The position numbers and the translations under genes are program-made. A model generated the notes under the pieces. It did not search any database. It had not been told where the DNA came from and saw only the letters and a list, made by a program, of their open reading frames with translations. Source: a virus. Taken from it: a DNA stretch of 64,000 bases. Every line of letters begins with the position of its first letter. Positions within the stretch are counted from its first letter, which is position 1. This document shows, piece after piece, positions 1-64,000 of the stretch. Location of the stretch: IMG/VR virus record IMGVR_UViG_3300001199_000004, one strand, 5' to 3'.

Positions 1-2
1 TG

Positions 3-752
3 CAAACTTATGCCAAAAGCGTAGGAAAGCCCATTGTGTTGCGTCCCGAGGCAGAAACCAGACAAAAGGCCAACCTCTTTAGATTCTATGACAGTTTGGG
101 TTTTGTGAAAAATAAGGGCAAAAATGCTGATTACACATTATCTAGCCCAACAGCAAAAACCATGTATTGGAAACATGAATCTATTTCATTCAAAGATTTT
201 GTTCTAAATGAAGTTGGGGAATTTAATACAGATGACATTCAATTCACTTACAACAATGGCAGATATGAATATGATTTTAATATTGATGATTTACAATATA
301 AGTTTTATTTTATCAATAAAGCAATTAAAATCGAACAACAAATCATAGTTTCTTTTCAAGACTCTTATTCCATTGCCTTTGCTGTTATGAGACAGAAAGG
401 GGGTATTCAAGGAACGGATTATGGACTAACGAATAAGGGCACGCCATTTACAGTTTATGGCAAAATATTTTCTGCATTCAAGAAATTTGTAGATAATTTT
501 GAGCCCAATGGTTTAACCTTCACGGGCACAACTGCAGCAATGGACGTAATTTATAATAAATTTTATGAACGTTATTTGAGTCCAACATTCATGAGATTAG
601 ATGATGTGCAGTATATTAAAAAAGCATATTATCAAAAATTGAATCCACAATTGAAACAACTTGTGGACGATCATGCTGGCCGATTGGTGCCAACAGTTAA
701 TGCATTTTTGGCCCAAACTAAAAAAGACAAAAGATTTGAAAGAGGAATTTAA
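3..752 (+). CDS. 5'-truncated multidomain phage protein; N-terminal part resembles a GNAT-type C-terminus
   Basis: Frame is open from position 3, so the gene starts before the window. LFRFYDSLGFVKNKGKN resembles GNAT C-terminal motifs. Confidence 0.4.
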   Translation, partial: QTYAKSVGKPIVLRPEAETRQKANLFRFYDSLGFVKNKGKNADYTLSSPTAKTMYWKHESISFKDFVLNEVGEFNTDDIQFTYNNGRYEYDFNIDDLQYKFYFINKAIKIEQQIIVSFQDSYSIAFAVMRQKGGIQGTDYGLTNKGTPFTVYGKIFSAFKKFVDNFEPNGLTFTGTTAAMDVIYNKFYERYLSPTFMRLDDVQYIKKAYYQKLNPQLKQLVDDHAGRLVPTVNAFLAQTKKDKRFERGI

Positions 753-1448
753 TCTCTTTTTCCATTCATATCTAAAATTCCCAATCGTTTATCTTCTTCC
801 CACACTGCTCTTGTGGCGTCATGGTCGCATAATTAGTAGAACGCATGGCCGCTTTTAATTTCATCGCTTCTTGAGGGCGATAAGCTTGATGTGTGGAGCC
901 TGGACCTTCTAACTTTCCAAATGCCAACCAATCTTTAAGTGTTTTGAACATATGTTACTTCTTGTGTAAAAAGTTTATCTAGATACTCTTTTGCCTTTTC
1001 GTATCCCCAAGCATGAATCATATGGACAGATTTTGTTGATTGTTCATCTGGAAATAATTCTTCGGCACATTTTTTAATAAGAGTGCTACTCCAATCAATT
1101 ACAATCACTCTTTTTCTCCAACCAATGTCAATTCTACCGATTTTGGTTGTTATTGTGAACCAAGGAAACATTGGGTCATGTATGTAGGCATTTGGCCTTT
1201 CCTCTACAAAAATCGAATGTCCGTCAAAAAGACCAATTAATTTGGCCTTTTCTTCTTTAGCTTGTTCAATCAATTGAGGATCTAATCTTTTTGATTCATA
1301 AATCAACATGTCATGAATTTTTTCAACCTGATGGTCTATTTCTTTTTTTTCACCTGATGTCAAATCTCTATCCATAGAAACTAGGATCTTAACACCAAAA
1401 TTGCCTGTTCCACTACTTTCAAGAAAACTAGCTGTTTTGTATTCCATT

Positions 1449-2096
1449 TTAGTTGCCTTTTACTTTAGGAGCATTTAATATTTTGTTCTTATATTCTTCT
1501 TTATTGAATTCCATTAGATGTTCACCTACAAGGAAAGCATCTACATATGGGCTAATGTCTGATTCTGATTTAATATTACTTGCCTGACATAACCAACCAG
1601 AATAAAAATCCTTAACATCAAATATTGAAGATGTTTTAAGACTTCCATCAAACAAATTTCTACTATTCCAAACAAAATGATTGAAGCTAGAAGTCGGATA
1701 TTGGCTTGGATTTGCAGTTAAAATATCTAATAAATATTTTCTAAACTCATCTAAAGAATGTGGTTCTATCCAACATTTATTTGGCATATATGTTGGAATT
1801 CGCCCCACAACTAAAACCCAGTCTGCACCAGCATCAAGAGCGTTTTTAACTAAATCGTCATTCTCATGGATACCTTTGGCCAAAATTAGCTTATTAGTAC
1901 GTTTTCTAGCCTTTTCCAGCAAACTAAATGAGCCACCCCAAAGAGCATCTGTATGAATTGATATCATGTCACCCACTTGTAAGGCAACTTCAAACAATTC
2001 ATCCCAGGTGTGTTTGGACTTAAATCCAAATGGAGATTGAGTTTTAACCTCTGCTATAAATACTTTTCCACCAATCATAATTATTTTAATCCACAT
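1449..2096 (-). CDS. Indole-3-glycerol-phosphate synthase-like (TrpC-like) TIM-barrel protein
   Basis: IAEVKTQSP, ISIHTD..WGGS..LL, ILAKG and GADWVLVV match the IGPS pattern. Shorter than TrpC. Confidence 0.6.
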   Translation of the reverse strand: MWIKIIMIGGKVFIAEVKTQSPFGFKSKHTWDELFEVALQVGDMISIHTDALWGGSFSLLEKARKRTNKLILAKGIHENDDLVKNALDAGADWVLVVGRIPTYMPNKCWIEPHSLDEFRKYLLDILTANPSQYPTSSFNHFVWNSRNLFDGSLKTSSIFDVKDFYSGWLCQASNIKSESDISPYVDAFLVGEHLMEFNKEEYKNKILNAPKVKGN

Positions 2097-2133
2097 GCTT
2101 TGTTAAGCATGAACATCTCTCTGCTACCACCAA

Positions 2134-2658
2134 TCATAATTCAAGAATTTCTTTAATGTCAAACTCTGGCTTGGGGTTAGTTTCCTGCAGCTTATCTCTG
2201 GCCTTCATTAAGGCAAAACCAAGCCTGTTTTCACCAAGCCATTGATTGGGGTCTAAAGCTCTTGGATCATTTTCATCTAATTTTATGCCCCACACGCCGT
2301 CGAGGGGTGAAGCCTCTACTAATGTACGACTTCCACTAGCTAACAAAATTTTGAGGATGCCTTGATTTTGAGAAAACTTATGCAAACTGCCAGTGTACAC
2401 AATGGAATCTTTGTGTTCATCCCAAATAGTATCATTGAAGTTTTTAACAACTTTTCCTAGTGCTTTTTGCTTTTTAGGACTTTTTTCCATTAAAACTTTT
2501 TGAAGAGTTTCATCATCTCCAAAAAGTCTAGCCTTTTCAGCCATCATCCATCGTTCAGCACAATTGTATTCAATTCCATCTACAGTAAATGGAGCTTGAA
2601 GAAACCATTGACTAAACGGACCATCCCAAAACAATACCATTTCATTAGTGATTTTCAT
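2134..2658 (-). CDS. NADAR family protein
   Basis: FSQWF, YNCAERWMMAEKARLFGD, KALGKVVKNF, LVEASPLDGVWGI, WLGENRLGFALM. Confidence 0.93.
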   Translation of the reverse strand: MKITNEMVLFWDGPFSQWFLQAPFTVDGIEYNCAERWMMAEKARLFGDDETLQKVLMEKSPKKQKALGKVVKNFNDTIWDEHKDSIVYTGSLHKFSQNQGILKILLASGSRTLVEASPLDGVWGIKLDENDPRALDPNQWLGENRLGFALMKARDKLQETNPKPEFDIKEILEL

Positions 2659-2969
2659 GTTGTCTCTTTAAGAATAGCTAAGACCAAAACAAATAAATCC
2701 ATGTGATTAATTTGTTTTAAATCTTCTTATGGGAAAGGCTCAGAACATTTGGCAAAATTATGGAATGTTCTTAAAATTTCAATCACGTTGATCACCCCGA
2801 GGATCACACTGACATTCAGTACCGAAGAAGTCCATAGTACACAAATTGTCCAACATTTCATTTAATGCTGCACAAACAGTTATCATATCACGTTTGTCTC
2901 TATGGGCATATTCTCTTAAATTTGCCAAAACTACCTCCAAATTTTTTGGAGTACACTTCTTTTTTGCCA

Positions 2970-3533
2970 TTAAAGTAATCCTGTTGGATCTAATAAGCAG
3001 TCTGGTTGTGGTTCATTTAAGGGCCACTCCACAAAATCCCTTGTAAAAGGCTTATAAAGCTCAATATGAAGCATGGAGCAGCTATGACCTGTAATATCGC
3101 GTCTTTCTTTACCTTGCGGTAAAACGGCCATTACGAGGCCCAGAACGTCTCCTTCTTGAATCATCTGGCCTAATTCTACTTTAGGAAGAATTTCGCCATA
3201 ATTAATGACACCAGATTTACCATCAATCATCACAGCAAAAGTTTCGTTCCACCAAAAATGACCTAATTTAGGACCAGTAAAAACATCTACTTTTACTACC
3301 AATCCAGATTCAATCGCATAAACTGGTTCATTTTCATTGGTGTACAAATCTACACCAGTATGAATGTCATATTTTCTGACTGCACCAAAACTCCCCGGAC
3401 TACCTTTAGAAGGAATTTGGTAGGTTTTAAGTGGTTTCATTAAGCAATTGACAATCAAACAAAAGCTTTTTTCTCGCATCAAACCATCGGTTAATCTTAA
3501 TGTTGCAATCTTCGTGATTATCCGAGATGCCAC
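2970..3533 (-). CDS. M23 family metallopeptidase
   Basis: HTGVDLY (HxxxD), VYAIESGLV, LHIEL (HxE variant of HxH). Confidence 0.8.
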   Translation of the reverse strand: MASRIITKIATLRLTDGLMREKSFCLIVNCLMKPLKTYQIPSKGSPGSFGAVRKYDIHTGVDLYTNENEPVYAIESGLVVKVDVFTGPKLGHFWWNETFAVMIDGKSGVINYGEILPKVELGQMIQEGDVLGLVMAVLPQGKERRDITGHSCSMLHIELYKPFTRDFVEWPLNEPQPDCLLDPTGLL

Positions 3534-4633
3534 TGCTCAACCAACAACTATCACAACCTCTGTCATTATTTGCTTCAAAAAAGTTGAGCAAAAGAGACGG
3601 CAAAGCTTCCTGGTTTTGCAAACTCATTAACATCTCTTCTGCGATATTATAAACTTGCATACGAGCAACACAAAGTTCATCAATAATTGGATTATTCCCA
3701 TGACGATATTTAATCATTAATGGAGTATTATCCAATACCAACATTTGAGCCTTGACCCAAACTCTTAAAACATCGTCAATTTCTAATTGCATAATTGCAC
3801 TTCATCAATAAAATCGGACTTCACTAATCTTTTCTTGAGTTTAGCTTTAATTTGTTTAGTATGTTTTTCTAACAGTTTCTTGCCCGCTGCAGTTTTTTTA
3901 TAATCATCAAAATCAAAAATCAATGAGATAAATCTTTTTTCAATTACTTTATCTTTGATTTCTTTGTTTCCTGATTCACAAAACTCCACAAAAGCATTAT
4001 CCGAAGCATATAAACTAACCCTTTTGTCAAAAGAAGGGATATAAGGTTTAATCACTTCATAAGCTGGCATGGCAAAGAAGTCTGAAATAGGATGATATTG
4101 CAATGACTTATTGCCTGGAATACCATCTGCTCCTAATGCAGCATCCCATTCCTGGTCCCGCTTTTTCCATGCTGCAGCCGATATTTCTTCTGGTCGATCT
4201 GAATTATTGAAGTAATAGTACGATTTAACACACTTAAATGACTCCCAAGCTTTCGTCATTTCTTTTTGTTCAGTGTATAATAAAGCCAAAATCTTTGTTT
4301 TGGTTGGTATTAAACAAATGTTAAACCCGAAATCAATTTCTGGATCTCTCAGTTTTGTTTCAGCTACCTTTTTAATTCGATTGTTAATATCCTCATAAGC
4401 TTCCCATTTGGGGTTAAACTTTGTGGCATCTTTGAATCTTAGGACTTCTTTAAGAGCTTTTTGATTGCCCAAAGCATTAAGATCAATCAATCCAGTAGCA
4501 TGTTTAGCAAGTGCTTTTGACCACAAGTTGGCATGAATAGGTATGATTTTGCTTTTGACCTTATCTAAAAAAGTCATTAATTCTAAAATCCCCATCAGGG
4601 GCAAACTATAACCATTGTAGATTTTGGTTGACA

Positions 4634-6112
4634 TTAAATTAAAGCAGCAACAGATACTTCTCCATTAGGATATAAAGAACTATATTTCTTTTTCAACGGC
4701 AACAAACCAACTCTTCCACCATAAATTTTTTGTATATCAGAAACAAGATTTCTTGACACAATTTCTTGGCAAATAGTTTGAAGGAAATTATTGATCCCCT
4801 TAAAATAACTTTTTAATGTCCCGCCCTTTAATGTCCCACTCTGAGTCTTTTTGATAATCTTAAAATAAGAATCAAAAGCTGCAAACAATGCCTTATCGCT
4901 CATTTTTCTCAAAACAACATTGAGTAACTTACCCTTTGGAGAAAGAACTTCATCGAAAAACTTTTGTCTGTAATTTGTGTTGGCAATTTCTGCTTGTAAA
5001 CTAATAGACTCCCAAGTTGAATATTGACTAATCTTTTGACTTGAACCCACTGGTGGTTTTTCTGCCCATTCCTCTATTATTGTTTGTTCGACTTTATTCT
5101 CAATAACAATTTTGAGATTTTTATTTCCATTGGCAAAATAAAGTTCTTTCAAAACTTCTTTGAATTTTGGAACATCTTTAATTCGTTTAGCCATATACCC
5201 AACACAACGATTCATGCTAGATACACTACCATCCGTTAGCAATGTAGCCAACTTCTCTTTAGGAGCATGAGGCATTAAAACCTCAAATCGATCTTCATGT
5301 TTTAAAATCCAAGAAATCGAATTAGAATAGTTGTTTTCAACTTGTAAATATTCTGCAATTTCATCAGGGATATTGTTTTTCATTAACAATTTGAGTTTGC
5401 TAGAATAAGAACCCTGTTGTAACTCTTGCATAAGCTTGCTAGGGTTGCAATCTCTAGGCAAAGCATCCCGAATGTCTCCACCGTCCATAAAAACAGTGAG
5501 GGCATAATCTAATCGTCGTGGAGACAACTTGAGTTTGACCTTATCAGAAAGGCTTTGCCACCACTCAATAGCAACATCGGCTTTTTCAGAACCATAACGG
5601 CCCTTAAAGTAGTCCTTATCAGGTGCATAAGGAATTTCATACTCAATTTGAAATCTATCTCGTTGAGCAGGGTCCAAGTCTTCCACTTGATAAGACATGT
5701 CAGAATCTTCATCCTCTTCAGGATTGATTGCTGCCCATACCATCTTCAAATTATTGAATTTTTTTCCATTAATAGACTTGAATTGCATCAATTCCATAAC
5801 GGCATTACGGACTTTCTTTGGTGAACGATTAAATTCATCAAAGAAAAGAGCTTCAACTTCATCATGTTGAAATTCCTTGGGTCGAATAATATCCAAATAA
5901 GCACCCCTTTCATCCTGTTGTTCCTTAGGAACTCCGATGAAATCTACCCAAGGGTCCATAGTGGAAGCAGAAAAATACTTCCAACGAATGCCTGCTTTAT
6001 CAAAGGCGTTTTTGATGATGCTGGTTTTGCCAACACCATGCCTGCCAATGAACAAAACGTTATAATGCTTGGAAATCCAGAAATCTAGCTTTTCTTGTCT
6101 GATAATGCTCAT
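4634..6112 (-). CDS. AAA+ ATPase (MoxR/AAA_5-like) with long C-terminal extension
   Basis: Walker A GRHGVGKT, Walker B LFFDEFNR, sensor AAINP, arginine finger AQRDRF. Confidence 0.88.
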   Translation of the reverse strand: MSIIRQEKLDFWISKHYNVLFIGRHGVGKTSIIKNAFDKAGIRWKYFSASTMDPWVDFIGVPKEQQDERGAYLDIIRPKEFQHDEVEALFFDEFNRSPKKVRNAVMELMQFKSINGKKFNNLKMVWAAINPEEDEDSDMSYQVEDLDPAQRDRFQIEYEIPYAPDKDYFKGRYGSEKADVAIEWWQSLSDKVKLKLSPRRLDYALTVFMDGGDIRDALPRDCNPSKLMQELQQGSYSSKLKLLMKNNIPDEIAEYLQVENNYSNSISWILKHEDRFEVLMPHAPKEKLATLLTDGSVSSMNRCVGYMAKRIKDVPKFKEVLKELYFANGNKNLKIVIENKVEQTIIEEWAEKPPVGSSQKISQYSTWESISLQAEIANTNYRQKFFDEVLSPKGKLLNVVLRKMSDKALFAAFDSYFKIIKKTQSGTLKGGTLKSYFKGINNFLQTICQEIVSRNLVSDIQKIYGGRVGLLPLKKKYSSLYPNGEVSVAALI

Positions 6113-6128
6113 AAGTTCATTATACCAG

Positions 6129-6599
6129 TCAAATCGGCAAAGGTAGCAGTGGATTTTTTAAAAAATCAATTGCCTTATCGACCTGTTTTTTGGTTAGGCC
6201 AACATTACTATTTGTCTTCACTAAATATTGACCCACAGGAGCTATTCCTTGGGGTCTATCATCTAGATCATCCAGAATGACAAACGATTCTATAGTTTCT
6301 CGGCAGTTTTTCAACCACCTTAGAATCATTTGTCCTCGACTTAGATTGGATTTAGGACTGTCAGCCTCAATAACATCTATTAAAGGCATATTTTTTAGTC
6401 CATGCGTCAAAAACAGGTAGTTTAACCCATCAATTGTCATATCCCCCTTATGGACCATATATCGCCATGAGGAAGTTAATACAATTTTAGCCCCAGTTTC
6501 CATTAGAATGGAATTAAGTAGGACTATTTTATTCTTATGAATAGTCAAATCATCATGGTCGTTCAAAACCCCATGGATATCTAAAAAGATAATTCTCAT
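6129..6599 (-). CDS. HAD-family phosphatase, Swiss-Army-Knife RNA-repair-like
   Basis: IIFLDIHGVLN (DxDGV variant with second Asp as His), IVLTSSWR, RGQMI..WL, FVILDD. Confidence 0.82.
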   Translation of the reverse strand: MRIIFLDIHGVLNDHDDLTIHKNKIVLLNSILMETGAKIVLTSSWRYMVHKGDMTIDGLNYLFLTHGLKNMPLIDVIEADSPKSNLSRGQMILRWLKNCRETIESFVILDDLDDRPQGIAPVGQYLVKTNSNVGLTKKQVDKAIDFLKNPLLPLPI

Positions 6600-7250
6600 G
6601 ATTTTCTTTGGACTTCAATTTCGTTGCAACCCTTATTAATCTTAATTTTAGTTTTATTGTCAAAAAAACCCTGGAGATAAGTTTCAAAATCCTTCCAAAA
6701 TTGATACGTATCTAATTCAATATTCAAATAAGGCTGTTCATCGTCAAAAACAGGAGCAAATTCTGGTTCGGCTATAAAACAACAGTAGCCAGCATCAAAC
6801 TTGGCCTTTTCCTCAACGGTTTGTTCATCAGGTTCAGGAAGATCACTTCCTTCAACCTCAGACCACATATGAACACCATTGAAACCTTGTTTGTTTAAGA
6901 TTTCTACAATTTGTTTACATTTTTCTCTTACGTGCATACTTAGGCTCCTTTAGTTGCTGTTCTTCGGCTTCTAGTTCTTTAATCTTCAAGCGAATGTCTG
7001 TCAACTTCTTTTTACGATGTTGCTCTTCTTCTTGTTGTTCTTGAGCTTCTTCTTCCAAATGTTTTTGATACCACTTGTGAATTTCTTTAAAGGTTTCTAG
7101 AGCATCTAGAGCAGATAAAGCCGCACAAGTAACCAAAAGATATTTCTTTAGTTCTTTTGCTTCTCTAATTTGAGAATCTCGTTTTACTTCATATTCATAA
7201 GCGGCATCTTTATCGCTGTACATATTACACCTAAATACTCATTGTACCAC

Positions 7251-7290
7251 AAAAGAAAATGGGAGTCTAGAATTTTCTAGACTCCCATTT
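7251..7290 (-). terminator. Intrinsic terminator downstream of Ro60 and the Y-like RNA
   Basis: Perfect inverted repeat AAATGGGAGTCTAGAA / TTCTAGACTCCCATTT, followed on the minus strand by TTTTCTTTT. Confidence 0.88.
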
Positions 7291-7299
7291 GTATAACAT

Positions 7300-7373
7300 A
7301 GACTCAAAGAAATAATCGCTAAGGGTGTTTTCTTTTTGATATGAAGTATCCCTTAACTGCAGCTTTTAAGTCT
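7300..7373 (-). ncRNA. Y-RNA-like structured RNA, copy 2 (downstream of Ro60)
   Basis: GCAGTTAAGGGATACTTCA...AAAACACCCTTAGCGATTATTTCT is a diverged copy of the element at 9314-9384. Inner stem TAAGGG/CCCTTA; outer stem AGACTTAAA/TTTGAGTCT. Confidence 0.62.
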
Positions 7374-9294
7374 GTGTATTTGGATTCGGATTTCCATCCG
7401 AAATTTTATCATCACTCTTGGCATATCGCTTACGCAAAATGGCAATGGTTGGAACTTCTGCAGGTGTTGCCGAAGCTTGTGATTCACTGTTAGCATCTTC
7501 AAAATCTTTGACAAGGCCAAAGATTTGTTCAGACCAACCACTTAACGTTTGAGTTTGCTTTTGTTTTGGCTTAACTTGTGCCTTACCATAACCTTGCAAA
7601 TCAACCGAGTGAACCCAAAGCTTGGAATTAACCTTTCTACGATATGTTTCCAACATACTTTCGATGGTAGCCTTGTCGCCACCCTTTCCAAAGTGTGCAT
7701 TCATATCATGTCCACAGTTATTTGCTCCACCAATGGTATAGCAACAGAAGTCAGAACAGATAATAATACGGTCAACCACAACTTTTCTTTCGGTCAAGTC
7801 GTGAATGCCACACCACAAACCAGTTTCCGTACCTCCACCAACACCACTACCCTTTTTGTAATGTGCAGTAATAGCCAATGCGTTGTGCTTAGATCGTTCG
7901 TCCTCTTTAGCAACCTTATCAATTTGCTTCTTAATAGCCATACAGCTATCCGATGCACTGAAAGGAACCCAAATTAACGAATCTCCAAACACACCAATCA
8001 TAGCCTTACGGCCCATTCTCTTAGCAATCACTGCTGCAAGGGTATTTCCGGTATCCGAAACACGCATGTTGGACTTACCGCTGATTGCAGCCCCTTGAGC
8101 AGAACCAGAGTTATCAACGAAGATAACAGTCGTTCCACTCAATTCTGGCACATTCATACAAGCATTGTCCAACATTTTGTCGTTAATGCTTTGTGAATTA
8201 GTGCTAGAAACTTCCTTGCTAGCAGTGAAGAAACGGAAAGGAAGTTGCTTTGTGTCTTTGATAGAAGTACACTTTTCGTATACCTTATCCCACGCAGCAT
8301 CACTAATTTTCGCTTCTTCAAAATTTCTCAAGTTTCTTGTAAGAGCCATTTCATTCATTTGTGGAATGATAAGCTCCCAAGAATCTTTAGTTCCGCCAAA
8401 TTGGGAAATAACGTTTTCCCAAGTTAGACCAGCCTTTTCAAGCATTTCATCATTGACTTCTTTAAGATTCTTCAAAGAGAAAAATTTCTTTCTCAATTTG
8501 AGCATATCTGGAGAATCATCATTGACAGTACCATTTACGAAATATTCGTAAACAGACTTGCTCAAAGGCCAACCTTTATCGGCATTGTTCTTAGTGTATT
8601 TCTTGACGCTATTCTTAGTGAAAGCACCACGAATCATCAACAAAACATCTTTGAAGTTTGGTCGTGCAGCACTATCGTACTTCAACAACCCATACAAAGA
8701 TTGGTTTGCAAATGCAATCGAAAGAAACTTTCTCAAGCTAGCTGGCAACGTACCCTTATTCATACCATCCTTCTTTTCACAGAAAAGATGACGGAAAGCA
8801 GCGAAAACACTAATGATTTCATCTGCTCTTTGAACAATGGAAGTTGCGTATTTTGGCAAATACTTCTTCGTCGAATCATTAGCTGCGGCGATGCAGGCCA
8901 TGATTTGCGGAGTATAACGTAATTTTAGACCAGTCTTGGTATCACGAGCCCAAGAAGCAATGACGAGCAAATCTTCTGGGTTAGAAGACTTTGTAACAGC
9001 TTGTGCCGTCTCAATTACTTCTCTAGCTTGTGCCGAAAGACCAATTTCATCCGTAATTACAGAAGAAATCTTGCCAGTCGTAGCCAATTCCTTGAAAAAT
9101 GCACCATAGCTACGATTTTCATCGTAATACTTTGGCTCATTAAAGAATCCACCACCAATCATAGCAATAAGCTTATCGACAGCATTATCAAATTCAAATG
9201 CACGACCTGGAACATGTGGATGTTCAACAGTTTCTGCATGAATCTTTTCGTGAATCTTACCCTTTGGCTTCGTAACCCCTAATTTTTTAGACAT
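7366..9294 (-). CDS. Ro60/TROVE-vWA ribonucleoprotein (Rsr-like)
   Basis: LTWENVISQ, MALTRNLRN, KQLPFRFFTA, vWA MIDAS FVDNSGS. Start placed at 9294 (MSKKLG) behind SD AAGGAGG rather than at 9399. Confidence 0.92.
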   Translation of the reverse strand: MSKKLGVTKPKGKIHEKIHAETVEHPHVPGRAFEFDNAVDKLIAMIGGGFFNEPKYYDENRSYGAFFKELATTGKISSVITDEIGLSAQAREVIETAQAVTKSSNPEDLLVIASWARDTKTGLKLRYTPQIMACIAAANDSTKKYLPKYATSIVQRADEIISVFAAFRHLFCEKKDGMNKGTLPASLRKFLSIAFANQSLYGLLKYDSAARPNFKDVLLMIRGAFTKNSVKKYTKNNADKGWPLSKSVYEYFVNGTVNDDSPDMLKLRKKFFSLKNLKEVNDEMLEKAGLTWENVISQFGGTKDSWELIIPQMNEMALTRNLRNFEEAKISDAAWDKVYEKCTSIKDTKQLPFRFFTASKEVSSTNSQSINDKMLDNACMNVPELSGTTVIFVDNSGSAQGAAISGKSNMRVSDTGNTLAAVIAKRMGRKAMIGVFGDSLIWVPFSASDSCMAIKKQIDKVAKEDERSKHNALAITAHYKKGSGVGGGTETGLWCGIHDLTERKVVVDRIIICSDFCCYTIGGANNCGHDMNAHFGKGGDKATIESMLETYRRKVNSKLWVHSVDLQGYGKAQVKPKQKQTQTLSGWSEQIFGLVKDFEDANSESQASATPAEVPTIAILRKRYAKSDDKISDGNPNPNTQT

Positions 9295-9313
9295 TTTTAT
9301 GCCCTCCTTAAAT

Positions 9314-9384
9314 GATATCACCGAGAAATAAACGATAAGAGAGTTTTTTTCATTAACAGTGAAGTATCTCTTACCTGCAACATC
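9314..9384 (-). ncRNA. Y-RNA-like structured RNA, copy 1 (5' leader of Ro60)
   Basis: Outer stem GATGTT/GATATC, inner stem TAAGAG/CTCTTA, apical hairpin TTCA-CTGTTAA-TGAA. Lies between the promoter and the SD. Confidence 0.65.
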
Positions 9385-9397
9385 AGTGACAAGATTC

Positions 9398-9425
9398 ATT
9401 ATAGTCAGGTTCGCATCTATTTCAA
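9398..9425 (-). promoter_or_regulatory. Sigma70-type promoter for the Y-like RNA/Ro60 unit
   Basis: TTGAAA-N16-TATAAT on the minus strand. Confidence 0.55.
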
Positions 9426-9612
9426 CTTAAATTTTGAAAAATTCTATAAATTTATTTTTGCCTTTTTGTCAACAAGGCAAACACAGACATAATTGCTGCA
9501 ATAGGCCAAAGGGCATGTTCAATAAAAAAAGAAATAGCTGCATGACTTCCATATTTCAAAAATCCAAAAAAACAAACAAGAAAAGCAATTAGAAAACAAA
9601 CATATACTTTGT

Positions 9613-10359
9613 TCATATTTTTACCTTTTTATTTTGTTTAACTACAATTTTCTTAGGACGGCGATAAGCAATTACTTGTGTTCTGCCATATCCTGGTTTT
9701 GTTTTAGATTTAGTTTCATAAGAAACATCAAATCTAACAAATCCCATCCATTTTAAAACCTTGATAATTGCATCTGGTCCCGAAGGAATAAATGACAGTC
9801 CGTATACACCAGACAATAAATCTAACTCCGAAGATGATTCTTCTTGAACAGCAAAACAATCCTTGGGAACATCTATTTTAGTTCTAGTGTTAACAATCAA
9901 CACATCTTTAGTTAAATCTGCTGCAATTTGCAACCCTTGAATAGGATATGGTAAATGATAAAACAAGCCTTTAAAAAACGTTAAATCAAATTTTGGAAGA
10001 CCCAATCTTTTTACATCATATAGATCTATTTTTTTGAATCGAATGGAATCTATAGGCCCTGTAGTTATGTTTTGCAAAAGCCATTCTGCTTGTTTTATCC
10101 AATGCTCTCGAACATCAAAACCATAGCATTGAGAAAACCCTACACTTCTAGCCCAAAAACAATAAGCTCCACAATTACAAGCACAATCTAAAAACATCTT
10201 GTTTTGAAAATCTTGTTCTGGGTATATTTCACAAAGTAATTCCTTAAATGCAACCTCAGAATCAATTAAATTTATAGTTTCAAAAGCATCTGTTGCTATT
10301 TCAGGCGTAATTTGAACCTTGATGTGCCAAGGAGCTAAAGAGGAACCATTAACTTCCAT
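9613..10359 (-). CDS. Class I SAM-dependent methyltransferase (CmoB/DUF1698-like)
   Basis: FLDCACNCGAY, GFDVRE, FDLTFFKGLFYHLPYP. Confidence 0.75.
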   Translation of the reverse strand: MEVNGSSLAPWHIKVQITPEIATDAFETINLIDSEVAFKELLCEIYPEQDFQNKMFLDCACNCGAYCFWARSVGFSQCYGFDVREHWIKQAEWLLQNITTGPIDSIRFKKIDLYDVKRLGLPKFDLTFFKGLFYHLPYPIQGLQIAADLTKDVLIVNTRTKIDVPKDCFAVQEESSSELDLLSGVYGLSFIPSGPDAIIKVLKWMGFVRFDVSYETKSKTKPGYGRTQVIAYRRPKKIVVKQNKKVKI

Positions 10360-10987
10360 TGGCTTTTACCTGATAAACAATATTGTTTGTAACATCCAAA
10401 GCACTTAATTTGCTATTCGGTTTAACACCTGCCCCCGTATCAAGACAAATCAAATAACCCAAAAAATCAAAAATAACCCCGTCTTCTTGCACCGAATGTC
10501 CAACCACAACAGTTTTTCCTGATTTGTGGGGATTAGGAATTTTACTAAATAAATGTGTCCATCTCAACAAAGTTGATGTTTGATCTGAAAAATCTTTATT
10601 GGGGTCATAATTGGCATGAGTGAAAATAAAATTTTCTGTCTCATAGTATTGAATGCAACTTTTGAAGAACTTTTTATAATCATAAGGGATATCTTTGGCA
10701 TTTTCAACACCAAAAGATTTCAAGGTAGCAGCACCACCAAATTGAAGGAAATATTTAGAACTACCCTCTAGTGCTTCATATAACATTTCCTCATGGTTGC
10801 CCATAATGGGAATATGTTTACAAGACAAATTCATTAAGAGATCGAGAACTTTTTTAGTATTTTTGCCTCGATTTAGATGATCGCCTAAAGTTATGATTAA
10901 ATCATCTTTTTGTGGAGCTATTTTTTTAAGTAATTTTTCTAAGGCGTCTCCACAACCATGAATATCACCAATCGCAATTGTTCTCAA
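10349..10987 (-). CDS. Ser/Thr protein phosphatase-like metallophosphoesterase
   Basis: IGDIHG, LGDHLNRG, MGNHE, FTHA, VVGHS, LDTGA. Confidence 0.9.
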   Translation of the reverse strand: MRTIAIGDIHGCGDALEKLLKKIAPQKDDLIITLGDHLNRGKNTKKVLDLLMNLSCKHIPIMGNHEEMLYEALEGSSKYFLQFGGAATLKSFGVENAKDIPYDYKKFFKSCIQYYETENFIFTHANYDPNKDFSDQTSTLLRWTHLFSKIPNPHKSGKTVVVGHSVQEDGVIFDFLGYLICLDTGAGVKPNSKLSALDVTNNIVYQVKANGS

Positions 10988-11165
10988 ATTTATCTTATTC
11001 TATTAAATCGACTTGTTTCAGGAATGTAAACATATAATCTAAATTTACGGTTTTTATCTCTTACTTTTATCACATTTATGTGGTTACGCCTTAATGCCCA
11101 ATAAATTTTTGTAAGGGAGAATTGTTTTAATGATCCGCCGTGTTTATATGTTTTGTAGATGCCAA

Positions 11166-11696
11166 TCATTGTTTTTTCTTCAACAACTCTGTTGCTTTAT
11201 GCCAAAATTCTTCCCCAGTTCCTTCTGGTTTACCTGCAGATTCCCATAAATGGTGTGCAGTAATCTCAATTTCTCTTTCACTATAACCATGAATCATTCG
11301 TTCGGCTTCAAACCAAAACTCATTGCTGTCATTTATAGGACGGCCAGCACGTTCCCATAAATAATATGCCAACTCTTTAACAGTGTTGGGCAGAAAACGA
11401 TTATAGGTAAGTTTGGGCTCAATAATGGCCTCAATAACATCCAACAAGTTCCAAGGAGAAGGCAAACCAGATGTTTTTACCTTAATGGCTCCACGCTGAT
11501 AAATTTTTTGATTACCAGGATAAATGCTTACAGCCCAATCTTTACCCTTTAGGACATATTGGATCGGATTATACTTCTTCAGTGTATATCCCTTCAAAGC
11601 AGCTAATTCTTGTGCTTTTAAGAATTGCTGTGTGGCTTTTTGCCGATGTTTTTCGCCCTCGCGGCGTTGTGATTTAATCACTTCTTCGTCTTCCAT
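11166..11696 (-). CDS. Protein with two DUF2934-like repeats
   Basis: AYYLWERAGRP...FWFEAE and AHHLWESAGKPEG...FWHKAT. Confidence 0.75.
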   Translation of the reverse strand: MEDEEVIKSQRREGEKHRQKATQQFLKAQELAALKGYTLKKYNPIQYVLKGKDWAVSIYPGNQKIYQRGAIKVKTSGLPSPWNLLDVIEAIIEPKLTYNRFLPNTVKELAYYLWERAGRPINDSNEFWFEAERMIHGYSEREIEITAHHLWESAGKPEGTGEEFWHKATELLKKKQ

Positions 11697-12139
11697 TATT
11701 TTTCCAACAATATGCCTTGAACCGACATTGTAGGGATTTTCGTCCAGTTGTCAATTTGATTACTATGCATGGGTTTGCCCCCATTTTTAGGGTTAATCGC
11801 AATCGTAATGTGGGGGGTGGCATTTTGACAAAGAACTAAAGGCTCACCAAAAGCCGAAGAAACTCCCTGATTTTTATATGTAATGCCGAATGCAATGGCT
11901 TTGTCTGAAATTCCCAATGTGGAAATTTCAAAATTGATCGGTTGACCCAATAGATTAATGTCGTTCAATTTGGGATTAAATCTACCCAAATGCAACGTTG
12001 CATGGTCAACTAATTGCTCTCCACTGGCAGTATTCATTTGATAGCCTGAATTAAGCAAATCAACAATTTGTTTTTGGGATGTAGCCCACTTCACAAGTTG
12101 ATTTCTAGCAATATCTTTTAGAAAAATCCCAGTATACAT
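11696..12139 (-). CDS. 2H phosphoesterase (cyclic phosphodiesterase-like)
   Basis: Two HxT motifs: DHATLH and PHITIA. Confidence 0.65.
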   Translation of the reverse strand: MYTGIFLKDIARNQLVKWATSQKQIVDLLNSGYQMNTASGEQLVDHATLHLGRFNPKLNDINLLGQPINFEISTLGISDKAIAFGITYKNQGVSSAFGEPLVLCQNATPHITIAINPKNGGKPMHSNQIDNWTKIPTMSVQGILLEK

Positions 12140-13093
12140 TAAATTATCTCTAGCTTATCTAATTTATCTTTAATGACATCTTCATTAAATTCTGACAACC
12201 AAACCTTAGGCATTCTACGGAAAAAAGCTACAGGATGATTATAAAAACTAATAGATTTATCAGCAGGATATTTACTAGCAATTATTTTACCAGCTTCTGA
12301 ATTAAGCGTAATTACATGCACATTTCTATTTGGAGTATGTTCTCCATATTGGTTTATTTTAATGCTTTTCTTTTCTATGTCAAGAATAAGTTCTGGGTTT
12401 TTAATCACAACTCTCGTTCGATGTAATCTACGATATTGCAAATAAGGATGGGTAATGTCCCAATGAGAATTAGTACAAATACTATCCTTCCAAAAAGTAA
12501 TATTATAGAAATATTCTGTAATTTTTAATTCGTCTTTAATGAAATCCTTAATGCTAGACAGTTTGCCTTTTAGGATGTAATTTCCCTGCCGAGCATATAA
12601 AAACAAAATAGAATAAAGTCCTGGTTCATACCCAAGATCAATAACTTCTGCTTTAGCAAAAGGTTCATCATCAATGTTTGCATAATGATTTAATTTTTTC
12701 TTCATAAATAGCTCAAAAAGTAAAACAAAGGGGCGTAGAAGTTTTAAATAATGCCACTCAAATGTTTTACAAGTTCATTATACCACAAGTATTTTCAAAA
12801 TCAAACCCAATCGCCTTTTTCCCACACAATTTGCCAATGACGAAAATCTTCGGCCCGTTCAACAACCCTCAATTTGGCATACAAAGTATCTTTTTTGATT
12901 TCCCAAGAAGGTTTTCCGTTGTTTGCTTCCAACACAATGGCCAACACTTCTTTCCGCTGTATTTCTCTATCATCACGCCATTCATTATGTTCAAAAATCC
13001 AGCCTTTTACTGGCTTAAAATAAGGAACTTGTTTTTCATATAAAGTCCATAGACCTGTCTCTGGGTCTTGAATGTGAATTTCATATCTATATC

Positions 13094-13579
13094 TCATGTG
13101 TTTTCATCCCAATGAATCACTTGTTCTGCTAAATCTATTAGAGAATAGCTAATTTGGACTTTTCTAAAATAAGGATCATCTTTACATTCTTCATTGACTA
13201 ATTCAGTTTGAATTTCTAAATCTAATTTACGTTTATACTCTGGATGAATGCCCAAAAATAATTGTCTTCTACCACGACCTAAATGGAAGCCATGCTCCCA
13301 AAGAGTGATTGGGCAAAGCGTTTCTGGGGCAAACCAAAAAAGAATAGCCGTTGATTTTCTCAGATGATGAAATTCCCATTTAATTTGTTCATTAGCCAAG
13401 TCTGAATTGGTGTTGTCGTAAACGTCTCTACGAGGGTTTAGAAGTGTGATATCTCTACCAGCTAACAATTTAGCCATTTCAGATTGCCAATCGGCAACAT
13501 TCGTAATCCCACCACCCAGAAATACAACTTTATCTGAATAGTTTTTGGTATAGACTTCTGGGCATTTAATGTATTTCAT
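13094..13579 (-). CDS. Nucleoside 2-deoxyribosyltransferase-like protein
   Basis: VFLGGGI..DWQ, LLNPRR, QIKWEFHHL, ILFWF, CPITLWEHG. Confidence 0.82.
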   Translation of the reverse strand: MKYIKCPEVYTKNYSDKVVFLGGGITNVADWQSEMAKLLAGRDITLLNPRRDVYDNTNSDLANEQIKWEFHHLRKSTAILFWFAPETLCPITLWEHGFHLGRGRRQLFLGIHPEYKRKLDLEIQTELVNEECKDDPYFRKVQISYSLIDLAEQVIHWDENT

Positions 13580-14329
13580 ATTTTTCTGCTTGTTTTTCTT
13601 CTCTGTGTTTTTCTTTGATGGAAATTAATTTGCCTTTTTTAAACTGGGCTAAATAAGTAATTGCAACATAATCGTTGCCATCATCTGTAAAATAGATGTA
13701 GTTTTTCCCTCTAGGCTTGCCAGCCCTAAGATTACTTCCATAAAATTCTATTTTTTTTGATATATTGATTTTTTTGTCTTTTAGGACGAAATCTTTTCCC
13801 TCACCGAAAACTTCTTTAAGGTTATCAAAACCAGAAAAATCTAAATATAGTTCTCCATCTTTAGTGATGTAGTAATCCCCCATTCCTTCTCCTAAATCTT
13901 TGGTTTGAAAGAATGGAGCATTTTTCAAAAAACTTGGCGGATCTCCAGGTAATGGATAATCGCAACGAATTGAATCAAAAAGTCCCATTATTCAAGTCTT
14001 TCACAACTAAGGATTTTTTTAGTTTTATAAGTTACTCTGGCTTCTTCTTCGGCATCCTCAGCACCAGCAGCATAAACAATTACAACTTTGTTGACATACT
14101 TCTTCTTTTTCAAATCTTTGACTTGCAATTTAATTTCATATTTTGCCATATTTTATTTGTTTCCTTTATATCTGAATTTCATGTATAATATCTTACAGTC
14201 TGGATATTTTAATGGTTCCACTTTTTGAAGTTTCGTTTTCAAATAATGGCCAAGTTGTTTCGATTTGATAAGGCAGATTAACAGCCTTTATAAACGCATC
14301 AAAAACTTCTTGTGTCGTTCGTATCAGCA

Positions 14330-15280
14330 TTAGAGTATGCCTTTTTTAAGAATTTCGTGTTTATTTTGAATCCAATCCAAGGGAAGAAACTTTGGTTTCA
14401 TAACATCCATAAAGTGCCCTCTCCACATAACTACAAATTCATCAATATTGTCTAATTTTTCAACAATAAGTTTACCGTGTGGTTCTTTTAGTCGAATTCT
14501 TGTTGGGTTTTTCCAAGCATCCGATAGATTTTTAAGATTCTCTTCGGTAAACACAAAGTCTGGAAATTCGGCAGAGATTTTGTCCCTAAACTGTTGTTGC
14601 CGCTCTTTGGGTATTTTATCTCCAAAATGAGCTAAAGTGTTAGCAAGCCGGGCTGCATGGGAACGAACACCAACTACTTCTTCATTACCACTATGGACTT
14701 CATACTTCTTTCTAAGTTCTTCTTTGAACTCAAAAGCAAAAATCTCATATTTTCTATGGCATTTAATACAAATACTTAAAATATCAAAATGATTTCTAAT
14801 GGAATAAGCTTTGGGAAGCCATTTTCTATATTGATATGGAATGACATGGTGTCTATTTAGGTTTTCATCAGAACCACAAACAACACAAATATTGTTTCGA
14901 TTGCCAACCTTAGAATGTGGATTTCCAGGGCCAGCCGCTGGAAACGTTAATTGAACTGTTTTATCATCAATAAGGGTGGCAATCCCCTTACTCCAGTACC
15001 AAAATAGCCGCTTATAAGTCCCATAAAACATAAGATTTCCTTCTTGAGAAAGGAATTTTATGTTTCCATATAAATGTCTTGAGGCTCGTTCATCGCGGCC
15101 TCTTTTCTTCACTAGAGACAACCTATATTCTTCCATCGAACACGTAAGCTCAATAGACGCTTCCTTTGCTCCAACCATAATTGTGGCAATAGAATCTCCC
15201 ACACAATCAGCAGCAACATTACCACTGATTGTTTCTAATTCTATTCCATTATGGTAAACTTTAACTGGCATTAGACTCAA
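14330..15280 (-). CDS. HNH-like domain protein resembling the EXD2 C-terminal region
   Basis: CVVCGSDENLNRHHVIPYQYRK...HFDILSICIKCHRKYE; C-terminal FVVMWRGHFMDVMKPKFLPLDW. Confidence 0.6.
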   Translation of the reverse strand: MSLMPVKVYHNGIELETISGNVAADCVGDSIATIMVGAKEASIELTCSMEEYRLSLVKKRGRDERASRHLYGNIKFLSQEGNLMFYGTYKRLFWYWSKGIATLIDDKTVQLTFPAAGPGNPHSKVGNRNNICVVCGSDENLNRHHVIPYQYRKWLPKAYSIRNHFDILSICIKCHRKYEIFAFEFKEELRKKYEVHSGNEEVVGVRSHAARLANTLAHFGDKIPKERQQQFRDKISAEFPDFVFTEENLKNLSDAWKNPTRIRLKEPHGKLIVEKLDNIDEFVVMWRGHFMDVMKPKFLPLDWIQNKHEILKKGIL

Positions 15281-16268
15281 TAAAAAAGTTTTCTTTAGCT
15301 TCTGACAGGTGTTTTACTTTTTGTGAAATGAAGCACAATTCATCCATCAACTCCATTATTTCATCTTTATAAGTGATGTAATTTGGATCTTTTTCTTGTT
15401 TTTTCAGGCCCTTGGTTAAGTGCTTAATCAAAAGTTCGGTTTCTTTTTGATATTTGGCCATCCATTTCATATCCTTGCAAAGTCGCATATCTTTAAGATT
15501 GCAGATTCTATCTGCCATCTTAATGATTTTGGCAAAAATACTAACATCTTCCAGATGTTCACAATTCATCTTGATTCGTTCTTCTCTAGAAAAATGTGGA
15601 AAATCTACAGATGGATTAGAAACCTCACACACCAAACTAAACACATTTTGACCAGAAATCTCAATTAACCTTTCTGATGTTATTTGTGGACAATCTTCTT
15701 TTACATCATGTTCAAAACAAGCACAAAAAAGATCAATAATTTCTGGTTTGGTTTTATGGTCTTTAAAAACAGAATAAATCTTGCAATAAACAGCCTTGGG
15801 ATGATTAAAGTATGGCTCCCCACTGAATTTTCTTTTTTGATCTTTATGGGCCTCTTCTGTCAATTTCATGGCATCATAGGTTTTTCTTTCCATGAAATAA
15901 TGGTCAAGAGACAAACTACATTTTTTACACTTTGCACTGCCCATACAGGATAACAAAGAGTTGTGTGTGGCTTCAAAAGAATGCTCACAGCCTTGAATAG
16001 CCAAATACTGTTTGTACAGAGCAGTCTCTGTAGAATCAAAACTCTTTTGATAATCTGTATCTTCATCCAACTTAACCCTAAGGTCAGCAGACCATTCAAG
16101 ATAATTCGATTTTGAAATTCTATTGAAAACGGTTGCAGTCAATTTGGTCGTTTCTTGGTCATTGGAAAATTCATGACAATGAAATCTCACCTTAGGCCAA
16201 GGATGTCTTGACTCACAAAACACATTTTCTTTAATTTTAACAAACATTTTTCTGTTTTTCCTGAACAA
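15261..16268 (-). CDS. RelA/SpoT-type HD hydrolase (Mesh1/SAH-like) with N-terminal extension
   Basis: EPYFNHP, ACFEHDVKED, VSN, KIIKMADRICNL. Confidence 0.75.
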   Translation of the reverse strand: MFRKNRKMFVKIKENVFCESRHPWPKVRFHCHEFSNDQETTKLTATVFNRISKSNYLEWSADLRVKLDEDTDYQKSFDSTETALYKQYLAIQGCEHSFEATHNSLLSCMGSAKCKKCSLSLDHYFMERKTYDAMKLTEEAHKDQKRKFSGEPYFNHPKAVYCKIYSVFKDHKTKPEIIDLFCACFEHDVKEDCPQITSERLIEISGQNVFSLVCEVSNPSVDFPHFSREERIKMNCEHLEDVSIFAKIIKMADRICNLKDMRLCKDMKWMAKYQKETELLIKHLTKGLKKQEKDPNYITYKDEIMELMDELCFISQKVKHLSEAKENFFIESNAS

Positions 16269-17142
16269 TCATCCTGTTCTTAATATACTCCAAAGCTCGG
16301 AGTTTAATCTGACGAACACGTTCTTTACTGATATTTAATTCCTTGCCAACGGCAACTAGGGTGTTTTCTTCTGGTAATGTTTTTGTAAATCCAAACATTC
16401 TCATGAGAATGTATTTTTCCCTATACTCTAAAACAGGATCTAACAACTCAAGTAATTTTTGAGAAATAGCCTTTTTCTCTTTATCAGAAACTTCTTCTTG
16501 GACTGTAGGGCTCTTTTCAGGGGGGTCAAAATCCTTACTTAAACGAAGTTTTGTTAGACTTTCGCATTTTGACAAAACTTTTTTGTTTAGTTGTTGAGCT
16601 TTAATTAAATTGTTTTTAACCGCCCAAACAGCATAAGTGCTAAAAACAAAACCTCTGGTCCAATCGAAAAAATCAATAGCCCTAAGAATAGACGAATAAA
16701 TCTCAGCAACAAACTCATCTCTAGTGAATTTGCATTGTGTGCTGGCGGCAAGTTGCTTTTTAACGCACCCAATTAATTTAAGATTTGATACGGCCAATAA
16801 ATTACCTATTTTCTTGGCTCGCCAATAAAATTCACTCATTTGCTTGTGCAGCTTTTTGGTTAATTTTTTATTAACGAGTTTTTTGGCAATACAATATTTC
16901 AAAAAATTATAGTGCCGAAACAAATGAATCTGTTGTGCTTTGGAAAGAACAGGTTCTGCAGAACATGCCGCCAAAGCTCCAGCTTGTTTATATTCTATAC
17001 TGGTGGCTTTATTTTCTAAATACTGCTCATAATCAGGCATTTCCTTCATAATCTGAAGGTTTGCACCATTTTTGTAAAAAGAATCATCTGCAAAATATTT
17101 CTTAGAAAAATCTTTAAGTACCTGCAAATCTACGAGTTTCAT
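16237..17142 (-). CDS. Sigma70-family RNA polymerase sigma factor
   Basis: Region 2: SNLKLI..V, LRAIDFFDWTRGFVFSTYAVWAV. Region 4 HTH: TLVAVGKELNISKERVRQIKLRAL. Confidence 0.9.
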   Translation of the reverse strand: MKLVDLQVLKDFSKKYFADDSFYKNGANLQIMKEMPDYEQYLENKATSIEYKQAGALAACSAEPVLSKAQQIHLFRHYNFLKYCIAKKLVNKKLTKKLHKQMSEFYWRAKKIGNLLAVSNLKLIGCVKKQLAASTQCKFTRDEFVAEIYSSILRAIDFFDWTRGFVFSTYAVWAVKNNLIKAQQLNKKVLSKCESLTKLRLSKDFDPPEKSPTVQEEVSDKEKKAISQKLLELLDPVLEYREKYILMRMFGFTKTLPEENTLVAVGKELNISKERVRQIKLRALEYIKNRMIVQEKQKNVC

Positions 17143-17156
17143 AATACTCTTTGTTG

Positions 17157-18392
17157 TTAAGCAACCATGTCTTGGGCAAGATGCGTTTCAATAAACTTTT
17201 TGTCAACCTCATAGGAACCAACCTTTTCTGAGGCTTCGTACATTAAATCAAGCATAAAACTTTCTACAACACTTCGCAACCCTCTAGCTCCCACTTTCTT
17301 GTCAAAAGAAACTGAGGCAATATATTCCACAGCTTCATCCGTAAATGATAACGTAGAACCATCCATTTTGAACAACTTTTGATATTGCTTCAACAAAGCA
17401 TCTTTAGGCTCTGTCAAAACCTGAACCAATGCTTTTTTATCCAACTCTTTCAATGAAGTAATTGCTGGCAATCTACCAACTAATTCAGGGATTAGACCAA
17501 ATTCAACCAAGTCCTCACTGGTAAGCTTGGCCATCAAATCTTGATTCTTGGCTTCTTTGGAGCCAAAACCCATATACTTACCTTGACCCATTCGTTTTTC
17601 AATAATTTTATCCAACCCAACAAATGTCCCGCCACAGATGAATAGAATGTTTGTAGTGTCAATTTCAATGCATTGTTGCTCTGGATGCTTTCTACCACCT
17701 TGGGGCGGCACATTGCACTTAGTACCCTCTATAAGCTTCAATAGAGATTGTTGGACCCCTTCACCAGAAACGTCCCGTGTAATAGAAACGTTTTGACTTG
17801 TTTTACCAATTTTATCAATTTCATCAATATAAATAATCCCTCTTTCTGCAGAAGGAATATTCATATCGGTATTTCTAAGTAATTTTAAAACTAGATTTTC
17901 AACATCTTCTCCAACATATCCAGCTTCTGTCAGGGTTGTCGCGTCCCCAATAGCAAATGGAACATGCAACAGTTTGGCTAAAGTTTGTGCCAGTAAGGTT
18001 TTACCGCTACCAGTTGGACCAACCAAAAGAATGTTGGATTTTGAAATTTTAACATCTGAAAGATTACCCAAATCCATAGGTTTGCGTTCAGAAATAATCC
18101 GTTTGTAGTGATTGTAAACCGCTACGGACAATCTCTTTTTAGCATGCTCTTGACCGATAATATATTCGTCAAGATGCTTCACAATCTCTTTGGGAGAAGG
18201 GATCTTCGTTGATTTTTTTGGAGATTTGGGATCATCTTGTGGTGATTCTGTCATTGTAGTACGACAAATCTCAATACAAGACGCACAAATACTAGAAGGG
18301 ATTCTTCTAGGTTTAAGAATTGGCCCTTTTACAAGTGGTCCAACCTTACTAGATGGTTCACCACAAAAACTACAAACTGTCTTTTCTTCCAT
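17157..18392 (-). CDS. clpX: ATP-dependent Clp protease ATP-binding subunit ClpX
   Basis: CSFCG zinc-binding domain, [51 protein letters not shown]. Confidence 0.97.
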
Positions 18393-18432
18393 ATCCGCCT
18401 AACGTGTAAAATGAAACTAAGTCGTTAGGTTC

Positions 18433-18460
18433 ATTATACTTAAAGCTAGACCATAGTCAA
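18433..18460 (-). promoter_or_regulatory. Sigma70-type promoter upstream of clpX
   Basis: TTGACT-N16-TATAAT on the minus strand. Confidence 0.65.
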
Positions 18461-18473
18461 GAAGTTTTATGTG

Positions 18474-19160
18474 TTATCTATACCCCTTATAAGCCTTAGC
18501 CATCTCAGCTAGCTCATTTTCAATTTTGTTTAATCTGTCTTTATTCTCCAGCATTTTAGATTGTTCGTATTCCGCCCAACCCAACAAAGAGGCAAACAAG
18601 AAGAAAATACACATGCTATATTGCTGAAAATAGATACATGTACCCAAAACAATGCTTGCCGTACCCATCCCAACAACATAGCTTGTTTGAATGGCTCGTA
18701 ACTTGTCTTTGTACCAAAAATATAATACTGATTTTAAAATTTTGTTTCCGTCTAATGGGGCAATTGGGATTAAATTAAATGCCACTAAAAACAAATTCAT
18801 AACCATCAACATTTTTATAGCATGTGATGGATAAAATTGATTCAAAATGAAAAAATCAAGTGCGAACATTAAGTTAGACAAAGGGCCTGCCGCGATGATG
18901 AGGAATTCTTCTTTAGCAGAAGCCGTGTTTAAGTCCTTAATATACGCCAAACCACCCATGGCATTTAATTCAATCTTTGGCACATCATAACCCAACTGTT
19001 TTGTTGTAAGAGCATGACAAAATTCATGTACCAAAACAGAAAGATAAAGCATTCCATAAAACCATATCGTTTCTGGCCCGGAATATATCACTATCCCAAA
19101 AAACAGGAAAAAGCTAATCGTTAGATGAAAATCAATATCGAAAATTTTACAAATTCTCAA
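18474..19160 (-). CDS. Site-2 protease (peptidase M50)
   Basis: VLVHEFCHA (HExxH), AAGPLSN, FNLIPIAPLDG, several TM segments. Confidence 0.92.
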   Translation of the reverse strand: MRICKIFDIDFHLTISFFLFFGIVIYSGPETIWFYGMLYLSVLVHEFCHALTTKQLGYDVPKIELNAMGGLAYIKDLNTASAKEEFLIIAAGPLSNLMFALDFFILNQFYPSHAIKMLMVMNLFLVAFNLIPIAPLDGNKILKSVLYFWYKDKLRAIQTSYVVGMGTASIVLGTCIYFQQYSMCIFFLFASLLGWAEYEQSKMLENKDRLNKIENELAEMAKAYKGYR

Positions 19161-19884
19161 GAAAAGAACTCCATTTTGTACGCAAATATTCGTGATTATT
19201 TTGAAAGGAAGTCATTACATCTTGAGTCTTGGAAACCTCTTTAATTGTTTGATTTCCAAAATGTTTCACAAATCCAAGATGCAATGCATATATTGTACCA
19301 CCATAGCTTTTCAATCTCAACGAAAAATCAGAATCCTCGCCATAAGCAAAATTCAGGCGTTCATCAAATAGACCATGTTTTTTATAAAGTTCTCTAGTAA
19401 TTGCAAAACACCAACCAGGAATGTAATCAGCTTTATCTCCAAAAACTGTTTTACCACCCATAAAATTCTTATCTAATGTCCCACCAGCATATCCTACTTG
19501 CCAATACCCTTTTTTCAAATAATTGATTAAAGGGTTGTCCCAACCTTTCATAACGACTGTATCTGAATTAAGCAAAATAATATAGGGAGAAATTCCCATA
19601 CTAGCTAAAATATTGTTCGGTTTAATAAATCCAAAATTGTTCTTACTGGATATTATCTTGCCGTTTTGTTTTCTCAGATATTCTTTGGTTTCCTGATTGG
19701 AGGCATTATCCCAAAAATAGAGATTATAATTTTCTGTGTTCTCTTTGATGCTTTGAACGCAATTTTTCACATAATCTAATTGGTCTTTAACCACAATAAG
19801 AATGTCTTTTTGATCAGAATTTTCCTGGGTATAGGCCAATTCTTCATATATTTTATCTTTGTGATTCTCAAATAATTCTAACAC
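19147..19884 (-). CDS. Glycosyltransferase family 2
   Basis: WDNAS, NFGFIKPNN, ILLNSD, FAYGEDSDFSLR. Confidence 0.85.
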   Translation of the reverse strand: MLELFENHKDKIYEELAYTQENSDQKDILIVVKDQLDYVKNCVQSIKENTENYNLYFWDNASNQETKEYLRKQNGKIISSKNNFGFIKPNNILASMGISPYIILLNSDTVVMKGWDNPLINYLKKGYWQVGYAGGTLDKNFMGGKTVFGDKADYIPGWCFAITRELYKKHGLFDERLNFAYGEDSDFSLRLKSYGGTIYALHLGFVKHFGNQTIKEVSKTQDVMTSFQNNHEYLRTKWSSFLENL

Positions 19885-20426
19885 TAATTGCCCTTTGTAC
19901 TTTCCATAAGAGATTTTACGTTCTCTCTGCAGAAACCATGTTCTCCACGCTCTATGAATTCATATATAATGTTTGTAAGTGCTGATGGTTTAGTAAACAC
20001 TTGAATTAATTGATCTTGTGGACAACGCAGCGGTTTATCAGAAGCAAATTCTGCATATCCTTTTTCCATCCATTCTTTCATGGTTTCTTCAACAGATTTA
20101 ACCTGATATGCAAAATGATGCGGACCTCCAATTCCGCCACGGGCGGCAACCCATTCTCCAACAATAGAACCAGGACTACCATCAGACACAAACAATTCTG
20201 GTGCTAAATGATATTGTGTCTGAAGTCCATGGTAAAACAATGGATCGGCAATCCACGGAACTCCATTTGTTTTTTCAGGTGGCTCTAATGCTATACATTT
20301 TGTTGTGGTTCCATCATCAAATTTAAGATCAAATTCCGTTTGAATTTTATATCCAAGAGCATTTATAAAAAATTTAGCTGTTTTATTTCGATCTGCTACC
20401 CTATAAGCAATATGATCAAGTCGCAT
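19884..20426 (-). CDS. VOC-family (glyoxalase/epimerase-like) protein
   Basis: LDHIAYRV, GGPHHFAYQV, QVFT, IYEFIER metal-binding pattern. Confidence 0.8.
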   Translation of the reverse strand: MRLDHIAYRVADRNKTAKFFINALGYKIQTEFDLKFDDGTTTKCIALEPPEKTNGVPWIADPLFYHGLQTQYHLAPELFVSDGSPGSIVGEWVAARGGIGGPHHFAYQVKSVEETMKEWMEKGYAEFASDKPLRCPQDQLIQVFTKPSALTNIIYEFIERGEHGFCRENVKSLMESTKGN

Positions 20427-21222
20427 TTTTTTTCCTGTGAGCTTCGCTCATTTTTTGACGAGTTTCTTCTGAAAGTTTTTTACCTTTTCTTGCATTACTC
20501 ATTTTTTGACGAGTTTCTTCTGAAATAAAACGAGTAGAATTTGATAAAATTATCTTATCTTTATGTTCTTTAGAACGTTTTTTTCCTGTATTGCTTTCGC
20601 CAATTTTATTTTTATGTTCCTTGGAAAGTTTTTTGCCTGATTTTGCTTTACTAATTTTATTTTTAGTTTCTTTAGAATGTTTTTTACCAAAAAAATGATT
20701 TTTTTCACCAACTCTTCGCATTTTTATTTTTTGTTCTTCACTTAATTTTTTACCCATGTGAGATTTGCTTATTTTATCTCTGGCCTCCTGAGAAACAACA
20801 TGTGTTCTACCAAGTCCAGCTAATCTTATTTTTTCTTTTGTTTCTTTAGAGTGTTTTTTCCCCAAATTTATCAACCTTAACTTTTCTTTTGTTTCAAAAG
20901 AACAAGGCCGACCACCACAATTGCCAGCTAAAGGATTAATATTATATCCAATTTCTGTGTCCGTTGCTGATAACTTATCGATCCAATATTGTTCTCTTTC
21001 TAGAAGAACTTTGTTTTCACAAGAAGGAAGCAATTCGATGATTTCAAATAAAAATGCAGCTTCACCATAAAGAACAAACGCATGTTGCAAATGTCTATTT
21101 CTATGATTATTTTTTCTTAATGCATAAAAATGATGATAATTTCTTTTGGCCAAATTATAAGAACTGCCAATGTATATTTTACCATTCACCAAATTTTTAA
21201 TTTTATAAATTCCAGTATTCAT
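20416..21222 (-). CDS. Free-standing GIY-YIG homing endonuclease with NUMOD3 repeats
   Basis: GIYKIKNLVNGKIYIGSS, LQHAF..YG, EREQYWI, GYN, repeated HSKETKEKI/SEETRQKMS. Confidence 0.93.
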   Translation of the reverse strand: MNTGIYKIKNLVNGKIYIGSSYNLAKRNYHHFYALRKNNHRNRHLQHAFVLYGEAAFLFEIIELLPSCENKVLLEREQYWIDKLSATDTEIGYNINPLAGNCGGRPCSFETKEKLRLINLGKKHSKETKEKIRLAGLGRTHVVSQEARDKISKSHMGKKLSEEQKIKMRRVGEKNHFFGKKHSKETKNKISKAKSGKKLSKEHKNKIGESNTGKKRSKEHKDKIILSNSTRFISEETRQKMSNARKGKKLSEETRQKMSEAHRKKNAT

Positions 21223-21276
21223 AATATTATATATGATTTAACTGGATTAATTAATGAATTTATTAAAATAAAACAT

Positions 21277-21308
21277 AAAAAACTCCTGGGAAATGCCAGG
21301 AGTTTTTT
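21277..21308. terminator. Bidirectional intrinsic terminator
   Basis: AAAAAACTCCTGG-gaaatg-CCAGGAGTTTTTT. Confidence 0.85.
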
Positions 21309-21351
21309 ATGAATTCAGAGAGAACGTAAAAAAATTGATGGAATCTATTTT

Positions 21352-21933
21352 TCATAATTTTTTAAGCACACTTTCTGGTGGCTTTTCCCAGCCACGCTTT
21401 TCTACCCACTCAACATCTTCTTTAGATAGCTTATCTAAAGGAACATTAATTTTTTCTCCGTCTTCTTTTTCCATAAAAACAACGCCACTTGTGGCTCTTA
21501 AAAACCTGGCTTTAATTGTGAATTTGCCATCTACACTACTCCAATTATGCCACTTAGAATCCAGTGTTTCTATAGGTACAGATGGAACAAAATTTGATTG
21601 AATTGTTTCTTTAGGCAATTCTTTAATTTCTGGCAATGGTTTTGTGCTTTCTTGCTGTTTTTTTTCCTCAATCATTGTTGTTTTTGGCTCGACCTTAGGA
21701 ACAACAAATGTTGGCACAAATGTTGGTTGTGGATGTGGTCTTTGTTGTTCTTTTCGTGTCTTTTCGCTGTGTTCTATGGCTTCATTAACTACCATGCTAC
21801 CGCCAACACCAATACAAGCAAAACAACCAAATGTAATCACGCATGGCAATACAATAAAAAACAAAACAAGTCCCCAAAATATAGAACTTGCTCCACCGCT
21901 TTGGACCACAACGATTTTTTCTTTTTCGTTCAT
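21352..21933 (-). CDS. Membrane-anchored SHD1 (SLA1 homology domain 1) protein
   Basis: N-terminal TM helix, Pro-rich linker, C-terminal WSSVDGKFTIKARF...EKEDGEKINVPLDKLSKEDVEWV. Confidence 0.8.
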   Translation of the reverse strand: MNEKEKIVVVQSGGASSIFWGLVLFFIVLPCVITFGCFACIGVGGSMVVNEAIEHSEKTRKEQQRPHPQPTFVPTFVVPKVEPKTTMIEEKKQQESTKPLPEIKELPKETIQSNFVPSVPIETLDSKWHNWSSVDGKFTIKARFLRATSGVVFMEKEDGEKINVPLDKLSKEDVEWVEKRGWEKPPESVLKKL

Positions 21934-21949
21934 TTTTTTCCTTTAAGTT

Positions 21950-21981
21950 AAAAAAGCCGCCCAATTATAATTGGGCGGCTT
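21950..21981 (-). terminator. Intrinsic terminator
   Basis: AAGCCGCCCAATT/AATTGGGCGGCTT, with a U-tract on the minus strand. Confidence 0.88.
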
Positions 21982-22012
21982 ATCTGTTTGACTGACTTAG
22001 ACTCAAATTGTT

Positions 22013-22366
22013 TTAGCTATTACGAAGAACCGTCATAATAGACAGAATCTTTTCAAGCTTGGAATAGCCGCCAACTTCCTTGATCAAGTCAGAAACCTTC
22101 ATACAATCTGCCAAGGAAATCTTAGCATCACGAACCTTAGATTCGGCAGGAACACCAGTTTCCCGCACACCTTGATCACGTTGCAAACGAAGCAAATCCT
22201 TGCGACGAACATTGTAAATCATGGTGTCGTCTACAACAAGCTTCTTCTTCTTGAGGCCCTTACGAACCATTTCAACCCAACCCTTTGGCGGTGTCTCATT
22301 CATCGCACCAATGGATTGAAGAATCTCACGAATAACATCGCTGCGATTGATTGTACTAGCTGCCAT
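22013..22366 (-). CDS. Small basic putative DNA-binding protein
   Basis: NRSDVIREIL...PKGWVEMVRKGLKKKKLVV...IYNVRR resembles small winged-helix-like proteins; last gene before the terminator. Confidence 0.4.
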   Translation of the reverse strand: MAASTINRSDVIREILQSIGAMNETPPKGWVEMVRKGLKKKKLVVDDTMIYNVRRKDLLRLQRDQGVRETGVPAESKVRDAKISLADCMKVSDLIKEVGGYSKLEKILSIMTVLRNS

Positions 22367-22394
22367 TGTTCAAATATCCTTTTCAAAAATGAAG

Positions 22395-22427
22395 ATTCCC
22401 TTGTCAAGACCACCTTGACAAGGGAAT
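22395..22427. repeat. 14-bp perfect inverted repeat (terminator or operator) between two DNA-binding genes
   Basis: ATTCCCTTGTCAAG-accac-CTTGACAAGGGAAT. Confidence 0.75.
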
Positions 22428-22443
22428 TTCATTGTACCGCACT

Positions 22444-22995
22444 TTACTTGGCATCTACCAAGAAATACTCAAGTTCATCAGTCTTGTTCAACTGACCTTC
22501 ATTCTTGAGGCCATTCAAACCTTGATAAACCATGTTCTTGAAGTCTTTTGCCTTGGAGGCATAATTCTTCTTATGCAAAGCTTCGATAAAGTAGCCAATT
22601 GGCTTCGGTTCACCAGCTTCGCGTGCAATATCAAGGCACAATTCACCAAGCGACTTCTTGTCGCTTACAGGGGCTGCAGGACTGCCTTCTGTCTCACTTG
22701 GAGCAGCAGTTTTATCTTTCTTCGGCGGACGACCGCGACGCTTTGGTTCAGTGGATTCACCCGACTTGTCCTTTGGCGGACGGCCTCGACCACGCTTAAC
22801 GGGAGCTTCGGTTTCCGTTTCAGCCTTAACCTTGGATTTCTTCTTCTTCTTTGTAGAAGTAAGAGAAACTTGGCCACCATCGGCCAACTTAGCAAGCTCT
22901 TTCAACAAAGCTAATGCACGTTGGGCAACTTGCACGCCTGCTTGAGCCTTCACAACATTCTTTTCGGCCACGATAATTTCTTGACGCCAACTCAT
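22444..22995 (-). CDS. AT-hook nucleoid-associated protein with probable C-terminal winged helix
   Basis: KRGRGRPPK and RRGRPPKK AT-hooks, N-terminal coiled coil, C-terminal helical/HTH-like domain. Confidence 0.7.
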   Translation of the reverse strand: MSWRQEIIVAEKNVVKAQAGVQVAQRALALLKELAKLADGGQVSLTSTKKKKKSKVKAETETEAPVKRGRGRPPKDKSGESTEPKRRGRPPKKDKTAAPSETEGSPAAPVSDKKSLGELCLDIAREAGEPKPIGYFIEALHKKNYASKAKDFKNMVYQGLNGLKNEGQLNKTDELEYFLVDAK

Positions 22996-23146
22996 AACAC
23001 ACACCTTTCATTGTTTCCTGTGATATCAGCCGGTCAACCGACAATTTTTATCACCACAATATCATAATACCCAGCAGACCAATATTTTAAAGCAACATTC
23101 CATGAATAATATTCAGAATAATGTTTTGAATATAGCCTTATTTGTT

Positions 23147-23614
23147 TTATGTTGTTTGCCCATAAGGACTTAAAGCTTCTAAAATAATCCCCTTAACTCT
23201 GTGATATTCTGGAGAGTTAATGTCACAAATCTCGCGAATCCAATACACCACTGCATCAACTGCATAACGGGAATTGTGTTCTTTGACCCGAAAAGCCCAA
23301 TCTACAATCTCTTCATCAGTGTAAACATCACCAGCTTTTTTGAGCTTAATAGGACAAGCACCAGCAGGAGTAAGAATTTTGCCGAATACAGTGGCTTTGG
23401 GTTGAGGAACAATGTTTGGTGTCCCAAAAACTTCTTCTGGGTTGTCCTTTGGTTTTACTTCTGAGCTAACTGGTCTAGCTACAATTTCTACCTTGGGCTT
23501 TTCTACCACCTTAGAGGGGAAAGATTTTTGAAATGAATATCCACAATCGCAAGATTGTGATCTAACCCCTAACTCTTTTTTACATTCAGGGCAAACTTTT
23601 TTACCTTTTGGCAT
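23147..23614 (-). CDS. N-terminal zinc-ribbon protein
   Basis: CPECKKELGVRSQSCDCGYSF. Confidence 0.55.
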   Translation of the reverse strand: MPKGKKVCPECKKELGVRSQSCDCGYSFQKSFPSKVVEKPKVEIVARPVSSEVKPKDNPEEVFGTPNIVPQPKATVFGKILTPAGACPIKLKKAGDVYTDEEIVDWAFRVKEHNSRYAVDAVVYWIREICDINSPEYHRVKGIILEALSPYGQTT

Positions 23615-24411
23615 TCTAATTCCTTTAATTTGTTATCGATCTTTCTCGGGTTTCTTGCGGAAGCTCCATTTTTTATCAAATCCTTTAATTTCAACCATGT
23701 CTTTATCAGAAGGAACAGGGACAAATGGCTCTGGTTTAGCAATATTAGAAAGATATGCTGTCAATTCTTGGTATGCCGTATAAGGGTCAATCACCCTAGC
23801 AAACTCAACATCCCTCAAACAAGGATTGATGATCATGTTTTTGTACTCTGTTTTTCCACCAACAGCTTTATCATTGTGCCTATCAACAAAAAAGATAGGA
23901 GCTTTGTATTCTTCAAAAACATGCTTGTACATATCTCGACCACCTTCACAACGATCAAAATATGCCGCCAAGTCACTTTTCATAGAAGTGTCTCTACCAC
24001 GGGACCATTTACTAGTCAATCCCTTACAATAATATTCCCAATCTGATTTGTTTAATTGTTTTTCAAAAAATTGGTCTATATCTTCGGAATTGAAGCAAAA
24101 AGCATTAGGATAATTTATGTTTTTTCTATAAGAAACAATGTCTGACATTGCATTCCATTTGTGGAAGCAAGCATCCTTATAAGAAACCAAATAAACAACA
24201 GGATAAACTTTACCGCAAAAACCTACTGTATAGCTTGTTGCAGAGATGTTTTTGAAATTTCTCTCAAAACTCCCAAAACCAGAATTAAATCTATAATGAT
24301 CAAATTCGTACCTGTTGGGCCTTTCTTCTCTTTTGCGGACATACAACAACTCATGGTCATGTCCCAAAGACATGCCAATATCGTAAAAATCCTTAAAATC
24401 AGAAACAATTT

Positions 24412-25440
24412 TCATACAAGTAAATCGCTAATAGAATCGTTTTCGCCTTGATTGTGAATGCGTTTAATGGCCTTGGCGAATAAAGCTGTAGTAGAAACGA
24501 CATGCACCTTATCAGAAATAGCTTTGCTTTTTAACCTAAACGGTCGAATTGTATCGGCAACCACAATTTTGGGAATATCAATCAAAAACTCATCAGCATG
24601 ACCACCCACAAACAATCCGTGAGGGGCACAAATGGCGTAAGTCTCACCACCAGCCTCTTTTACGGTCTTATCCGCTTCGTACATGCTCTTACCAGAACTA
24701 ATCATATCATCGTAAATAATAACCTTCTTGCCTGCAACATTGCCGCTAATTTTATTAGCCTTAATGACTCGTCCAATGTGAGATTTGTCAACTTGTGCCA
24801 ATTCAATATCAACGCCAAGCAATGCCGAAAGTTTATTTCGGAAATAACGTGTGCGTTCTACACCACCAGAATCGGGGGACAAAATACAAATATTATCCTT
24901 GACTCCATCACTCACCAAAATTCTTGAAAAATACTCTGCAAACAAGTTCTTAGCTTCCAAATGGTCTGTTGGGCAACGGAAACCTGTTTGAAAAGCAGAG
25001 AGATTATGTACATCCATCGTTAAAACACGGTTAATGCCGATGCTCTCACAAAGGACAGGCACGTATTTTGTATAAATGGGGGCTCTTGGCTGAACCTTTC
25101 TATCTTGCCGCATCCAAGACATATAAGGAGCTACCAATGTAATTCTGTTGGCAGAGGCATCTTTCAACATGCCACAAAAGAACAACGCCTTAACCAGCTT
25201 ATCTGCAGGGCTTTCTTTTTCATCACCGTACAAAGAGCTAATTACGTATGCATCGCAACCTCTTACATTGCTTTTTGAGTCAATGTAAAATTCGCCGTCA
25301 TCAAACAATTCATCTGTATGGCTACAGAGTGGAATGTCTAAATGTTCAGCTACTTTTTGAGCATAATGTGCTGAATCTCCCAAACCAAAAATTTTAAGGC
25401 TCGGCACGAAAGTCTCCATATTTATCTCCTTGGGTATCAT
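24412..25440 (-). CDS. prs: Ribose-phosphate pyrophosphokinase (Prs-like)
   Basis: FDDGE, NVRGCD, LKDASANRITLVAPY, RQDRK, SPDSGGVER, IYDDMISSG. Confidence 0.92.
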   Translation of the reverse strand: MIPKEINMETFVPSLKIFGLGDSAHYAQKVAEHLDIPLCSHTDELFDDGEFYIDSKSNVRGCDAYVISSLYGDEKESPADKLVKALFFCGMLKDASANRITLVAPYMSWMRQDRKVQPRAPIYTKYVPVLCESIGINRVLTMDVHNLSAFQTGFRCPTDHLEAKNLFAEYFSRILVSDGVKDNICILSPDSGGVERTRYFRNKLSALLGVDIELAQVDKSHIGRVIKANKISGNVAGKKVIIYDDMISSGKSMYEADKTVKEAGGETYAICAPHGLFVGGHADEFLIDIPKIVVADTIRPFRLKSKAISDKVHVVSTTALFAKAIKRIHNQGENDSISDLLV

Positions 25441-25462
25441 TATACCTCAAGAAGATGGTATT

Positions 25463-25990
25463 TTAAGAATCTAACTGAGAAAAAACGTACTCCAAAATTC
25501 CAAAATAATCTAAAGTCTTGAAAGTTTCGTATTTTTGATTATTCTCATCCAGAACTTGTTTTATCTTTTCGTCCATCTCTACTGCTTCGTTATACGTCTC
25601 ATATCTACCAGCCAAATCATAATTAATTCCAGATCTATCTAAAAAGATATTACAACAGGGGTATTTTTTGTCGAATTCTTTGCTAATATTCAATAAAGAT
25701 TCCCAAGCTGGAAATTCGTATTTTTTGGCATAAGCACATTGCATCAACACAGGAGAATCTGTAATGATGTTTTTAACACCACTTTGGAACAAAATATCTT
25801 CGGCTTGAAGTTGTTTACCAAAAACATAGCATTGATCAAAAGACTTGGGAACTCTGCCAAGATATGCCCATTTTTTAATATATTCTGAAATCAATTCTAT
25901 AGATTGACTACGGGCCTTCAAATCACCATAGACCTTGGCAGCAATGGCAGATTTACCCGCACCCGGCCCTGCAAATAGCGAGATACGCAT
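25463..25990 (-). CDS. NadR/AAA_28-like P-loop ATPase/kinase
   Basis: FAGPGAGKS, ISEYIK, IITDSP, GRYE. Confidence 0.75.
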   Translation of the reverse strand: MRISLFAGPGAGKSAIAAKVYGDLKARSQSIELISEYIKKWAYLGRVPKSFDQCYVFGKQLQAEDILFQSGVKNIITDSPVLMQCAYAKKYEFPAWESLLNISKEFDKKYPCCNIFLDRSGINYDLAGRYETYNEAVEMDEKIKQVLDENNQKYETFKTLDYFGILEYVFSQLDS

Positions 25991-26475
25991 TTATTTTTCC
26001 CTAATTTAATGGCAAATAAACAGATATTATACAAATGAATTATCTGGTTGTTTCAGATATTATAGCGTCCGAACACGCATTGAAATCAATCTATTAAAAT
26101 AAACTATCTAAATCAACAAAAACCCTCACATATTTTCATATCCACAACACAAGACATCCAATGATAAAATGGATTAACTAATATTAAAAGTATTGAGGAC
26201 GACCTGGAAATCATCGAAGGAATAATCGGCTTCTCTAAAAGCCAAGACAAATATAATTTCTTCGTCTTTTACATTGTTTTGAGCCTTAATTTGCTCAATA
26301 TCCAACACTTTGATTTTGTTTAAAAGCCACCATAAAGACATCAACCGATTACTCAATTTGGATTCAATAATTCTGCCACAATGTAAACAACTAGTAAGCC
26401 CGTCATTGACAGGTGTATCCAAATGTCTACCGCAAAAGGGACATATGTTCATATACTTATTTATCCGTTTAAAAT

Positions 26476-26506
26476 AAAAAAAGATGGGAATTTCTTCCCA
26501 TCTTTT
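26476..26506 (-). terminator. Intrinsic terminator after the ParB-like gene
   Basis: AAAAGATGGGAA-tttc-TTCCCATCTTTT, with a U-tract on the minus strand. Confidence 0.85.
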
Positions 26507-26514
26507 CTATAGAA

Positions 26515-26603
26515 CTTGTGTGCTAGTCTTCTAACGGCCCCTTCCTGGCTTCAGGGGCAGGCTGCTTTAACAAGGCTTGGGTAAGTGACTACCCCGCCAC
26601 AAG
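26515..26603 (-). ncRNA. Candidate structured RNA of unknown family
   Basis: GC-rich island closed by CTTGTG/CACAAG, with internal hairpins GGGTA/TACCC and GCCCCT/AGGGGC. Confidence 0.35.
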
Positions 26604-26604
26604 C

Positions 26605-27882
26605 TTATTCTTCAACAGTGAACCCACCAGACAAATCCAAGTCATCATCGGCAGAGGCGGCAGCAACCAAAAACTCTTGATAAGTCTGTATGATTTCCTT
26701 GACTTCCGTGTTGCCATCCAAAATACCCTTAACCAAATCAAAGGCAAAATTAAGAGTGTCAACAGGAATTTCCAAATCATCATCACGACCTTCATTTTGA
26801 ATCATTTGATCCAAATAGTCATAATAAAATTTGCGAATTTTTGGTTCACGCAAGCAATTGTTAACATTTCCAGCAAGCTCTTCACCAGCAACATCTTTAA
26901 TTGCCTTTCGAGCTTGCTTGCTTTTCACAACAGGCTTAACAGTATCGCGATGTTTTTTAGTACGCTCAAGCTTTTGTTCCGCTTGTTCAACGGTTTCTTC
27001 GGCTTCTTCCACTGCTTCATTGGAAATTCCAGCAAGAGTTTTGTCCGCCTGGGCAAGTTCCAACTCTTCTTCACAGTTTTCAACTTGCTTCTGGATTTTC
27101 TCAATCTTGTCTTGCCAAACAACTTCACTAGCTTGTTTGGCTTTTTGCAGACATTCCAATCTCGTGTCGATATTCTCGACCTTCAAAAGCTCTTGAGCAG
27201 CTTCACGAGCAATATTGCCTTCAATCCAATCATTAAGAGTCGTCATGTCCAAATTAGCAATAAGCTTATCCGTCTCACGCAACCATTGAACTTTTTTATG
27301 CAAAATGTTCAAAATTTGTTCGTCAGACGCTTTTGCTTGTCGCAGTTGAACCAACATGGCGACATCATGACCTTCACTCAGATTTACACGACAGGCATTT
27401 TCATCATAAGCATAAGCCAATGCTTCCAAATCATCTTTGGCAACATAAACTTGCATGAGAATTTGTGCGTAAACTACATCGGCAGGATGGTTTTCATATT
27501 CAAAACAGCTTTCTTCTGTATTGAACCTAGCGTTGCCTGTGTCACGAACCATCTCTTTCTTGGAGATCAAGTAAGAAATTGCACGATAGCGACGCTCACC
27601 ACCAACCAATTGAGGATAATATTTGCCATCATCCTCCTTTACCCAACGAGCAACCAACGGATTCATCAAACCACGATCTTTAATGGACTTGCGAATATCT
27701 TGCGATTGTTCTTTGTCCAAAATCACTGCCTCGCCAGATTGTGTCAATCCACGAGGATTTGAAAACTTATATTCTCCGTTAGAGTTTTCAGAACGTTCGG
27801 CCAAACGTAGCAAATCAAAATTTACCAAATACAACGAATTCGTTAAATGCTTCACACCATCAGGCAACGATAGTTCTTTCAT
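26605..27882 (-). CDS. ParB/Srx-domain protein with acidic coiled-coil C-terminus
   Basis: NPRG, IRKSIKDRGLMNPLVAR, LVGGERRYRAI (ParB GxxRxxA motif). Confidence 0.82.
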   Translation of the reverse strand: MKELSLPDGVKHLTNSLYLVNFDLLRLAERSENSNGEYKFSNPRGLTQSGEAVILDKEQSQDIRKSIKDRGLMNPLVARWVKEDDGKYYPQLVGGERRYRAISYLISKKEMVRDTGNARFNTEESCFEYENHPADVVYAQILMQVYVAKDDLEALAYAYDENACRVNLSEGHDVAMLVQLRQAKASDEQILNILHKKVQWLRETDKLIANLDMTTLNDWIEGNIAREAAQELLKVENIDTRLECLQKAKQASEVVWQDKIEKIQKQVENCEEELELAQADKTLAGISNEAVEEAEETVEQAEQKLERTKKHRDTVKPVVKSKQARKAIKDVAGEELAGNVNNCLREPKIRKFYYDYLDQMIQNEGRDDDLEIPVDTLNFAFDLVKGILDGNTEVKEIIQTYQEFLVAAASADDDLDLSGGFTVEE

Positions 27883-27932
27883 ACAAATCCTTTTTTTCTA
27901 AAACCAAGCCGTTTTGGAACACCACCAAAACT

Positions 27933-28565
27933 TTACAAATTATAGCCTTTATCCACAGCAAAAGGCTTTCGACACCGAATCAACCAATTCGTCTCATAAT
28001 ATTTGTCGCCAAAATAATCTAACACAGAATCAATCTTCTTTAATACCAACCCCTCAATTTTAGGATTGTTCAAAGATTCATTAAATCGTGCAACAAAATT
28101 ATTTTGAAAGGTTTCTGCCAACCATAGATGGTCAGATATCCGCAAGGCTAGTCTATCTTCAACCAACTCACTTGGCAAGCCACAAATTTGAGATAACATA
28201 TCCAAACGCTTTAAAAGTTTTGGACCGCCAAACAAATACTTATCTACATGCAAAACATCGTAGAAAACAATCTCTTTATTAGAATTTGGCGTTTTGGACA
28301 TAATCTCAGAGTCCAGCCAATACTCTATTCCTTTTTCAAGGTGCAGATATTTTAAAATTTCTTGGGTGTGAGTGATCGAAAAAGTGCTTTGTGGCAACCC
28401 ATCTCTTGTAAAACACTCAACATTTCCATTTTGCCTAATGTGAACTAGGTTTCGGCAACCGTTAAATTTACGTTGAGCTACCCATCGACCTGACTTCTCA
28501 TAGAAAGGCAGATCAGCAGGATTCATCTTCCCAACAGGACGCGGCGGATAAACAAAAGCAGCCAT
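27933..28565 (-). CDS. Minimal ATP-dependent ligase (nucleotidyltransferase domain only)
   Basis: Motif I QRKFNG, III LDSEI, IIIa FYDVL, IV EGLVLK, V WLIRCRK; ends without an OB domain. Confidence 0.75.
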   Translation of the reverse strand: MAAFVYPPRPVGKMNPADLPFYEKSGRWVAQRKFNGCRNLVHIRQNGNVECFTRDGLPQSTFSITHTQEILKYLHLEKGIEYWLDSEIMSKTPNSNKEIVFYDVLHVDKYLFGGPKLLKRLDMLSQICGLPSELVEDRLALRISDHLWLAETFQNNFVARFNESLNNPKIEGLVLKKIDSVLDYFGDKYYETNWLIRCRKPFAVDKGYNL

Positions 28566-28591
28566 AGGGGGATACTATACTCCCCTATGGC
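28561..28591 (-). promoter_or_regulatory. Hairpin occluding the SD and start codon of the ligase gene
   Basis: GCCATAGGGG/CCCCTATGGC 10-bp stem; SD-like AGGGGAG in the 5' arm, ATG in the 3' arm. Confidence 0.6.
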
Positions 28592-28619
28592 TGAATATCA
28601 ATCAGATTCCAAAAATTAT

Positions 28620-29234
28620 CTAGGAAGCGAAAATTCTCCGGGGCTCTCTAGCATCTGACATAAACAGTTCAGGAAATTCGTCCAAATTAATAAAATCAGA
28701 AGATTCTTTCATCAAATTATGCGAACAAAAGTCTTTGAAGAAAGCAACTTCAACATCAATTCCCGTTTCATCCTGAATGCGTCTTACTGTGCGAGCATAA
28801 TCAGCATCACCAGAAACTAAAACGAATGCGTCAAATTTCCCTGTTCTAGATAATGTTGCCATATCATATACTACTTCACAATCCAAGCCCTTTTCCATCA
28901 ACTTCTTCTCTTCATGACCATCTACACTGAACTTACGTTCAGACAACGGTAGCTCTACCAACGTATAACCAAACAACTCATTAAGCTTGTCATAAAATTG
29001 ACGTTGTTTGTTATTGGCTTCATCAAATACGGGTGGTGAGCTATAGTAAAACCGAATGGTAGCTTTTCTGCCATCTGATAGAACATCTGTCAATCTATCG
29101 TAGTCAATCTTCTTTCCTTGATTTCTCAACGAATGATACAAATTTGAGTTGTCAATAAAGATGCAAACTCTTTCGTGGCTTTTGATTGCGTCAAGTATTT
29201 CACCGATGCTCTTAACTGGGGTGGTTGTGATCAT
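28620..29234 (-). CDS. NYN/LabA (PIN-fold) ribonuclease
   Basis: IFIDNSNLY, EKGLDCE, VLVSGDADY. Confidence 0.9.
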   Translation of the reverse strand: MITTTPVKSIGEILDAIKSHERVCIFIDNSNLYHSLRNQGKKIDYDRLTDVLSDGRKATIRFYYSSPPVFDEANNKQRQFYDKLNELFGYTLVELPLSERKFSVDGHEEKKLMEKGLDCEVVYDMATLSRTGKFDAFVLVSGDADYARTVRRIQDETGIDVEVAFFKDFCSHNLMKESSDFINLDEFPELFMSDAREPRRIFAS

Positions 29235-29345
29235 AACAAACCTTTCGATGGGGATTAGATAAACTTGTGGTATAATGTTCCCTAGCAACACTTATACCAC
29301 TTGGATTTAATACAAAGTCTGTGAAAATCATCACAAAGTAATACG

Positions 29346-30527
29346 ATGCAAAAAGACCAAATCTTAGAACTGAATACAAGCCCTCACAAAGCTGTAATAG
29401 CTTTAACTGGTGGAGGAACGATTGCTTTAGGCGAGCTTCTCAAATATGGACAAGGATCAAATAAACTATTAGAAGCTTATGTGCCCTATGATACAAAAGC
29501 GTTAGATTCATATATCCATAACAAATGTGGCAAACTTCCGTTCAAATATTGCAGTGCTGAAACGGCACAAGTCATAGCCCTACAATCATTTCGTCGAGCT
29601 AAACAATTGACAAAGGACAATTGTATAGGTATTGGCATGACTTGCTCTTTAGCTAAAGATCATGAAAGACCAGACCGCACACACAACCTCTACTTAGCCA
29701 TTCAAACAGAACGATTCATTTCTTCTCACTTCCTAAAACTGAACGATTCCAGGGAACAAGAAGAGCTTTTAGCGGCAGAATTCGTCCTAAACGCCTTAGC
29801 TTTCGCTTGCGACAAAGCAAACGATTTGATGGGAATGTCCACAAATGTCTGCTATTCTCTGCTGTCTGAAAGCTATTCTAACATGCTAGCAGGGAACGTC
29901 AAGTATTTTAATGCAAAAGATTGGAGTTGTGATAAACCACATCCCGAGCCCGTTATTTTTCCAGGGTCATTCAATCCTATACATAATGGACACATAAATG
30001 TGCTGAAACACGCACACCGAATTACACAAAAACCCATTACATTGGAAATATCCCTCCAAAATGTGGATAAGCCAGAAGTAGATTATTTGAGTTTTTGTGA
30101 ACGACGAGATAAAATCGCTCTAGCCCTTTCGGGTGAGCCAAATTGCAATAACCTTATCATTACCAATGCTCCTACATTCCTTGAAAAAGCAATTATCTTC
30201 CCAGGTGCTACCTTTATTGTGGGGGATGACACCCTACTAAGAATCATGGATGCTCAATATTACCCCAAGGGACAATACGTTGAAGCTATTGAAAAACTAA
30301 ATGATCTCAAAACAAAATTTTTGGTCTTTCCAAGAAAAGTTAATGGTGTTACAAAAACAAAACAAGAAGTGAGAGAACTAATCCCCTCACTTCTTGTTGA
30401 TAATTGTACTTATGTAGAAGACTTTGAAACCGCTGAAATCTCCTCTACGGAAATTAGAGATTTAAAAGAGCCTCTGGCTACATATGGTCACTGCCGCAAC
30501 ATATCCCCCTTTGACACCACTGCATAA
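29346..30527 (+). CDS. CinA-like domain fused to a NadD-like nucleotidyltransferase
   Basis: TGGG..ALGELL, FPGSFNPIHNGH (HxGH), FIVGDDT, ISSTEIR. Confidence 0.78.
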   Translation: MQKDQILELNTSPHKAVIALTGGGTIALGELLKYGQGSNKLLEAYVPYDTKALDSYIHNKCGKLPFKYCSAETAQVIALQSFRRAKQLTKDNCIGIGMTCSLAKDHERPDRTHNLYLAIQTERFISSHFLKLNDSREQEELLAAEFVLNALAFACDKANDLMGMSTNVCYSLLSESYSNMLAGNVKYFNAKDWSCDKPHPEPVIFPGSFNPIHNGHINVLKHAHRITQKPITLEISLQNVDKPEVDYLSFCERRDKIALALSGEPNCNNLIITNAPTFLEKAIIFPGATFIVGDDTLLRIMDAQYYPKGQYVEAIEKLNDLKTKFLVFPRKVNGVTKTKQEVRELIPSLLVDNCTYVEDFETAEISSTEIRDLKEPLATYGHCRNISPFDTTA

Positions 30528-30642
30528 AGTATTGTATCTTGAACATTTTGGGTTAAAATACTTCCAAATCACAGTTTTACTTGCAGGACTCCCCGCCGAG
30601 TTGGTATAACTACATTTCATAATTGGCCTCCTTTTAGATAAT

Positions 30643-32214
30643 GTGTCTTTCATTGACACAGATAACGCCTACACTATTTATTCAATCATGACAAAAAACT
30701 TAGATATCGTAAAAAATGGTTGGTTTGAAGTTGATAAAAAGGGTTTGTCTAAACTTCTCAAAGAAGGGGGCAAGGGCCGACTTATTGGAGAACTTATCCA
30801 AAACTCTTTAGATGCTCCAGGTTCTAAAAACACCCACATTAAATTAGAAGCCAATCAAGGTAATTTACTTTTAGAGGTAAAAGATGATAGTCCCCAAGGA
30901 TTCAAAAACCTTGCCGATGCTTGGACTCTTTTTGGCGAAAGTGAAAAGAAGGCTGATAGTAAACTAAGAGGAAGATTTAATTTAGGCGAAAAATTAGTTT
31001 TATCGCTATGTGAACAAGCCAAAATTATGACTACCACTGGGACTGTTGAATTTCATCCCAATGACCTAAGAATTTATTCTAAAAAGAAAACAGATCGTGG
31101 AACGATTTTTACTGCCATTATGAAGGGAGACAAAACAGATCTGGCAGAAATTAAAAGTTATATCTGGTCTATTTTGGTTTCAACACATCGAATTTATTTT
31201 AATGATGTTGCTGTTCCTGCCCACAAAAGACTTTATCATTTTAACATTCCCAGCCTAGAAACAGTAGGAATCAACAAAAATGGTGATTTAATTCGTACGG
31301 CAAGAAATTGCCTAGTATCTGTTTATAAAACATTGGCAACAGAAGTTCCACATCTTTATGAAATGGGACTTCCTGTTATGCCCCTGGATGACTATGGAAT
31401 TAACTACCACATTGATGTTGAACAAAAAGTTCCATTGAGCTTCAATCGAGACTCTGTTCCCGCTGGATTTCTCAAGAAAATCTTCACACACACCTACAAC
31501 AACACTTTCTTTGACTTAAAAGAAGACGCTTTTACAGAAAGTTGGGTCAATGAAGCAACTTCTTCTGAGCAATGTAATCAAAACGCTTTTAAAAAGTTTA
31601 TTGAAAACAAATTCGGGGAAAAATCGGCTTTCTTTGACCCTTCTGATATAGATGCAAACAAAAACTTCCAGGCTGATGGTGGAGTTATCATCTATGGAAG
31701 AATGCTCAACAAACAACAAATTGAAAATGCCAAAGAATCTGGGGTTGTTAGCTCTGGCAAATTGACCCCTTCTCAAAATGGCCCTGTAAAAAGCCAGATC
31801 ACAACAGCAGAAGCTTTTAGTGAAACCGCCAGTGTAGCCCTAAAATACTTTGAATTTATTTCTAAAAGATTAATTGGGGAAGTATTTAACTTCAAATTTG
31901 TTGATTTCAACAACCCATTAATTAACCTTAAATGGCAAGACCAAACATTGTTGTTGTCTGATTCTCTTATCCTTAATTGGGAAATGACACGAACGGCTGG
32001 AACACAACAATTATTCCAAGATTTTGATAAAACAATCTTGCCAGCTTTAGCCCTTAGAGCAGCACCCAACAAATTAACCAAAGAGTTTAATGAAGAACTA
32101 TGTAGACTTGCCAGCAATATGGGCTGGACCGCCGTTCAAAATCCTAACGATTTCTTGGAGTTTTGGACTTATGCAGAAGAACTAATGGGGAAATTAGAGA
32201 CTTTGCCAAAATAA
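30643..32214 (+). CDS. GHKL (Hsp90/MutL/MORC-like) ATPase
   Basis: ELIQNSLDA, VKDDSPQGF, RGRFNLGEK, GT. Confidence 0.8.
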   Translation: MSFIDTDNAYTIYSIMTKNLDIVKNGWFEVDKKGLSKLLKEGGKGRLIGELIQNSLDAPGSKNTHIKLEANQGNLLLEVKDDSPQGFKNLADAWTLFGESEKKADSKLRGRFNLGEKLVLSLCEQAKIMTTTGTVEFHPNDLRIYSKKKTDRGTIFTAIMKGDKTDLAEIKSYIWSILVSTHRIYFNDVAVPAHKRLYHFNIPSLETVGINKNGDLIRTARNCLVSVYKTLATEVPHLYEMGLPVMPLDDYGINYHIDVEQKVPLSFNRDSVPAGFLKKIFTHTYNNTFFDLKEDAFTESWVNEATSSEQCNQNAFKKFIENKFGEKSAFFDPSDIDANKNFQADGGVIIYGRMLNKQQIENAKESGVVSSGKLTPSQNGPVKSQITTAEAFSETASVALKYFEFISKRLIGEVFNFKFVDFNNPLINLKWQDQTLLLSDSLILNWEMTRTAGTQQLFQDFDKTILPALALRAAPNKLTKEFNEELCRLASNMGWTAVQNPNDFLEFWTYAEELMGKLETLPK

Positions 32215-32353
32215 ATTATCTAACCGAAACCAATTTCTTCTTAATCACAACACCCTTTGGGCCTTTCAAAAGAACCTCCAAAAACAGATTAATTTCTTTT
32301 TTGGACTTGCCAGAAAGATCAATAAAATAGGGTTTGTTTTTTTCCATGAAATA

Positions 32354-33106
32354 TTAGATATTCATATCCGCAATACATTTGTTCCTATTTTCTTCAAAAA
32401 TTATTTTTTGAATAGATTCAGAAGCCGCCTTAATGGTAGCACTGCCTTCATGGTAAACCCATGACGTTCCACAAATCGCCTGCTTAAATCCTTTGCGGCG
32501 AAATCTAAAGGCAAATTCTTCATCTTCATAGCCAGCATAAGGGTACTCTTTTAATGCCCCTACGGCTTTGTTTAACTGCCTGTGGAATAAAATGGTATAG
32601 AAGGGCAAATAATCGTCCGAAAGCGTTATATCGTCGTTTACGTCGATTTTAGAAGCCTTCAATCTAGGATCGCCATTGACGGGGTTATTGCTCCGAGCAG
32701 AAATCATCTTAACCCCAGTAGATTTCAAGTTATTCATACTAGTCATCAGGTTAATCAACCATTGGTTTTGCTGAGCCTCTACATCCGAATGCATGACTAC
32801 AATCCAAGGCTGAGAAGTGGCTTTAATTCCAATGTTCACACTAGCACCAAAACCTAGCCGCTTTTCATTTCTAATATACTTAATTTCAGGCAAATGCGGA
32901 CTTGGCTTAATCTTAGTGAAATTTTCACCAAAATACATGTTTCCTGAGCAATCATCAATTAAGGTGATTTGATAAGGAATTCCGACAGTAGAAAAAAGAC
33001 TAGAAACTAGGTTTTTAACACCCACATAATTTTCATGGTAAGGAATAAGAATATCAACGGTTGTTTTGAGTGAATATCCCACGGAAGCCTGAAATGTTTT
33101 ACCCAT
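32354..33106 (-). CDS. Glycosyltransferase family 2
   Basis: ILIPYH, LIDDCS, RLGFGASVNIG, MHSD, GYEDEEF. Confidence 0.85.
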   Translation of the reverse strand: MGKTFQASVGYSLKTTVDILIPYHENYVGVKNLVSSLFSTVGIPYQITLIDDCSGNMYFGENFTKIKPSPHLPEIKYIRNEKRLGFGASVNIGIKATSQPWIVVMHSDVEAQQNQWLINLMTSMNNLKSTGVKMISARSNNPVNGDPRLKASKIDVNDDITLSDDYLPFYTILFHRQLNKAVGALKEYPYAGYEDEEFAFRFRRKGFKQAICGTSWVYHEGSATIKAASESIQKIIFEENRNKCIADMNI

Positions 33107-33575
33107 AAATTATTTCCTTACTTTTACTATAAAATTCATCAGGATGTTCCAAATGAATGATATTTGCTCCTTCATAGGGAATTTGTTCTATTAATGAAAA
33201 AATATAGAAAGGAATTTTGTGTTCTGCAGCTTTTTTAATAGATTTTTTGATTCTAAAATCTGGTAGCTTTTTATCTGTAATTAAAAACAAAAATTTGTCA
33301 TCATCTAGTCCTTCAGAATTAAGAACATCTAAAGAAATCTCTGTAGACTTATCAAGTGGCCAAAAGACAGATTCAAACTTCTTTAAGGCACCAACGAATT
33401 CCCCAGGTCTTTTGGGAAGTTTTTTTCCAAGAAAAGGAAAAGAATAGATTCTTATTGTTTCGTCGTTGGCAATATATGTGATAAGATAATTGATTATCTT
33501 ATTTAATTTCTTTTGACCGTCTAAATCATAATCAGAAGTTAACTCTAATATTGCAGAAATACATGTTGACATAAT

Positions 33576-34664
33576 TTGAAAGAGTATATGTACGATTTTT
33601 TAATAGTGGGTTCTGGAATCTTTGGCTCTACTTTTGCTTATGAAGCCAATCAAGCAGGCAAAAAGTGTCTAGTAATTGATAAACGGGACCATATTGGTGG
33701 TAATTGCTATACCAAAAAGATGAATGGAATTAATGTTCACGTTTTTGGGCCGCATATTTTAAACACCAATAATAAGCAAATTTGGGACTACATCAATCAA
33801 TTTTGTGAATTTGAACAATATACTCATCGAGTAAAAGTTAATTACCAAGACAAGATTTACAGTTTCCCCATCAATTTATTAACATTCAATCAATTGTGGG
33901 GATGTAAAACACCACAAGAAGCACAAAGAGAAATAGAAAAAAGAAAAAAGTATGATGGAAGCAACAACTTAAAAAACTGGATTGTTTCTCAAGTTGGAGA
34001 AGAAATTTTTGAAATCTTCTACAAGGGTTATTCAGAAAAACAATGGATGAGAGATTGTTCTGAAATACCTGCCTCAGTTGGCAAACGAATCCCTATTAGA
34101 TTTGATTTTAACGACAACTACCACAAATCTACTTATTGTGGTATGCCCAAGGGTGGTAATTACACCCAAATATTTGAGAAGATGCTTTCTGGCATTGAAG
34201 TTAAACTCAATACACCTTTAGAATCAGGTTGGGAGAAAATAGCCAAAAAATTGATTTATACTGGACCTATTGATGAATTATTTGATTATAAATATGGTCC
34301 TTTAGATTATCGTAGCCTTCGTTTTGAACATAAGGTTTTAGCCACCAATAACTTCCAAGGAACTTCACAAGTCAACTATACCGATAAAACAGTGCCTTGG
34401 ACTAGAATCATTGAACATAAATGGTTTTCACCAAAAGACACAAAAGAAACAGTAATTACTTATGAATATCCTGAATCATGGGAACAAGGGAAAGAACGAT
34501 ATTACCCAATAAACAACAATGAAACTAGTGCTTTATATGGAAAATATGTTCAAGAAATCCCCAAAAACATAGTTGTTTCTGGAAGACTTGGATTATTTAA
34601 ATATCTTGATGTTGACGCTGTATTGGGATTGGCATTAAAAGAAATAAAAAAAGAATTATGCTAA
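33576..34664 (+). CDS. glf: UDP-galactopyranose mutase
   Basis: IVGSGIFG, RDHIGGNCY, HVFGPHI, PWTRIIEHK, YYP, GRLGLFKYLD. Confidence 0.95.
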   Translation: MKEYMYDFLIVGSGIFGSTFAYEANQAGKKCLVIDKRDHIGGNCYTKKMNGINVHVFGPHILNTNNKQIWDYINQFCEFEQYTHRVKVNYQDKIYSFPINLLTFNQLWGCKTPQEAQREIEKRKKYDGSNNLKNWIVSQVGEEIFEIFYKGYSEKQWMRDCSEIPASVGKRIPIRFDFNDNYHKSTYCGMPKGGNYTQIFEKMLSGIEVKLNTPLESGWEKIAKKLIYTGPIDELFDYKYGPLDYRSLRFEHKVLATNNFQGTSQVNYTDKTVPWTRIIEHKWFSPKDTKETVITYEYPESWEQGKERYYPINNNETSALYGKYVQEIPKNIVVSGRLGLFKYLDVDAVLGLALKEIKKELC

Positions 34665-34694
34665 ATACAAAAGAACAATTATCCAAGGAAAACA

Positions 34695-35045
34695 ATGGGA
34701 TCAACATCATCTACAGGAAAAGGTCAAGGGGCATCTGAAAAACTAACCGTTGCTGAACTAGGTATTTTAGCCAATTCGCCATCTATCCTTTTTTCTGGCA
34801 TTGCTGAAGCAGTCAACAGCAACACTTCTCCACCAACTCCTTCCAGCATAATTACATTTCCACATGCACTGGAAGGTGCAGCAAGCAATTATATTGTTAT
34901 GTTAACAACAATTAATGGAGGATATGCCTATGTAACTGCACTATACGAAACATCTGGTAATTTTACTGGATTTGCATGTACTGTAGAGGCTGATTGTTCT
35001 TTAATGTATCTTGTTGCTAAAGTCGGGTTTAGACCAAATCTATGA
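34695..35045 (+). CDS. Small Ser/Thr/Gly-rich protein, possibly virion-associated
   Basis: Preceded by a late-promoter-like CTAAATA (34661) and an SD; beta-rich composition. Confidence 0.3.
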   Translation: MGSTSSTGKGQGASEKLTVAELGILANSPSILFSGIAEAVNSNTSPPTPSSIITFPHALEGAASNYIVMLTTINGGYAYVTALYETSGNFTGFACTVEADCSLMYLVAKVGFRPNL

Positions 35046-35806
35046 AACTTGGCGTTTGCTACATGACATTTGATGGGGAAGAGCTTTTAGAATTCGCCAT
35101 CAAATCCATTAAAAATGAGGTTGATTGGGTTTCCGTGACGTATCAAACGACTTCCTATTTCGGAAACAAAACAACTACCAATATAGAAACCGTAAATCGG
35201 TTAAAATCAACTGGATTAATTGATGAATTAATTTTTTATGAACCTAATCTTTCGTTACATCACAAAGAAAACGAATTGATTTTAAGGAACATTGGGTTGG
35301 AAGCCTCAGAAAAAGCTGGCTGCACACATCACATTTCTCTAGATGTAGATGAATTCTTTTTGGCACATGAATTAAATTTGGCCAAAAAAGTGATGGAAGA
35401 TGGTGAATATGATTGCTCTCTCGTTTCTGTTTACACCTACTACAAAGAGCCAACTTTTCTTGTTTACCCTGACCTAAAAATAAAATGTCCTTTTATTCAT
35501 TCCATTGACAACAAATATGATAGAAATTCACAATTTCCTTTTCATGTTGAGCCAACAAGAAAATCAACAAAATATGACAAGTGTAAAATTTTTTCACCAA
35601 CAGATATTATGCAGCATCATATGAGTTATGTCCGAAAAGACATCAGAAAAAAATTTAACAACTCAGATAATGCACAATTCTATCAACTGAACAAATTCTA
35701 TGAAACTTTTGACAATTACCAACTCGGTGGAAGAGTTTGTTTGTTGCCTGACTATTTAAATAGAAAAACAAAAAAGGTTGAAAATATATTCAACATTGAA
35801 TTTTAG
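35042..35806 (+). CDS. GT-A-fold glycosyltransferase-like protein
   Basis: FDGEELLEFAI, RNIGLE, SLDVDEF (DxD), HHMSYVRKDI. Confidence 0.65.
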   Translation: MKLGVCYMTFDGEELLEFAIKSIKNEVDWVSVTYQTTSYFGNKTTTNIETVNRLKSTGLIDELIFYEPNLSLHHKENELILRNIGLEASEKAGCTHHISLDVDEFFLAHELNLAKKVMEDGEYDCSLVSVYTYYKEPTFLVYPDLKIKCPFIHSIDNKYDRNSQFPFHVEPTRKSTKYDKCKIFSPTDIMQHHMSYVRKDIRKKFNNSDNAQFYQLNKFYETFDNYQLGGRVCLLPDYLNRKTKKVENIFNIEF

Positions 35807-36434
35807 ATCGTGCTTTTTTGGCCTCAAACAAAATTTTCATTTTAACTTTTTGTTCCGCTTCTTTTGCTTGAAATTTAAGTAAGGCTTTTTCTTCTTTCTT
35901 ACCAAACAATTCTATCATTTTATCTTTTTGTGTTTTCTGTAAATTCAAATATTTTCCAAGCTTTTTAATTTTAGATTTTTGTGATTTAACTTCGATATAA
36001 ATTAAATCTCGAATTTTTTCAACATCATTTTCATTGTAAAACAACTTGGATCTTCCTGGCATTTTATGTGTTGGTGCTGGCAAAAGACCCAGTGCTACTG
36101 GGCGGTAAAACTCACCATACGGAACACCCAAAATATCGGCAACCTCTTGAATAGAAAAATGTTGTTCTCTTAGCACTAAAACCAAATCAGCCTTTTTTCG
36201 ATTTTCCGCCCATTTTTGAGCATGTCTTTTTAAGTAACAAAGTTTGCAACTCGGATATCTGCTAAAATTATTATAACAAGCAACTCTAACAGCCCCACAC
36301 TTACACTTATATTTTAACAGTTGTTGACTGCTTGTGTATGTTTTTTCTAATAATTTACAACCTACTTTTTCAAAAGCTTTTTTAATTTGTTCAATAGTAT
36401 ATTTTGGTTTACGAATACGAGTTTTCTTAATCAT
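35790..36434 (-). CDS. Zinc-ribbon plus HTH DNA-binding protein
   Basis: CKCG...CKLC, then FSIQEVADILGVPY (excisionase/MerR-like HTH). Confidence 0.55.
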   Translation of the reverse strand: MIKKTRIRKPKYTIEQIKKAFEKVGCKLLEKTYTSSQQLLKYKCKCGAVRVACYNNFSRYPSCKLCYLKRHAQKWAENRKKADLVLVLREQHFSIQEVADILGVPYGEFYRPVALGLLPAPTHKMPGRSKLFYNENDVEKIRDLIYIEVKSQKSKIKKLGKYLNLQKTQKDKMIELFGKKEEKALLKFQAKEAEQKVKMKILFEAKKARSKIQC

Positions 36435-36464
36435 TTCACTATCTCAAAAAAAACAATGTTTTAA

Positions 36465-36968
36465 TTAACGACTAGCAGAACTGTCTTTATCAGACAGGAT
36501 ATAATCCATTTTGGGCCATGGAATATTGTATTTATTAAACCCTAAAGTTCGTTCTTCCTCAGGATCATAAGTCCCTTCTTGAAGATAAACTACATTGCAA
36601 TCCTCAGAAAGACAGAGAAATGCATGCCCACAATGAGCAGGAACATAAAGCTGATGAGGGTTTTCAGCATCTAATATGGCAGCGAACCATTGTAAATACG
36701 TGCTGGATTCAGGTCTTAGATCAATGGCTACGTCATTAATTCTGCCTTTGAGGCAGGTAATGAGCTTGCCATAGGGCGAGACATGAATGCCTCTAAGAGT
36801 GCCCTTAACGCTAAAAGACCAATTAACCTGCTTCCAGGGGGTTTTTACAAAAGGGTATTCATTTGAGTTGAATACTTCTTGTAAAAACCCCCTGTTATCT
36901 TTATGACGTTCAACAGATACTAAAAAACAATCTTTTATCAATGTTTCCTGAAAAGGCATAATATCCAA
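36465..36968 (-). CDS. rmlC: dTDP-4-dehydrorhamnose 3,5-epimerase
   Basis: DNRGFLQE, QVNWSFS..GTLRGIH, DVAIDLRPES.T, LYVP..CGHAF. Confidence 0.93.
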   Translation of the reverse strand: MDIMPFQETLIKDCFLVSVERHKDNRGFLQEVFNSNEYPFVKTPWKQVNWSFSVKGTLRGIHVSPYGKLITCLKGRINDVAIDLRPESSTYLQWFAAILDAENPHQLYVPAHCGHAFLCLSEDCNVVYLQEGTYDPEEERTLGFNKYNIPWPKMDYILSDKDSSASR

Positions 36969-38488
36969 AAAATTATATAGTGGTTTATGGCTTTAGAAAC
37001 ATTTTGACAGATTATTCTTCTTCTACGACTTCTGCCAACTCTGCTTCTAAATCATCGGGTAGTTTATCTAAATCATACTCTGCAATAAGGGCACAAGGAT
37101 AATAGCTATCTCTCTTGGCTCCTTTGCTAAAGCGGCCTTTATTGTGCTTTTTCTTTTGAAACCCCTTATAAACCTCAAGTTTATTGGTGTCAAAATTCAA
37201 AATGTAAGCCCACTCGCAGAATAGACTATCTAGTATAAAATCTTCATTGGGCAAATACAATCCCACTCTTAGCGTTTCTGCAATGTTTCCTTGAAGCTCA
37301 CGCATAAGACAATACCAATCATCATCACTTTGCTCGGAAACTGTAGTGTTGCTATATTTGGACAACAATTTTTTTTGTTTTGGTGTGGGAGGCTTTTCAG
37401 AATCAACCCCTTCCAAAACAATAGCCAAGTGCTTAACTTCGGAAAGAGTCTTATTTTTCATCAACTTTTTGTATTGTTTAAGAATATCATTGCCCAAACC
37501 ACTTGGATAGCTATCAAAATGATTGTAAGCTAACTTATCAATTCCACCAACATGAACACCATAAATGCCTCTAGTTCCCATTCTTTACCAAACCTTTCTT
37601 TGTTCTAAAATCATATACAATCGGTTTACCAAAAAAATCTACCAAAGCTTGTTCTTTGCTTGTAGTGTAAATATATTCTTTGCCATTAAAAATTACCTTC
37701 ATTACATTATTGTATGATCGTGGATGATATTTACACTCAAGGATTGAATCGACAAAATAATCAAAAACATTATTGAGCCAACCAATGGTTGCCCATCCAT
37801 CCATTTTATAACGGTCACACCTAAAATACAAGTCAGACAATTCTTGGTCTAATTTATAATTAAAATCCTGTTTAATGGTTTCAAATGCTTTTTGACCGTT
37901 CATGTCATCACTAATCCATCTCCAACTATAAGATTTCTTACATTTTCCTTTATTATTCCAAGAATCAGACCCATCACAAGATTCAAACACTACAACATTT
38001 TTCTTTTCACCCTTAAAAGCATAAAAAGGCATTGCCAGAAAAAGTCTATCGTTCATATACTCATGAATTTTTAAAATTTGGCGACGTTTTCTTTGGGCCA
38101 ATTTTCTAAGATATCTCTCAAACTTATTGGGATCGGCAAATCTAGCGTATTTGATATTACATTGGTCATTATGACCAGTATTAAATCTAACTCCCCATTG
38201 ACAGATTCTAATGCCTTCGTGCGTGTCCTTATTTACAAGCTTATAAACCCAACCGTCTTCGCAGAAATAATCTTTATCATCTATAACATTCTTACAACCA
38301 ATCTTAAAAATGTTAAAAATGTTAAATTTGTCGTCTGGAACTCTATAGGAAATGGGTTTTCTGTCGCCATTTTCATGGGGTTCAGACAAATCTACTTGCT
38401 CATGAGTTATGATTTTTGGCTTCATGGGACTATTTTACCAGAAAAGTCTTGAAAAACCAGATAAAAAACAAGGGAGAGCAAGACAAAA

Positions 38489-39499
38489 TCAAGAAACAAA
38501 TGAATCAATAATCTTTTCAACCTCATTGAAAATCACTAATCCATGTTTTTCTTTGAAATATTTAATATGTGAAATATCAATTACTGCCAATTCAACTCCT
38601 ACTTCATAACATTTTATCATTTTTTGTTTGTCACTCTCTAAGGATCTTTCCAATCTGTCTAATCCATAAATAGGTTCATAGTGTGTTATCCCATTTAACT
38701 CAACCGCCAATTTTAAAGAAGGAATGTAAAAATCTAATTCTAGCCCATTCAAAACATTACGATCATTTGGCAAAATCAACAAATTAGGATATTTTTGTTT
38801 TAATTTTTCTTCTATAAAAAATTCCATTTTAGATCTAATACATCCAAAAGTTTTATTTTTATTTCTGTATTTAGCAGCACAAGACAATGAACAAAAATTA
38901 TTTTTTTTTATGTAATATGGTTTTATTTCCAATGGCTTATTACATTCTTTACAATTTGTTTTAATGAATTCTAATTTCTTGGCACAGCCGCACGAGCAAT
39001 AAATGACATTGCGACCTTCATTTATTGCTCTCACAATAACACTTTTTCTTTTACTTAATGCTGCTCCACATTTACCACACTTTAATTTAACAAATTTTTT
39101 GCCAATAAGTTTGTTGAATTCTTCCAAAGTGCCATCAATAGACATTAGATCAAACTGTTCCTGTGTTATGACTACAGGTGCCCACCCACCGACAATCCTT
39201 GAATTTTTATTTTTTTTATAAAAAGCACGACTGCATTCTTTGGAGCAACACGGATTGTTGACTTTTGCAAGTGGTTCAGAATATGTAAAAAAACCTTTAG
39301 AACAATTGGAACAAAACTTTTCAATTTTTTCACGATCAAAACCAGCACACTTCATTGAACAGAAAGTATTCTTGTATTTTATAATATCATGTTTTCTTTT
39401 TTTGAATTGTTTATTGCACGTTGGGCAACAAACAGAAACTGACTTGGATTTTAGAGTTTTTTCAAATTCTTCTATATTTAATATTATTAATTTATTCAT
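38489..39499 (-). CDS. Free-standing endonuclease: Cys-rich zinc repeats plus a PD-(D/E)XK/Vsr-like C-terminal domain
   Basis: Repeated CxxC...FCSxxC units; ELDFYIPSLKLAVELNGITHY. Confidence 0.75.
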   Translation of the reverse strand: MNKLIILNIEEFEKTLKSKSVSVCCPTCNKQFKKRKHDIIKYKNTFCSMKCAGFDREKIEKFCSNCSKGFFTYSEPLAKVNNPCCSKECSRAFYKKNKNSRIVGGWAPVVITQEQFDLMSIDGTLEEFNKLIGKKFVKLKCGKCGAALSKRKSVIVRAINEGRNVIYCSCGCAKKLEFIKTNCKECNKPLEIKPYYIKKNNFCSLSCAAKYRNKNKTFGCIRSKMEFFIEEKLKQKYPNLLILPNDRNVLNGLELDFYIPSLKLAVELNGITHYEPIYGLDRLERSLESDKQKMIKCYEVGVELAVIDISHIKYFKEKHGLVIFNEVEKIIDSFVS

Positions 39500-39503
39500 A
39501 CCT

Positions 39504-39541
39504 TATTTAGTAGATGAAAATGGAATTTCATCTACTAAATA
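39504..39541. repeat. 16-bp perfect inverted repeat between the RF stop and the endonuclease start
   Basis: TATTTAGTAGATGAAA-atggaa-TTTCATCTACTAAATA. Confidence 0.9.
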
Positions 39542-39546
39542 AAAAA

Positions 39547-40298
39547 TTATCTCAACAAGTCAAACTGACCTTTCATTACTTTCTTGATTTGGTTGGTAGT
39601 GATGTTTGTCCTATGGTCTATTACTTCACTTCTGATGAAATTATAGGTTCTAACTTTGCCACCACGACCACAGTCGCCAAGTTGGTCTTTTCTTTTTGAA
39701 TTATATTCTGAATTTTGTTTATTCAGATAATATTCATTTACTCTTTGAGTGACGATTTCCAATGCTTTTCGTTTGCTATTGCCTTGATCTCTTTCATCAA
39801 CTACTGCTTGGATACCAGTAGTTCGTTCAACCACACGGCAGCAACTATCGACTTTATTTTTATTAGATCCTCCAGGGCCTGTACCCCTCATAAACGTAAT
39901 GATCAAATCTTTTGGATTTAATTCAATAAGCTTATTTTGTTGTTTAACTGGTAGAACAGCAACAGAAACTACGGAAGTGTGATACTTCCCTAGAGACGTT
40001 CGCTGAACGATATGCTTTCCTACCTCATTTTGGAAAGCCTGAAGAACTTTGTTGCCACTCATTTTGGCAGCAATTCTTCCAGCATCAGATTCTAAAACTT
40101 GACATTTTAGATTTAAAGAAGAAGCATATTTTTGGTAAGCAGCAAATAAATCATGCACGAATAATTTACTATCATCGCCGCCTTCACCAAATTTAACTTC
40201 TAAAAGAAGCTCTTTTGTATCAGAGCTAAAGACAGTGAGTCAATCCTTGTGTGATATTGGGTTCATGGCTAAAGCAACCTCCGATTAAACTTACTCAT
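39547..40298 (-). CDS. Class-I peptide-chain release factor homologue (RF1-like, no domain 1), predicted to be made by two +1 frameshifts (about 249 aa)
   Basis: LLEVKFGEGGDDSKLF, EVGKHIVQR..GKYHTS, GPGGS, RTYNF...DHR. The RF frame is closed by TGA at 40240-40242. SD AGGAG plus ATG at 40298 lie in another frame. Confidence 0.85.
40225..40231 (-). promoter_or_regulatory. Second +1 frameshift site, CTT-TAG-C
   Basis: CTT TAG is in frame with the +1 product of site 1, and a +1 shift here enters the RF frame. Confidence 0.65.
40268..40283 (-). promoter_or_regulatory. First +1 frameshift cassette, GGAGG-TTG-CTT-TAG-C
   Basis: Same layout as prfB (internal SD, 3-nt spacer, CTT, stop, C) but with UAG. 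Confidence 0.8.
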
Positions 40299-41482
40299 AA
40301 CATTCTCCTAAATTAAAAATCAAACGGCTCATCAATACTACGATACTTTTTAACATTAGCACCATCTATAGATATAGGATAGTATACACATTTTGTTTTA
40401 CAAAGTAAACCCAAATTTACTAATTGTTCTGTAGAATAATACTTATATCTTGCCTTTGAATGCATTTCCAAATAAGTATTCTCACTAATATAATCAAGCA
40501 TTATTTGCTCACGGTTTCTACCACAGAAAGTTTATCCTGATTTGGGTAATAACACAGGATATAAACTCTTCAAAAGAGCTTTCTCAAACCATGTTCCTTC
40601 TTCCATAGATTTTTGCTCTTTTGGAGTAAGAGGAACTTTTTTGGGAATTTCTTTGTTTGAACAATGATAGCACCAAACGTTCATTACCAAATAGACCTTA
40701 AATTACTAAAAAGGATATTAACCGAAGGGGCGTCGGAAGGAGATTTTTGATTCCCAAGGATTTCTAACTTTGCTTTCTTTTTCCAAAAATGTCCAAAAAC
40801 TGAAAGAATTTGATACATTTTGCCTTCAGGCATTTTATCAGGTTCAAATACAACGTAATGATAGGAAGGTAAATTTCCCCAACCATAAACAAATTTACGA
40901 GTTTCCGATGTATACAACTTGCCTTCATCTGCATACATGATTTCAGTACGTTGAATTGGACCTGGATCGAATTTCAACAAATTCATCGCAGCTACAGCAT
41001 TAGCCAAATCTTTACAAGCAACGTAATAAACCATCGTGTCTTCCATTATTCACCCCACGGTTCATCAATGTCTCTATACTTAGAAGACTTTTTCTTTTCA
41101 GTTTCTAAAGGCACTGGGTTTGCAATAACTGGTTTTGGCTTTGGTTTGGGACTTTTGCCGCCATCTTTGGAATAGCCCGTCATAGCATCTGTCGCCATTT
41201 TACTATACATACAAATTCCTTATTTAGCAGACTTTATCCAAATGGTACTGTTGCCAGTTTGTTGCTGTTCTAGTCCAGCTTCAATAGCTTGTTGAAATGT
41301 AGTTAGATTATAATAGGTTAAACAACAAGCAACACAAATTGCAACCGCAGCAACACAAGTTACAATAACACAAATCATTTTTTGTTCTCCATTCATGCTT
41401 TTGTCTTCTTTAAAAGATGGAATGCCTTGTGTAATGTTTTGCCTCGGCTTTTTCCCAACAATACTATTATCAAGTTCGCCCA

Positions 41483-41965
41483 TTACAAACCTTCAATTCT
41501 AGTTCTAGTTATATTCTCAATCTTCCCAATGAATTCATCAGTGCAAGATTGAATTGTTTTTTCTTGTTTTTTTAGTTCGTCCTCAGCCAAACCTTGACGA
41601 ACTTTCTTGCGAATATTTCTAATAGAAACCTTCGATTCTTCTTCAAATTTCTTGATTTGCTTAACAACCTTGGCTTTTTCTTCCAAGCAAATAGGTGCAG
41701 CACTTACCACAACCATATGCTTGCCACTGCTGTAAGCAGAGAACCCAGAACGTTTAATGGCCTCTACCACCTTACCAGAAACTTGGTTATCGGACAAGAG
41801 AATACTAATGCCATTCTTGATGGGATTAGAGAACCCAAGAGTACCAATTGGTGTCATATTTCCATAATATTCCACCTTAATCATGTCAATTAAGGCTGGA
41901 CTGACCGTAGTAGAGTGAATCTTACTAATCTGATCTTCAAACAATATAAAACTTTTTTGCATCAA
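41483..41965 (-). CDS. frr: Ribosome recycling factor
   Basis: SPALIDMIKVEYYG..TPI, EESKVSIRNIR, IQSCTDEFI. Confidence 0.85.
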   Translation of the reverse strand: MMQKSFILFEDQISKIHSTTVSPALIDMIKVEYYGNMTPIGTLGFSNPIKNGISILLSDNQVSGKVVEAIKRSGFSAYSSGKHMVVVSAAPICLEEKAKVVKQIKKFEEESKVSIRNIRKKVRQGLAEDELKKQEKTIQSCTDEFIGKIENITRTRIEGL

Positions 41966-43172
41966 ACTGCGAACATCATTAGCACAACATAAAACTCTCC
42001 TAAAAGTTATTTTTCACGCCAAGCTTTTTTGGCTTCTTCCAACTGCTCATTTGTATATTTACGACTTTTATTGTTTAATTCAACAATAATTTTGCTCCGA
42101 TTGTCCCGCAATTCATTTATAAACGGCGTGCCATATTTAGCCATCTTTTCTTCGGAATAATTGCGAATAACTAAATGATATCGGTCAATTTCTATATCTG
42201 CTTGTTGCAACAGATTGGTTAATTCTACTTTATTTAATTCTGAAAGGCTAGCAAGTCCTGTTTTTAAATCCATTTGATTACTTCCGTATTTTAGGGACAG
42301 GCATTCTCACTAAGCAACCTTCCATTGCTCCACAACAAAGAAAATAAGGAACTAAGAAAATGGCCCTAAACCAATTCATAGCAGGCTCATTTTTGAATGC
42401 CAATTGAAGGATATGATCAATTAACGATAATGGATAGAAAACAAATATCTTCAATAAATGGTAAATTATAAAATAAATCATTTGTGCAACATCTCAAATA
42501 GGTCCAACATTTTATTCATCTCTTCAAAAGAGTATCGTCCTGAAAGAATATCTTGTTTTAAGCTATTTGACACATCGTTTTTAAGCACTACTCTGGCCTG
42601 CTGCCCTTCATCCATCCTTCGGTAGTCCATAAACTTACGATGCCAATAAGCAGTTTTTTGTTCCTTCTCCCAAGATTCTCTTTCGTGTCGTTCATCTATT
42701 TCCGCCAAATATTCTTGAAATTCAGGCTGTTTTTGAAAATAAGCAAACGATCCATAATCTCTTCCTTTATAGTAAAACTTGGGGGTTGGCTTAGGACGGA
42801 GATATCCTCTTTTTCTGTACAGATCTTCTTTAATACGTAATGCAGCCCATTGTTTCGCGTTTTCAAGCTCTGCTTCTTTTCTTTCTATTCCTAAAGTTAA
42901 AACTCTGTCATCATAAGTTTTTTCAGCATCTAAATTTTCAATTCTCTTCTCAAACAACTGCTTTTTGGTAATCTTAGGAGCTTGTGGTCTAGGAGCAGTA
43001 TAATAGTAATAGGTGTTAAAACTTGGATAGATATAAGGACGATATCCCCATTGCCCATAAGAAACGCTAGGGAACAATATAACGAGCAATATAATTATTT
43101 TCTGCATGAGAACCTTCCAAATTTTATAAATTGTCGTCATTGCACCATACTTTACTTCAAAATCACCAAATG

Positions 43173-44009
43173 TCAAGAAATATTGTCAAAATCCTCTCTC
43201 ATTAAGTTCCTTTCCTCAATCACTGCCTTCAAAACTTGATTAGGAGACAAATTATCAGCCATAAACTCAGCCAAAGCATTCGTATCCTTGGGGAAACATA
43301 AACCACCATAACTAATTTGACCGTCTGGACCAGGGATTGTTGTGTGTTGGGGGTTAATCCACCCATTAGCCAACATTAAATCCTTCACATTCTGATAATC
43401 CACAGATATTTTTTGACACAAAACATAGAATTCAGTGAACATCTGTACCTTGGCAGCATAAAAACAATTACAGAACAATTTCATGCATTCTGACTCGGTG
43501 GAAGTACAAACAGAGATTTTAGCCTCAAAATTGTCCTTATAAAAATCAATTAGTGGTTGAACATTATCTTGGGTTTTACCAATGATAATGTGTTTTTGAT
43601 TCAGAAAATCATCATTAGCTGTTCTAGCTGTTAAAAACTCTGGATTGTGGGCAATATTCAACCCATAATATTCTTGGTACTTTTTAGTAGTTTCTGGCTC
43701 GACCGTACTTTTTAATACGATTAATCCCTTAAAATCATGTTGTTTGAGTCTATCTAAAGTCTCTACAATTGGACTTTTATCATATTCTTTTTTATCTTGA
43801 TTATAAACCGTAGGTAAAGCCAAAAAAAGAATATCAGAATTTAGAATATCACTAAAAAACCCTATTTCTTTATATTTGTCATAAACAAACAATTGTTCTG
43901 AATTAAATTCTTTAGCAATAAGGGCATTTTGTATGGCTGTTCCAACAAATCCCAAACCAATTATTCCTATTTTTATCATTATGTGTGACCTTTTTTGTTG
44001 TTTCGGCAA
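43173..44009 (-). CDS. UDP-glucose/GDP-mannose 6-dehydrogenase family (short form)
   Basis: IGIIGLGFVG, LKSTV, HNPEFL, E..KLFCN, YGGLCFPKD. Confidence 0.88.
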   Translation of the reverse strand: MPKQQKRSHIMIKIGIIGLGFVGTAIQNALIAKEFNSEQLFVYDKYKEIGFFSDILNSDILFLALPTVYNQDKKEYDKSPIVETLDRLKQHDFKGLIVLKSTVEPETTKKYQEYYGLNIAHNPEFLTARTANDDFLNQKHIIIGKTQDNVQPLIDFYKDNFEAKISVCTSTESECMKLFCNCFYAAKVQMFTEFYVLCQKISVDYQNVKDLMLANGWINPQHTTIPGPDGQISYGGLCFPKDTNALAEFMADNLSPNQVLKAVIEERNLMREDFDNIS

Positions 44010-44052
44010 CTAATATATGTATGGCTTATTTACATCATAGGAGAGTAAATTT

Positions 44053-44247
44053 ATGAACATTATGTTGAATTCAGAAGAGTGGAAGAGCATTTTAAAGGGG
44101 ACTTTGGTCGCTGCAGTTGGTGCAGGATTGACCTATTTGGCTCAAACCGTTGGCGGATTAGATTTCGGAACTGCAACCCCAGCCGTCGTCGCGGTCTTGT
44201 CCGTAGCCGTCAACTACCTCAGAAAAGCATTTAATATTGCCGCTTAA
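44053..44247 (+). CDS. Small two-TM membrane protein (holin-like)
   Basis: Strong SD AGGAG, two hydrophobic helices, basic C-terminus. Confidence 0.4.
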   Translation: MNIMLNSEEWKSILKGTLVAAVGAGLTYLAQTVGGLDFGTATPAVVAVLSVAVNYLRKAFNIAA

Positions 44248-44544
44248 ATTAAGGTTTTCTTTTGGAAGAAATAATGCCTTCCAGAATAAAAACTTCTTTG
44301 TCCAATATTGTTGAGAATATAGCCCCAAAGATTGGCTTTTAAGTCGTCTTTGGGGCTTTTTATTACAACAGTGGCGTTTTTAAATACCTGTTTTTTATCT
44401 TCACAAATCACAATTAAATGAGCTTTAGGTTTTAACTCTAAAATAGCATCTACGGCTTCTTGCAATCCCCTTTTTGTCCTCGTCGTCTTTTTGTACAAAC
44501 TTAAAACCTATTTTTTTCTCCATGCTATATTTATGATTTAAAAC

Positions 44545-44576
44545 AAAAAAAGACAGTGACCAAAATCACTGTCTTT
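44545..44576 (-). terminator. Intrinsic terminator
   Basis: AAAGACAGTGA-ccaaaa-TCACTGTCTTT, with a U-tract on the minus strand. Confidence 0.8.
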
Positions 44577-44905
44577 CATGTTTATGGGTTTTTTGTTTTA
44601 CTTATGATTTTCCCATCAGGAGAAAACTGAACTACTTCAGCACCTGGAGTGGAAGCGTCAGAAAGACCACAAACATATCCTTGATCATATCCAATGGCAT
44701 AGCTTTCTAATACAGCCATGCCACGCCATTGATAAACCCCATAGCCATACCCAACAGCCAATCCTAAAATTATGAATCCAATATTAAATGCCATTTTCAT
44801 ATTATATCCTTTATTCGTGTGGTCCAAACAACCAACTTATTCCAATATAGCACAAAGCAACAATAGCTCCACCTATTGCTCCACAAATCATTGATAGTAA
44901 AAAAT

Positions 44906-45826
44906 TCATAATTTTCCTGCTGCTGCAGCAGCTTTAAGTTTGTTGTCAAGATCTATCAAATAATCCCGTCCATATGTTTTATTTTCCAAACCAGAATAAA
45001 GGTTTTCTGGTAAGTCATTGACAAATTCTTTACAATTCGATGCGATAGACAAAGCAATGCAAGCTACCGTATCTGTGTCTCCACTATAAGAAACACTTTC
45101 TTTAAGAATACCAGATAATGTTTTATTGTTGAATATAGCGGTTCTTGCCGCTCGAACACAGGGAATAGCTAGAGCATCCACTTTAGAACCGTCCCAAGGC
45201 TCCAAAATTGGCGTTGTAATCAATCCAACATCATTATATTGCTTATGTCCCAAACTTAATTCGGAAAGCCATTCGTCTACGTTTTTTAATGGCCCACAGT
45301 CATAAATAAAATAATGAGACATTAAAGCTACAACTAAAGAAGATTCTACTCCTTCAACAGAATCATGGGTTACAGAAGCTTGAACATATGCCATTTCAAT
45401 TACTTCTTTCAATATTTTAATATACCCAATAGGAGCAGCACGCATAGCAGCCCCTGACCTGTTGCTTTTACCACCTATTTTAGAAAGCAATTCTTTCCCA
45501 TTTTCTGAATTTAAGAGTAAATTCAGAAAAGCGGTTGTGTACCCTCTTCTTTGGTCCCGCTTGAAACATTCAACGAATTTATTGGCGAATGATAATTTAC
45601 TCCTGATGTTTAATAATTTGCTTCCGGGGCCGCTTAGTAATGTTTCGGCAACCCCAATCATCATTTGGGTATCATCAGTGTAGTTGCCAGGAGGGATTAG
45701 TCCTGGTTGGTATTCTTTATATTCTAAGAAATTTGGTTTATCTAAATGTGGGGCAATTTCTTCTTGTTCAAGTCCCCATTCAAATAATCCACCAAATGCG
45801 TCTCCTATCGCGGCCTCTACTAACAT
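44906..45826 (-). CDS. ADP-ribosylglycohydrolase (DraG/ARH family)
   Basis: AIGDAFG, YTDDTQM, SGAAMRAAP, VTH, GDTDTVA. Confidence 0.93.
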   Translation of the reverse strand: MLVEAAIGDAFGGLFEWGLEQEEIAPHLDKPNFLEYKEYQPGLIPPGNYTDDTQMMIGVAETLLSGPGSKLLNIRSKLSFANKFVECFKRDQRRGYTTAFLNLLLNSENGKELLSKIGGKSNRSGAAMRAAPIGYIKILKEVIEMAYVQASVTHDSVEGVESSLVVALMSHYFIYDCGPLKNVDEWLSELSLGHKQYNDVGLITTPILEPWDGSKVDALAIPCVRAARTAIFNNKTLSGILKESVSYSGDTDTVACIALSIASNCKEFVNDLPENLYSGLENKTYGRDYLIDLDNKLKAAAAAGKL

Positions 45827-47603
45827 GTGTGTTCCTAAATTAGATTTTCAAATTCAATACAAACAGATTTGCCTTGACTAATTAAAATTGCCTGATTGAT
45901 GGGCATGTTTGACTTTTTGTAAATATAAAAATTACTTTTAATTGTAGGGCAAACACCAACATAATCCATATTGCCAATAGAAGAAATAACTACTGCATGC
46001 TTTAATATTGTTGTTGTTTCAAATATTGAGGAAACATTTGGACTGGTTATTAAATCTACATGGAGTGAATTGGCTAAATCCTTTTAAACAACCACATATA
46101 AAAATCTAACTAAATCATCAAATCTTTCTTCAAGCGTATTTCCAATTACTAAACTAAAATCCCATTTACGTGTTTCCATCTTTTTTATCCTTTTCAGATT
46201 CTCTTTCAAACTCGCGACCCATTGCCACTAAACCAAGCCAACAAAAAACCATGCCCATTGCCACTAAACCAATACTTATAACCCAAGCTATCATTTGTTT
46301 TCTTCCTCAAATTTTGCGTCAAATGCGTCAAATTCTCTTCGTTCTTGTCTAATGGTTAAACATACATTATGCAACAAAGCACTTAGATCAAGCCAACAAG
46401 CACCCATAGTAACTTTTTCATTCCAAGATTTAAATCTTGGTAAATCAGAAAGAACTTCCCAACAAAGCTTATTTATATCGCACAATGAAAACATTCCAAA
46501 ACCATAATCATCAAATTTAGAACGAATGCAAGCTGTTAAAAAAGATACTGCTTCTTCTAACCCAGGAGCGTGAGCGGGTGGAGTATCTTTTTCATAGCCT
46601 GCAAATTGTTTGATTAGCCAATAAGCCAACGCTCCCGTTATGTCACGATAACTTGTTAATCTTTTTGTGTTCCATTCAATATTATCAGAAAGACGTTCAT
46701 ATGTCTCTGGTGTGTTGGCAATTGCAGCATTTAATTCATTAATGCAAGCTTCATTCAAAAATCCATCTTCAGTGAATAATGTGTTTTCAAGAAAAGGAAT
46801 TTCAATTTTCGTATATTGTCTGTCTGATTTGTTTTCCATATTTATGAAGAAAATTGTTTATTTTTAAGAAATTCAAATAAAAAACAACTATTATTGTTTG
46901 CAGTTCTTGCATAACTCAAACAATCTATTTCAAATTTTTTAATTTCATTTTTTCTAAAATTGTATTTAATTATTGGATGCTCTAAATCAATTTTACTATC
47001 ATCTAATGTATTAAAAACCTTGCCAATTTCCAATAAATTATCTAATTTAGTCAATCTTAATTCCCACAAATTTTCCTCTAAAATAAACCCATTTGATTTA
47101 ACATAAACTAGCTCTGGAATGTATTGCGAATTACATTCGTGAGGCAATTTGTAATACATTTCCAATTTAAGTTGAAAATTAACATTAGAGTTTTTTAGAA
47201 ACAAAACTTCAACATCAACATTTGTTCCTTCTGGTTTAATAAGACGATCACCAAAATACAAATCAATGTCAATAAATTTACCTAAAGGTTTTAATTTATA
47301 ATAACTATTTCTCATTTTGTTCATCTTTTGGTTTTGAAATTAAATCAGGCAAAACATTCCCTGGGCATTTTAAATTATGAAAATCGTCAATATCTCCGGT
47401 GCCATTATTCATGGCACGATCTTTGCTTCGTTGTATTATTTCTTCTTTTTGAACTTTTTCAATTTCAATTTCTTCAATTGTAACTTCATTGATTATTTTC
47501 TCATCTTTACATAAAATTTCTTCTTCATTGATTTTTTTATCATTATCCATTGGCATTTTTCCTTTGTTTCTATATTTTATTAAAACAAATTATCTAAATC
47601 AAT

Positions 47604-47641
47604 AAAAAAACCACCAATTATAAAAATAATTGGTGGTTTTT
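47604..47641 (-). terminator. Terminator directly 3' of tmRNA
   Basis: AAAAACCACCAATTAT-aaaa-ATAATTGGTGGTTTTT. Confidence 0.88.
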
Positions 47642-47642
47642 A

Positions 47643-47996
47643 TGGAGATGGCGAGTATCGAACTCGCGTATCTGTACAGCTAAATTAATTGCTTTCTACG
47701 ATGTTTATCTTTATTGTTCATCTTAATTATAAAAACCACATAAAAGCTAAGGTTTTTACAAAGCGACGACTTATTTTTTAATTTCTCTTTAATCGCACAA
47801 AGAGAAACGATTCAAATTTTATGACAAGTTTTCGGACGCCTTTGAAATTAGCTTCCTGAACCAGTCGCAGGTTATTAAGCTGCGAGTGCGAAAGTTTCGC
47901 CGTTTAAGGCTTTTAATCGAATTTTAACGTGGCCACTCGATTAACCACGACATGCAACAATTAACTCACTCTGCCAGTCGATTCCAATTCATCCCC
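47643..47996 (-). ncRNA. ssrA: tmRNA (354 nt); predicted tag (A)GETFALAA
   Basis: 5' GGGGATG pairs with 3' CATCTCC-A including G3:U70; T-loop GTTCGAT; tag ORF GGC GAA ACT TTC GCA CTC GCA GCT TAA TAA at 47901-47872; CCA not encoded. Confidence 0.95.
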
Positions 47997-48033
47997 GTTT
48001 AACTGGCCAAGGAAACCCTAGCCAGTGTTTTCA

Positions 48034-48062
48034 CTTATAGGCAATTTACAATTTTGTGTAAA
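48034..48062 (-). promoter_or_regulatory. Sigma70-type promoter of tmRNA
   Basis: TTTACA-N17-TATAAG; the leader contains a hairpin at 48002-48026. Confidence 0.65.
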
Positions 48063-48065
48063 CCC

Positions 48066-48686
48066 CTATTTGTTATCATTTTCAAGTTCACATTCCCAAT
48101 AACTTGCCGAGAGAAACGATCTCCATGACTCTGCTCTGTACTCACCCAAAACCAAATTGTATTTTGGACGAACAGGAACTTTTTTCAATTTCATGCCTGC
48201 TTCTTCTGGTGTTTTATCTGCCTTTCTTGTATTGCACTTAATGCACGCAAGAACGCAGTTTTCCCAAGTTGACAGACCACCCCTAGAACGTGGCTGAACG
48301 TGATCAATATTCAACAACTCACTTGCAAACTTCTTGTTACAGTATTGGCAAGTGTAATCATCACGCTTATACAACGTTCTACGGCTGAAATGTACCCGTG
48401 GTCTTGGAACCTTATCATATTTAGTCAATTGAATGACTTCAGGGATTCTGAAGATTGCATTAATAGACTTGATGTGTTCTTCACCAGTTTTAGGTAAAAT
48501 AGCCGACCAATCACTCCAGGTAATACCTTGGAAATCATTGGCACAGTCAATAATTTTAGCTTTAGGCTCTCCGTCATCGTAATAAGCAAAAACTTTGTTT
48601 AAGGCATCCTTAAGTGGGATAACCTTAATCGCTTGCCACGATTTATTTAATACTAAAACCTTTTTTCTTGTTAATAAGCCGACCAC
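48066..48686 (-). CDS. HNH endonuclease (McrA/HNH_5-like)
   Basis: VLVLNKSW, FSRRTLYKRDDYTCQYC, NIDHVQPRSRGG.STWENCVLACIKCN. Confidence 0.93.
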   Translation of the reverse strand: MVGLLTRKKVLVLNKSWQAIKVIPLKDALNKVFAYYDDGEPKAKIIDCANDFQGITWSDWSAILPKTGEEHIKSINAIFRIPEVIQLTKYDKVPRPRVHFSRRTLYKRDDYTCQYCNKKFASELLNIDHVQPRSRGGLSTWENCVLACIKCNTRKADKTPEEAGMKLKKVPVRPKYNLVLGEYRAESWRSFLSASYWECELENDNK

Positions 48687-48737
48687 AAATCACCTTTATG
48701 CTTTTCAGAGCTACCGCTGAATCGGTTCATCCATCTT

Positions 48738-48745
48738 TATTTATA
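48738..48745 (-). promoter_or_regulatory. T4-like late promoter box TATAAATA
   Basis: Exact T4 late consensus upstream of the HNH gene. Confidence 0.55.
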
Positions 48746-48774
48746 CTGTAATAATAGTTATTTTCAAGGAAATA

Positions 48775-49221
48775 TTACAACAGTTTTAAATGTCCAGTAA
48801 TTTCATCTATGTCAGCACTTAAATTAGGCCCAATGGCACAACAAGTATTTGTTGGAACCCCATGAAACTCCGTCAATCCGCTATCGCAGATCAAATGAGC
48901 TTCTAAACCTTTTTCTTTTGCCTTGTTATAAATATTAAGCAATTCCTGCTCTGATTCAACTCTCACACAAATTTTCTTGAAATTTCCGTATATCCAGGCT
49001 TCTTGTTCTGGAGATAAAAGTTCATTTTGAATAAGATTACGCATCAATTGTGAACGTGAGCCACTAGATGATTTTGCAATGTTTTGAATAAAATGACTCA
49101 TCCAAGCTCCAGAAGCGTGTGCCCCTTGAGCTATTTTTTTTCCCAATCGCATGTTCAAATCGTGACGAATAACTATGGTTTGTTTAACGTTAATTTTTTC
49201 TGGTGTGTCTTGGTTTTCCAT
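48775..49221 (-). CDS. pth2: Peptidyl-tRNA hydrolase type 2
   Basis: KQTIVIRHDLNMRLGKKIAQGAHA, KKICVRV, DSGLTEF..PT.TCCAIGP. Confidence 0.95.
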   Translation of the reverse strand: MENQDTPEKINVKQTIVIRHDLNMRLGKKIAQGAHASGAWMSHFIQNIAKSSSGSRSQLMRNLIQNELLSPEQEAWIYGNFKKICVRVESEQELLNIYNKAKEKGLEAHLICDSGLTEFHGVPTNTCCAIGPNLSADIDEITGHLKLL

Positions 49222-50604
49222 TTTTTTTATTTCTTATTTACGTTGGCTGTTCACTAATTGATTCAAACCTTACAAATTCCCATCTTTCTCTATCATCACT
49301 TAAACAATATTGTGGGCGATTTCTTCCATTTGTAGTATTGACAGGAACAAAATGGTTCCCTGGATTGGCGTTAACTGTGTACCAAATTGTGCCATCATCT
49401 GGACCACCCACTACAACTGCACAGCTATTGCCATTAGCATCCTTCATCTTCATCACCATCATCTTCCATAGAGCCTTGGGACCACTTCAAAATCTGCAGT
49501 TCCATATCATGCCAACCAGAACCTTTGCCACGCCTATTAGCAATCATAGAAGTTAACAAAGTAGCAACTTCTAAATCATAAGCATCAAATTCTGCACCAG
49601 ATATAGGAGTTTTAATTAATTTTAACCACCATTTAGCATGATGTAAAGATTGTCGCCAATGTATTTGGCTACTCTTTTGACATTGTTTCTCATAATAGTC
49701 TACAAACTTTTGTGCTGCCACTTCATCATGATTAATTCCATCCATAGGCTCTTTAACAACACACACTTCATAATCTGGTTCGATAAATGAAGCGTAATTG
49801 TTTATATCTTCTGGATCATACTCGTGAATTGAACCTAAATTAACGGTTATTGAATTAAATCTCTCCTTGCCCACAAGGAACAAAGAGGTTTTCATATTGT
49901 AAATACCATCAGCTTCTACCCATTGACCACCAATAGGAAGTTCACGAAATTTTTTAATCATTTGTATTTACGTTCTTTCACAAATTCAGGTTCACAAAAA
50001 GAAACCTTAAAATTCCCACTAACTGACTCACAAATTCCACCATCACAAATTTTAATATCTTGTGGCACTAATTCCGCTCGTTGTTTATCTGTTAATTTAG
50101 ATTTGGCATACTCAACAATAAGCTTTTTCACTTCACCAGAAGTTACATGAATGGTTTCAAAATTATCCCAGATACTCTTAGTCGTCATAAGTGTGGATTC
50201 CTATTGGCAATTTCTCAAAACACTTTATATATTCAATCACATAATTCATCTAATTCGTTTAACAAAACTGCCAATTTTGGATCACGAACGTTGTTAATGC
50301 ACTTAATCATATCGTCAGCGACTTCATCTGAGATTGTACCAAGAACCATTTCGCGTTCAACATGACGGACAATTCTTGCTCGGTCCCAAATGACTTCTTG
50401 TGGTTCATTCATATTTTTTGTACTTTTCTATCGTCTTGTCTTCATTCGATTCCATTTCATCACAAAACTCTTTGGCTTCATCATACGTGTCAAAATGAAC
50501 TGGATCAAATAAATCTGGACGGTTAACGTAATTAACGCAAACAGTATTCCCATTTGCGTTAATTATACGATAGCCATACCATCTTGCTTCTTCAATTTTG
50601 TAAC

Positions 50605-52002
50605 TCAATGAAACTCCGTTCCACCCTTGCGAGCTAAATAATCAGCAGAAACAGACTTTACAATTCTCCTACCATTCAAAACACGGCAATAAGGAACTTC
50701 TACCGTTGGAGTACATACAATTCCTTCCCGACCACTAAACTTACCTGCAGCCTTAACATCACACATAGTCGTTGGGCCAGAGGTATGTAATTCCAAAATT
50801 TCCTTACTAAATGGTCCTCGATACAAAATCGGAACCATTTCAACGCCAAATTTTTCAAACAAATCCTTCTTCACATCATAAGACAAATACTTGTTGTTTA
50901 CAGCGATGTCAAATGCTCTAAAAGATTTCCCAGAAAACCCGTATGCCATATCTTGAATTCCCAAGCCTACAAGCTCCCCGAATACAATAACGCTATATTT
51001 AGGTTCTTCTGGTTCATATTCATTACGAATATAAATCAATAGTTCCTTAACATTATCAGTAAGTGGAAGCCAAAATTCAGAACGAACCAAAACAGGCTCA
51101 AAACAGTTTTCATTGTCTTTAACTTCAAAACACTGACACTTATCAACTACAGATTCATCATATCTTACAATCACACCCTCTTCAACTACAGGAGTTTTAA
51201 TGGGTTGTTCAAAAACATAATCAACTTGCCAAATTCGACCATTTTCATTGAAAATTGTCCCTGCAATTGGCGGTTCAGACAAAATACCATTTGCAATCAA
51301 CTCTTCAATACGATATCGAGTTTCAACCTTAGACCATTCTTTACGACGCACATCATGAGATCCAGCAGTGAAAACCCAATCTTTTTGGCCGTCTTCAAGA
51401 TCGTCAAGAATAAGACCAACTCTAGTGTTCTTACCATGAAGTTTTTCGGTATAAACAACTTCCGTTCCATCCTCAATGGCATTTGGATAATTAGCAAAGT
51501 TTTCAAGTTCCGTATAACGATGGAAAAACGTACTTGGTTTTTCTGCTTGCCCATCATTAGTAGGAGGCGGCGGATCATATTTGGTTACACCAAAATGTTC
51601 TGCAACATCTTGTCCGACTTCCCAATTGGGGTCATCGCCCCAAGTTGGGTCAATCTTCATAATCACACCATAGGAAACTTGTCCTCTTAAACGACAAGCA
51701 ACCACTCTTCCACCCTCGGGACGAATACCAAATTCATCCTTAGGAAGATGATGCAAATACTTCAAATTTCCCAATCTACCCTTGGGAGTATCATTAGGAC
51801 CATTACACAAAGCCAACGGCAAAATAGCATCAGGAGGAAAAAAGATGCATTTTTCGCCTTCTTGAAACTGAGCTACTTTGGAAATTGGGTCAAAAGTGAT
51901 ACAAACTTGCCAACCCTTAATGTGGGCTACGGCAAGCTTATCCGCATTTTCATGAGGTTCTACTTTGTCAACAGTACAAACTTCTACGATTAATTTGCTC
52001 AT
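50605..52002 (-). CDS. RNA ligase, DRB0094/Rnl5 family, with an internal insertion
   Basis: HENADKL, LRGQVSYG, YTEKLHG, FGEL.G.GIQ, FDI, REGIV, KSVSADYL. Confidence 0.9.
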   Translation of the reverse strand: MSKLIVEVCTVDKVEPHENADKLAVAHIKGWQVCITFDPISKVAQFQEGEKCIFFPPDAILPLALCNGPNDTPKGRLGNLKYLHHLPKDEFGIRPEGGRVVACRLRGQVSYGVIMKIDPTWGDDPNWEVGQDVAEHFGVTKYDPPPPTNDGQAEKPSTFFHRYTELENFANYPNAIEDGTEVVYTEKLHGKNTRVGLILDDLEDGQKDWVFTAGSHDVRRKEWSKVETRYRIEELIANGILSEPPIAGTIFNENGRIWQVDYVFEQPIKTPVVEEGVIVRYDESVVDKCQCFEVKDNENCFEPVLVRSEFWLPLTDNVKELLIYIRNEYEPEEPKYSVIVFGELVGLGIQDMAYGFSGKSFRAFDIAVNNKYLSYDVKKDLFEKFGVEMVPILYRGPFSKEILELHTSGPTTMCDVKAAGKFSGREGIVCTPTVEVPYCRVLNGRRIVKSVSADYLARKGGTEFH

Positions 52003-53371
52003 TTATATGTCTCCTATACTTTAAGGTACAATCAAATGGTTTTCTTAGAGACACACAAAATCTCAATAAGTTCGTCTACCAAAAAAACCAATTGATCTTT
52101 TCTAAATTTTGGATGAACTTCTAGGGCAATTCCACGAAAATCGTGGTAAAAAATAAATTTGTTGTAAGGTTTTTCATCAAAAGAAAATCCCCAAACAGAA
52201 TTTAAGCCTTCATATACTTTTCGGCAATTGTACTTACAGCCCAACAATTCAATCAACTTTTTTGTTTTATCTTTAATGGGGCCAGTAGCCGCCAAGCCAT
52301 TAAGTCTGTACCAACCTTGCAACAACATCATTTTTTCCAAAGAAACACATCTAAAGTTATCAATCCTTTGACAAACTTCGGCCAATTCATTTGTTTCTTT
52401 ATTCGTTAATTGTTTCATAATCTTGGAAAAACCTGTTTGTTTAACAACTCATATTTGGCATTGCCATATCTGGCAACATCAACAACATTTATGATATCTT
52501 CATATTCTTTTTTGGTAATTTTTCCATCTTCTAAAGACTTATTAATTACAGCCAAAACATCTACAGTATTGTGTTGTTTACGCCAAAGCAAAACATTATC
52601 ATATGCAACTATGCTTATTTCATCAGGAGGAAATAAGTTTTTAACTTCGATCTGATTGTTTTCTGATTGTTTATATTCGGTTTGTTTGCCTGGAAGGAAA
52701 ACACAAATAGTCAAAAGAATTAACCACGGAAAAACTAAAAATTTATCGTGACACATTATTATCCTAACTTAATTGAAACTTTTTCAGGGGTCATATAAAA
52801 CGTTTTGCCACAAAAACAATGGGCAACACAAAAGCGATCATCATTCTCTTTATTGAGATTTAACTGCCAAACCAACGACTCACTACAGAAACAACAGAAG
52901 CCCCGCATAAGGGCTTCATGGTAATCATAGGAGTTATTGGGGGCTATTTTAAGTCCTAAATCCATTTTACATCAAAGATAGCCCCAAAGAAAACATTAAA
53001 ACAACAGCTAAAATCACCAAACATTCCACAACAACAAGAAACGTTTGATTTACTTCAAATTTTCTTGTAATTTCAATAGCTTCTTGTGGATTACAATCAA
53101 CTTGTGAAAGCAAATAATTGAATTGGGTAGTATTGATATCTCCACGATAAAGACGACGGCAAGTATTGTAAATCAATTCTTCTCGTTGTTTATCTGTAAT
53201 TGTCTTCTTCGTCATAAGGCAAATAATCCCTGTCAAATAAATATTGTTTCTTATTCATTTCTGCCTGCTTCAAAATATAGTCATTTTGTTGAATAATTTT
53301 CAACTTCAACGCTTGAATTTCTTTTTTTAAAGCAACATTCTCTTCAATCAATTTATCGTATTCGTTCATTT

Positions 53372-54310
53372 TTACCGTGGTGTGTGTACCTTTTCTCGTC
53401 CATTGCCAATCGAAGGGATTACCTTATCTGGGTTCTCCTTCATCCAACCTTGAACAAACCACAACATCCCACAACCCCCACCAATATCATCTTGTCCAGC
53501 AGGATTGAAAACTCGGGTGTTAAAGTTGTTTTCTGCTAGCTTATCACGGAAATCATGGGCCAATTTTTCTTGACGAGCATTTGCAGCAGCAACATGTTCA
53601 TCACGCTCACAAATAACCGAAATAGTAGCTTGCCAAACTCTTGGATCAAAAAGCTTGGTAATTCTAGCCACATCTTCATCAGTATTGTTCTTGTCGTGAA
53701 CACAATAATTGAAGAAAGGATGCCGACCAGTAGCTTTATACCAACGCTCGCCTTGAACAGCAATTTCTTCCAAAGTCAACTTCTTCTTAAACGGAATAAG
53801 TTGATTACGAGCTTCATCAGTGCTTTCATGAATGGAAAATTGAAGGCCAATGGTGGGTATTTCTTTGGAAATTTCAATTACTTCATCATAATTGACTTGT
53901 GGAGCAGTAGTGCTAATGAGTAATGCTGCGGTGGGGTATTTTTGATAAAGCTCTCGCATCGCTGGAATAAGAGCCTTGAGATTAAGCAAGGGCTCACCCA
54001 TCGACATAAACATGATTTGAAGACGGTCAATTTGCTTTTCGCCAGTATCGTCCAAAAGACGGCTGGGCTGTGAAACAATTTCTTCCGTGGTCAATGAGCG
54101 TACAAAATAATCACCAGCCCCACAAAAACGGCAACCTACAGGACAACCACTTTGGGTAGAACAACAAATTACCGTACGATCCTTGTAGGTAGGATACTTG
54201 TATAAAACGGCTTCGGCTACAGCGTTTTCCTTGGTAAAAACGTACTTTTTAACGTTTTGATCGCTAGAATCAATAATTTTAACGTCGTTCCACAAAGCTT
54301 GTTGCAACAT
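53372..54310 (-). CDS. RlmN/Cfr-family radical-SAM RNA methyltransferase
   Basis: CCSTQSGCPVGCRFC (CxxxCxxC), MSMGEP, IST, SIH, DIGGGCGML (conserved C-terminal Cys). Confidence 0.88.
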   Translation of the reverse strand: MLQQALWNDVKIIDSSDQNVKKYVFTKENAVAEAVLYKYPTYKDRTVICCSTQSGCPVGCRFCGAGDYFVRSLTTEEIVSQPSRLLDDTGEKQIDRLQIMFMSMGEPLLNLKALIPAMRELYQKYPTAALLISTTAPQVNYDEVIEISKEIPTIGLQFSIHESTDEARNQLIPFKKKLTLEEIAVQGERWYKATGRHPFFNYCVHDKNNTDEDVARITKLFDPRVWQATISVICERDEHVAAANARQEKLAHDFRDKLAENNFNTRVFNPAGQDDIGGGCGMLWFVQGWMKENPDKVIPSIGNGREKVHTPR

Positions 54311-54367
54311 TTTTTTACTTGTATTTAAGGGATATCTGCCACTTGACTCTTTTATTATACTGTATTT

Positions 54368-55579
54368 CTACCAGTTTTTGCTAGGAAAAGCAACATCCTT
54401 GAAAATAAAGTCCAACTCCCTAGTGGAATACAGAGAATCATAGGTTATTTGCAGTCTAAATGGCTCATTTGTCTCATTTTTCAAAAACCGACCATTGTAT
54501 TTTAAAATCCCGCCTTCCAAATTAAATCCTTGGGAATGCAAGGGAAATTCCTTATCTTCTTTGTCAAACATCTTAACATCTATAACACTGCTAAAACTGT
54601 TTGTATTATCAACAAATAAATAATCACTCTGAAAATCCATATCTAGGACATAAACAGTGGAATCAACTTCCAACTTTCTTATGTTCACTTCTAAATTATC
54701 GTCTTCTATTTTACCATCCTCAATATCTAAATCTAATTTTTTAGGTCCAGTAGAAGCAAAAAACTCCCATTTCACATGTAACAAATCAATTTTTTTAGCT
54801 GATGATGGAATGGGACGAACCATAACATCTGCCCCTATGGTTCTAGTCCTATTGGCATTAAGAGGGTGCCACAATGTTTCTTTTGAACCAATAGCATAAT
54901 TATTTCCACCTACCTCGGCTTTAATTATAATTGGATTTTTATAAGCTAAAATATTTGCATGATATTCCCATTCAGATTGCATTTTTATTTTAAAGTCATG
55001 AGTAATTTCTGATTTACCACTATAATCATATTCTTCACTAAATCTTCTTACTGCTGACTGTAAAGATATTTTAAAAGAACCAGAATAGGCTCTAGGTTGT
55101 TTTCTATAACCTACAGAGAATTCTTTCTTTTGATCATTGTGAAAATTGTTATAATAATGCGTGTTTGTTTTTAAACAAAAATCATCTAAAGCTTCCCAGA
55201 AAGGGACTGTTTGATAGTTAAAATTGGGACTTAACTTACGAAGTTCTAAGTGCTGCAAAACCGTGTTGTTTAGGTCTATTGTATTGCCAGCAGCATTAAA
55301 CGACTCTTCTAATAAAGATTCGTTATAATTACCAATATAGGTGACTTTAGATGAACCCCAAATAGCCTCTACATCTAACGTTTTGATAATTTCTGCGGCT
55401 CTTAATTTAACTTCCGAACTTTCACTGGCAAGAGCTTGTTTTAATGCAGGACGAGCAGTTTCGCCCAATTTAAGTAATTTTTCACAAGCAACTTCCCTGA
55501 CAACATAAGAATCATTTTTCAGGTTTTCTATTTCTTGTTCGGGTGTTTGAGCCAACAATGCCAATAATATTAAATACAC
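54368..55579 (-). CDS. Exported HEAT-repeat-containing protein
   Basis: Short signal peptide; YVVREVACEKLLKLGETARPALKQALASESSEVKLRAAEII. Confidence 0.6.
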   Translation of the reverse strand: MYLILLALLAQTPEQEIENLKNDSYVVREVACEKLLKLGETARPALKQALASESSEVKLRAAEIIKTLDVEAIWGSSKVTYIGNYNESLLEESFNAAGNTIDLNNTVLQHLELRKLSPNFNYQTVPFWEALDDFCLKTNTHYYNNFHNDQKKEFSVGYRKQPRAYSGSFKISLQSAVRRFSEEYDYSGKSEITHDFKIKMQSEWEYHANILAYKNPIIIKAEVGGNNYAIGSKETLWHPLNANRTRTIGADVMVRPIPSSAKKIDLLHVKWEFFASTGPKKLDLDIEDGKIEDDNLEVNIRKLEVDSTVYVLDMDFQSDYLFVDNTNSFSSVIDVKMFDKEDKEFPLHSQGFNLEGGILKYNGRFLKNETNEPFRLQITYDSLYSTRELDFIFKDVAFPSKNW

Positions 55580-56511
55580 AATTTTTCTTTCAAAATATTT
55601 TCAATTTTATTAAATTCAAGATAACTAATTCTTAGAATATCAATATTATTTTCAATACAAAAATTAGTTTTTATTTCATCATGTTTTTTAACCACTTTAA
55701 GCCGCTCATCTCCACCAAAATAGTCTATAGAATAAAAATGATGTTGTCCATCATATTCAACACATACATTATAATCTGATAAGTAAAAATCAAATGGTAA
55801 TTCATAAAAACACTTACATTTTTTAAATTTTTTCTGTGGTGTGTACTTTATTTTGTTTTTAATTAAAAAATCTTCTATGGCAAATTCTCCGCGTGATTGA
55901 TTACAAATAGGACATCCTTGTTTTTTATTTAAATGGGCACAAGCATTTTGATAAAAATATTTTTGATGTTTTTTGCAAAAAATTTTGATTTTATGTCTTC
56001 CTCCTTTGTAATCCCCACAATAATCATATTTGTTGTCATGAATTTTTTTACATTCATTCTCGAAACACAAAACAGATTTAGGTAAATTTTGTGGCAATTT
56101 TTTATAAACACAATATTTACATCCACATCCCTCTAAATGGGAACTTGCTCTTTGCAAAAAAGATTTATTGCATTTTTTGCACTTAATTTTTATCTTTTTC
56201 TTATTTCCTTTATACTCGCCTATATACTCAAATTTATCTCCATGTTTTTTAATTGCTAAATCAACAAATTCTTCATGTGTTATTTTTTGATTCTGTGGCA
56301 ATTTTTTATATTGACAAGGTTTACAACCATTTCCACCAAGATGATTATGTGGCAATAATTTCCATTTATTTTGACATTTTTTACACTTTATAATAACCTT
56401 GACTTTTGAAGAAACAAAATTCACTTCTGAATAATCGTATTTATCACCATGAACCTCTATTGCTCTTTCAATAAATGTTTCTGTATTTATTCTTGACCAT
56501 TTTTTATGCAT
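55570..56511 (-). CDS. Free-standing endonuclease: repeated zinc ribbons plus a PD-(D/E)XK/Vsr-like domain
   Basis: Three HGDKYDY...KIKIKCKKC...HL.G.GC repeats; LPFDFYL...VEYDGQHH. Confidence 0.82.
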   Translation of the reverse strand: MHKKWSRINTETFIERAIEVHGDKYDYSEVNFVSSKVKVIIKCKKCQNKWKLLPHNHLGGNGCKPCQYKKLPQNQKITHEEFVDLAIKKHGDKFEYIGEYKGNKKKIKIKCKKCNKSFLQRASSHLEGCGCKYCVYKKLPQNLPKSVLCFENECKKIHDNKYDYCGDYKGGRHKIKIFCKKHQKYFYQNACAHLNKKQGCPICNQSRGEFAIEDFLIKNKIKYTPQKKFKKCKCFYELPFDFYLSDYNVCVEYDGQHHFYSIDYFGGDERLKVVKKHDEIKTNFCIENNIDILRISYLEFNKIENILKEKLCI

Positions 56512-56791
56512 AATTTATATATGCATCTGTCCTCCAGAAATCATTTGATATAAGCAATCTTCTTTTTAATTTCAACAGTTTGGGCATCTCCAGCCACGAC
56601 AAAATATGGTTGTGTCTTTTTGGTTCGACCAAAAGTCTTAACATCACAAACCAAATTATCCACAACACAACACTGTTTGTTGAAATGCACAGTAATTTGT
56701 GGTTTACCAACCTTTTTAGATGCTGGCTTGTTGTAGTGGAACCAAAATCTCATATTTATCCTAAAAAAATTAAACATACACTCTATATAAG

Positions 56792-57985
56792 GTGTATATG
56801 AAGCACATACGAACCATTAAAATTCAACTTAAAGTTAACCCAAATGCATTCAAACCAACAATTGAAGCATATACTAATGCTTTTAATTATGTTTGCAAAA
56901 CAGGCTGGGACAACCAAGAATTTAACGGAGTTAAATTACATCATACTACATATCATCAGGCAAAACAAGACACAAATCTTAAATCCCAATTAGTGATTTC
57001 AGCTAGAACCAGGGCCACAGAAGCTCTTCTTTCAGTAAATGCTAGAAAAAAGAAAGGCAAAAAAGTTTCATGTCCTCGAAGTAAATGCTGTTCAATCAGA
57101 TATGATGACCGTACTTTATCCATTAATTTTACGAATAGAACTATCAGTATATTAACCATAATGGGTCGAATAAAAAATTTACCATTTTTTGTACCAAAAC
57201 ATTTTGAGCAATATCTTAGCTGGAAACGTTGTTCTGGGGATTTGTTTCAAGTTAAAGGCAAAACTTATTTGCATATTGTTTTTTCTAAAGAAGTAAATGA
57301 TATTGTCGATAATGGTAAATATGTCGGCATTGACAGAGGGATCAAAAAGATTGCAGTAGTAAGTGATAAAAGGTTTTTTGGTGGTGGAAGAATTAAACAT
57401 GTGAGTGAACGATATGAACGTTTACGTGGTTCTTTACAAAGTAAAGGAACACGTAGTTCTAAAAGACACTTGAGAAAAATTTCTCATAGCGAACGGTTAT
57501 TTAGAAAAAATGTAAATCATTGTATTACGAAAAAAATTGTTTCTAGTTTAGAACCAGGAACAACAATTGTGTTAGAAAAATTGACTGGCATTCGTGGTGG
57601 AGCAAGGAAATTAACTGCAGAACAAAAGGCCGCAGGACAAAAAACTTTGCGTAAACAACAACGAAAAGAAGTTAATAAATGGAATTTTTTTCAATTTGAA
57701 CAATTTTTGACATATAAAGCAGCAGGACATGGCTGTAATGTTGTTTATGTGGACGCACGTTATACGTCTCAAAGATGTAGCAAGTGTGGACATATTGCTA
57801 AAAACAATCGTCAAAACCAAAGTCAATTTAAGTGTAAAAAATGTTCATTTCAATTAAATGCAGACTTAAATGGAAGTCGTAATATCGTACTCAAATATTT
57901 GGACGCTACAGGCTATCCAGATAAGGTAAATGTCAATTTACCTAACGACAGTTGCAAAACTGTTAATGTTCCTTTAAGTAATTAA
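56792..57985 (+). mobile_element. tnpB: TnpB RNA-guided endonuclease (IS200/IS605 type), solo, no tnpA
   Basis: RuvC-I GIDRG, RuvC-II IVLEKL, zinc finger CSKCG..CKKC, RuvC-III NADLNGSRNI; all catalytic residues intact. Confidence 0.93.
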
Positions 57986-58021
57986 AGTGAACAAATCTCA
58001 TTTAATTATGAGATAATTGAT
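57900..58021 (+). ncRNA. Predicted TnpB omegaRNA scaffold / element right end (5' limit approximate)
   Basis: Subterminal hairpin TCTCAT-ttaatt-ATGAGA followed by TAATTGAT, resembling IS605-family right ends. Confidence 0.5.
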
Positions 58022-58680
58022 ATTGCGGTGCCTTCTCCAATGTGTTTAACCAACGGAACGACAGTTGCAAAAATCGGTATTTTATTGATCGCACAGAAAC
58101 TGCCAATGATAATATCATACTTGAAATGTTCTGCTAAATCAACGACGTTTTGCTGTAGATCATGCCAACAGCCCTTGGAGAAATACAAGGCAAAACTACC
58201 ATTAAAAACCAAAGATGCTTCACCAAATATTTGTGGGTAAATTTGACAATAACTTCGATATCCAAAGGAAAAGCTAGTGCAATATTGGGACTTATTTTCA
58301 GTAATGGGAGGCCAGCCCGCAATAGAAAGAATAAATTTGCCATCTGTGTAATTGGCATAAATTTCTTTTATACACTTATCAAAAAAATGAAACCAATTGT
58401 GATGAAATAGGATATCGTCTTCACAAATTAAACAATCTTCTTTGCCTAAATGCAGGCAGCGGCTGTAATTGGCGGCAGCTTTCTTTTGATTATTTGTTTC
58501 TGTTATGGGTGGTCTTAGAAACTTATTAACCTTTTTGGAGTTATAACAGGACAAGAAATCTTTATCATCGTCCATTACGAGATTGATTTTGGGGGCATAT
58601 TCACTTATCAACAAGGAAGTAAGTGTTTGATGTAAATAAGCTGGTTGCCTATTTACGGTGCTAAAATAGATATTATCCAA
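58006..58680 (-). CDS. Glycosyltransferase-like protein
   Basis: LICEDDILF (EDD), YD......C, P.LVKHIG. Confidence 0.55.
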   Translation of the reverse strand: MDNIYFSTVNRQPAYLHQTLTSLLISEYAPKINLVMDDDKDFLSCYNSKKVNKFLRPPITETNNQKKAAANYSRCLHLGKEDCLICEDDILFHHNWFHFFDKCIKEIYANYTDGKFILSIAGWPPITENKSQYCTSFSFGYRSYCQIYPQIFGEASLVFNGSFALYFSKGCWHDLQQNVVDLAEHFKYDIIIGSFCAINKIPIFATVVPLVKHIGEGTAISIIS

Positions 58681-59199
58681 TCAATTTTCCATTCTGCCAA
58701 TGTTCTATTACATGTTTAGAAAAAAAAGTATAGTTTACGGCAGCTTCGCCATCAAAATCATTTAACAAATAATCATTGGCTGAATATTTGTCGGTTTTAT
58801 AAACCATATTAAAAAAACATAGATCTATTTTTATATTAATATTTTGTGGTTTTTCAGGGACTTTCAATGACACCTGTCGCACAAAAGACTTATATTCCAC
58901 CAAAGATTCAAGTTTTACTGGTGAGCTAATTTTGTATTTTTTATCATTAATAAATACATCATATTCAATTTGGGTGTCAGTATCTTCAAAGTCATAAACA
59001 AAAAGATATTCATCTTCTTCAAACCCTGTGTCGATTGAACGAATATGTCTTTTCATTTTAATGCTCCAATAATTTACGCAATTTCCTTTCAATTGTATCT
59101 AATAAAATATCCCACTTAGATGGTTTGTTTATCTTTTTTATCTGCCTTATACCAACGAAGAGGCTGAGTAAAATTGCGGCCATGTCTGCTGCCCATAAA

Positions 59200-59388
59200 T
59201 CACCCAAGAAAAGCTTCTTCCACCACACCTTTGGTTACAACCAAATTTACTCTATCCACCCTATAGTCACAAGTCCCAAGAGAGGGCTGTTCTGTTGAAA
59301 ACACTCTCTTTTTAAGCGTGTTTGGGATTAATTTTTCGGCTTTTTCAACTGATTTGCCAACCAATTTTTTTACGTTGAACTTTGACAT
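59200..59388 (-). CDS. Peptidase inhibitor I78/potato-I-like small protein
   Basis: GTCDYRVDRVNLVV.KGVV...LG. Confidence 0.6.
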   Translation of the reverse strand: MSKFNVKKLVGKSVEKAEKLIPNTLKKRVFSTEQPSLGTCDYRVDRVNLVVTKGVVEEAFLG

Positions 59389-59641
59389 ACTTCCTCATTT
59401 AGATGTTCTGTACGTTCTTTAGTCTCTTTCCATGCGGAACAGGAAGAGGGACTTAACGGGCCTCCAAAGCCTATTAGTCCCTCTCTGTATAGAATTTTGA
59501 TGTCTTTACATCGACAACAAGTCTTACTTGCATATTGATAACCATGTCGTGAAAACATGGAAAATCTATTAAAAAACGCAATGTCTTCTAACTCAATCTT
59601 CCATTTATGGCCAAGAAAAAAACAAATAATTCTAGAAAACA

Positions 59642-60028
59642 TTAGTCTTCGGAGTCCTCATCTTTTACTATTTTCCAATGATCATCATCGTCGCCGTTGA
59701 ATCTTTGTCTAGATTCTACCCTCACTTGACATTTAAGGCAACGAGTTGTCCAAGGCAAAACTTCTAGACGAGCAAAAGGAATCTCTTTTTCACAACCTTC
59801 ACAAACGCCGTAAGATCCACTCTTAATACGAATTAATGCTTCATCAATGGATTTTAGACCATTTCCATTCAACTGTGCAAGCTGCATATTCAAGTCATCG
59901 TCTACTTCTACTTCATCTGCACCAATCGCACTGGATACAGTTTCTAACTCTGAATTCACTTGTTGAAGTAATCTCAGTTGAACTTCTTGCAAGTTTTTCT
60001 TAATTCGTTCAATCTTATCTGCGTTCAT
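59642..60028 (-). CDS. DksA/TraR C4 zinc-finger protein
   Basis: IDEALIRIKSGSYGVCEGC..EIPFARLEVLPWTTRCLKC. Confidence 0.92.
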   Translation of the reverse strand: MNADKIERIKKNLQEVQLRLLQQVNSELETVSSAIGADEVEVDDDLNMQLAQLNGNGLKSIDEALIRIKSGSYGVCEGCEKEIPFARLEVLPWTTRCLKCQVRVESRQRFNGDDDDHWKIVKDEDSED

Positions 60029-61568
60029 TAAATCTAAAATCCTTTTATCAAATATTTTATTTATTGACGGTTGGCAAGAAAAGTTTGAAGATTTTTACGT
60101 TCTTCTTCAGAAATTTCATCATCAGCCACTTCAACCATCAAATCGACCAAAACTTTAGGTTCGGTCAATAGAGCCTTCAAAAGCTTTGCAGCCTTGCCTT
60201 TTCCAAACGAAAACGGGAAACGATCTTCCCCATCCTTCTTAATCACCACCAACGGACTACTCTTATACTCACCCTTCTCAATCATCGTAAGTCCCTTTCA
60301 ATATTGACTTTACACCAAATAAAAACCACAATGGCAGTTTCTATTATACCTTAGTTTAGAACAGATTTCGTTGTAAATCCTTTGGAACTGGAACAATATA
60401 GTTCTCTTCATCAATTATAAAATAAAAATTATCTGTTTCTAACAATTGACTGTTCAACAAAGCTATTGAGTCTGGACCAGATGGATAATCGCCGGCAGGT
60501 AAAACAAAATCATGACCATCCCGAAAACCAACTCTATAAATTCGTTCACAAGCAGAATGACCCACACCATTAACAAAAATTCCAACTATTCCTTCTCGAA
60601 TTAGACCAGAAAGGCGAATGGAATAAAACCTCATACGAGTGATGGGTTTAGGCTGCATTATTGCTTCGCAGAGACGGGTTTTCTATTGCCGAACCAATAC
60701 TTGTTGGCACGTTGCAATAATTCAAAAGTGAGTTGATAAGAAGATTCAGACAACAAACAATCACAACTGCACTTCGGACACAAAGCGGTTTTTCCTTGGT
60801 CAGTGTACTCTACGATTTCATTAGAGTTAAAAATCTCTAAGCAATAGTAGCAACCAACTTTTTCTGAGTTTTCGATCAAGCTTTTGTTTTTAAACGCTAA
60901 CCGAGCAGCATCATTAATATTCACAGATTCCATTATTTTTTAATCACCAAATAAAGTGTATTAATATAGTTATTCAGCATACTAATTTTTTTTGAGAACA
61001 AACACTACGATCAACTAAATCTTCTACTTGAATTACAAAGTCAATCATCTTCTCTTTGTCTTTCAAAAAGTTATAGTATGTTTCAATCAAATGATCAATT
61101 GAAGGAATGTTTTCAACATGCTCTCGTAAACTCTCACGATAGAGTTTGTTGATTTCGTCTTTTGAGACAAATCCCTTCACAGCCTTATCAAATACCTTAC
61201 GACTAAAATCCATACAATTCAAATTCGGATGACTCAAGCTATTTTTCATTTAGCAAAAACCCTTCTAGCTGCTTCAAAGTCTTGTGTAGACCACAACACC
61301 CATTCAGTCTTACCATCTTTTCTCTTTTCGACAAAATACCTATATGGACCCATTTTTTTATATCTTGCCACTTCAACAGAACCATCAACAAATTCTTCTA
61401 GTTTTGGACTTTCACTAATTGGTTGAACTTCTTTCCATATGTTTTTTTCCAATACTTCATATTTTTGGTTGTTTTCACGAACATCCCATGGCAAATACGT
61501 GTGTCTCCACACTATTACGCACAAAAAAACCACAACAAATAAATTGAAAAAACCAATAAGTAACTTTT

Positions 61569-62015
61569 TCATTTTGATAGTGTATCCGCTTCTTGATTTT
61601 CTTCCCGAGCAATCCAATGGGCTTGCCAACCATAATTACTCAATAAAGCCAAGCTTTCCTCATAATATGGCTTCAAAGTATCTTTTCGACACTTGTATTC
61701 ACCAGTTAATTGGTAGATGACAATCTGAGAATCCCCCTTAATGGTAATCTTGGAACCATGACTAAGCTTATTAGTTACAACATATCTTAAAGCATTGGTT
61801 AGACTCGCCCATTCAGAGACATTATTGGTGGCTGTAGGGCCTGAACAAATAACTTGACATTCTTTAGCTATTAGGTTTCCATCGGCGTCATAAAGCAACC
61901 AAGCCCCTTTGGCGGTCCCTCCTGGGTTCTTTGGACCACAAGAGCCATCAAAAAAAATGGTAACTTCATTCATCAACGCCAATTTTTTGCCATTTGGTTC
62001 TTCTTCGTTGCTCAT
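61569..62015 (-). CDS. Ribonuclease HI
   Basis: FFDGS, TNNVSEW, IKGDSQ, WIAREENQEADTL. Confidence 0.92.
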   Translation of the reverse strand: MSNEEEPNGKKLALMNEVTIFFDGSCGPKNPGGTAKGAWLLYDADGNLIAKECQVICSGPTATNNVSEWASLTNALRYVVTNKLSHGSKITIKGDSQIVIYQLTGEYKCRKDTLKPYYEESLALLSNYGWQAHWIAREENQEADTLSK

Positions 62016-62367
62016 AATAAATAACGTTTTCTCTTTTTTTTATTTCTCTTGTTTCTTCTTCTTGAATATATTTATCAACTTCATGATACCGATTTAAAGC
62101 TCCATAAATTACTTCTACATAACCAATTCCGATACCATCTATAGAACACAATTGCTCTTTAGTTATATTCAAAAGCTGAGGAAGGAAAATTATTTTGTGT
62201 TCTGAGTTTTCCAAAAAAGACAATATTCGCCATTTAATTCCAAAATACTCAAGATGTGTAATGGGATCATTTCTTTCTATCCCCCTTAATAAAGCCTCTT
62301 GTGCCATTTGGCAAATCGTTAAATTTGATGCCTTATTGAACGCAGCAATATAGTCTGTTTTTCCCAT
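61966..62367 (-). CDS. RNA polymerase alpha-CTD-like domain protein
   Basis: ITHLE.FGIKWRILSFLE...IIFLPQLLNITKEQLCSIDGIG...VEVI resembles the alpha-CTD helix-hairpin-helix; start placed at MGKTD. Confidence 0.55.
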   Translation of the reverse strand: MGKTDYIAAFNKASNLTICQMAQEALLRGIERNDPITHLEYFGIKWRILSFLENSEHKIIFLPQLLNITKEQLCSIDGIGIGYVEVIYGALNRYHEVDKYIQEEETREIKKRENVIYYEQRRRTKWQKIGVDE

Positions 62368-62744
62368 TACGCTTTCACTTGTGACATTACTTGGCAACCA
62401 TAAAAGAACTAAGCACTTTTTTACATGATTCACAGGCAATTTGCAAGCGATTTTTATCATAATGCACAGAAAAACTGGCATTTGGATGATTAGGACAAGT
62501 TTTTAAAATTGCACCATCCATTAATCCAATTTCTAATAAGTGATGGGTACAACAAGCACAATCTAAAACCAGATTATTGCTTTTAATTTCAAGATTAAGA
62601 AAAGAATCGGGATGACACTTTGGTTTAAACCCAAAGGCACCCCGATTCTTGAAAGTATTGTCCAATTGATTTTTATAGACAACTATAAATTCTAGTGTTG
62701 TAGCACCAGAATAATTCCATACTTTGGCCTTCCGTTTACGTTTC

Positions 62745-63257
62745 TTAACGGATATCTTTTTTGTTGAGCCAGTCAATGAAAGTCCCTGTTCGCTTAAATC
62801 CTGAGTCTCTTGTAATAACATTTTCTGTCTTTGGATCTACAACTAAATAAGTAGGAACTGCACGTACACGATATTTTTCAGCAACAGCACCTTCTGTTTC
62901 TGTGTTTACAGTATACACCACAAAACTACTTAATGCTTGTTTTACCTTAGGATCAGACAAAGTTTCATTTTCTAGCTTCTTGCACCAAATACAATGATTT
63001 GTGTGAAAATACACGAAAAGGTTCTTATTGGCAGCTTGAGCAGCAGCCAAGGCTTCTTCATACGTTTTAGGTTCAACAGCCTCAACAGGCTTAGTTTCTT
63101 CTTTTTTAGGCTCTACAATCGGTGTAGTAGCCACAATTTCGGCTTCTATAGGTGCAGCAACCACAGAATTTTCAAAAAATTTGTGTTTTACTGATACTGC
63201 CAAGCATGTAGCTAAACCCAATACGGTTATTGTAAAAATTAGGGTTGTTTTTGTCAT
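62745..63257 (-). CDS. Exported thioredoxin-family protein
   Basis: Signal anchor; CIWC active site; YRVRAVPT cis-Pro. Confidence 0.88.
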   Translation of the reverse strand: MTKTTLIFTITVLGLATCLAVSVKHKFFENSVVAAPIEAEIVATTPIVEPKKEETKPVEAVEPKTYEEALAAAQAANKNLFVYFHTNHCIWCKKLENETLSDPKVKQALSSFVVYTVNTETEGAVAEKYRVRAVPTYLVVDPKTENVITRDSGFKRTGTFIDWLNKKDIR

Positions 63258-63300
63258 TTTATTTCCTCAAAGTTAAAGTCTTAACATTAATATAGTATTT

Positions 63301-63978
63301 TTAACTTAATTTTGTTTTAGGAATAGAAAATCCAAATCCCCATTTATCTTCTAAAATATCATAATAATAGTCTTCATTTTTTAAAAAATGCTTGTCAAAA
63401 ACGGGTCTTTCCGCACAAATCACACCATATTGTGTTTCAACATCAGGGTTCCAAAGGCCCGTTTTACAATCATGGCAAGATTGAATAATTTTTGGATTAT
63501 GATTTTTTAAAATATTTAGACAGTTTTCCACATGACTCCAAGTATGTGCAGCATCATGAAAAACCATTTCTACTTTATATTTTTCAAGTATCTCTGGCAA
63601 AAGCAATTCAGCATCACCCCAAAGCTTAATAACATGATCTTCTTTTGGCAAAAACTCTAAAGTTCCATAAACCCCCTCAGGGTATTTATTGGAAGAATCA
63701 TTACCCAATTCAATGCTTATAAAAGTTCCACCAACTACTTTCATGGCATGAGAGAAGATAATGCCAGAATGCCCATGTTGGCCTCCAATTTCAACGAAGA
63801 CCTTAGGGCGAAAAGTTTTGATTAATAGCCAAGCTAAATACGACTCATCGTAAGAAAGCGTTTTAACGCACTTCTTGGCCAAAGCATTCTCAAGCCTCGT
63901 CCAAGGCGATTGAAACCTACTTTTATACTTATCTTTATCTATTTTAAGGTTCTTACAAATTTCATCAAAGGTTGACAT
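63301..63978 (-). CDS. Class I SAM-dependent methyltransferase (Methyltransf_24-like)
   Basis: FVEIGGQHGHS, ISIE, VFHDAAH. Confidence 0.8.
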   Translation of the reverse strand: MSTFDEICKNLKIDKDKYKSRFQSPWTRLENALAKKCVKTLSYDESYLAWLLIKTFRPKVFVEIGGQHGHSGIIFSHAMKVVGGTFISIELGNDSSNKYPEGVYGTLEFLPKEDHVIKLWGDAELLLPEILEKYKVEMVFHDAAHTWSHVENCLNILKNHNPKIIQSCHDCKTGLWNPDVETQYGVICAERPVFDKHFLKNEDYYYDILEDKWGFGFSIPKTKLS

Positions 63979-64000
63979 TATTTATCTATTAAGGCTGTGC

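Follow-up and report, generated by a model that had tools for sequence, protein, structure and literature searches.

Two prfB-type CTT-TAG sites in series before a phage release-factor frame point to a probable tandem +1 frameshift

How does a phage express a release-factor (RF) gene whose reading frame opens without a start codon? The question is raised by a minus-strand locus in a viral stretch of 64,000 nucleotides (the window, hereafter), in which a short leader, a spacer and the release-factor frame lie in three different frames, with a CTT TAG C heptamer at each of the two junctions (Table 1). The arrangement recalls bacterial prfB, the gene for RF2, which is controlled by an autoregulatory +1 programmed frameshift at a Shine-Dalgarno (SD) element, three nucleotides and CUU UGA C, and which is the textbook gene that senses the activity of its own product via recoding. 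The original prediction, made from the letters of the window, was that the prfB cassette occurs here with UAG and twice over, ahead of a start-less RF frame, and each of these elements is indeed found where it was said to lie.

Table 1. Features of the release-factor locus in window coordinates
Feature	Position	Strand	Details	Basis
Shine-Dalgarno AGGAG	40305..40309	-	6 nt before leader ATG 40298-96	sequence
Leader ORF, frame A	40269..40298	-	ATG 40298, MSKFNRRLL, TAG 40271-69	
Internal SD-like GGAGG	40278..40282	-	3 nt (TTG) before first CTT	
Shift site 1, CTT TAG C	40268..40274	-	CTT 40274-72, TAG 40271-69, C 40268	
Frame B spacer, 14 codons (SHEPNITQGLTHCL)	40229..40270	-	starts AGC 40270, ends at second CTT	
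RF-frame mini-ORF	40240..40266	-	ATG 40266-64, MNPISHKD, TGA 40242-40	
Shift site 2, TGT CTT TAG C	40225..40234	-	CTT 40231-29, TAG 40228-26, C 40225	
Release-factor frame C	39547..40227	-	226 codons, AGC 40227 (SSDTKELLLEVKFGEGGDD...) to TAA 39549-47	
6-bp hairpin AGCUCU-N8-AGAGCU, then U-rich run	40208..40227	-	begins at A of second UAG	
GTG taken as start by ORF callers	40156..40158	-	truncated 203-aa product, inside conserved domain 2	

From its ATG onward the leader reads ATG AGT AAG TTT AAT CGG AGG TTG CTT, directly followed by TAG; it is of the same type as the leaders of the relatives (MSKxNRRxL). Frame B, into which a +1 shift at the end of the leader would lead, is open as far as the second CTT TAG C, as had been claimed, over 14 codons. 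Its predicted peptide is SHEPNITQGLTHC, and it contains neither ATG nor GTG, with a single TTG at 40243-41. The distance from the stop of site 1 to that of site 2 is 43 nt, which is to say 3n+1. Between the two sites the RF frame is closed by the TGA of the mini-ORF, and past this TGA it holds no ATG, GTG or TTG until GTG 40158, which falls within a conserved 'KLFVHDLF' block aligned to E. coli RF1; on both of these points the original prediction stands. The two sites differ in one respect that had also been anticipated: the SD-like element 3 nt before CTT is present at site 1 and absent at site 2, and the predicted anti-SD duplex amounts to -10.4 kcal/mol at the former vs +0.7 kcal/mol at the latter. 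At both sites the C after the stop makes for a weak termination context. Across the 64 kb of the window the pattern GGRGG-N3-CTTTRR has a single occurrence vs 0.11 expected.

This layout, together with the conservation across homologues described below, is best read as a programmed tandem +1 frameshift, and expression of the RF gene through two prfB-type shifts in series is, in our judgment, probable. Ribosomes would initiate at ATG 40298 on a strong ribosome-binding site (RBS), translate nine codons and stall there, CUU being bound by peptidyl-tRNA-Leu while UAG occupies the A site. The 3' end of 16S rRNA would pair with the internal GGAGG located 3 nt before CUU, and slow termination at UAG-C would allow the tRNA to re-pair on UUU, placing the ribosome in frame B. 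Fourteen codons on, the same slip at UGU-CUU-UAG-C would bring it into the release-factor frame, for a predicted product of ~249 residues (9 + 14 + 226). Because both stops are UAG, which is read only by RF1-type factors, output should approximate the product of two shift probabilities, being low at ample RF1 activity and steeply higher when RF1 is short, and the two sites may in this sense serve as a sensor, or AND gate. The layout, its conservation, the fixed frame relation of the two sites and selection against change in the RF frame are observed; the occurrence of shifting, its dependence on RF1 and the role of the product we infer. Since site 2 is without an SD-like stimulator, efficiency there may be low, and two serial shifts could give very little protein.

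The frame breaks themselves appear to be genuine. An assembly indel as their cause is excluded by the homologues and by an independent Logan assembly of the source run, the contig of which carries the same letters (0 differences or indels, depth ~8); as it comes from the same sample, this assembly rules out an assembler error and not a sample artefact. In run searches the locus is present in only one DNA run, and none of the RNA runs searched contains it. The code is standard, the 89 predicted genes of the window ending in TAA (56), TGA (25) or TAG (8). An alternative code was rejected, as stop-to-stop ORFs hardly lengthen with TGA or TAG as sense, and frame A, with its TAG taken as sense, meets a TGA two codons on. 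No tRNA genes were found within the window.

Although a single-protein search of viral contigs gave no match, an alignment query was able to recover homologues there. The comparison set consists of 121 distinct homologous phage upstream regions. The CTT-stop cassette is present in 83 of these 121 loci, as one site in 51 and as two in 32, and a direct ATG with an uninterrupted frame is seen in 27. Homologues of this last kind had been named in advance as telling against the tandem shift; they do exist, but most of them form a separate clade. Single sites are located 25-45 nt before the GxGG motif, and their stop is mostly TGA (40/51). Among the doubles, the predicted conservation of both heptamers at a 3n+1 spacing is strongly borne out. 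When all frames are scanned for CTT-stop hexamers 20-80 nt upstream of site 2, 32 of 32 fall at 3n+1 and none in the other frames, across site-to-site spacings of 28 to 70 nt, and 30 of the 32 upstream sites are preceded at 3 nt by an SD-like element. A C follows the stop in 24/32 site-1 cases and 54/83 site-2 cases, and the SD-like element of site 2 is missing in about half of the doubles and in many singles. In about ten doubles (including L001, L013, L015, L028, L091, L092 and L124) neither frame B nor the open RF frame offers an ATG, GTG or TTG, so that two shifts are the only route there.

The identity of the stops varies. Sensing of UAG, as first proposed, fits the window's clade, in which TAG/TAG is fixed in all eight distinct sequences; the other doubles, however, carry TAG/TGA, TAA/TAG, TGA/TGA or TAA/TGA, and the family principle is therefore gating by failed termination rather than UAG sensing. 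In LR756511, the nearest phage in GenBank (45% identity), the layout recurs with different stops, CTT TAA C being followed 46 nt on by CTT TGA C. Stop identity bears no clear relation to local GC and a loose one to the recognition loop, factors without PxT being found mostly with TGA (phylogeny uncorrected). Cellular homologues amount to six matches in 185,579 species genomes, all of them on MAG contigs that carry one site; five of these contigs have a planctomycete assignment (Pirellulaceae or Mariniblastus), and the sixth is placed with the archaeon Nitrosotalea.

Within the window's clade, no change is seen in the SD, in either heptamer or in a 13-nt block that includes site 2 (CTGTCTTTAGCTC), at a dS to the window of 0.9-2.5, and the site spacings of 40, 43 and 46 correspond to between-site indels in multiples of 3. 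Substitutions between the sites (42, 31 and 30 at codon positions 1, 2 and 3) are uninformative on the translated frame. The clade also keeps a feature that the original prediction had missed, namely the RF-frame ATG 40266-64, upstream of the TGA. Translation could begin at this ATG, through the GGAGG 11 nt upstream or by re-initiation after the first UAG 2 nt before, and pass UGA 40242-40 (UGA-C) by near-cognate readthrough; the RF would then be a one-frame gene whose gate responds to RF2 activity, with the CTT-TAG-C heptamers reduced to relics or to coding sequence like any other. As the main route we hold this to be unlikely, yet the assertion that nothing else can substitute for two shifts was too strong. 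The ATG and the UGA-holding TTGA are kept in 8/8 clade members, mutually in frame across the indels; the upstream GGAGG/GGGGG, 11 nt before the ATG, is likewise conserved in 8/8; and readthrough, too, predicts 3n+1 spacing within the clade. In five relatives (L024, L095, L096, L126 and L005, the first four being clear cases), moreover, the RF is preceded only by an RBS-bearing leader and an in-frame TGA; these loci lack a shift site and appear to use the standard code. One gene caller, invoking TGA=W, read the locus of the nearest relative in just this way (L171; protein P0003, 77% identical).

What readthrough fails to explain is the invariance, at dS ~1, of the site-1 CTT-TAG, its 3-nt SD and the leader ATG with its ideal RBS, and it leaves the 13-nt site-2 block unaccounted for. 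Elsewhere in the family, 3n+1 is kept even in thirteen doubles whose inter-site stretch contains no ATG in the RF frame. The ATG itself, located at stop+5, seems to derive from duplication of a cassette, since frame B opens SNE/NNATE, like the RF N-terminus that follows site 2. Finally, an SD-ATG spacing of 11 nt is poor by what is generally known of E. coli initiation, and the SD in question belongs to site 1.

The TTG of frame B, which is conserved and would give MTHCL, presents another possible start, from which one +1 shift, that of site 2, would suffice, the upstream leader and site 1 then being a separate small ORF. Such a TTG is seen 15-24 nt before site 2 in 8/8 clade members, and loci with one site are the most frequent kind in the family. 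The sole SD-like run (AAGGA/AAGGG), however, lies directly against the TTG and is missing in L087 and L175, and a start at this codon gives no reason for the 3n+1 position or the conservation of the cassette at site 1; we therefore consider it very improbable.

The same frame rule decides against translational bypassing as in T4 gene 60, with take-off at the first CUU, landing on the second CUU/UUU 43 nt on, and the spacer skipped. The take-off and landing codons do match, and a stop directly follows the take-off codon, but bypass sets no frame rule on the gap, yet 32/32 gaps are 3n+1; landing on CUU would meet UAG again, and there is no supported take-off hairpin. This route is scarcely credible, and we have rejected it on the 3n+1 rule. 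In a search for stimulatory RNA structure, the fold of the 140-nt region was not better than those of shuffled sequences (z -0.21), with no compensatory pairs in the consensus fold; the hairpin that begins within the second UAG is unchanged across the window's clade, with zero covariation.

The protein to which the two putative shifts would lead matches Pfam PF03462 (PCRF, 4e-15) and PF00472 (RF-1, 3e-19), and comparison with the PDB, which gives RF1 at 1.6e-38 vs RF2 at 5e-23, places it as RF1-type. It covers E. coli RF1 residues 106-340 only, i.e., domains 2-4, domain 1 being absent across the whole phage family. Its PxT loop has lost the four residues PATE (VQRT....SLGKYHTS), and its catalytic motif is GPGGSN, in which GGS replaces GGQ. 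A full-length 10-residue recognition loop, mostly PPT, is found in 62 of the 81 family proteins examined, and GGQ in 59 of the 62 in which the motif was located; among close relatives both changes are unique to the window's copy. One might suppose, from these changes and from a terminal branch longer than those of the relatives (0.18 vs 0.01-0.05), that the copy is decaying or barely expressed and its cassette a relic, the sites having no present regulatory role. We think this quite improbable in view of a 226-codon frame that is intact in a genome of 35% GC, as are the two cassettes and the RBS and ATG of the leader, and of a dN/dS for the RF frame of 0.09-0.20 against all relatives, which indicates purifying selection and no pseudogene.

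The loss of PxT and GGQ does, on the other hand, bear on what the gene may be for. The feedback logic of prfB is not simply transferable to a product of this kind, and classical self-regulation by the window's copy appears doubtful because PxT is absent and GGS stands for GGQ. The gating stop does not appear here to be one that the gene's own factor reads, the stops being UAG and the factor being without PxT and GGQ. For the relatives that retain PxT and GGQ, autoregulation is plausible. A match of gating stop and factor could hold in those of them with TAG or TAA sites, but TGA accounts for 52 of the 83 site-2 stops. Without PxT and GGQ, the window's product may not terminate translation at all and may act instead in codon-independent rescue or as an RF1 competitor, and if it competes with RF1, the circuit would be a positive-feedback switch and not a homeostat.

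Viewed across the family, these loci suggest that large phages monitor and adjust host termination capacity. A more specific possibility, which we offer tentatively and with some doubt, is a modular logic in which phages place zero, one or two stop gates before a private RF paralogue, the identity of the stop selecting the host factor that is sensed. Each gate would be a +1 frameshift or in-frame readthrough, at UAG, UGA or UAA, and with two serial UAG gates expression would vary roughly as the square of the RF1 shortage. In phages the prfB-type cassette appears to be attached to RF1-type genes, with all three stops, and to have been doubled more than once; the response of a doubled cassette would be multiplicative and switch-like. 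The locus is a natural test bed for shifting at SD-less CUU-stop sites and a source of compact parts for synthetic RF1/RF2 sensors. Public annotations of these phage RF genes are systematically truncated or mis-coded, because callers start at an internal Met/Val or invoke TGA=W.

The prfB-type frameshift has hitherto been taken to be peculiar to RF2 and UGA. A 2025 survey of prfB records TAG in 0 of 8,164 motifs and no prfA frameshift (PMC12421855), and our literature search, in agreement with the original prediction, turned up neither a doubled nor an RF1/UAG prfB-type cassette. The window's locus shares with prfB the CUU P-site codon, the A-site stop, the C after the stop, a short leader and a release-factor product, as well as, at site 1, the SD-like element exactly 3 nt before CUU and an E-site codon ending in U (TGT at site 2, cf. 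UAU in E. coli). It differs in having two serial sites, UAG as the stop and no SD at site 2, and in that the factor is phage-encoded, RF1-type and without domain 1. Whereas prfB shifts at codon 26 of domain 1, the shift site here lies in a non-homologous leader, and with PxT and GGQ gone from the window's copy, autoregulation is doubtful.

Closer kin are the single-site phage genes for domain-1-less RF1-type factors, which encode a homologous protein and carry the same TGT-CTT-stop-N 25-45 nt before GxGG; a single-site CTT-stop frameshift in such genes was, here too, not found in the literature searched. These genes have a frame B ATG and would need one shift, mostly at TGA, whereas the window's gene would need two, both at TAG.

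Polypeptides that call for more than one frameshift are known from other settings: betaretroviral gag-pro-pol needs two -1 shifts, and some Euplotes genes several +1 shifts. The DGR reverse transcriptase of Quimbyvirus is likewise predicted to need two frameshifts (PMC8008677). The window's gene would resemble all of these in the number of shifts per polypeptide. Theirs, however, set fused-product ratios or are constitutive, whereas in the window a leader with two stop-competition sites, separated by 43 nt, would gate a termination factor.

As for the protein, a known counterpart is PrfH (RF-H), a domain-1-less release-factor paralogue that is paired with RtcB and keeps GGQ; to our knowledge it involves no frameshift. 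Like PrfH as described, the window's protein is a class-I RF paralogue that is short and has no domain 1, its copy also being without the recognition tripeptide; unlike PrfH as described, it is of RF1 type by sequence (E 1e-38 against E. coli RF1) and lies within a phage family of PxT/GGQ factors.

The elements on which the original prediction rested, namely the Shine-Dalgarno (SD) sequence, the ATG, the leader, both CTT-TAG-C sites and the two +1 steps, are all borne out by the minus-strand reading (see the table). One base skipped at site 1 moves translation from the leader frame (frame A) into a spacer frame (frame B) that reads SHEPNITQGLTHC up to the CTT of site 2, and one further base skipped at site 2 gives SSDTKELLLEVKFGEGGDD..., a 226-codon open frame (the release-factor, or RF, frame). 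It is equally the case, as had been claimed, that this frame offers no usable start before GTG 40158: it is shut on its upstream side by TGA 40242-40, the open frame contains no ATG, GTG or TTG ahead of that GTG, and the GTG lies inside the conserved block aligned with 'ALFAGDLF' of E. coli RF1. ORF callers nevertheless place the gene start there (203-aa P0002). The pattern GGRGG-N3-CTTTRR occurs once in the whole window, against 0.11 expected. An assembly indel, the concern attached to the prediction, is not seen at the locus: in the independent Logan assembly of the only public run with the DNA (from a groundwater metagenome), this locus agrees exactly with the window at a depth of ~8.

Coordinates of the recoding elements and of neighboring features in the window
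Feature	Coordinates	Strand	Remarks
SD AGGAG	40309-05	minus	6 nt ahead of ATG 40298 (sequence reading)
Leader MSKFNRRLL	start ATG 40298	minus	3' end GGAGG, TTG, CTT, TAG, C
Internal GGAGG	40282-78	minus	spacer TTG (3 nt), then CTT
Site 1 CTT	40274-72	minus	then TAG 40271-69, then C
Mini-ORF in RF frame	40240-40266	minus	ATG 40266-64, opens MNPISHKD, ends TGA 40242-40
Site 2 CTT	40231-29	minus	then TAG 40228-26, then C
Hairpin AGCUCU-N8-AGAGCU	40227-40208	minus	6 bp; U-rich tail UCUUUUAG; 5' base is the A of the second UAG
RF gene	39547-40227	minus	stop TAA 39549-47
Inverted repeat	39506-39539	minus	14 nt, perfect; TTTAGTAGATGAAA ... TTTCATCTACTAAA
Ribosome recycling factor	41483-41965	minus	PF01765, 1.4e-24
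TROVE/Ro60-like RNA-binding protein	7366-9399
RNA ligase	50605-52002
ClpX-like AAA ATPase	17157-18392
ADP-ribosylglycohydrolase	44906-45826
Transposase	56792-57985

The RF-frame product matches the PCRF and RF-1 domains, and because its alignment to E. coli RF1 covers residues 106-340 and surpasses that to RF2 (E 1.6e-38 versus 5e-23), it is of the RF1 type without domain 1. Its family is almost confined to phage or metagenome contigs (among 185,579 species genomes, only six MAG contigs matched) and has the consensus VQRxPPTExKGRxQTS and GPGGQ. The window copy is atypical within the family, with the four residues bearing the stop-recognition tripeptide PxT deleted and GGS in place of the catalytic GGQ. 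GGQ is retained by the closest relatives (about 60-80% identical), as is PPT except in L089/P0009. Such a product might be a variant that works independently of the codon or does not hydrolyse. That the gene is a relic or pseudogene seems quite unlikely, as dN/dS values of 0.09-0.20 (dS 0.9-2.5, window RF versus seven relatives) speak against it and indicate a gene still under selection. Public gene calls of the family (P0002-P0010) are systematically wrong, beginning at an internal Met or Val (MFVHDLF, MFAAY, MEIQFGEGG).

The window's own clade comprises eight distinct sequences (the window, L171, L083, L172, L173, L175, L087 and L089), all of which feature an RBS-ATG, GG(A/G)GG, 3 nt and CTT-TAG, followed by CTGTCTTTAGCTC, with a stop-to-stop spacing of 40, 43 or 46 nt. 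That these blocks are invariant though synonymous sites are near saturation speaks for selection acting on the nucleotide sequence as such. Within the clade, a rival or parallel route to the product would be initiation at ATG 40266-64, which lies 2 nt past the first TAG and 11 nt past GGAGG, with readthrough of UGA 40242-40, part of a TTGA that also contains a frame-B TTG. Both ATG and TTGA are kept in 8/8 members, mutually in frame across indels, and since the distance between the first TAG and the ATG does not vary, the 3n+1 spacing (the stop-to-stop distance needed for a +1 shift) would be expected in the clade from this route as well. Five loci (L024, L095, L096, L126 and L005) have, about 30-60 nt upstream of GxGG, only a short leader with an RBS of its own in the RF frame and a single in-frame TGA before the RF, with no shift site; they look standard-code and seem to be forms of the gene gated by readthrough. 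One gene caller, moreover, took L171 with TGA as Trp, extending the public call P0003. Readthrough does not account for the conservation of CTT-TAG with its SD 3 nt away and a favourably positioned leader start, for the block of 13 nt at site 2, or for 13 loci with two sites that lack such an ATG; we keep it as a real, if unlikely, rival. A TTG start in frame B is very unlikely, the adjoining AAGGA having no spacer and site 1 again being left unexplained.

The hairpin at site 2 is invariant in 7/8 clade members and is flagged by a terminator scan; it shows no covariation, and shuffled versions of the region fold equally well. A link with ribosome pausing at site 2 is conceivable, as is a simple by-product of coding for SS..KEL. 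Separately, the inverted repeat between the RF stop and the RBS of the next gene probably forms a hairpin for termination or processing.

For comparison across the family, loci were gathered from IMG/VR (80) and metagenomes (80), together with the contigs coding for the seven closest proteins, and 121 distinct upstream regions were sorted by script: 51 singles (one CTT-stop 25-45 nt ahead of the GxGG motif, ATG in frame B), 32 doubles (two CTT-stop sites), 27 direct ATG starts and 11 others. Scanning all three frames 20-80 nt upstream of site 2 for CTT-stop hexamers yielded 32, every one at 3n+1 and 30 with an SD-like element (≤ -7 kcal/mol) at 3-nt spacing; the same scan found no SD-linked hexamer within 600 nt downstream. 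Paired CTT-stop sites at 3n+1, the conservation proposed as the check, recur among homologues, at site-to-site distances of 28-70 nt. This 3n+1 rule speaks against a gene 60-type bypass, which is extremely improbable. About ten doubles (e.g. L001, L013, L015, L028, L091, L092, L124) have no ATG, GTG or TTG in the inter-site frame B or the open RF frame, so that two shifts are the sole route there. The nearest GenBank phage, LR756511 (595 kb, 45% identity), is laid out as RBS, ATG, MKKKVKNQVCL, AGGTG-TGT-CTT-TAA-C, 15 codons, CGT-CTT-TGA-C and RF frame; in the more distant LR756504 the RF starts directly (MEKIILEIR). The similarity of the leader peptides (MSKK..NRRxL) arises from the SD, which their RR/RG codons form. 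About half of all doubles have an ATG at stop+5. Tandem +1 frameshifting is the best-supported reading for the window gene and probably the correct one; that the double design exists in the family is more secure still.

The stops at sites 1 and 2 are TAG/TAG in 15 doubles, TAG/TGA in seven, TAA/TAG in five, TGA/TGA in three and TAA/TGA in two, while singles carry TGA (40), TAG (10) or TAA (1). Given this mix, the 'UAG-sensing' originally proposed fits the window's clade and is not a family trait. The general rule would be that the factor is made only if ribosomes fail to terminate at the one or two stops of the leader. Strict prfB-like self-regulation could not be general, unless the short factors read UGA too, because PxT-type factors are found with TAG gates and with TGA gates. 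For the window's clade, one may reasonably infer an AND-type sensor of RF1 activity, an idea that sits less easily with the missing PxT and GGQ of the window copy and with the conserved readthrough route.

In the protein tree, frameshift-bearing genes form one clade (95 rows), within which single and double designs have interchanged many times, at least seven changes being forced by well-supported branches. The two cassettes are near-copies in several lineages, e.g. L134, where the frame-B peptide opens in a similar way (SNE/NNATE) to the RF after site 2, so the doubling likely arose by tandem duplication of the cassette. GTT replaces CTT in L018 and L147 (GTT TGA) and at site 1 of L136 (GGGGG-TTG-GTT-TAG-C). 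Many direct-start relatives (L002, L026, L043, L060 and L158 among them) have TGA, in frame, where RF1 'GWK' has its conserved Trp, about 35-40 codons past GxGG, and flanking ORFs that lengthen with TGA as sense; these are thus probably TGA-recoded phages with an RF1. In L056, among the distant loci L050-L082, the RF frame breaks ~40 codons past a direct ATG (..ALRRSF, stop); the remaining homology must continue in a different frame, possibly through an internal frameshift of another kind.

The window itself uses the standard genetic code: its ORFs grow hardly at all with TGA or TAG read as sense, and of its 89 predicted genes, 56 have TAA, 25 TGA and 8 TAG as their stop. The window holds no tRNA genes. 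The ribosome recycling factor gene lies 1.2 kb upstream of the RF gene on the same strand, a synteny shared by L083, L084 and L086. Taken together, the auxiliary genes point to a part of a large phage genome concerned with RNA repair and the maintenance of translation. The PHROG matches also fit a large phage. The contig is about 167-171 kb long.

Of the 8,164 prfB motifs surveyed in 2025, none had TAG, and the survey saw no sign of frameshifting in prfA (PMC12421855); in the accessible part of a 2016 recoding review, frameshifting of RF1 or prfA is not mentioned (PMC5009743). Phage RF1/RF2 genes are mentioned, frameshifting not, in a huge-phage paper (PMC7162821) and in a preprint on phage stop recoding (10.1101/2021.08.26.457843). 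Further literature searches turned up no published double or RF1-type version, in keeping with the original prediction. The window gene would be a new variation on prfB-type recoding and should strongly interest those who study recoding and phage translation. The known double frameshifts, those of betaretroviruses and Euplotes and that predicted for the Quimbyvirus reverse transcriptase, differ in kind from the one described here.

What the first reader, a model, noticed from the sequence alone, without database searches (positions are those of the whole stretch)
39547..40224. Release-factor homologue with GGS instead of GGQ and no codon-recognition tripeptide
The DNA reads GGC CCT GGA GGA TCT AAT (GPGGSN) where class-I RFs carry the universal catalytic GGQ. 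The recognition loop is VQR-TSL-GKYHTS, versus RF1 VQR-VPATESQ-GRIHTS, so PxT/SPF is deleted. Domain 1 is absent, while the RF1-like C-terminus (RTYNF..DHR) is kept. Inference: it is either a codon-independent rescue factor, or a catalytically impaired mimic that occupies the A site and inhibits termination. The second case would turn the frameshift sensor into positive feedback.
Basis: partly seen in the sequence, partly recalled or inferred. Interest (0 to 1): 0.82.

Follow-up and report, generated by a model that had tools for sequence, protein, structure and literature searches.

The report
Phage release-factor homologue with GGS
A huge groundwater phage carries a shortened copy of bacterial release factor 1 that has lost both the loop that reads stop codons and the catalytic glutamine, yet is still kept by selection, so it is probably a repurposed ribosome A-site factor and not a dead gene.

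Summary
The minus-strand gene (body 40227-39550) encodes RF1 domains 2-4 only. It reads GPGGS where relatives read GGQ. A 4-residue deletion has removed the PxT tripeptide (VQRT----SLGKYHTS).

- **Family:** it belongs to a large family of domain-1-less RF1 homologues on phage contigs of up to 533 kb. These genes are reached through one or two prfB-like +1 frameshift sites; here there are two CTT TAG C sites.
- **GGS is unique:** of 165 short family members, only this genome has GGS. Its four closest relatives keep PPT and GGQ.
- **Not simple decay:** the window's branch has omega about 0.08, and omega = 1 is rejected at p = 5.5e-12. Changes at conserved sites fall only in the two functional centres.
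- **The deletion recurs:** the same 4-residue deletion, with a similar rebuilt loop, occurs in six other family clusters that keep GGQ. Monophyly of the seven is rejected (AU p = 0.00015).

Best reading (0.45): a working, repurposed, stop-codon-independent A-site factor with weakened or altered hydrolysis. It would be made only when UAG termination is slow, in a phage that also encodes RRF, tmRNA and Pth2. Rivals are a recent loss-of-function allele (0.25) and a termination inhibitor with positive feedback (0.15). Nothing here measures activity.

The parts
40305..40309 (-). Shine-Dalgarno AGGAG, 6 nt upstream of the leader ATG
   Evidence: Sequence read. The same AGGAG-ATG arrangement is seen in L005, L006 and L008.
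40269..40298 (-). Leader ORF (frame A): MSKFNRRLL followed by TAG
   Evidence: Homologous 9-11 codon leaders ending in L-stop occur in 8 distinct loci.
40278..40282 (-). Internal SD-like GGAGG, 3 nt upstream of the first CTT (prfB-like stimulator)
   Evidence: Relatives have GGGGG, GGAGG or AGGTG at the same 3-nt spacing.
40268..40274 (-). Putative +1 frameshift site 1: CTT TAG C
   Evidence: The site is conserved in all 8 loci; L001 has CTT TAA C.
40229..40270 (-). Frame B segment, 14 codons (SHEPNITQGLTHCL)
   Evidence: Frame B is open between the two sites in all 8 loci. Site spacing is 40, 43, 46 or 52 nt, always 1 mod 3.
40240..40242 (-). TGA in the body frame (frame C), between the two sites. 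It blocks any simple ATG-to-stop reading of the gene.
   Evidence: Every relative has a frame-C stop between the sites, but of differing type and position (TGA, TAG). The 'W' of P0003 at this place is a TGA called under code 4.
40225..40231 (-). Putative +1 frameshift site 2: CTT TAG C, entering the RF frame
   Evidence: A CTT-T(AG/GA/AA) site entering the RF frame is present in 21 of 28 IMG/VR relatives.
39547..40227 (-). RF1-like body (226 aa, domains 2, 3 and 4) plus the TAA stop
   Evidence: Pfam PCRF and RF-1 domains. PDB RF1 matches at E = 2e-38. AlphaFold2 mean pLDDT 94.9. Foldseek TMq 0.93 to ribosome-bound RF1.
39973..40008 (-). Remodelled codon-recognition loop VQRTSLGKYHTS. The 4-residue deletion junction lies between T (39999-39997) and S (39996-39994). 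R-to-K change at 39987-39985.
39865..39873 (-). GGA GGA TCT = GGS in place of GGQ
39820..39828 (-). E-R-T where the family has H-x-P (the H147E and P149T changes), in the strand after the GGQ loop
   Evidence: Both columns are at least 93% conserved among 119 relatives.
41483..41965 (-). Context: ribosome recycling factor homologue
   Evidence: Pfam RRF, 87 bits. It is syntenic with the RF gene in L002, L003 and L011.
47640..47996 (-). Context: tmRNA
   Evidence: Rfam RF00023, 109.5 bits.
48775..49221 (-). Context: peptidyl-tRNA hydrolase Pth2
   Evidence: Pfam PTH2, 105 bits.

Best explanation
The gene is a working but repurposed member of a phage family of domain-1-less RF1 homologues.

**Expression (inferred from sequence).** Ribosomes start on a 9-codon leader and must shift +1 at two successive CTT TAG C sites to reach the RF frame. 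The first site has a prfB-style internal SD 3 nt upstream. Product is therefore made roughly in proportion to the square of the chance that UAG is not terminated, i.e. when RF1-type activity is limiting.

**Protein (shown).** The protein keeps the RF1 domain 2/4 and domain 3 fold. It has lost the four residues that carry PxT and has Ser for the GGQ glutamine, plus two further changes at conserved positions (H147E, P149T) in domain 3.

**Function (inferred).** It no longer reads the first two bases of a stop codon, so it enters the ribosomal A site without stop-codon specificity. Its peptidyl-tRNA hydrolysis is weakened or altered, not necessarily abolished. It would act on stalled or slowly terminating ribosomes alongside the phage's own RRF, tmRNA and Pth2.
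For: **Fold and homology.** PDB RF1 matches at E = 2e-38. The AlphaFold2 model has mean pLDDT 94.9 and superposes on ribosome-bound, open RF1 at TMq 0.93.

**Selection.**
- A codon branch model (6 taxa, 225 codons) gives omega 0.080 on the window branch against 0.045 in the background. The likelihood-ratio test against omega = 1 is 47.5, p = 5.5e-12.
- NG86 three-point estimates give dN 0.11-0.13 and dS 0.83-0.99 for the window branch.
- Only 4 of 44 highly conserved columns are changed: R94K, Q134S, H147E and P149T. All four lie in the recognition loop or the GGQ domain; the other 40 are intact.
- Of the 24 lineage-specific substitutions, 7 fall in the 12-residue loop, together with the deletion.

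**Recurrence of the deletion.**
- The identical 4-residue deletion, with a similar rebuilt loop (x-S-x-x-K/R-x-HTS), occurs in six other clusters: P0009, P0011, P0123, P0127, P0128 and P0151. All keep GGQ.
- P0128 is seen on 10 contigs.
- Monophyly of the seven is rejected (delta lnL 231.5, AU p = 0.00015).
- The window and L008 loops match at 7 of 9 residues but differ at synonymous sites in most codons. This points to convergence, not recent DNA transfer.

**Expression apparatus.** The leader, both frameshift sites and the internal SD are intact here and conserved in 8 loci. The frameshift leader is also kept in three of the other deletion variants.

**Context.** RRF, tmRNA, Pth2 and an RNA ligase lie within 12 kb.

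**Literature.**
- The Gln main-chain amide and the two Gly are the critical elements. The side chain packs or selects water, and Q240E keeps reasonable activity (PMC4691834).
- A GGS-mutant RF1 has been crystallised in the A site of the 70S ribosome (PDB 9mtr; entry title only).
Against: - **GGS is a singleton.** Only this genome among 165 short and 102 full-length relatives carries it. There is no independent lineage in which to see it conserved.
- **The closest relatives are canonical.** The four nearest keep PPT and GGQ.
- **The omega is a branch average.** It would still be about 0.08-0.13 if the gene had become neutral over the last 4-9% of the branch (my calculation). dS is close to saturation.
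- **GGQ is normally essential.** Every GGQ mutation is lethal in E. coli RF1/RF2 in vivo (Mora 2003, as cited in PMC9589212).
- **No direct data.** No activity, binding or expression data exist. The host is unknown.
Confidence: 0.45

Rival explanations
1. Recent loss-of-function allele. An ordinary phage RF1-like gene lost its two functional motifs in this one lineage and is at the start of decay. It is still open only because too little time has passed.
For: - GGS is found in no other relative.
- The sister and three further close relatives are canonical.
- dN on the window branch is about 3 times that of the sister at similar dS, and the protein-tree terminal branch is 4-30 times longer.
- Three conserved domain-3 residues (Q, H, P) are changed together.
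- The branch-average omega allows a neutral phase of up to about 4-9% of the branch.
Against: - Omega = 1 is rejected at p = 5.5e-12.
- There is no stop or frameshift in the 226 body codons of a 33% GC gene.
- 40 of 44 conserved columns are intact.
- The excess changes are not scattered. They sit at the two functional centres and partly converge on the states of other deletion variants.
- The leader, the SD and both shift sites are intact.
- The same deletion is maintained with GGQ in six other clusters, one of them seen on 10 contigs.
- The Ser codon is three base changes away from Gln, so the change is not very recent.
Confidence: 0.25
2. Termination inhibitor with positive feedback. The protein occupies the A site at stop codons, or generally, without releasing the peptide. 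It competes with host RF1, and so raises frameshifting at its own two UAG sites.
For: - The RF fold, the decoding-side residues Q (of VQR) and H-T-S, and the C-terminal domain are kept.
- The catalytic Gln is lost.
- Expression depends on two UAG sites.
- TAG is the rarest stop among long ORFs of the window: 7 of 86. The phage itself would therefore suffer least from UAG-specific interference.
Against: - Without PxT there is no known basis for preferring stop codons, so competition with RF1 specifically at UAG is not expected.
- GGS is not shown to be inactive (PMC4691834).
- The six other deletion variants keep GGQ, which does not fit an inhibitor role for the deletion itself.
- A general termination block would also hit the phage's own genes, which end in TAA or TGA in 79 of the 86 long ORFs.
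Confidence: 0.15
3. Still an ordinary UAA/UAG release factor. The shortened loop and Ser are tolerated substitutions, and the gene is autoregulated through UAG as prfB is through UGA.
For: - The third-base pocket residues (Q of VQR, T of HTS) and the stacking His are kept.
- The UAG-based leader is kept here and in two other deletion variants (L043 and L044).
- Two family members have GGM with an intact PPT, so the glutamine is not absolutely fixed in this phage family.
Against: - PxT is the element that specifies RF1's reading of the stop codon. This is established knowledge; all 102 full-length RF1 relatives surveyed keep a loop of at least 14 residues, and 101 of them the full 16.
- All GGQ substitutions tested in vivo in E. 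coli RF1/RF2 were lethal (cited in PMC9589212).
Confidence: 0.08
4. Sequencing or assembly artefact.
For: Only one sequencing run holds the stretch.
Against: - Three base differences in one codon, a clean in-frame 12-nt deletion and 7 neighbouring substitutions cannot arise from base-calling error.
- Two assemblers give identical sequence over 5,232 nt.
Confidence: 0.01

Closest known systems
Bacterial RF1 (prfA)
   Same: Domains 2, 3 and 4 are homologous: 36% identity to E. coli RF1 over 224 residues at E = 2e-38. The predicted fold superposes on ribosome-bound RF1 at TMq 0.93. The motifs VQR, HTS, RTYNF and DHR are kept.
   Different: There is no domain 1, no PxT (4-residue deletion) and GGS in place of GGQ. 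The protein scores far below the equivalog cut-off (188 against 400 bits). The gene is reached by +1 frameshifting, which is reported as absent from bacterial prfA (PMC12421855).
prfB (RF2) autoregulatory +1 frameshift
   Same: The cassette is the same: an SD-like element, 3 nt, CTT, an in-frame stop, then C. A short upstream frame leads into the RF frame.
   Different: The stop is TAG, which was not detected in prfB motifs across 12,753 genomes (PMC12421855). There are two sites in tandem, and the second has no SD at 3 nt. The leader is only 9 codons. In this copy the product probably cannot read the sensed codon, so the loop would sense host RF1 and not the product itself.
PrfH (RF-H), partner of RtcB2
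   Same: It lacks domain 1, is about 200 aa long, and its codon-recognition loop has been converted to another use, namely recognition of the damaged decoding centre (bioRxiv 10.1101/2021.09.22.461353).
   Different: PrfH keeps GGQ and is closer to RF2. The window protein scores 53.5 bits against the 166.65-bit cut-off for TIGR03072, is RF1-like and keeps a full domain 4. No RtcB was found among the 30 window ORFs scanned.
Plant PrfB3
   Same: It is a bacterial-type class-I RF paralogue that has lost both the codon-recognition tripeptide and GGQ, yet is maintained for a different function (PMC5897788).
   Different: PrfB3 derives from RF2, is a chloroplast RNA-stabilising protein that binds the petB 3' UTR, and has no frameshift control. 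There is no sign that the phage protein binds mRNA ends.
Dom34/Pelota (paralogue of aeRF1)
   Same: It is a release-factor paralogue lacking both the catalytic Gln and stop-codon recognition. It enters the A site of stalled ribosomes (PMC6514570).
   Different: It belongs to an unrelated fold family (the archaeo-eukaryotic RF superfamily) and works with a GTPase and ABCE1. The resemblance is an analogy only.
Mimivirus/Megavirus class-I RF gene
   Same: It is a virus-encoded release factor whose translation needs two recoding events at internal stop codons, read as bacterial-style autoregulation (PMC3521657).
   Different: It is an eRF1-type protein in a eukaryotic virus. It uses one frameshift plus one readthrough, not two +1 shifts, and the protein keeps its motifs.

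Membership tests
Class-I release factor RF1 (prfA; TIGR00019 / NF001859) | Scores above the NCBIfam equivalog cut-off | tested here: not met
   187.8 bits against a cut-off of 400, and 174.5 against 423.25.
Class-I release factor RF1 (prfA; TIGR00019 / NF001859) | N-terminal domain 1 | tested here: not met
   Matches begin at profile position 96 of 194 (PCRF) and 101-109 of 347-361 (prfA). Only about 23 leader residues precede the body.
Class-I release factor RF1 (prfA; TIGR00019 / NF001859) | PxT tripeptide in the recognition loop | tested here: not met
   A 4-residue deletion removes it.
Class-I release factor RF1 (prfA; TIGR00019 / NF001859) | GGQ motif | tested here: not met
   The motif reads GGS, with a TCT codon.
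Class-I release factor RF1 (prfA; TIGR00019 / NF001859) | Domain 2/4 and domain 3 fold | tested here: met
   Mean pLDDT 94.9. TMq 0.90-0.93 to ribosome-bound RF1 chains.
Class-I release factor RF1 (prfA; TIGR00019 / NF001859) | Stop-codon-dependent peptidyl-tRNA hydrolysis | not testable with these tools
   This needs a reconstituted release assay.
Phage domain-1-less RF1-like family (unnamed) | Nests within the clade of 200-260 aa phage or metagenome homologues | tested here: met
   The window protein is sister to P0003, inside a 5-row clade with 99-100% SH-aLRT support. Relatives lie on viral contigs of 26-533 kb.
Phage domain-1-less RF1-like family (unnamed) | Short leader plus CTT-stop +1 frameshift site(s) entering the RF frame | tested here: met
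   Two sites are present here. They are conserved in 8 loci, and a site is present in 21 of 28 IMG/VR loci.
Phage domain-1-less RF1-like family (unnamed) | PPT-type loop and GGQ (the state in most members) | tested here: not met
   161 of 165 short members have GGQ, and 147 of 165 have a full-length loop. The window has neither.
PrfH (TIGR03072) | Scores above the equivalog cut-off | tested here: not met
   53.5 bits against 166.65.
PrfH (TIGR03072) | Adjacent RtcB ligase gene | tested here: not met
   No RtcB was found among the 30 window ORFs scanned with Pfam, including all neighbours within 4 kb. An unrelated RNA ligase (PF09414) lies 10 kb away.
ArfB (NF006718) | GGQ domain plus a basic C-terminal tail, with no domain 2/4; scores above the cut-off | tested here: not met
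   19.2 bits against 100. Domain 2/4 is present.
prfB-type programmed +1 frameshift | CUU + in-frame stop + C, with an SD-like element 3 nt upstream, and the zero frame closed while the +1 frame is open | tested here: met
   Site 1 is GGAGG-TTG-CTT TAG C. Site 2 is CTT TAG C without a close SD. The frames are as required in all 8 loci.
prfB-type programmed +1 frameshift | Frameshifting actually occurs and responds to RF level | not testable with these tools

The most novel reading that the evidence does not exclude
This is a bacterial-type counterpart of Dom34/Pelota that arose in a phage. It would be an RF1 paralogue that has given up both stop-codon reading and the catalytic glutamine, made only when two UAG-sensing frameshift gates open. 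It would bind stalled or slowly terminating ribosomes regardless of codon and hand them to the phage's own RRF, Pth2 and tmRNA, or block host RF1, instead of hydrolysing the peptide itself. More broadly, the recurrent PxT deletions would mark a previously unrecognised class of codon-independent phage release or rescue factors.
Probability: 0.2. Interest if true: 0.85.

Novelty: new variant of a known kind. Interest (0 to 1): 0.6.

Why it matters
Class-I release factors are defined by GGQ and by a codon-reading tripeptide. Paralogues that lose these (Dom34, PrfB3, and PrfH for the loop) have each turned out to do something new at the ribosome or on RNA.

- **The loop is under repeated selection.** This phage family shows the codon-reading loop being deleted repeatedly and rebuilt in the same way. 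That points to a selected alternative function, plausibly rescue of ribosomes stalled during infection.
- **This copy goes one step further.** It has also lost the glutamine while staying under purifying selection.
- **The expression control is unusual.** The gene sits behind a TAG-based, doubled version of the prfB frameshift switch. That switch has not been reported for any RF1-type gene, and TAG has not been reported for any prfB (PMC12421855).
- **It is testable.** If the protein is active, it gives a natural test of what the GGQ glutamine is for. It would also be a new kind of phage tool for taking over the end of translation.

Tried and rejected
- **TGA = Trp (code 4) reading of the in-frame TGA at 40242-40240: rejected.**
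  - TGA ends 27 of 86 long ORFs in the window.
  - ARAGORN finds no tRNA in the window.
  - The stop in that frame differs in type and position among relatives: TGA in most, TAG in L001.
  - The 'W' of P0003 is itself a TGA called under code 4.
- **Simple start downstream of the TGA: rejected.** No ATG, GTG or TTG precedes the conserved LLEVKFGEGG strand. The first (GTG at 40158) would delete invariant residues.
- **Recent DNA transfer of the deleted loop between lineages: rejected.** The window and L008 loops differ at synonymous positions in most codons.
- **Second RF copy in the window:** none found by tblastn.
- **Whole genome:** none is held, so other RF genes or suppressor tRNAs elsewhere on the 167-kb contig could not be checked.
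- **Sequencing runs:** one DNA holder only, probably the source sample. No RNA holder is listed.
- **Papers not held:** Shaw & Green 2007, Santos 2013 and Aleksandrova 2025, which carry the rate data for Gln substitutions and describe the GGS-mutant RF1 structure. What I say on GGS activity rests on secondary citations and on a PDB entry title.
- **Literature searches:** no paper was found describing frameshifting in phage RF genes or domain-1-less phage RFs.
Full report
**What is there**

On the minus strand, the stretch 40227-39550 encodes 226 residues that match RF1 domains 2, 3 and 4.
- Pfam finds the PCRF domain (profile positions 96-194 only) and the RF-1 domain.
- NCBIfam prfA scores 175-188 bits, far below the 400-423 bit cut-offs, and the match starts at profile position about 101-109.
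- E. coli RF1 in the PDB aligns at E = 2e-38.

- VQRVPATESQGRIHTS in RF1 corresponds to VQRT----SLGKYHTS here.
- GAGGQ in RF1 corresponds to GPGGS here. The codons are GGA GGA TCT.

Domain 1 is absent. The upstream 62-aa ORF has no Pfam match. An AlphaFold2 model built on 107 family sequences has mean pLDDT 94.9. It superposes on ribosome-bound, open RF1 at TMq 0.90-0.93.

**How the gene is reached**

No ordinary start codon can give this protein. The body frame carries a TGA at 40242-40240. No ATG, GTG or TTG lies between that TGA and the conserved first strand.

The sequence upstream reads as follows.
- An AGGAG ribosome-binding site is followed by a 9-codon leader (ATG at 40298).
- The leader ends GGAGG TTG CTT TAG C.
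- The +1 frame is then open for 14 codons and ends again in CTT TAG C.
- A second +1 shift enters the RF frame.

Eight distinct loci share this layout: the window, five relatives at 59-79% identity, one at 50%, and the 595-kb phage LR756511 at 45%.
- The two sites are 40, 43, 46 or 52 nt apart, always 1 mod 3.
- The middle frame is always open, and the RF frame is always closed by a stop between the sites.
- LR756511 uses CTT TAA C and CTT TGA C instead.

Among 28 further relatives on IMG/VR viral contigs, 21 have a CTT-T(AG/GA/AA) site entering the RF frame. Some have one site and some have two.

I rejected a TGA = Trp reading. TGA ends 27 of 86 long ORFs in the window. The 'W' in relative P0003 is simply a TGA called under code 4.

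This is the prfB cassette applied to an RF1-type gene, with TAG as the sensed codon. A 2025 survey of 12,753 genomes found no programmed frameshift in prfA and no TAG in prfB motifs (PMC12421855). A virus-encoded release factor that needs two recoding events is known from Mimivirus, but that is an eRF1-type gene (PMC3521657). Frameshifting itself is inferred from sequence, not shown.

**Where the protein sits among its relatives**

The searches returned 267 sequences: 165 short, domain-1-less proteins and 102 full-length RF1s.

| Feature | Short family (165) | Full-length RF1 (102) |
|---|---|---|
| GGQ | 161 | 102 |
| GGS | 2 (both are this genome's own protein) | 0 |
| GGM | 2 | 0 |
| Exact 4-residue loop deletion | 8 rows = 7 distinct proteins | 0 |

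The window protein is sister to P0003, inside a well-supported five-member clade (99-100% SH-aLRT). All the other members read VQRIPPTE..RRQTS and GPGGQ.

**Is it decaying?**

Several results argue against simple decay.
1. A codon branch model on six taxa gives omega 0.080 for the window's terminal branch and 0.045 elsewhere. The difference is not significant (p = 0.098). Omega = 1 on the window branch is rejected with LRT 47.5, p = 5.5e-12.
2. NG86 three-point estimates agree. The window branch has dN 0.11-0.13 and dS 0.83-0.99. The sister has dN 0.03-0.05 and dS 0.76-0.93.
3. Of 44 columns that are at least 93% conserved in the family, the window changes four: R94K, Q134S, H147E and P149T. 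All four lie in the recognition loop or the GGQ domain. The other 40 are intact.
4. The lineage has 28 private amino-acid changes, against 2-9 in its three closest relatives. Seven substitutions plus the deletion fall within the 12-residue loop. Several converge on the states seen in other deletion variants.
5. The leader, the internal SD and both shift sites are intact.
6. TCT is three base changes from CAA or CAG, so the change is not a fresh single hit. Two assemblies agree exactly.

There are limits. dS is near saturation. Omega is a branch average, so a neutral phase covering the last 4-9% of the branch would not be detected. This is my calculation.

**The deletion is recurrent**

The same 4-residue deletion is found in P0009, P0011, P0123, P0127, P0128 and P0151.
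- All six keep GGQ.
- All have a loop of the form x-S-x-x-(K/R)-x-HTS.
- P0011 is sister to a protein with an intact SPTE loop (100% support).
- Constraining the seven deletion variants into one clade costs 231.5 log-likelihood units (AU p = 0.00015).
- Parsimony gives seven changes on the trees. At least three are well supported. Within the window's nine-member clade, one ancestral loss with a regain is equally parsimonious.
- The window loop (TSLGKYHTS) and the P0011 loop (NSLGKHHTS) share 7 of 9 residues but differ at synonymous sites in most codons. This indicates convergence at the protein level, not recent transfer.
- P0128 occurs on 10 contigs, some of 50-200 kb.
- Three of these variants keep a single CTT TAG or CTT TGA leader.

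The shortened loop therefore looks like a selected alternative state of these phage factors. The window copy has that state and has, in addition and uniquely, lost the glutamine.

**What it probably does**

PxT is the element that reads the first two stop-codon bases in RF1 (established knowledge). The residues that form the third-base pocket and the stacking His (Q of VQR, H-T of HTS) are kept. A factor with this loop should enter the A site without normal stop-codon specificity.

On catalysis, the papers held here say three things.
- The two glycines and the Gln main-chain amide are critical. Q-to-P abolishes activity.
- The side chain packs the site and selects water, and Q240E keeps reasonable activity (PMC4691834).
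- Every GGQ substitution is lethal in vivo in E. coli (cited in PMC9589212).

A GGS-mutant RF1 has been crystallised in the 70S A site (PDB 9mtr; entry title only). GGS therefore means 'altered or weakened', not demonstrably 'dead'. The accompanying H147E and P149T changes suggest that domain 3 is under different constraints in this lineage.

The gene lies in a huge-phage-like region from a groundwater metagenome. The region carries the following genes.
- RRF (41483-41965)
- tmRNA (47640-47996; Rfam 109.5 bits)
- Pth2 (48775-49221)
- An RNA ligase
- ClpX
- A Ro60/TROVE protein

My best reading (0.45) is a working, codon-independent A-site factor with reduced or altered hydrolysis. It would be produced only when UAG termination is slow, and would act with this toolkit on stalled or slowly terminating ribosomes.

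The main rivals are these.
- A recent loss-of-function allele (0.25).
- An ordinary UAG/UAA release factor with tolerated substitutions (0.08).
- An artefact (0.01).

**Comparison with known systems**

- The protein is not a member of RF1 by NCBIfam score, domain 1, PxT or GGQ.
- It is not PrfH: 53.5 bits against a 166.65-bit cut-off, and no RtcB was found.
- It is not ArfB: 19 bits against 100.
- In what it has lost, it resembles PrfH (no domain 1, loop converted to another use; bioRxiv 10.1101/2021.09.22.461353).
- It also resembles plant PrfB3 (lost SPF and GGQ, now an RNA-stabilising factor; PMC5897788).
- By analogy it resembles Dom34/Pelota (PMC6514570).

**Verdict**

The GGS state is a singleton, so its meaning is uncertain. 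The deleted loop belongs to a recurrent, apparently selected variant class within a phage RF family that I could not find described in the literature held here. I rate it a new variant of a known kind, with interest 0.6.

I tested it here and it holds as a conserved sequence feature.

Noticed in passing
window 47640-47996 (-): A tmRNA gene is found by Rfam (RF00023, 109.5 bits, full-length model). ARAGORN reported no tmRNA or tRNA anywhere in the window.
   Followed up: partly
window 48775-49221 (-), 50605-52002 (-), 41483-41965 (-): Pth2, an RNA ligase (PF09414 plus an OB domain) and RRF cluster with the RF gene and the tmRNA. RF, RRF and Pth2 are also neighbours in related contigs L002, L009, L011 and L044.
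   Followed up: partly
family-wide (P0029, P0033, P0040, P0073, P0069, P0074, P0109, P0112, P0134 and others): Even without deletions, the recognition loop of these phage RFs is unusually varied. In place of PPTE one finds PEND, PDND, PDTD, PKNGKG, PSNGKG, PCNE and GTTE. This hints at altered codon specificities.
   Followed up: no
P0096, P0247: Two other family members read GGM instead of GGQ while keeping an intact PPT loop.
   Followed up: no
window 40266-40240 (-) and the same place in L002, L005, L006, L008, L009, L011: Immediately after frameshift site 1 there is a conserved ATG in the RF frame. It opens a 6-9 codon mini-ORF that ends at the conserved TTGA(A/C)T stop. Whether it is translated, or is a by-product of the conserved S-N-E / G-L-N peptide in the middle frame, is open.
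   Followed up: no
L001 (LR756511.1) 3029-3081; IMG/VR loci L013-L039: The stop codon used in the frameshift sites varies across the family (TAG, TGA, TAA), and so does the number of sites (one or two). Several PPT-type (RF1-like) factors sit behind TGA, which RF1 does not read. In those cases the switch would sense host RF2, not the product.
   Followed up: partly
window, whole: TAG is the rarest stop at the ends of long ORFs: 7 of 86, against 52 TAA and 27 TGA. Coding is strongly biased to the minus strand.
   Followed up: no
window 7366-9399 (-), 17157-18392 (-), 46291-46839 (-), 56792-57985 (+), 44906-45826 (-): Other Pfam matches in the window are a Ro60/TROVE protein, ClpX, a Tad5-like (Thoeris inhibitor) domain protein, a TnpB/Cas12f-like protein and an ADP-ribosylglycohydrolase.
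   Followed up: no

What the first reader, a model, noticed from the sequence alone, without database searches (positions are those of the whole stretch)
39547..54310. Near-complete translation termination, rescue and recycling toolkit
An RF homologue, RRF, tmRNA, Pth2 and an RlmN/Cfr-like methylase fall within 15 kb, with ClpX further upstream. Inference: the phage rewires the end of the translation cycle, perhaps against defences that stall ribosomes or cut tRNA and mRNA.
Basis: partly seen in the sequence, partly recalled or inferred. Interest (0 to 1): 0.6.

Follow-up and report, generated by a model that had tools for sequence, protein, structure and literature searches.

The report
Phage translation-termination and ribosome-rescue gene island
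A huge phage carries its own release factor, ribosome recycling factor, tmRNA, peptidyl-tRNA hydrolase and an rRNA/tRNA methylase within 15 kb; such kits are already known from huge phages, but here the release-factor and recycling-factor genes can apparently be read only if ribosomes shift frame at a stop codon, which would make them on demand.

Summary
All five elements lie at the stated coordinates, and a true ClpX lies 21 kb away.

"Near-complete toolkit" is too strong.
- The window has no SmpB or ClpP.
- The genes sit in at least three or four transcription units.
- They are mixed with anti-defence, ADP-ribose and homing-nuclease genes.

Huge phages are already known to carry RF, RRF, tmRNA and Pth2 (Al-Shayeb 2020; Iyer 2021). 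This scan also noted similar islands, and a frameshifted RF1, on other DNA.

Co-occurrence test:
- One relative (RF 75% identical) keeps the whole order.
- In whole huge-phage records, only RF and Pth2 are linked. They lie within 10 kb in 6 of 10 lineages (P about 2e-4).
- tmRNA, RRF, SmpB and the RlmN-like gene are patchy and mostly far apart.
- RRF sits next to RF only in this sub-lineage.

Unusual features:
1. The RF lacks domain 1. Uniquely among about 120 relatives it has GGS instead of GGQ, and its PxT codon-reading loop is deleted. It still evolves under constraint.
2. The RF frame needs two conserved +1 shifts at CUU-UAG.
3. The RRF gene follows a conserved three-to-five-codon leader ending UGUGC-stop. 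The RRF frame is always +1 to that leader. I found no description of this.

No expression data could be obtained.

The parts
39547..40298 (-). Release-factor gene, read as three frames. ORF1 starts at the ATG at 40298 and gives MSKFNRRLL. The first CTT-TAG is at 40274-40269. After a +1 shift there are 14 codons. The second CTT-TAG is at 40231-40226. After a second +1 shift the RF frame runs 40227-39547. The predicted product is 249 aa. It is an RF1-type protein with domains 2-4 only, GGS in place of GGQ, and the PxT loop deleted.
   Evidence: The leader cassette is conserved in L002, L017, L015, L014, L109 and LR756511.
41483..42001 (-). RRF gene with its leader. An AGGAG Shine-Dalgarno sits about 6 nt before the mini-ORF ATG TTG TGC TAA (41990-41979). 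A 16-nt gap follows, then the ATG at 41962, which has no SD of its own. The RRF frame is +1 to the mini-ORF and open through the gap. The RRF body ends at 41483.
47640..47996 (-). Full-length tmRNA. It has a G3:U70 pair in the acceptor stem. The tag reading frame is 47901-47875, giving (A)GETFALAA followed by TAA TAA. No CCA is encoded.
   Evidence: Rfam 109.5 bits. Compared with L002 there are compensatory stem changes and only synonymous changes in the tag.
47606..47641 (-). Intrinsic terminator directly after the tmRNA 3' end (16-bp stem followed by a T-run).
48066..48686 (-). HNH nuclease between Pth2 and tmRNA. A conserved homologue lies between or beside Pth2 and RF in at least 8 relatives.
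48775..49221 (-). Pth2-type peptidyl-tRNA hydrolase with an ordinary ATG start.
50605..52002 (-). RNA ligase with an N-terminal OB domain, of the DraRnl/DRB0094 type.
   Evidence: PF09414 plus PF21189. TIGR02306 E 5.4e-35. 92% identical in L008.
53372..54310 (-). RlmN/Cfr-family radical-SAM methylase lacking the N-terminal ~70-residue domain.
   Evidence: 96.8% identical in L008, dN/dS 0.02.
46291..46839 (-). Tad5-like protein (anti-Thoeris family), interspersed among the translation genes.
   Evidence: PF25190 32.7 bits, cut-off 27.
44906..45826 (-). ADP-ribosylglycohydrolase, interspersed among the translation genes.
   Evidence: PF03747 E 5.4e-31.
17157..18392 (-). ClpX unfoldase. It is the likely reader of the LAA-ending tag. 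No ClpP is in the window.

Best explanation
**What it is.** This is a lineage-specific translation island in the accessory arm of a huge phage. The contig is 167 kb, and relatives are 340-570 kb. It is not one operon. At least three or four minus-strand transcription units carry:
- a shortened RF1-type factor;
- RRF;
- tmRNA;
- Pth2;
- an RlmN-like methylase.

Anti-defence and homing-nuclease genes lie between them.

**Proposed working (inferred).**
- The set keeps ribosomes cycling while mRNAs and tRNAs are being broken during infection.
- tmRNA, with an SmpB supplied from elsewhere, frees ribosomes on broken mRNAs. It tags the products with an ALAA-ending tag for ClpX.
- Pth2 clears peptidyl-tRNA that falls off.
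- RF and RRF add release and recycling capacity.

**RF and RRF appear to be made on demand.**
- The RF frame is reached only through two prfB-like +1 shifts at CUU-UAG.
- The RRF frame is reached from a 3-codon leader ending UGUGC-UAA. There, tRNA-Cys on UGC can re-pair on the overlapping UGU two bases back (a -2 shift, equivalent to +1).
- Both sites place a stop codon in the A site. Yield should therefore rise when stop-codon processing or recycling is slow.

**This phage's own RF.**
- It has lost the Gln of GGQ and the PxT loop.
- It is probably no longer an ordinary UAA/UAG-reading factor.

**Shown versus inferred.**
- Shown: family assignments, synteny, and conservation of motifs and frames.
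- Inferred: that shifting occurs, what it senses, and the purpose of the set.
For: **Gene identities.**

**Separate transcription units.** Terminators lie at 52917, 47641 and 44577.

**Synteny.** The full order is kept in L008/L002, with protein identity of 75-97%. All genes are under purifying selection, dN/dS 0.02-0.33; RF is 0.125.

**Linkage.**
- RF and Pth2 lie within 10 kb in 13 of 18 records that have Pth2.
- After dereplication of records of at least 150 kb this is 6 of 10 lineages, P about 2e-4.
- RRF is directly adjacent to RF in L109.

**RF leader.**
- An SD-like element, a 3-nt spacer and CTT-TAG-C occur twice, 43 nt apart, in the window, L002, L017, L015, L014 and L109.
- LR756511 uses TAA and TGA at these sites.
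- A CTT-stop lies 67-73 nt before the RF match in 17 of the 23 closest IMG/VR loci.
- The conserved start of domain 2 lies upstream of any start codon in its own frame.

**RRF leader.**
- TGTGCT[AG]A, preceded by an SD and ATG, occurs before 10 phage-type RRF genes.
- The gap from the stop to the RRF ATG is 7-25 nt and always equals 1 mod 3.
- The RRF frame is open through the gap in 10 of 10.
- None of 69 bacterial-type RRF loci has the motif.
- All three substitutions in the window-versus-L008 gap are synonymous only in the RRF frame, including CGC to AGA.
- The 10-residue extension restores the roughly 12 N-terminal residues that canonical RRFs have before the aligned Met.

**tmRNA.** Stem changes are compensatory and the tag changes are only synonymous.

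**Literature.** Without RRF, ribosomes stay on the mRNA and read downstream or change frame (PMC9955659).
Against: - No expression or proteomic data could be obtained. Frameshifting is inferred from sequence only.
- tmRNA, RRF, SmpB and the RlmN-like gene are not linked to RF in most huge phages. The five-gene cluster may therefore be historical accident.
- The genes are interleaved with unrelated genes and split by terminators.
- The second RF shift site has no SD in this window.
- A UGC-to-UGU -2 re-pairing has, to my knowledge, no experimental precedent in bacteria. Reinitiation at the downstream ATG remains possible.
- The GGS, loop-less RF may not release peptides at all, which would break the feedback logic.
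- Some short RRF genes lack the leader (L107/L120, L142, L100).
Confidence: 0.5

Rival explanations
1. The island is specifically a counter-defence kit. It rescues ribosomes jammed by host abortive-infection nucleases that cut tRNA, mRNA or rRNA, and it works together with RNA repair.
For: - The neighbours are counter-defence or RNA-repair types. They are Tad5-like, ADP-ribosylglycohydrolase, an Rnl-type RNA ligase between Pth2 and the methylase, Ro60/TROVE, NADAR, an NYN RNase, a weak 2H-phosphoesterase hit, and NAD-salvage-like genes.
- The same logic is published for jumbo-phage Pth2 and RNA ligases (PMC7824862).
Against: - Nothing here links any gene to a particular defence.
- The Rnl-type ligase lies within 10 kb of RF in only 3 of the 80 IMG/VR loci.
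- Ordinary needs would equally select for the same genes: the phage's own degradation of host mRNA, and a high translation load.
- The leaders sense stop-codon processing, not RNA damage.
Confidence: 0.3
2. The cluster is a chance juxtaposition. Independently acquired auxiliary genes have piled up in a permissive accessory region, with no functional coupling beyond a shared theme.
For: - The same families lie 15-290 kb apart, or are absent, in most other huge phages.
- The cluster has several terminators and unrelated inserts, and mobile nucleases are nearby: HNH, GIY-YIG and TnpB.
- The full order is shared only with one relative (RF 75% identical).
Against: - RF-Pth2 proximity recurs with different gene orders, with Pth2 either upstream or downstream of RF, P about 2e-4.
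- RRF-RF adjacency holds in three diverged members.
- RF and RRF share the same style of stop-codon-dependent gating.
Confidence: 0.3
3. The release-factor gene of this phage is a decaying or catalytically dead copy, so the kit is partly vestigial.
For: - GGS replaces GGQ only in this sequence among about 120 family members.
- The PPTE loop is deleted, and seven family-invariant positions are changed, against one or two in typical relatives.
- At 75% identity, RF is more diverged from its L008/L002 counterpart than most neighbouring genes; only four of the sixteen others are more diverged.
Against: - Pairwise dN/dS is 0.125, with dS about 1.3. This is in the range of its neighbours.
- Both shift cassettes and the whole frame are intact.
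- A second lineage, P0008, has the same 4-residue loop deletion but keeps GGQ. This points to a working loop-less form.
- From my own knowledge, unchecked here: substitutions of the GGQ glutamine other than proline keep much of the in-vitro release activity.
Confidence: 0.15
4. This is a genetic-code-switch module. The RF helps the phage change how stop codons are read late in infection.
For: Phage RFs sit in such modules in stop-codon-recoded phages (bioRxiv 10.1101/2021.08.26.457843).
Against: - Under the standard code the window is 89% coding, and all three stops are used: TAA 56, TGA 26, TAG 8.
- There are no tRNA genes, and so no suppressor tRNA, in the 64 kb.
- Pth2 has no in-frame stop.
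Confidence: 0.03

Closest known systems
Translation-gene repertoires of huge and jumbo phages (Al-Shayeb et al. 2020, PMC7162821; Iyer et al. 2021, PMC7824862)
   Same: - Phage-borne RF1/RF2, RRF, tmRNA, SmpB, Pth2 and RNA-repair enzymes.
- Pth2 is proposed to rescue ribosomes after tRNA cleavage.
- The best database hit of the RF is a 595-kb genome of that data set.
   Different: - In the passages I read, those papers list gene presence. I saw no mention of RF-Pth2 linkage, a domain-1-less RF family, recoding leaders, or a GGS variant.
- Their tmRNA census used ARAGORN, which misses this tmRNA.
prfB (RF2) autoregulatory +1 programmed frameshift
   Same: - An SD-like element, a 3-nt spacer, CUU, a stop codon and C, near the start of a class-I RF gene.
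- The stop in the A site is the sensor.
   Different: - There are two sites in tandem.
- The stop is UAG (in relatives also UAA or UGA).
- The gene is RF1-like.
- A survey of 12,753 bacterial genomes found no programmed shift in prfA and never TAG as the prfB stop (PMC12421855).
Mimivirus/Megavirus class-I release factor gene (Jeudy et al. 2012, PMC3521657)
   Same: A virus-encoded release factor whose synthesis needs two successive recoding events at internal stop codons. This is read as autoregulation.
   Different: - That gene is eRF1-type.
- It uses one frameshift plus one readthrough, in a eukaryotic host.
PrfH (with RtcB2) and ArfB, the shortened RF homologues that rescue damaged or nonstop ribosomes
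   Same: - An RF-derived protein without domain 1.
- An altered or absent stop-codon reader.
- A possible codon-independent action.
   Different: - Sequence scores are far below both families: TIGR03072 44.5 against 166.7, and NF006718 19.6 against 100.
- There is no RtcB neighbour.
- Both PrfH and ArfB keep GGQ. This protein has GGS.
RlmN/Cfr radical-SAM methylases of 23S rRNA A2503 and tRNA A37
   Same: - The CxxxCxxC cluster.
- Both mechanistic cysteines (E. coli Cys118 and Cys355 equivalents) are aligned.
   Different: - It lacks the N-terminal ~70 residues.
- It scores 108.7 against a cut-off of 290.
- Its substrate is unknown.

Membership tests
Class-I release factor RF1 | RF-1 (GGQ) domain and PCRF domain recognised by Pfam | tested here: met
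   PF00472 69.9 bits (cut-off 35). PF03462 26.3 bits (cut-off 24), C-terminal third only.
Class-I release factor RF1 | Catalytic GGQ tripeptide | tested here: not met
   The protein reads GPGGSNKN. All other family members examined have GGQ.
Class-I release factor RF1 | PxT stop-codon recognition tripeptide | tested here: not met
   The four residues PPTE of the family consensus VQRVPPTE are deleted.
Class-I release factor RF1 | N-terminal domain 1 and a full-length equivalog score | tested here: not met
   The match covers positions 124-333 of 347. The score is 154 bits against a cut-off of 400. No domain-1 coding sequence lies upstream.
PrfH | TIGR03072 score and an adjacent RtcB ligase | tested here: not met
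   44.5 bits against 166.65. No RtcB was found; the ligase 10 kb away is Rnl-type.
prfB-type +1 programmed frameshift cassette | SD-like element, short spacer, CUU, in-frame stop, and the product frame at +1 | tested here: met
   Site 1 reads GGAGG TTG CTT TAG C. Site 2 reads TGT CTT TAG C, without an SD. The frames were verified and are conserved in relatives.
prfB-type +1 programmed frameshift cassette | Frameshifting actually occurs and responds to RF level | not testable with these tools
Ribosome recycling factor | RRF domain over its full length | tested here: met
   PF01765 87.2 bits (cut-off 29.7), positions 1-158 of 164. It aligns to solved RRFs from residue 13 onward.
Ribosome recycling factor | NCBIfam equivalog cut-off (frr) | tested here: not met
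   TIGR00496 80.3 bits against 149.1. It belongs to a short phage-type clade of 153-165 aa.
tmRNA | Covariance-model match, G3:U70 acceptor pair, and a tag frame ending in a stop | tested here: met
   109.5 bits against 47. GGGGAUG pairs with CAUCUCC. The tag is GETFALAA followed by TAA TAA.
tmRNA | SmpB partner | tested here: not met
   No PF01668 hit among the window's ORFs. SmpB is present in 4 of 50 related records. The rest of this genome is not available.
Pth2 | Equivalog-level match | tested here: met
   TIGR00283 89.3 bits against 82. PF01981 covers positions 1-115 of 115.
RlmN/Cfr | Radical-SAM CxxxCxxC plus the two mechanistic cysteines | tested here: met
   The alignment to 3rf9 shows all of them.
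RlmN/Cfr | N-terminal accessory domain and the equivalog score | tested here: not met
   The match starts at model position 74. The score is 108.7 bits against 290.
ClpX | Equivalog-level match | tested here: met
   NF003745 574 bits against 359.

The most novel reading that the evidence does not exclude
The stop-codon factors of this phage lineage form a demand-driven circuit written into their own mRNAs.

- **RF.** It is translated only after two +1 slips at CUU-UAG.
- **RRF.** It is translated only when a ribosome that has read a 3-5-codon leader fails to leave the UGUGC-stop site. The ribosome resumes two bases back on the overlapping Cys codon. This would be the first natural sensor of ribosome-recycling or termination failure.
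- **This phage's RF.** It has in addition evolved into a Gln-less factor without a codon reader, and it has a new role.
Probability: 0.3. Interest if true: 0.8.

Novelty: new variant of a known kind. Interest (0 to 1): 0.55.

Why it matters
The gene kit itself is ordinary for a huge phage. Three points make the locus worth attention.

- **Recoding on a second and third stop-codon factor.** If the two leaders work as read, phages have put prfB-style self-measurement on an RF1-type gene and on frr. A recent survey of 12,753 bacterial genomes found no programmed frameshift in prfA (PMC12421855). For frr I found none described in the papers I searched.
- **A direct handle on an open debate.** The frr leader would let one test what ribosomes do when they are not recycled, which is still contested (PMC7538156 against PMC9955659).
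- **Candidates for bench work.**
  - The conserved RF-Pth2 pairing points to a shortened RF family of unknown job.
  - The natural GGS, loop-less variant is a ready-made probe of what the GGQ glutamine and the PxT loop are needed for.

Tried and rejected
**Searches and look-ups that gave nothing**
- Megablast of the 14.8-kb stretch against 50,697 phage records: no match.
- No whole genome is held for this window.
- Single-protein scans of IMG/VR with RF and with RRF found nothing. Alignment queries were needed.
- An exact-sequence look-up of the window's RF found no record.
- One RRF relative (P0140) had no retrievable DNA and looked bacterial.
- PHROGs and Pfam gave nothing for seven conserved unknown ORFs in the stretch.
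- Most tblastn RRF hits in the phage collection were bacterial contaminant contigs.

**Ideas rejected**
- tmRNA as a mere integration-site remnant. It is full length, has its own terminator, and shows compensatory and synonymous change.
- An alternative genetic code. All three stops are in use, and coding density is 89% under table 11.
- An amber-gated Pth2, as noted elsewhere in this scan. The Pth2 here starts normally.
- The missing RF domain 1 hidden upstream. All three frames there are closed.
- Promoter-like sites. Their number is not above the shuffled expectation (73 against 68), so I drew nothing from them.

**Not attempted**
- No structure or complex prediction was run. Neither would have decided the questions at issue, and I do not claim that any of these proteins bind each other.

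Full report
**What is there**

The stretch 39547-54310 lies in a gene-dense region that is almost wholly on the minus strand. Of 90 ORFs, 82 are on the minus strand. Under the standard code 89% of the window is coding, and G+C is 35%.

- **Release-factor homologue**, 39547-40158: RF-1 and partial PCRF domains.
- **RRF**, 41483-41965.
- **tmRNA**, 47640-47996: full length, 109.5 bits. ARAGORN does not see it.
- **Pth2**, 48775-49221: passes the NCBIfam equivalog cut-off.
- **Radical-SAM protein**, 53372-54310: its best families are RlmN and then Cfr. It keeps the iron-sulphur motif and both mechanistic cysteines, but lacks the N-terminal ~70 residues.
- **ClpX**, 17157-18392: a true ClpX, 574 bits against a cut-off of 359.

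Other genes lie between them:
- an HNH nuclease;
- a Tad5-like protein;
- an ADP-ribosylglycohydrolase;
- a truncated nucleotide-sugar dehydrogenase;
- a DraRnl-type RNA ligase;
- seven conserved ORFs of no known family.

Terminator-like hairpins at 52917, 47641 (directly after the tmRNA) and 44577 split the stretch into at least three or four units.

No SmpB or ClpP was found anywhere in the window. Pfam and NCBIfam gave none of the scanned ORFs an RF3, ArfA/B or HflX assignment (same calls, plus 13, 68 and 94). "Near-complete" therefore overstates the content.

**What kind of genome**

- There is no nucleotide match in 50,697 phage records.
- The RF's best protein match (43%) is a 595-kb uncultured phage from the huge-phage study.
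- The window's own contig is 167 kb.
- The rest of the window carries typical huge-phage accessory genes: Ro60/TROVE, NADAR, a SpoT-like HD domain, a sigma factor, PRPP-synthetase and NMNAT-like genes, an NYN RNase, sugar enzymes, TnpB, and GIY-YIG and HNH nucleases.

**Is the clustering kept in relatives?**

*Relatives found through the RF protein*
- L002/L008, seen in several sequencing runs, keeps the entire order: methylase, ligase, Pth2, HNH, tmRNA, Tad5, ARH, dehydrogenase, RRF, RF. Protein identity is 75-97%.
- L109 (RRF 53%, RF 44% identical) has RRF and RF directly adjacent.
- L017 (RF 63% identical) has RF next to HNH and Pth2.

*Whole-record searches.* I collected 80 IMG/VR loci with the short-RF family. 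I then searched the whole records behind the first 50.

| Element | Records with it (of 50) | Position relative to RF |
|---|---|---|
| Pth2 | 18 | within 10 kb in 13 of the 18 |
| tmRNA (full length) | 18 | near RF in 2 of 14 lineages (P 0.29) |
| RRF | 5 | 22-181 kb away |
| SmpB | 4 | far from RF |
| RlmN-like gene | 2 | 18 and 93 kb away |

- For Pth2, restricting to records of at least 150 kb and merging obvious duplicates gives 6 of 10 lineages. About 6-10% would be expected by chance, so P is about 2e-4.
- The gene order around RF and Pth2 differs between lineages.
- In three 595-642-kb phages and in Sinorhizobium phage Phosso, the same families lie 70-290 kb apart or are missing.

*Conclusion.* RF-Pth2 is the conserved core, often with the same HNH gene between them. 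RRF-RF linkage is specific to this sub-lineage. The tmRNA and the methylase are linked only in the window and in its one fully syntenic relative (L002/L008).

**The release factor**

It belongs to a large family of 200-250-residue RF1-like proteins on huge-phage contigs.
- All members lack domain 1.
- Nearly all have VQRVPPTE and GGQ.

The window's copy is an outlier.
- The four residues PPTE are deleted.
- GGQ is GGS, which needs at least two base changes.
- Five further family-invariant positions differ, including the H-x-P-T-G motif of domain 3.
- One other lineage (P0008, 60% identical) has the same loop deletion but keeps GGQ. It is not the window's nearest relative, which suggests a recurrent, working loop-less form.
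- Pairwise dN/dS against L002 is 0.125, like its neighbours. This argues against long-standing decay.

The conserved start of domain 2 (ELLLEVKFGEGGDDSK) lies upstream of any start codon in its own frame. It is reached as follows.
- Translation starts at the ATG at 40298.
- A first +1 shift occurs at GGAGG-TTG-CTT-TAG-C.
- A second +1 shift occurs 43 nt later at TGT-CTT-TAG-C.

The tandem cassette recurs in L002, L017, L015, L014 and L109. LR756511 has it with TAA and TGA. A CTT-stop lies 67-73 nt before the RF match in 17 of the 23 closest IMG/VR loci.

A survey of 12,753 bacterial genomes found no programmed shift in prfA and never TAG in prfB. Mimivirus offers a parallel: its RF gene needs two recoding events.

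**The recycling factor**

The RRF ATG at 41962 has no Shine-Dalgarno of its own. Thirty bases upstream, AGGAG precedes ATG-TTG-TGC-TAA.

The same device, an SD and ATG followed by zero to three further codons and then UGUGC-stop, precedes ten phage-type short RRF genes: the window, L008, L109, L110, L099, L101/102, L111, L112, L113 and L122. The evidence that it matters:
- The gap to the conserved Met is 7, 16, 22 or 25 nt, always 1 mod 3.
- The RRF frame is open through the gap in all ten.
- None of 69 bacterial-type RRF loci from the same metagenome scan has the motif.
- Between the window and L008, the three substitutions in the gap are synonymous only in the RRF frame, including CGC to AGA.
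- The resulting ten-residue extension fills the roughly 12 N-terminal residues that solved RRFs have before the aligned Met.

The gap is therefore most likely translated in the RRF frame, which needs a shift from the leader.

UGUGC lets tRNA-Cys move from UGC to the overlapping UGU two bases back. That is a -2 shift, equivalent to +1. It could happen in two ways:
- while release is slow; or
- after release, if the ribosome is not recycled.

Inokuchi et al. report that without RRF, ribosomes stay on the mRNA, read downstream and change frame. I found no description of an frr leader in the papers searched. The scan holds a note of a different leader-plus-terminator before a phage frr on other DNA (e1-5350511). 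Some short RRF genes lack the motif (L107/L120, L142, L100).

**The tmRNA and Pth2**

*tmRNA*
- It has the G3:U70 pair and the tag (A)GETFALAA with a double stop. It has no encoded CCA and has its own terminator.
- Against L002 it is 93% identical. The changes in the acceptor stem and P2 are compensatory, and the tag has two synonymous and no non-synonymous changes.
- It is therefore a working gene, not an attachment-site remnant.
- Its tag ends in the ClpX degron, and ClpX is encoded 30 kb away.

*Pth2*
- It starts with an ordinary ATG.
- This is unlike the amber-gated Pth2 genes noted elsewhere in the scan.

**How it most likely works, and how sure I am**

Gene identities are near certain. 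Everything below them is less so.

- The genes probably serve one physiological purpose: keeping ribosomes free at the end of the translation cycle during infection. This is probable but rests on inference.
- RF and RRF appear to be made in proportion to failure at stop codons. Conserved motifs, conserved frames and the substitution pattern support this. No experiment does.
- I cannot tell whether the selective pressure is host defence or the phage's own disruption of host RNA.
  - The neighbours favour a conflict setting.
  - The idea is already in the literature.

**Verdict**

- The kit is a new member of a known kind.
- The recoding-gated RF and RRF and the GGS, loop-less RF make the locus a new variant worth bench work.

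Noticed in passing
window 48066-48686 (-); L017, L021, L024, L030, L031, L033, L037, L038, L041, L057: The HNH nuclease between Pth2 and the tmRNA is no random insert. Homologues (phmmer E 1e-31 to 1e-76) lie between or beside Pth2 and RF in at least eight other lineages. Their conservation is as strong as or stronger than that of RF itself. I could not tell whether it is a site-faithful homing nuclease or a working partner.
   Followed up: partly
window 47640-47996 (-): ARAGORN finds no tmRNA here, although Rfam scores it at 109.5 bits. Surveys of phage tmRNAs that rely on ARAGORN, as the huge-phage study did, may undercount this type.
   Followed up: partly
window 40208-40227 (-): A 6-bp hairpin (AGCTCT...AGAGCT) starts right at the second CTT-TAG shift site. 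The stem is kept, with a varying loop, in L002, L017 and L015. It could stimulate the shift.
   Followed up: no
window 7366-9399 (-): A Ro60/TROVE protein (PF05731, E 2.4e-19).
   Followed up: no
window 24412-25990 (-) and 29346-30527 (+): A PRPP-synthetase-family protein, an AAA_28 kinase-like protein and an NMNAT-like adenylyltransferase lie close together. They look like an NAD-salvage or NAD-reconstitution set of the kind phages use against NAD-depleting defences.
   Followed up: no
window 2134-2658 (-); 46291-46839 (-); 44906-45826 (-): A NADAR domain protein (E 1.4e-46), a Tad5-like protein and an ADP-ribosylglycohydrolase. All three act on ADP-ribose-derived molecules.
   Followed up: no
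window 15261-19160 (-): A run of host-physiology genes: a SpoT/RelA-type HD domain protein, a sigma-70 family factor, ClpX and an M50 site-2-type peptidase.
   Followed up: no
window 42478-43176 (-); L015 3027-3692; L017 3941-4573: An unknown 232-aa protein stays near the RF in three diverged relatives (36-79% identity). It has no Pfam, NCBIfam or PHROG match.
   Followed up: no
window 56792-57985 (+), 55570-56511 (-), 20416-21222 (-): Mobile-element nucleases border the island: a solo TnpB, a large HNH/treble-clef homing-type endonuclease (phrog_559) and a GIY-YIG/NUMOD3 endonuclease.
   Followed up: no
L001 (LR756511) about 19850-19930; L024, L030, L031, L041: In other members of the short-RF family the two shift sites use different stops: TAA then TGA, TGA then TGA, or TAA, TGA and TAG. 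The leader may therefore sense different release-factor activities in different phages.
   Followed up: partly
window 11696-12139 (-), plus one unlocated ORF of alignment A2: A weak 2H-phosphoesterase (tRNA-ligase CPD) hit, and a 'Swiss Army Knife' RNA-repair HAD-domain hit (E 1.1e-20). I did not map the second to an ORF. Together with the Rnl-type ligase they suggest an RNA-repair set.
   Followed up: partly
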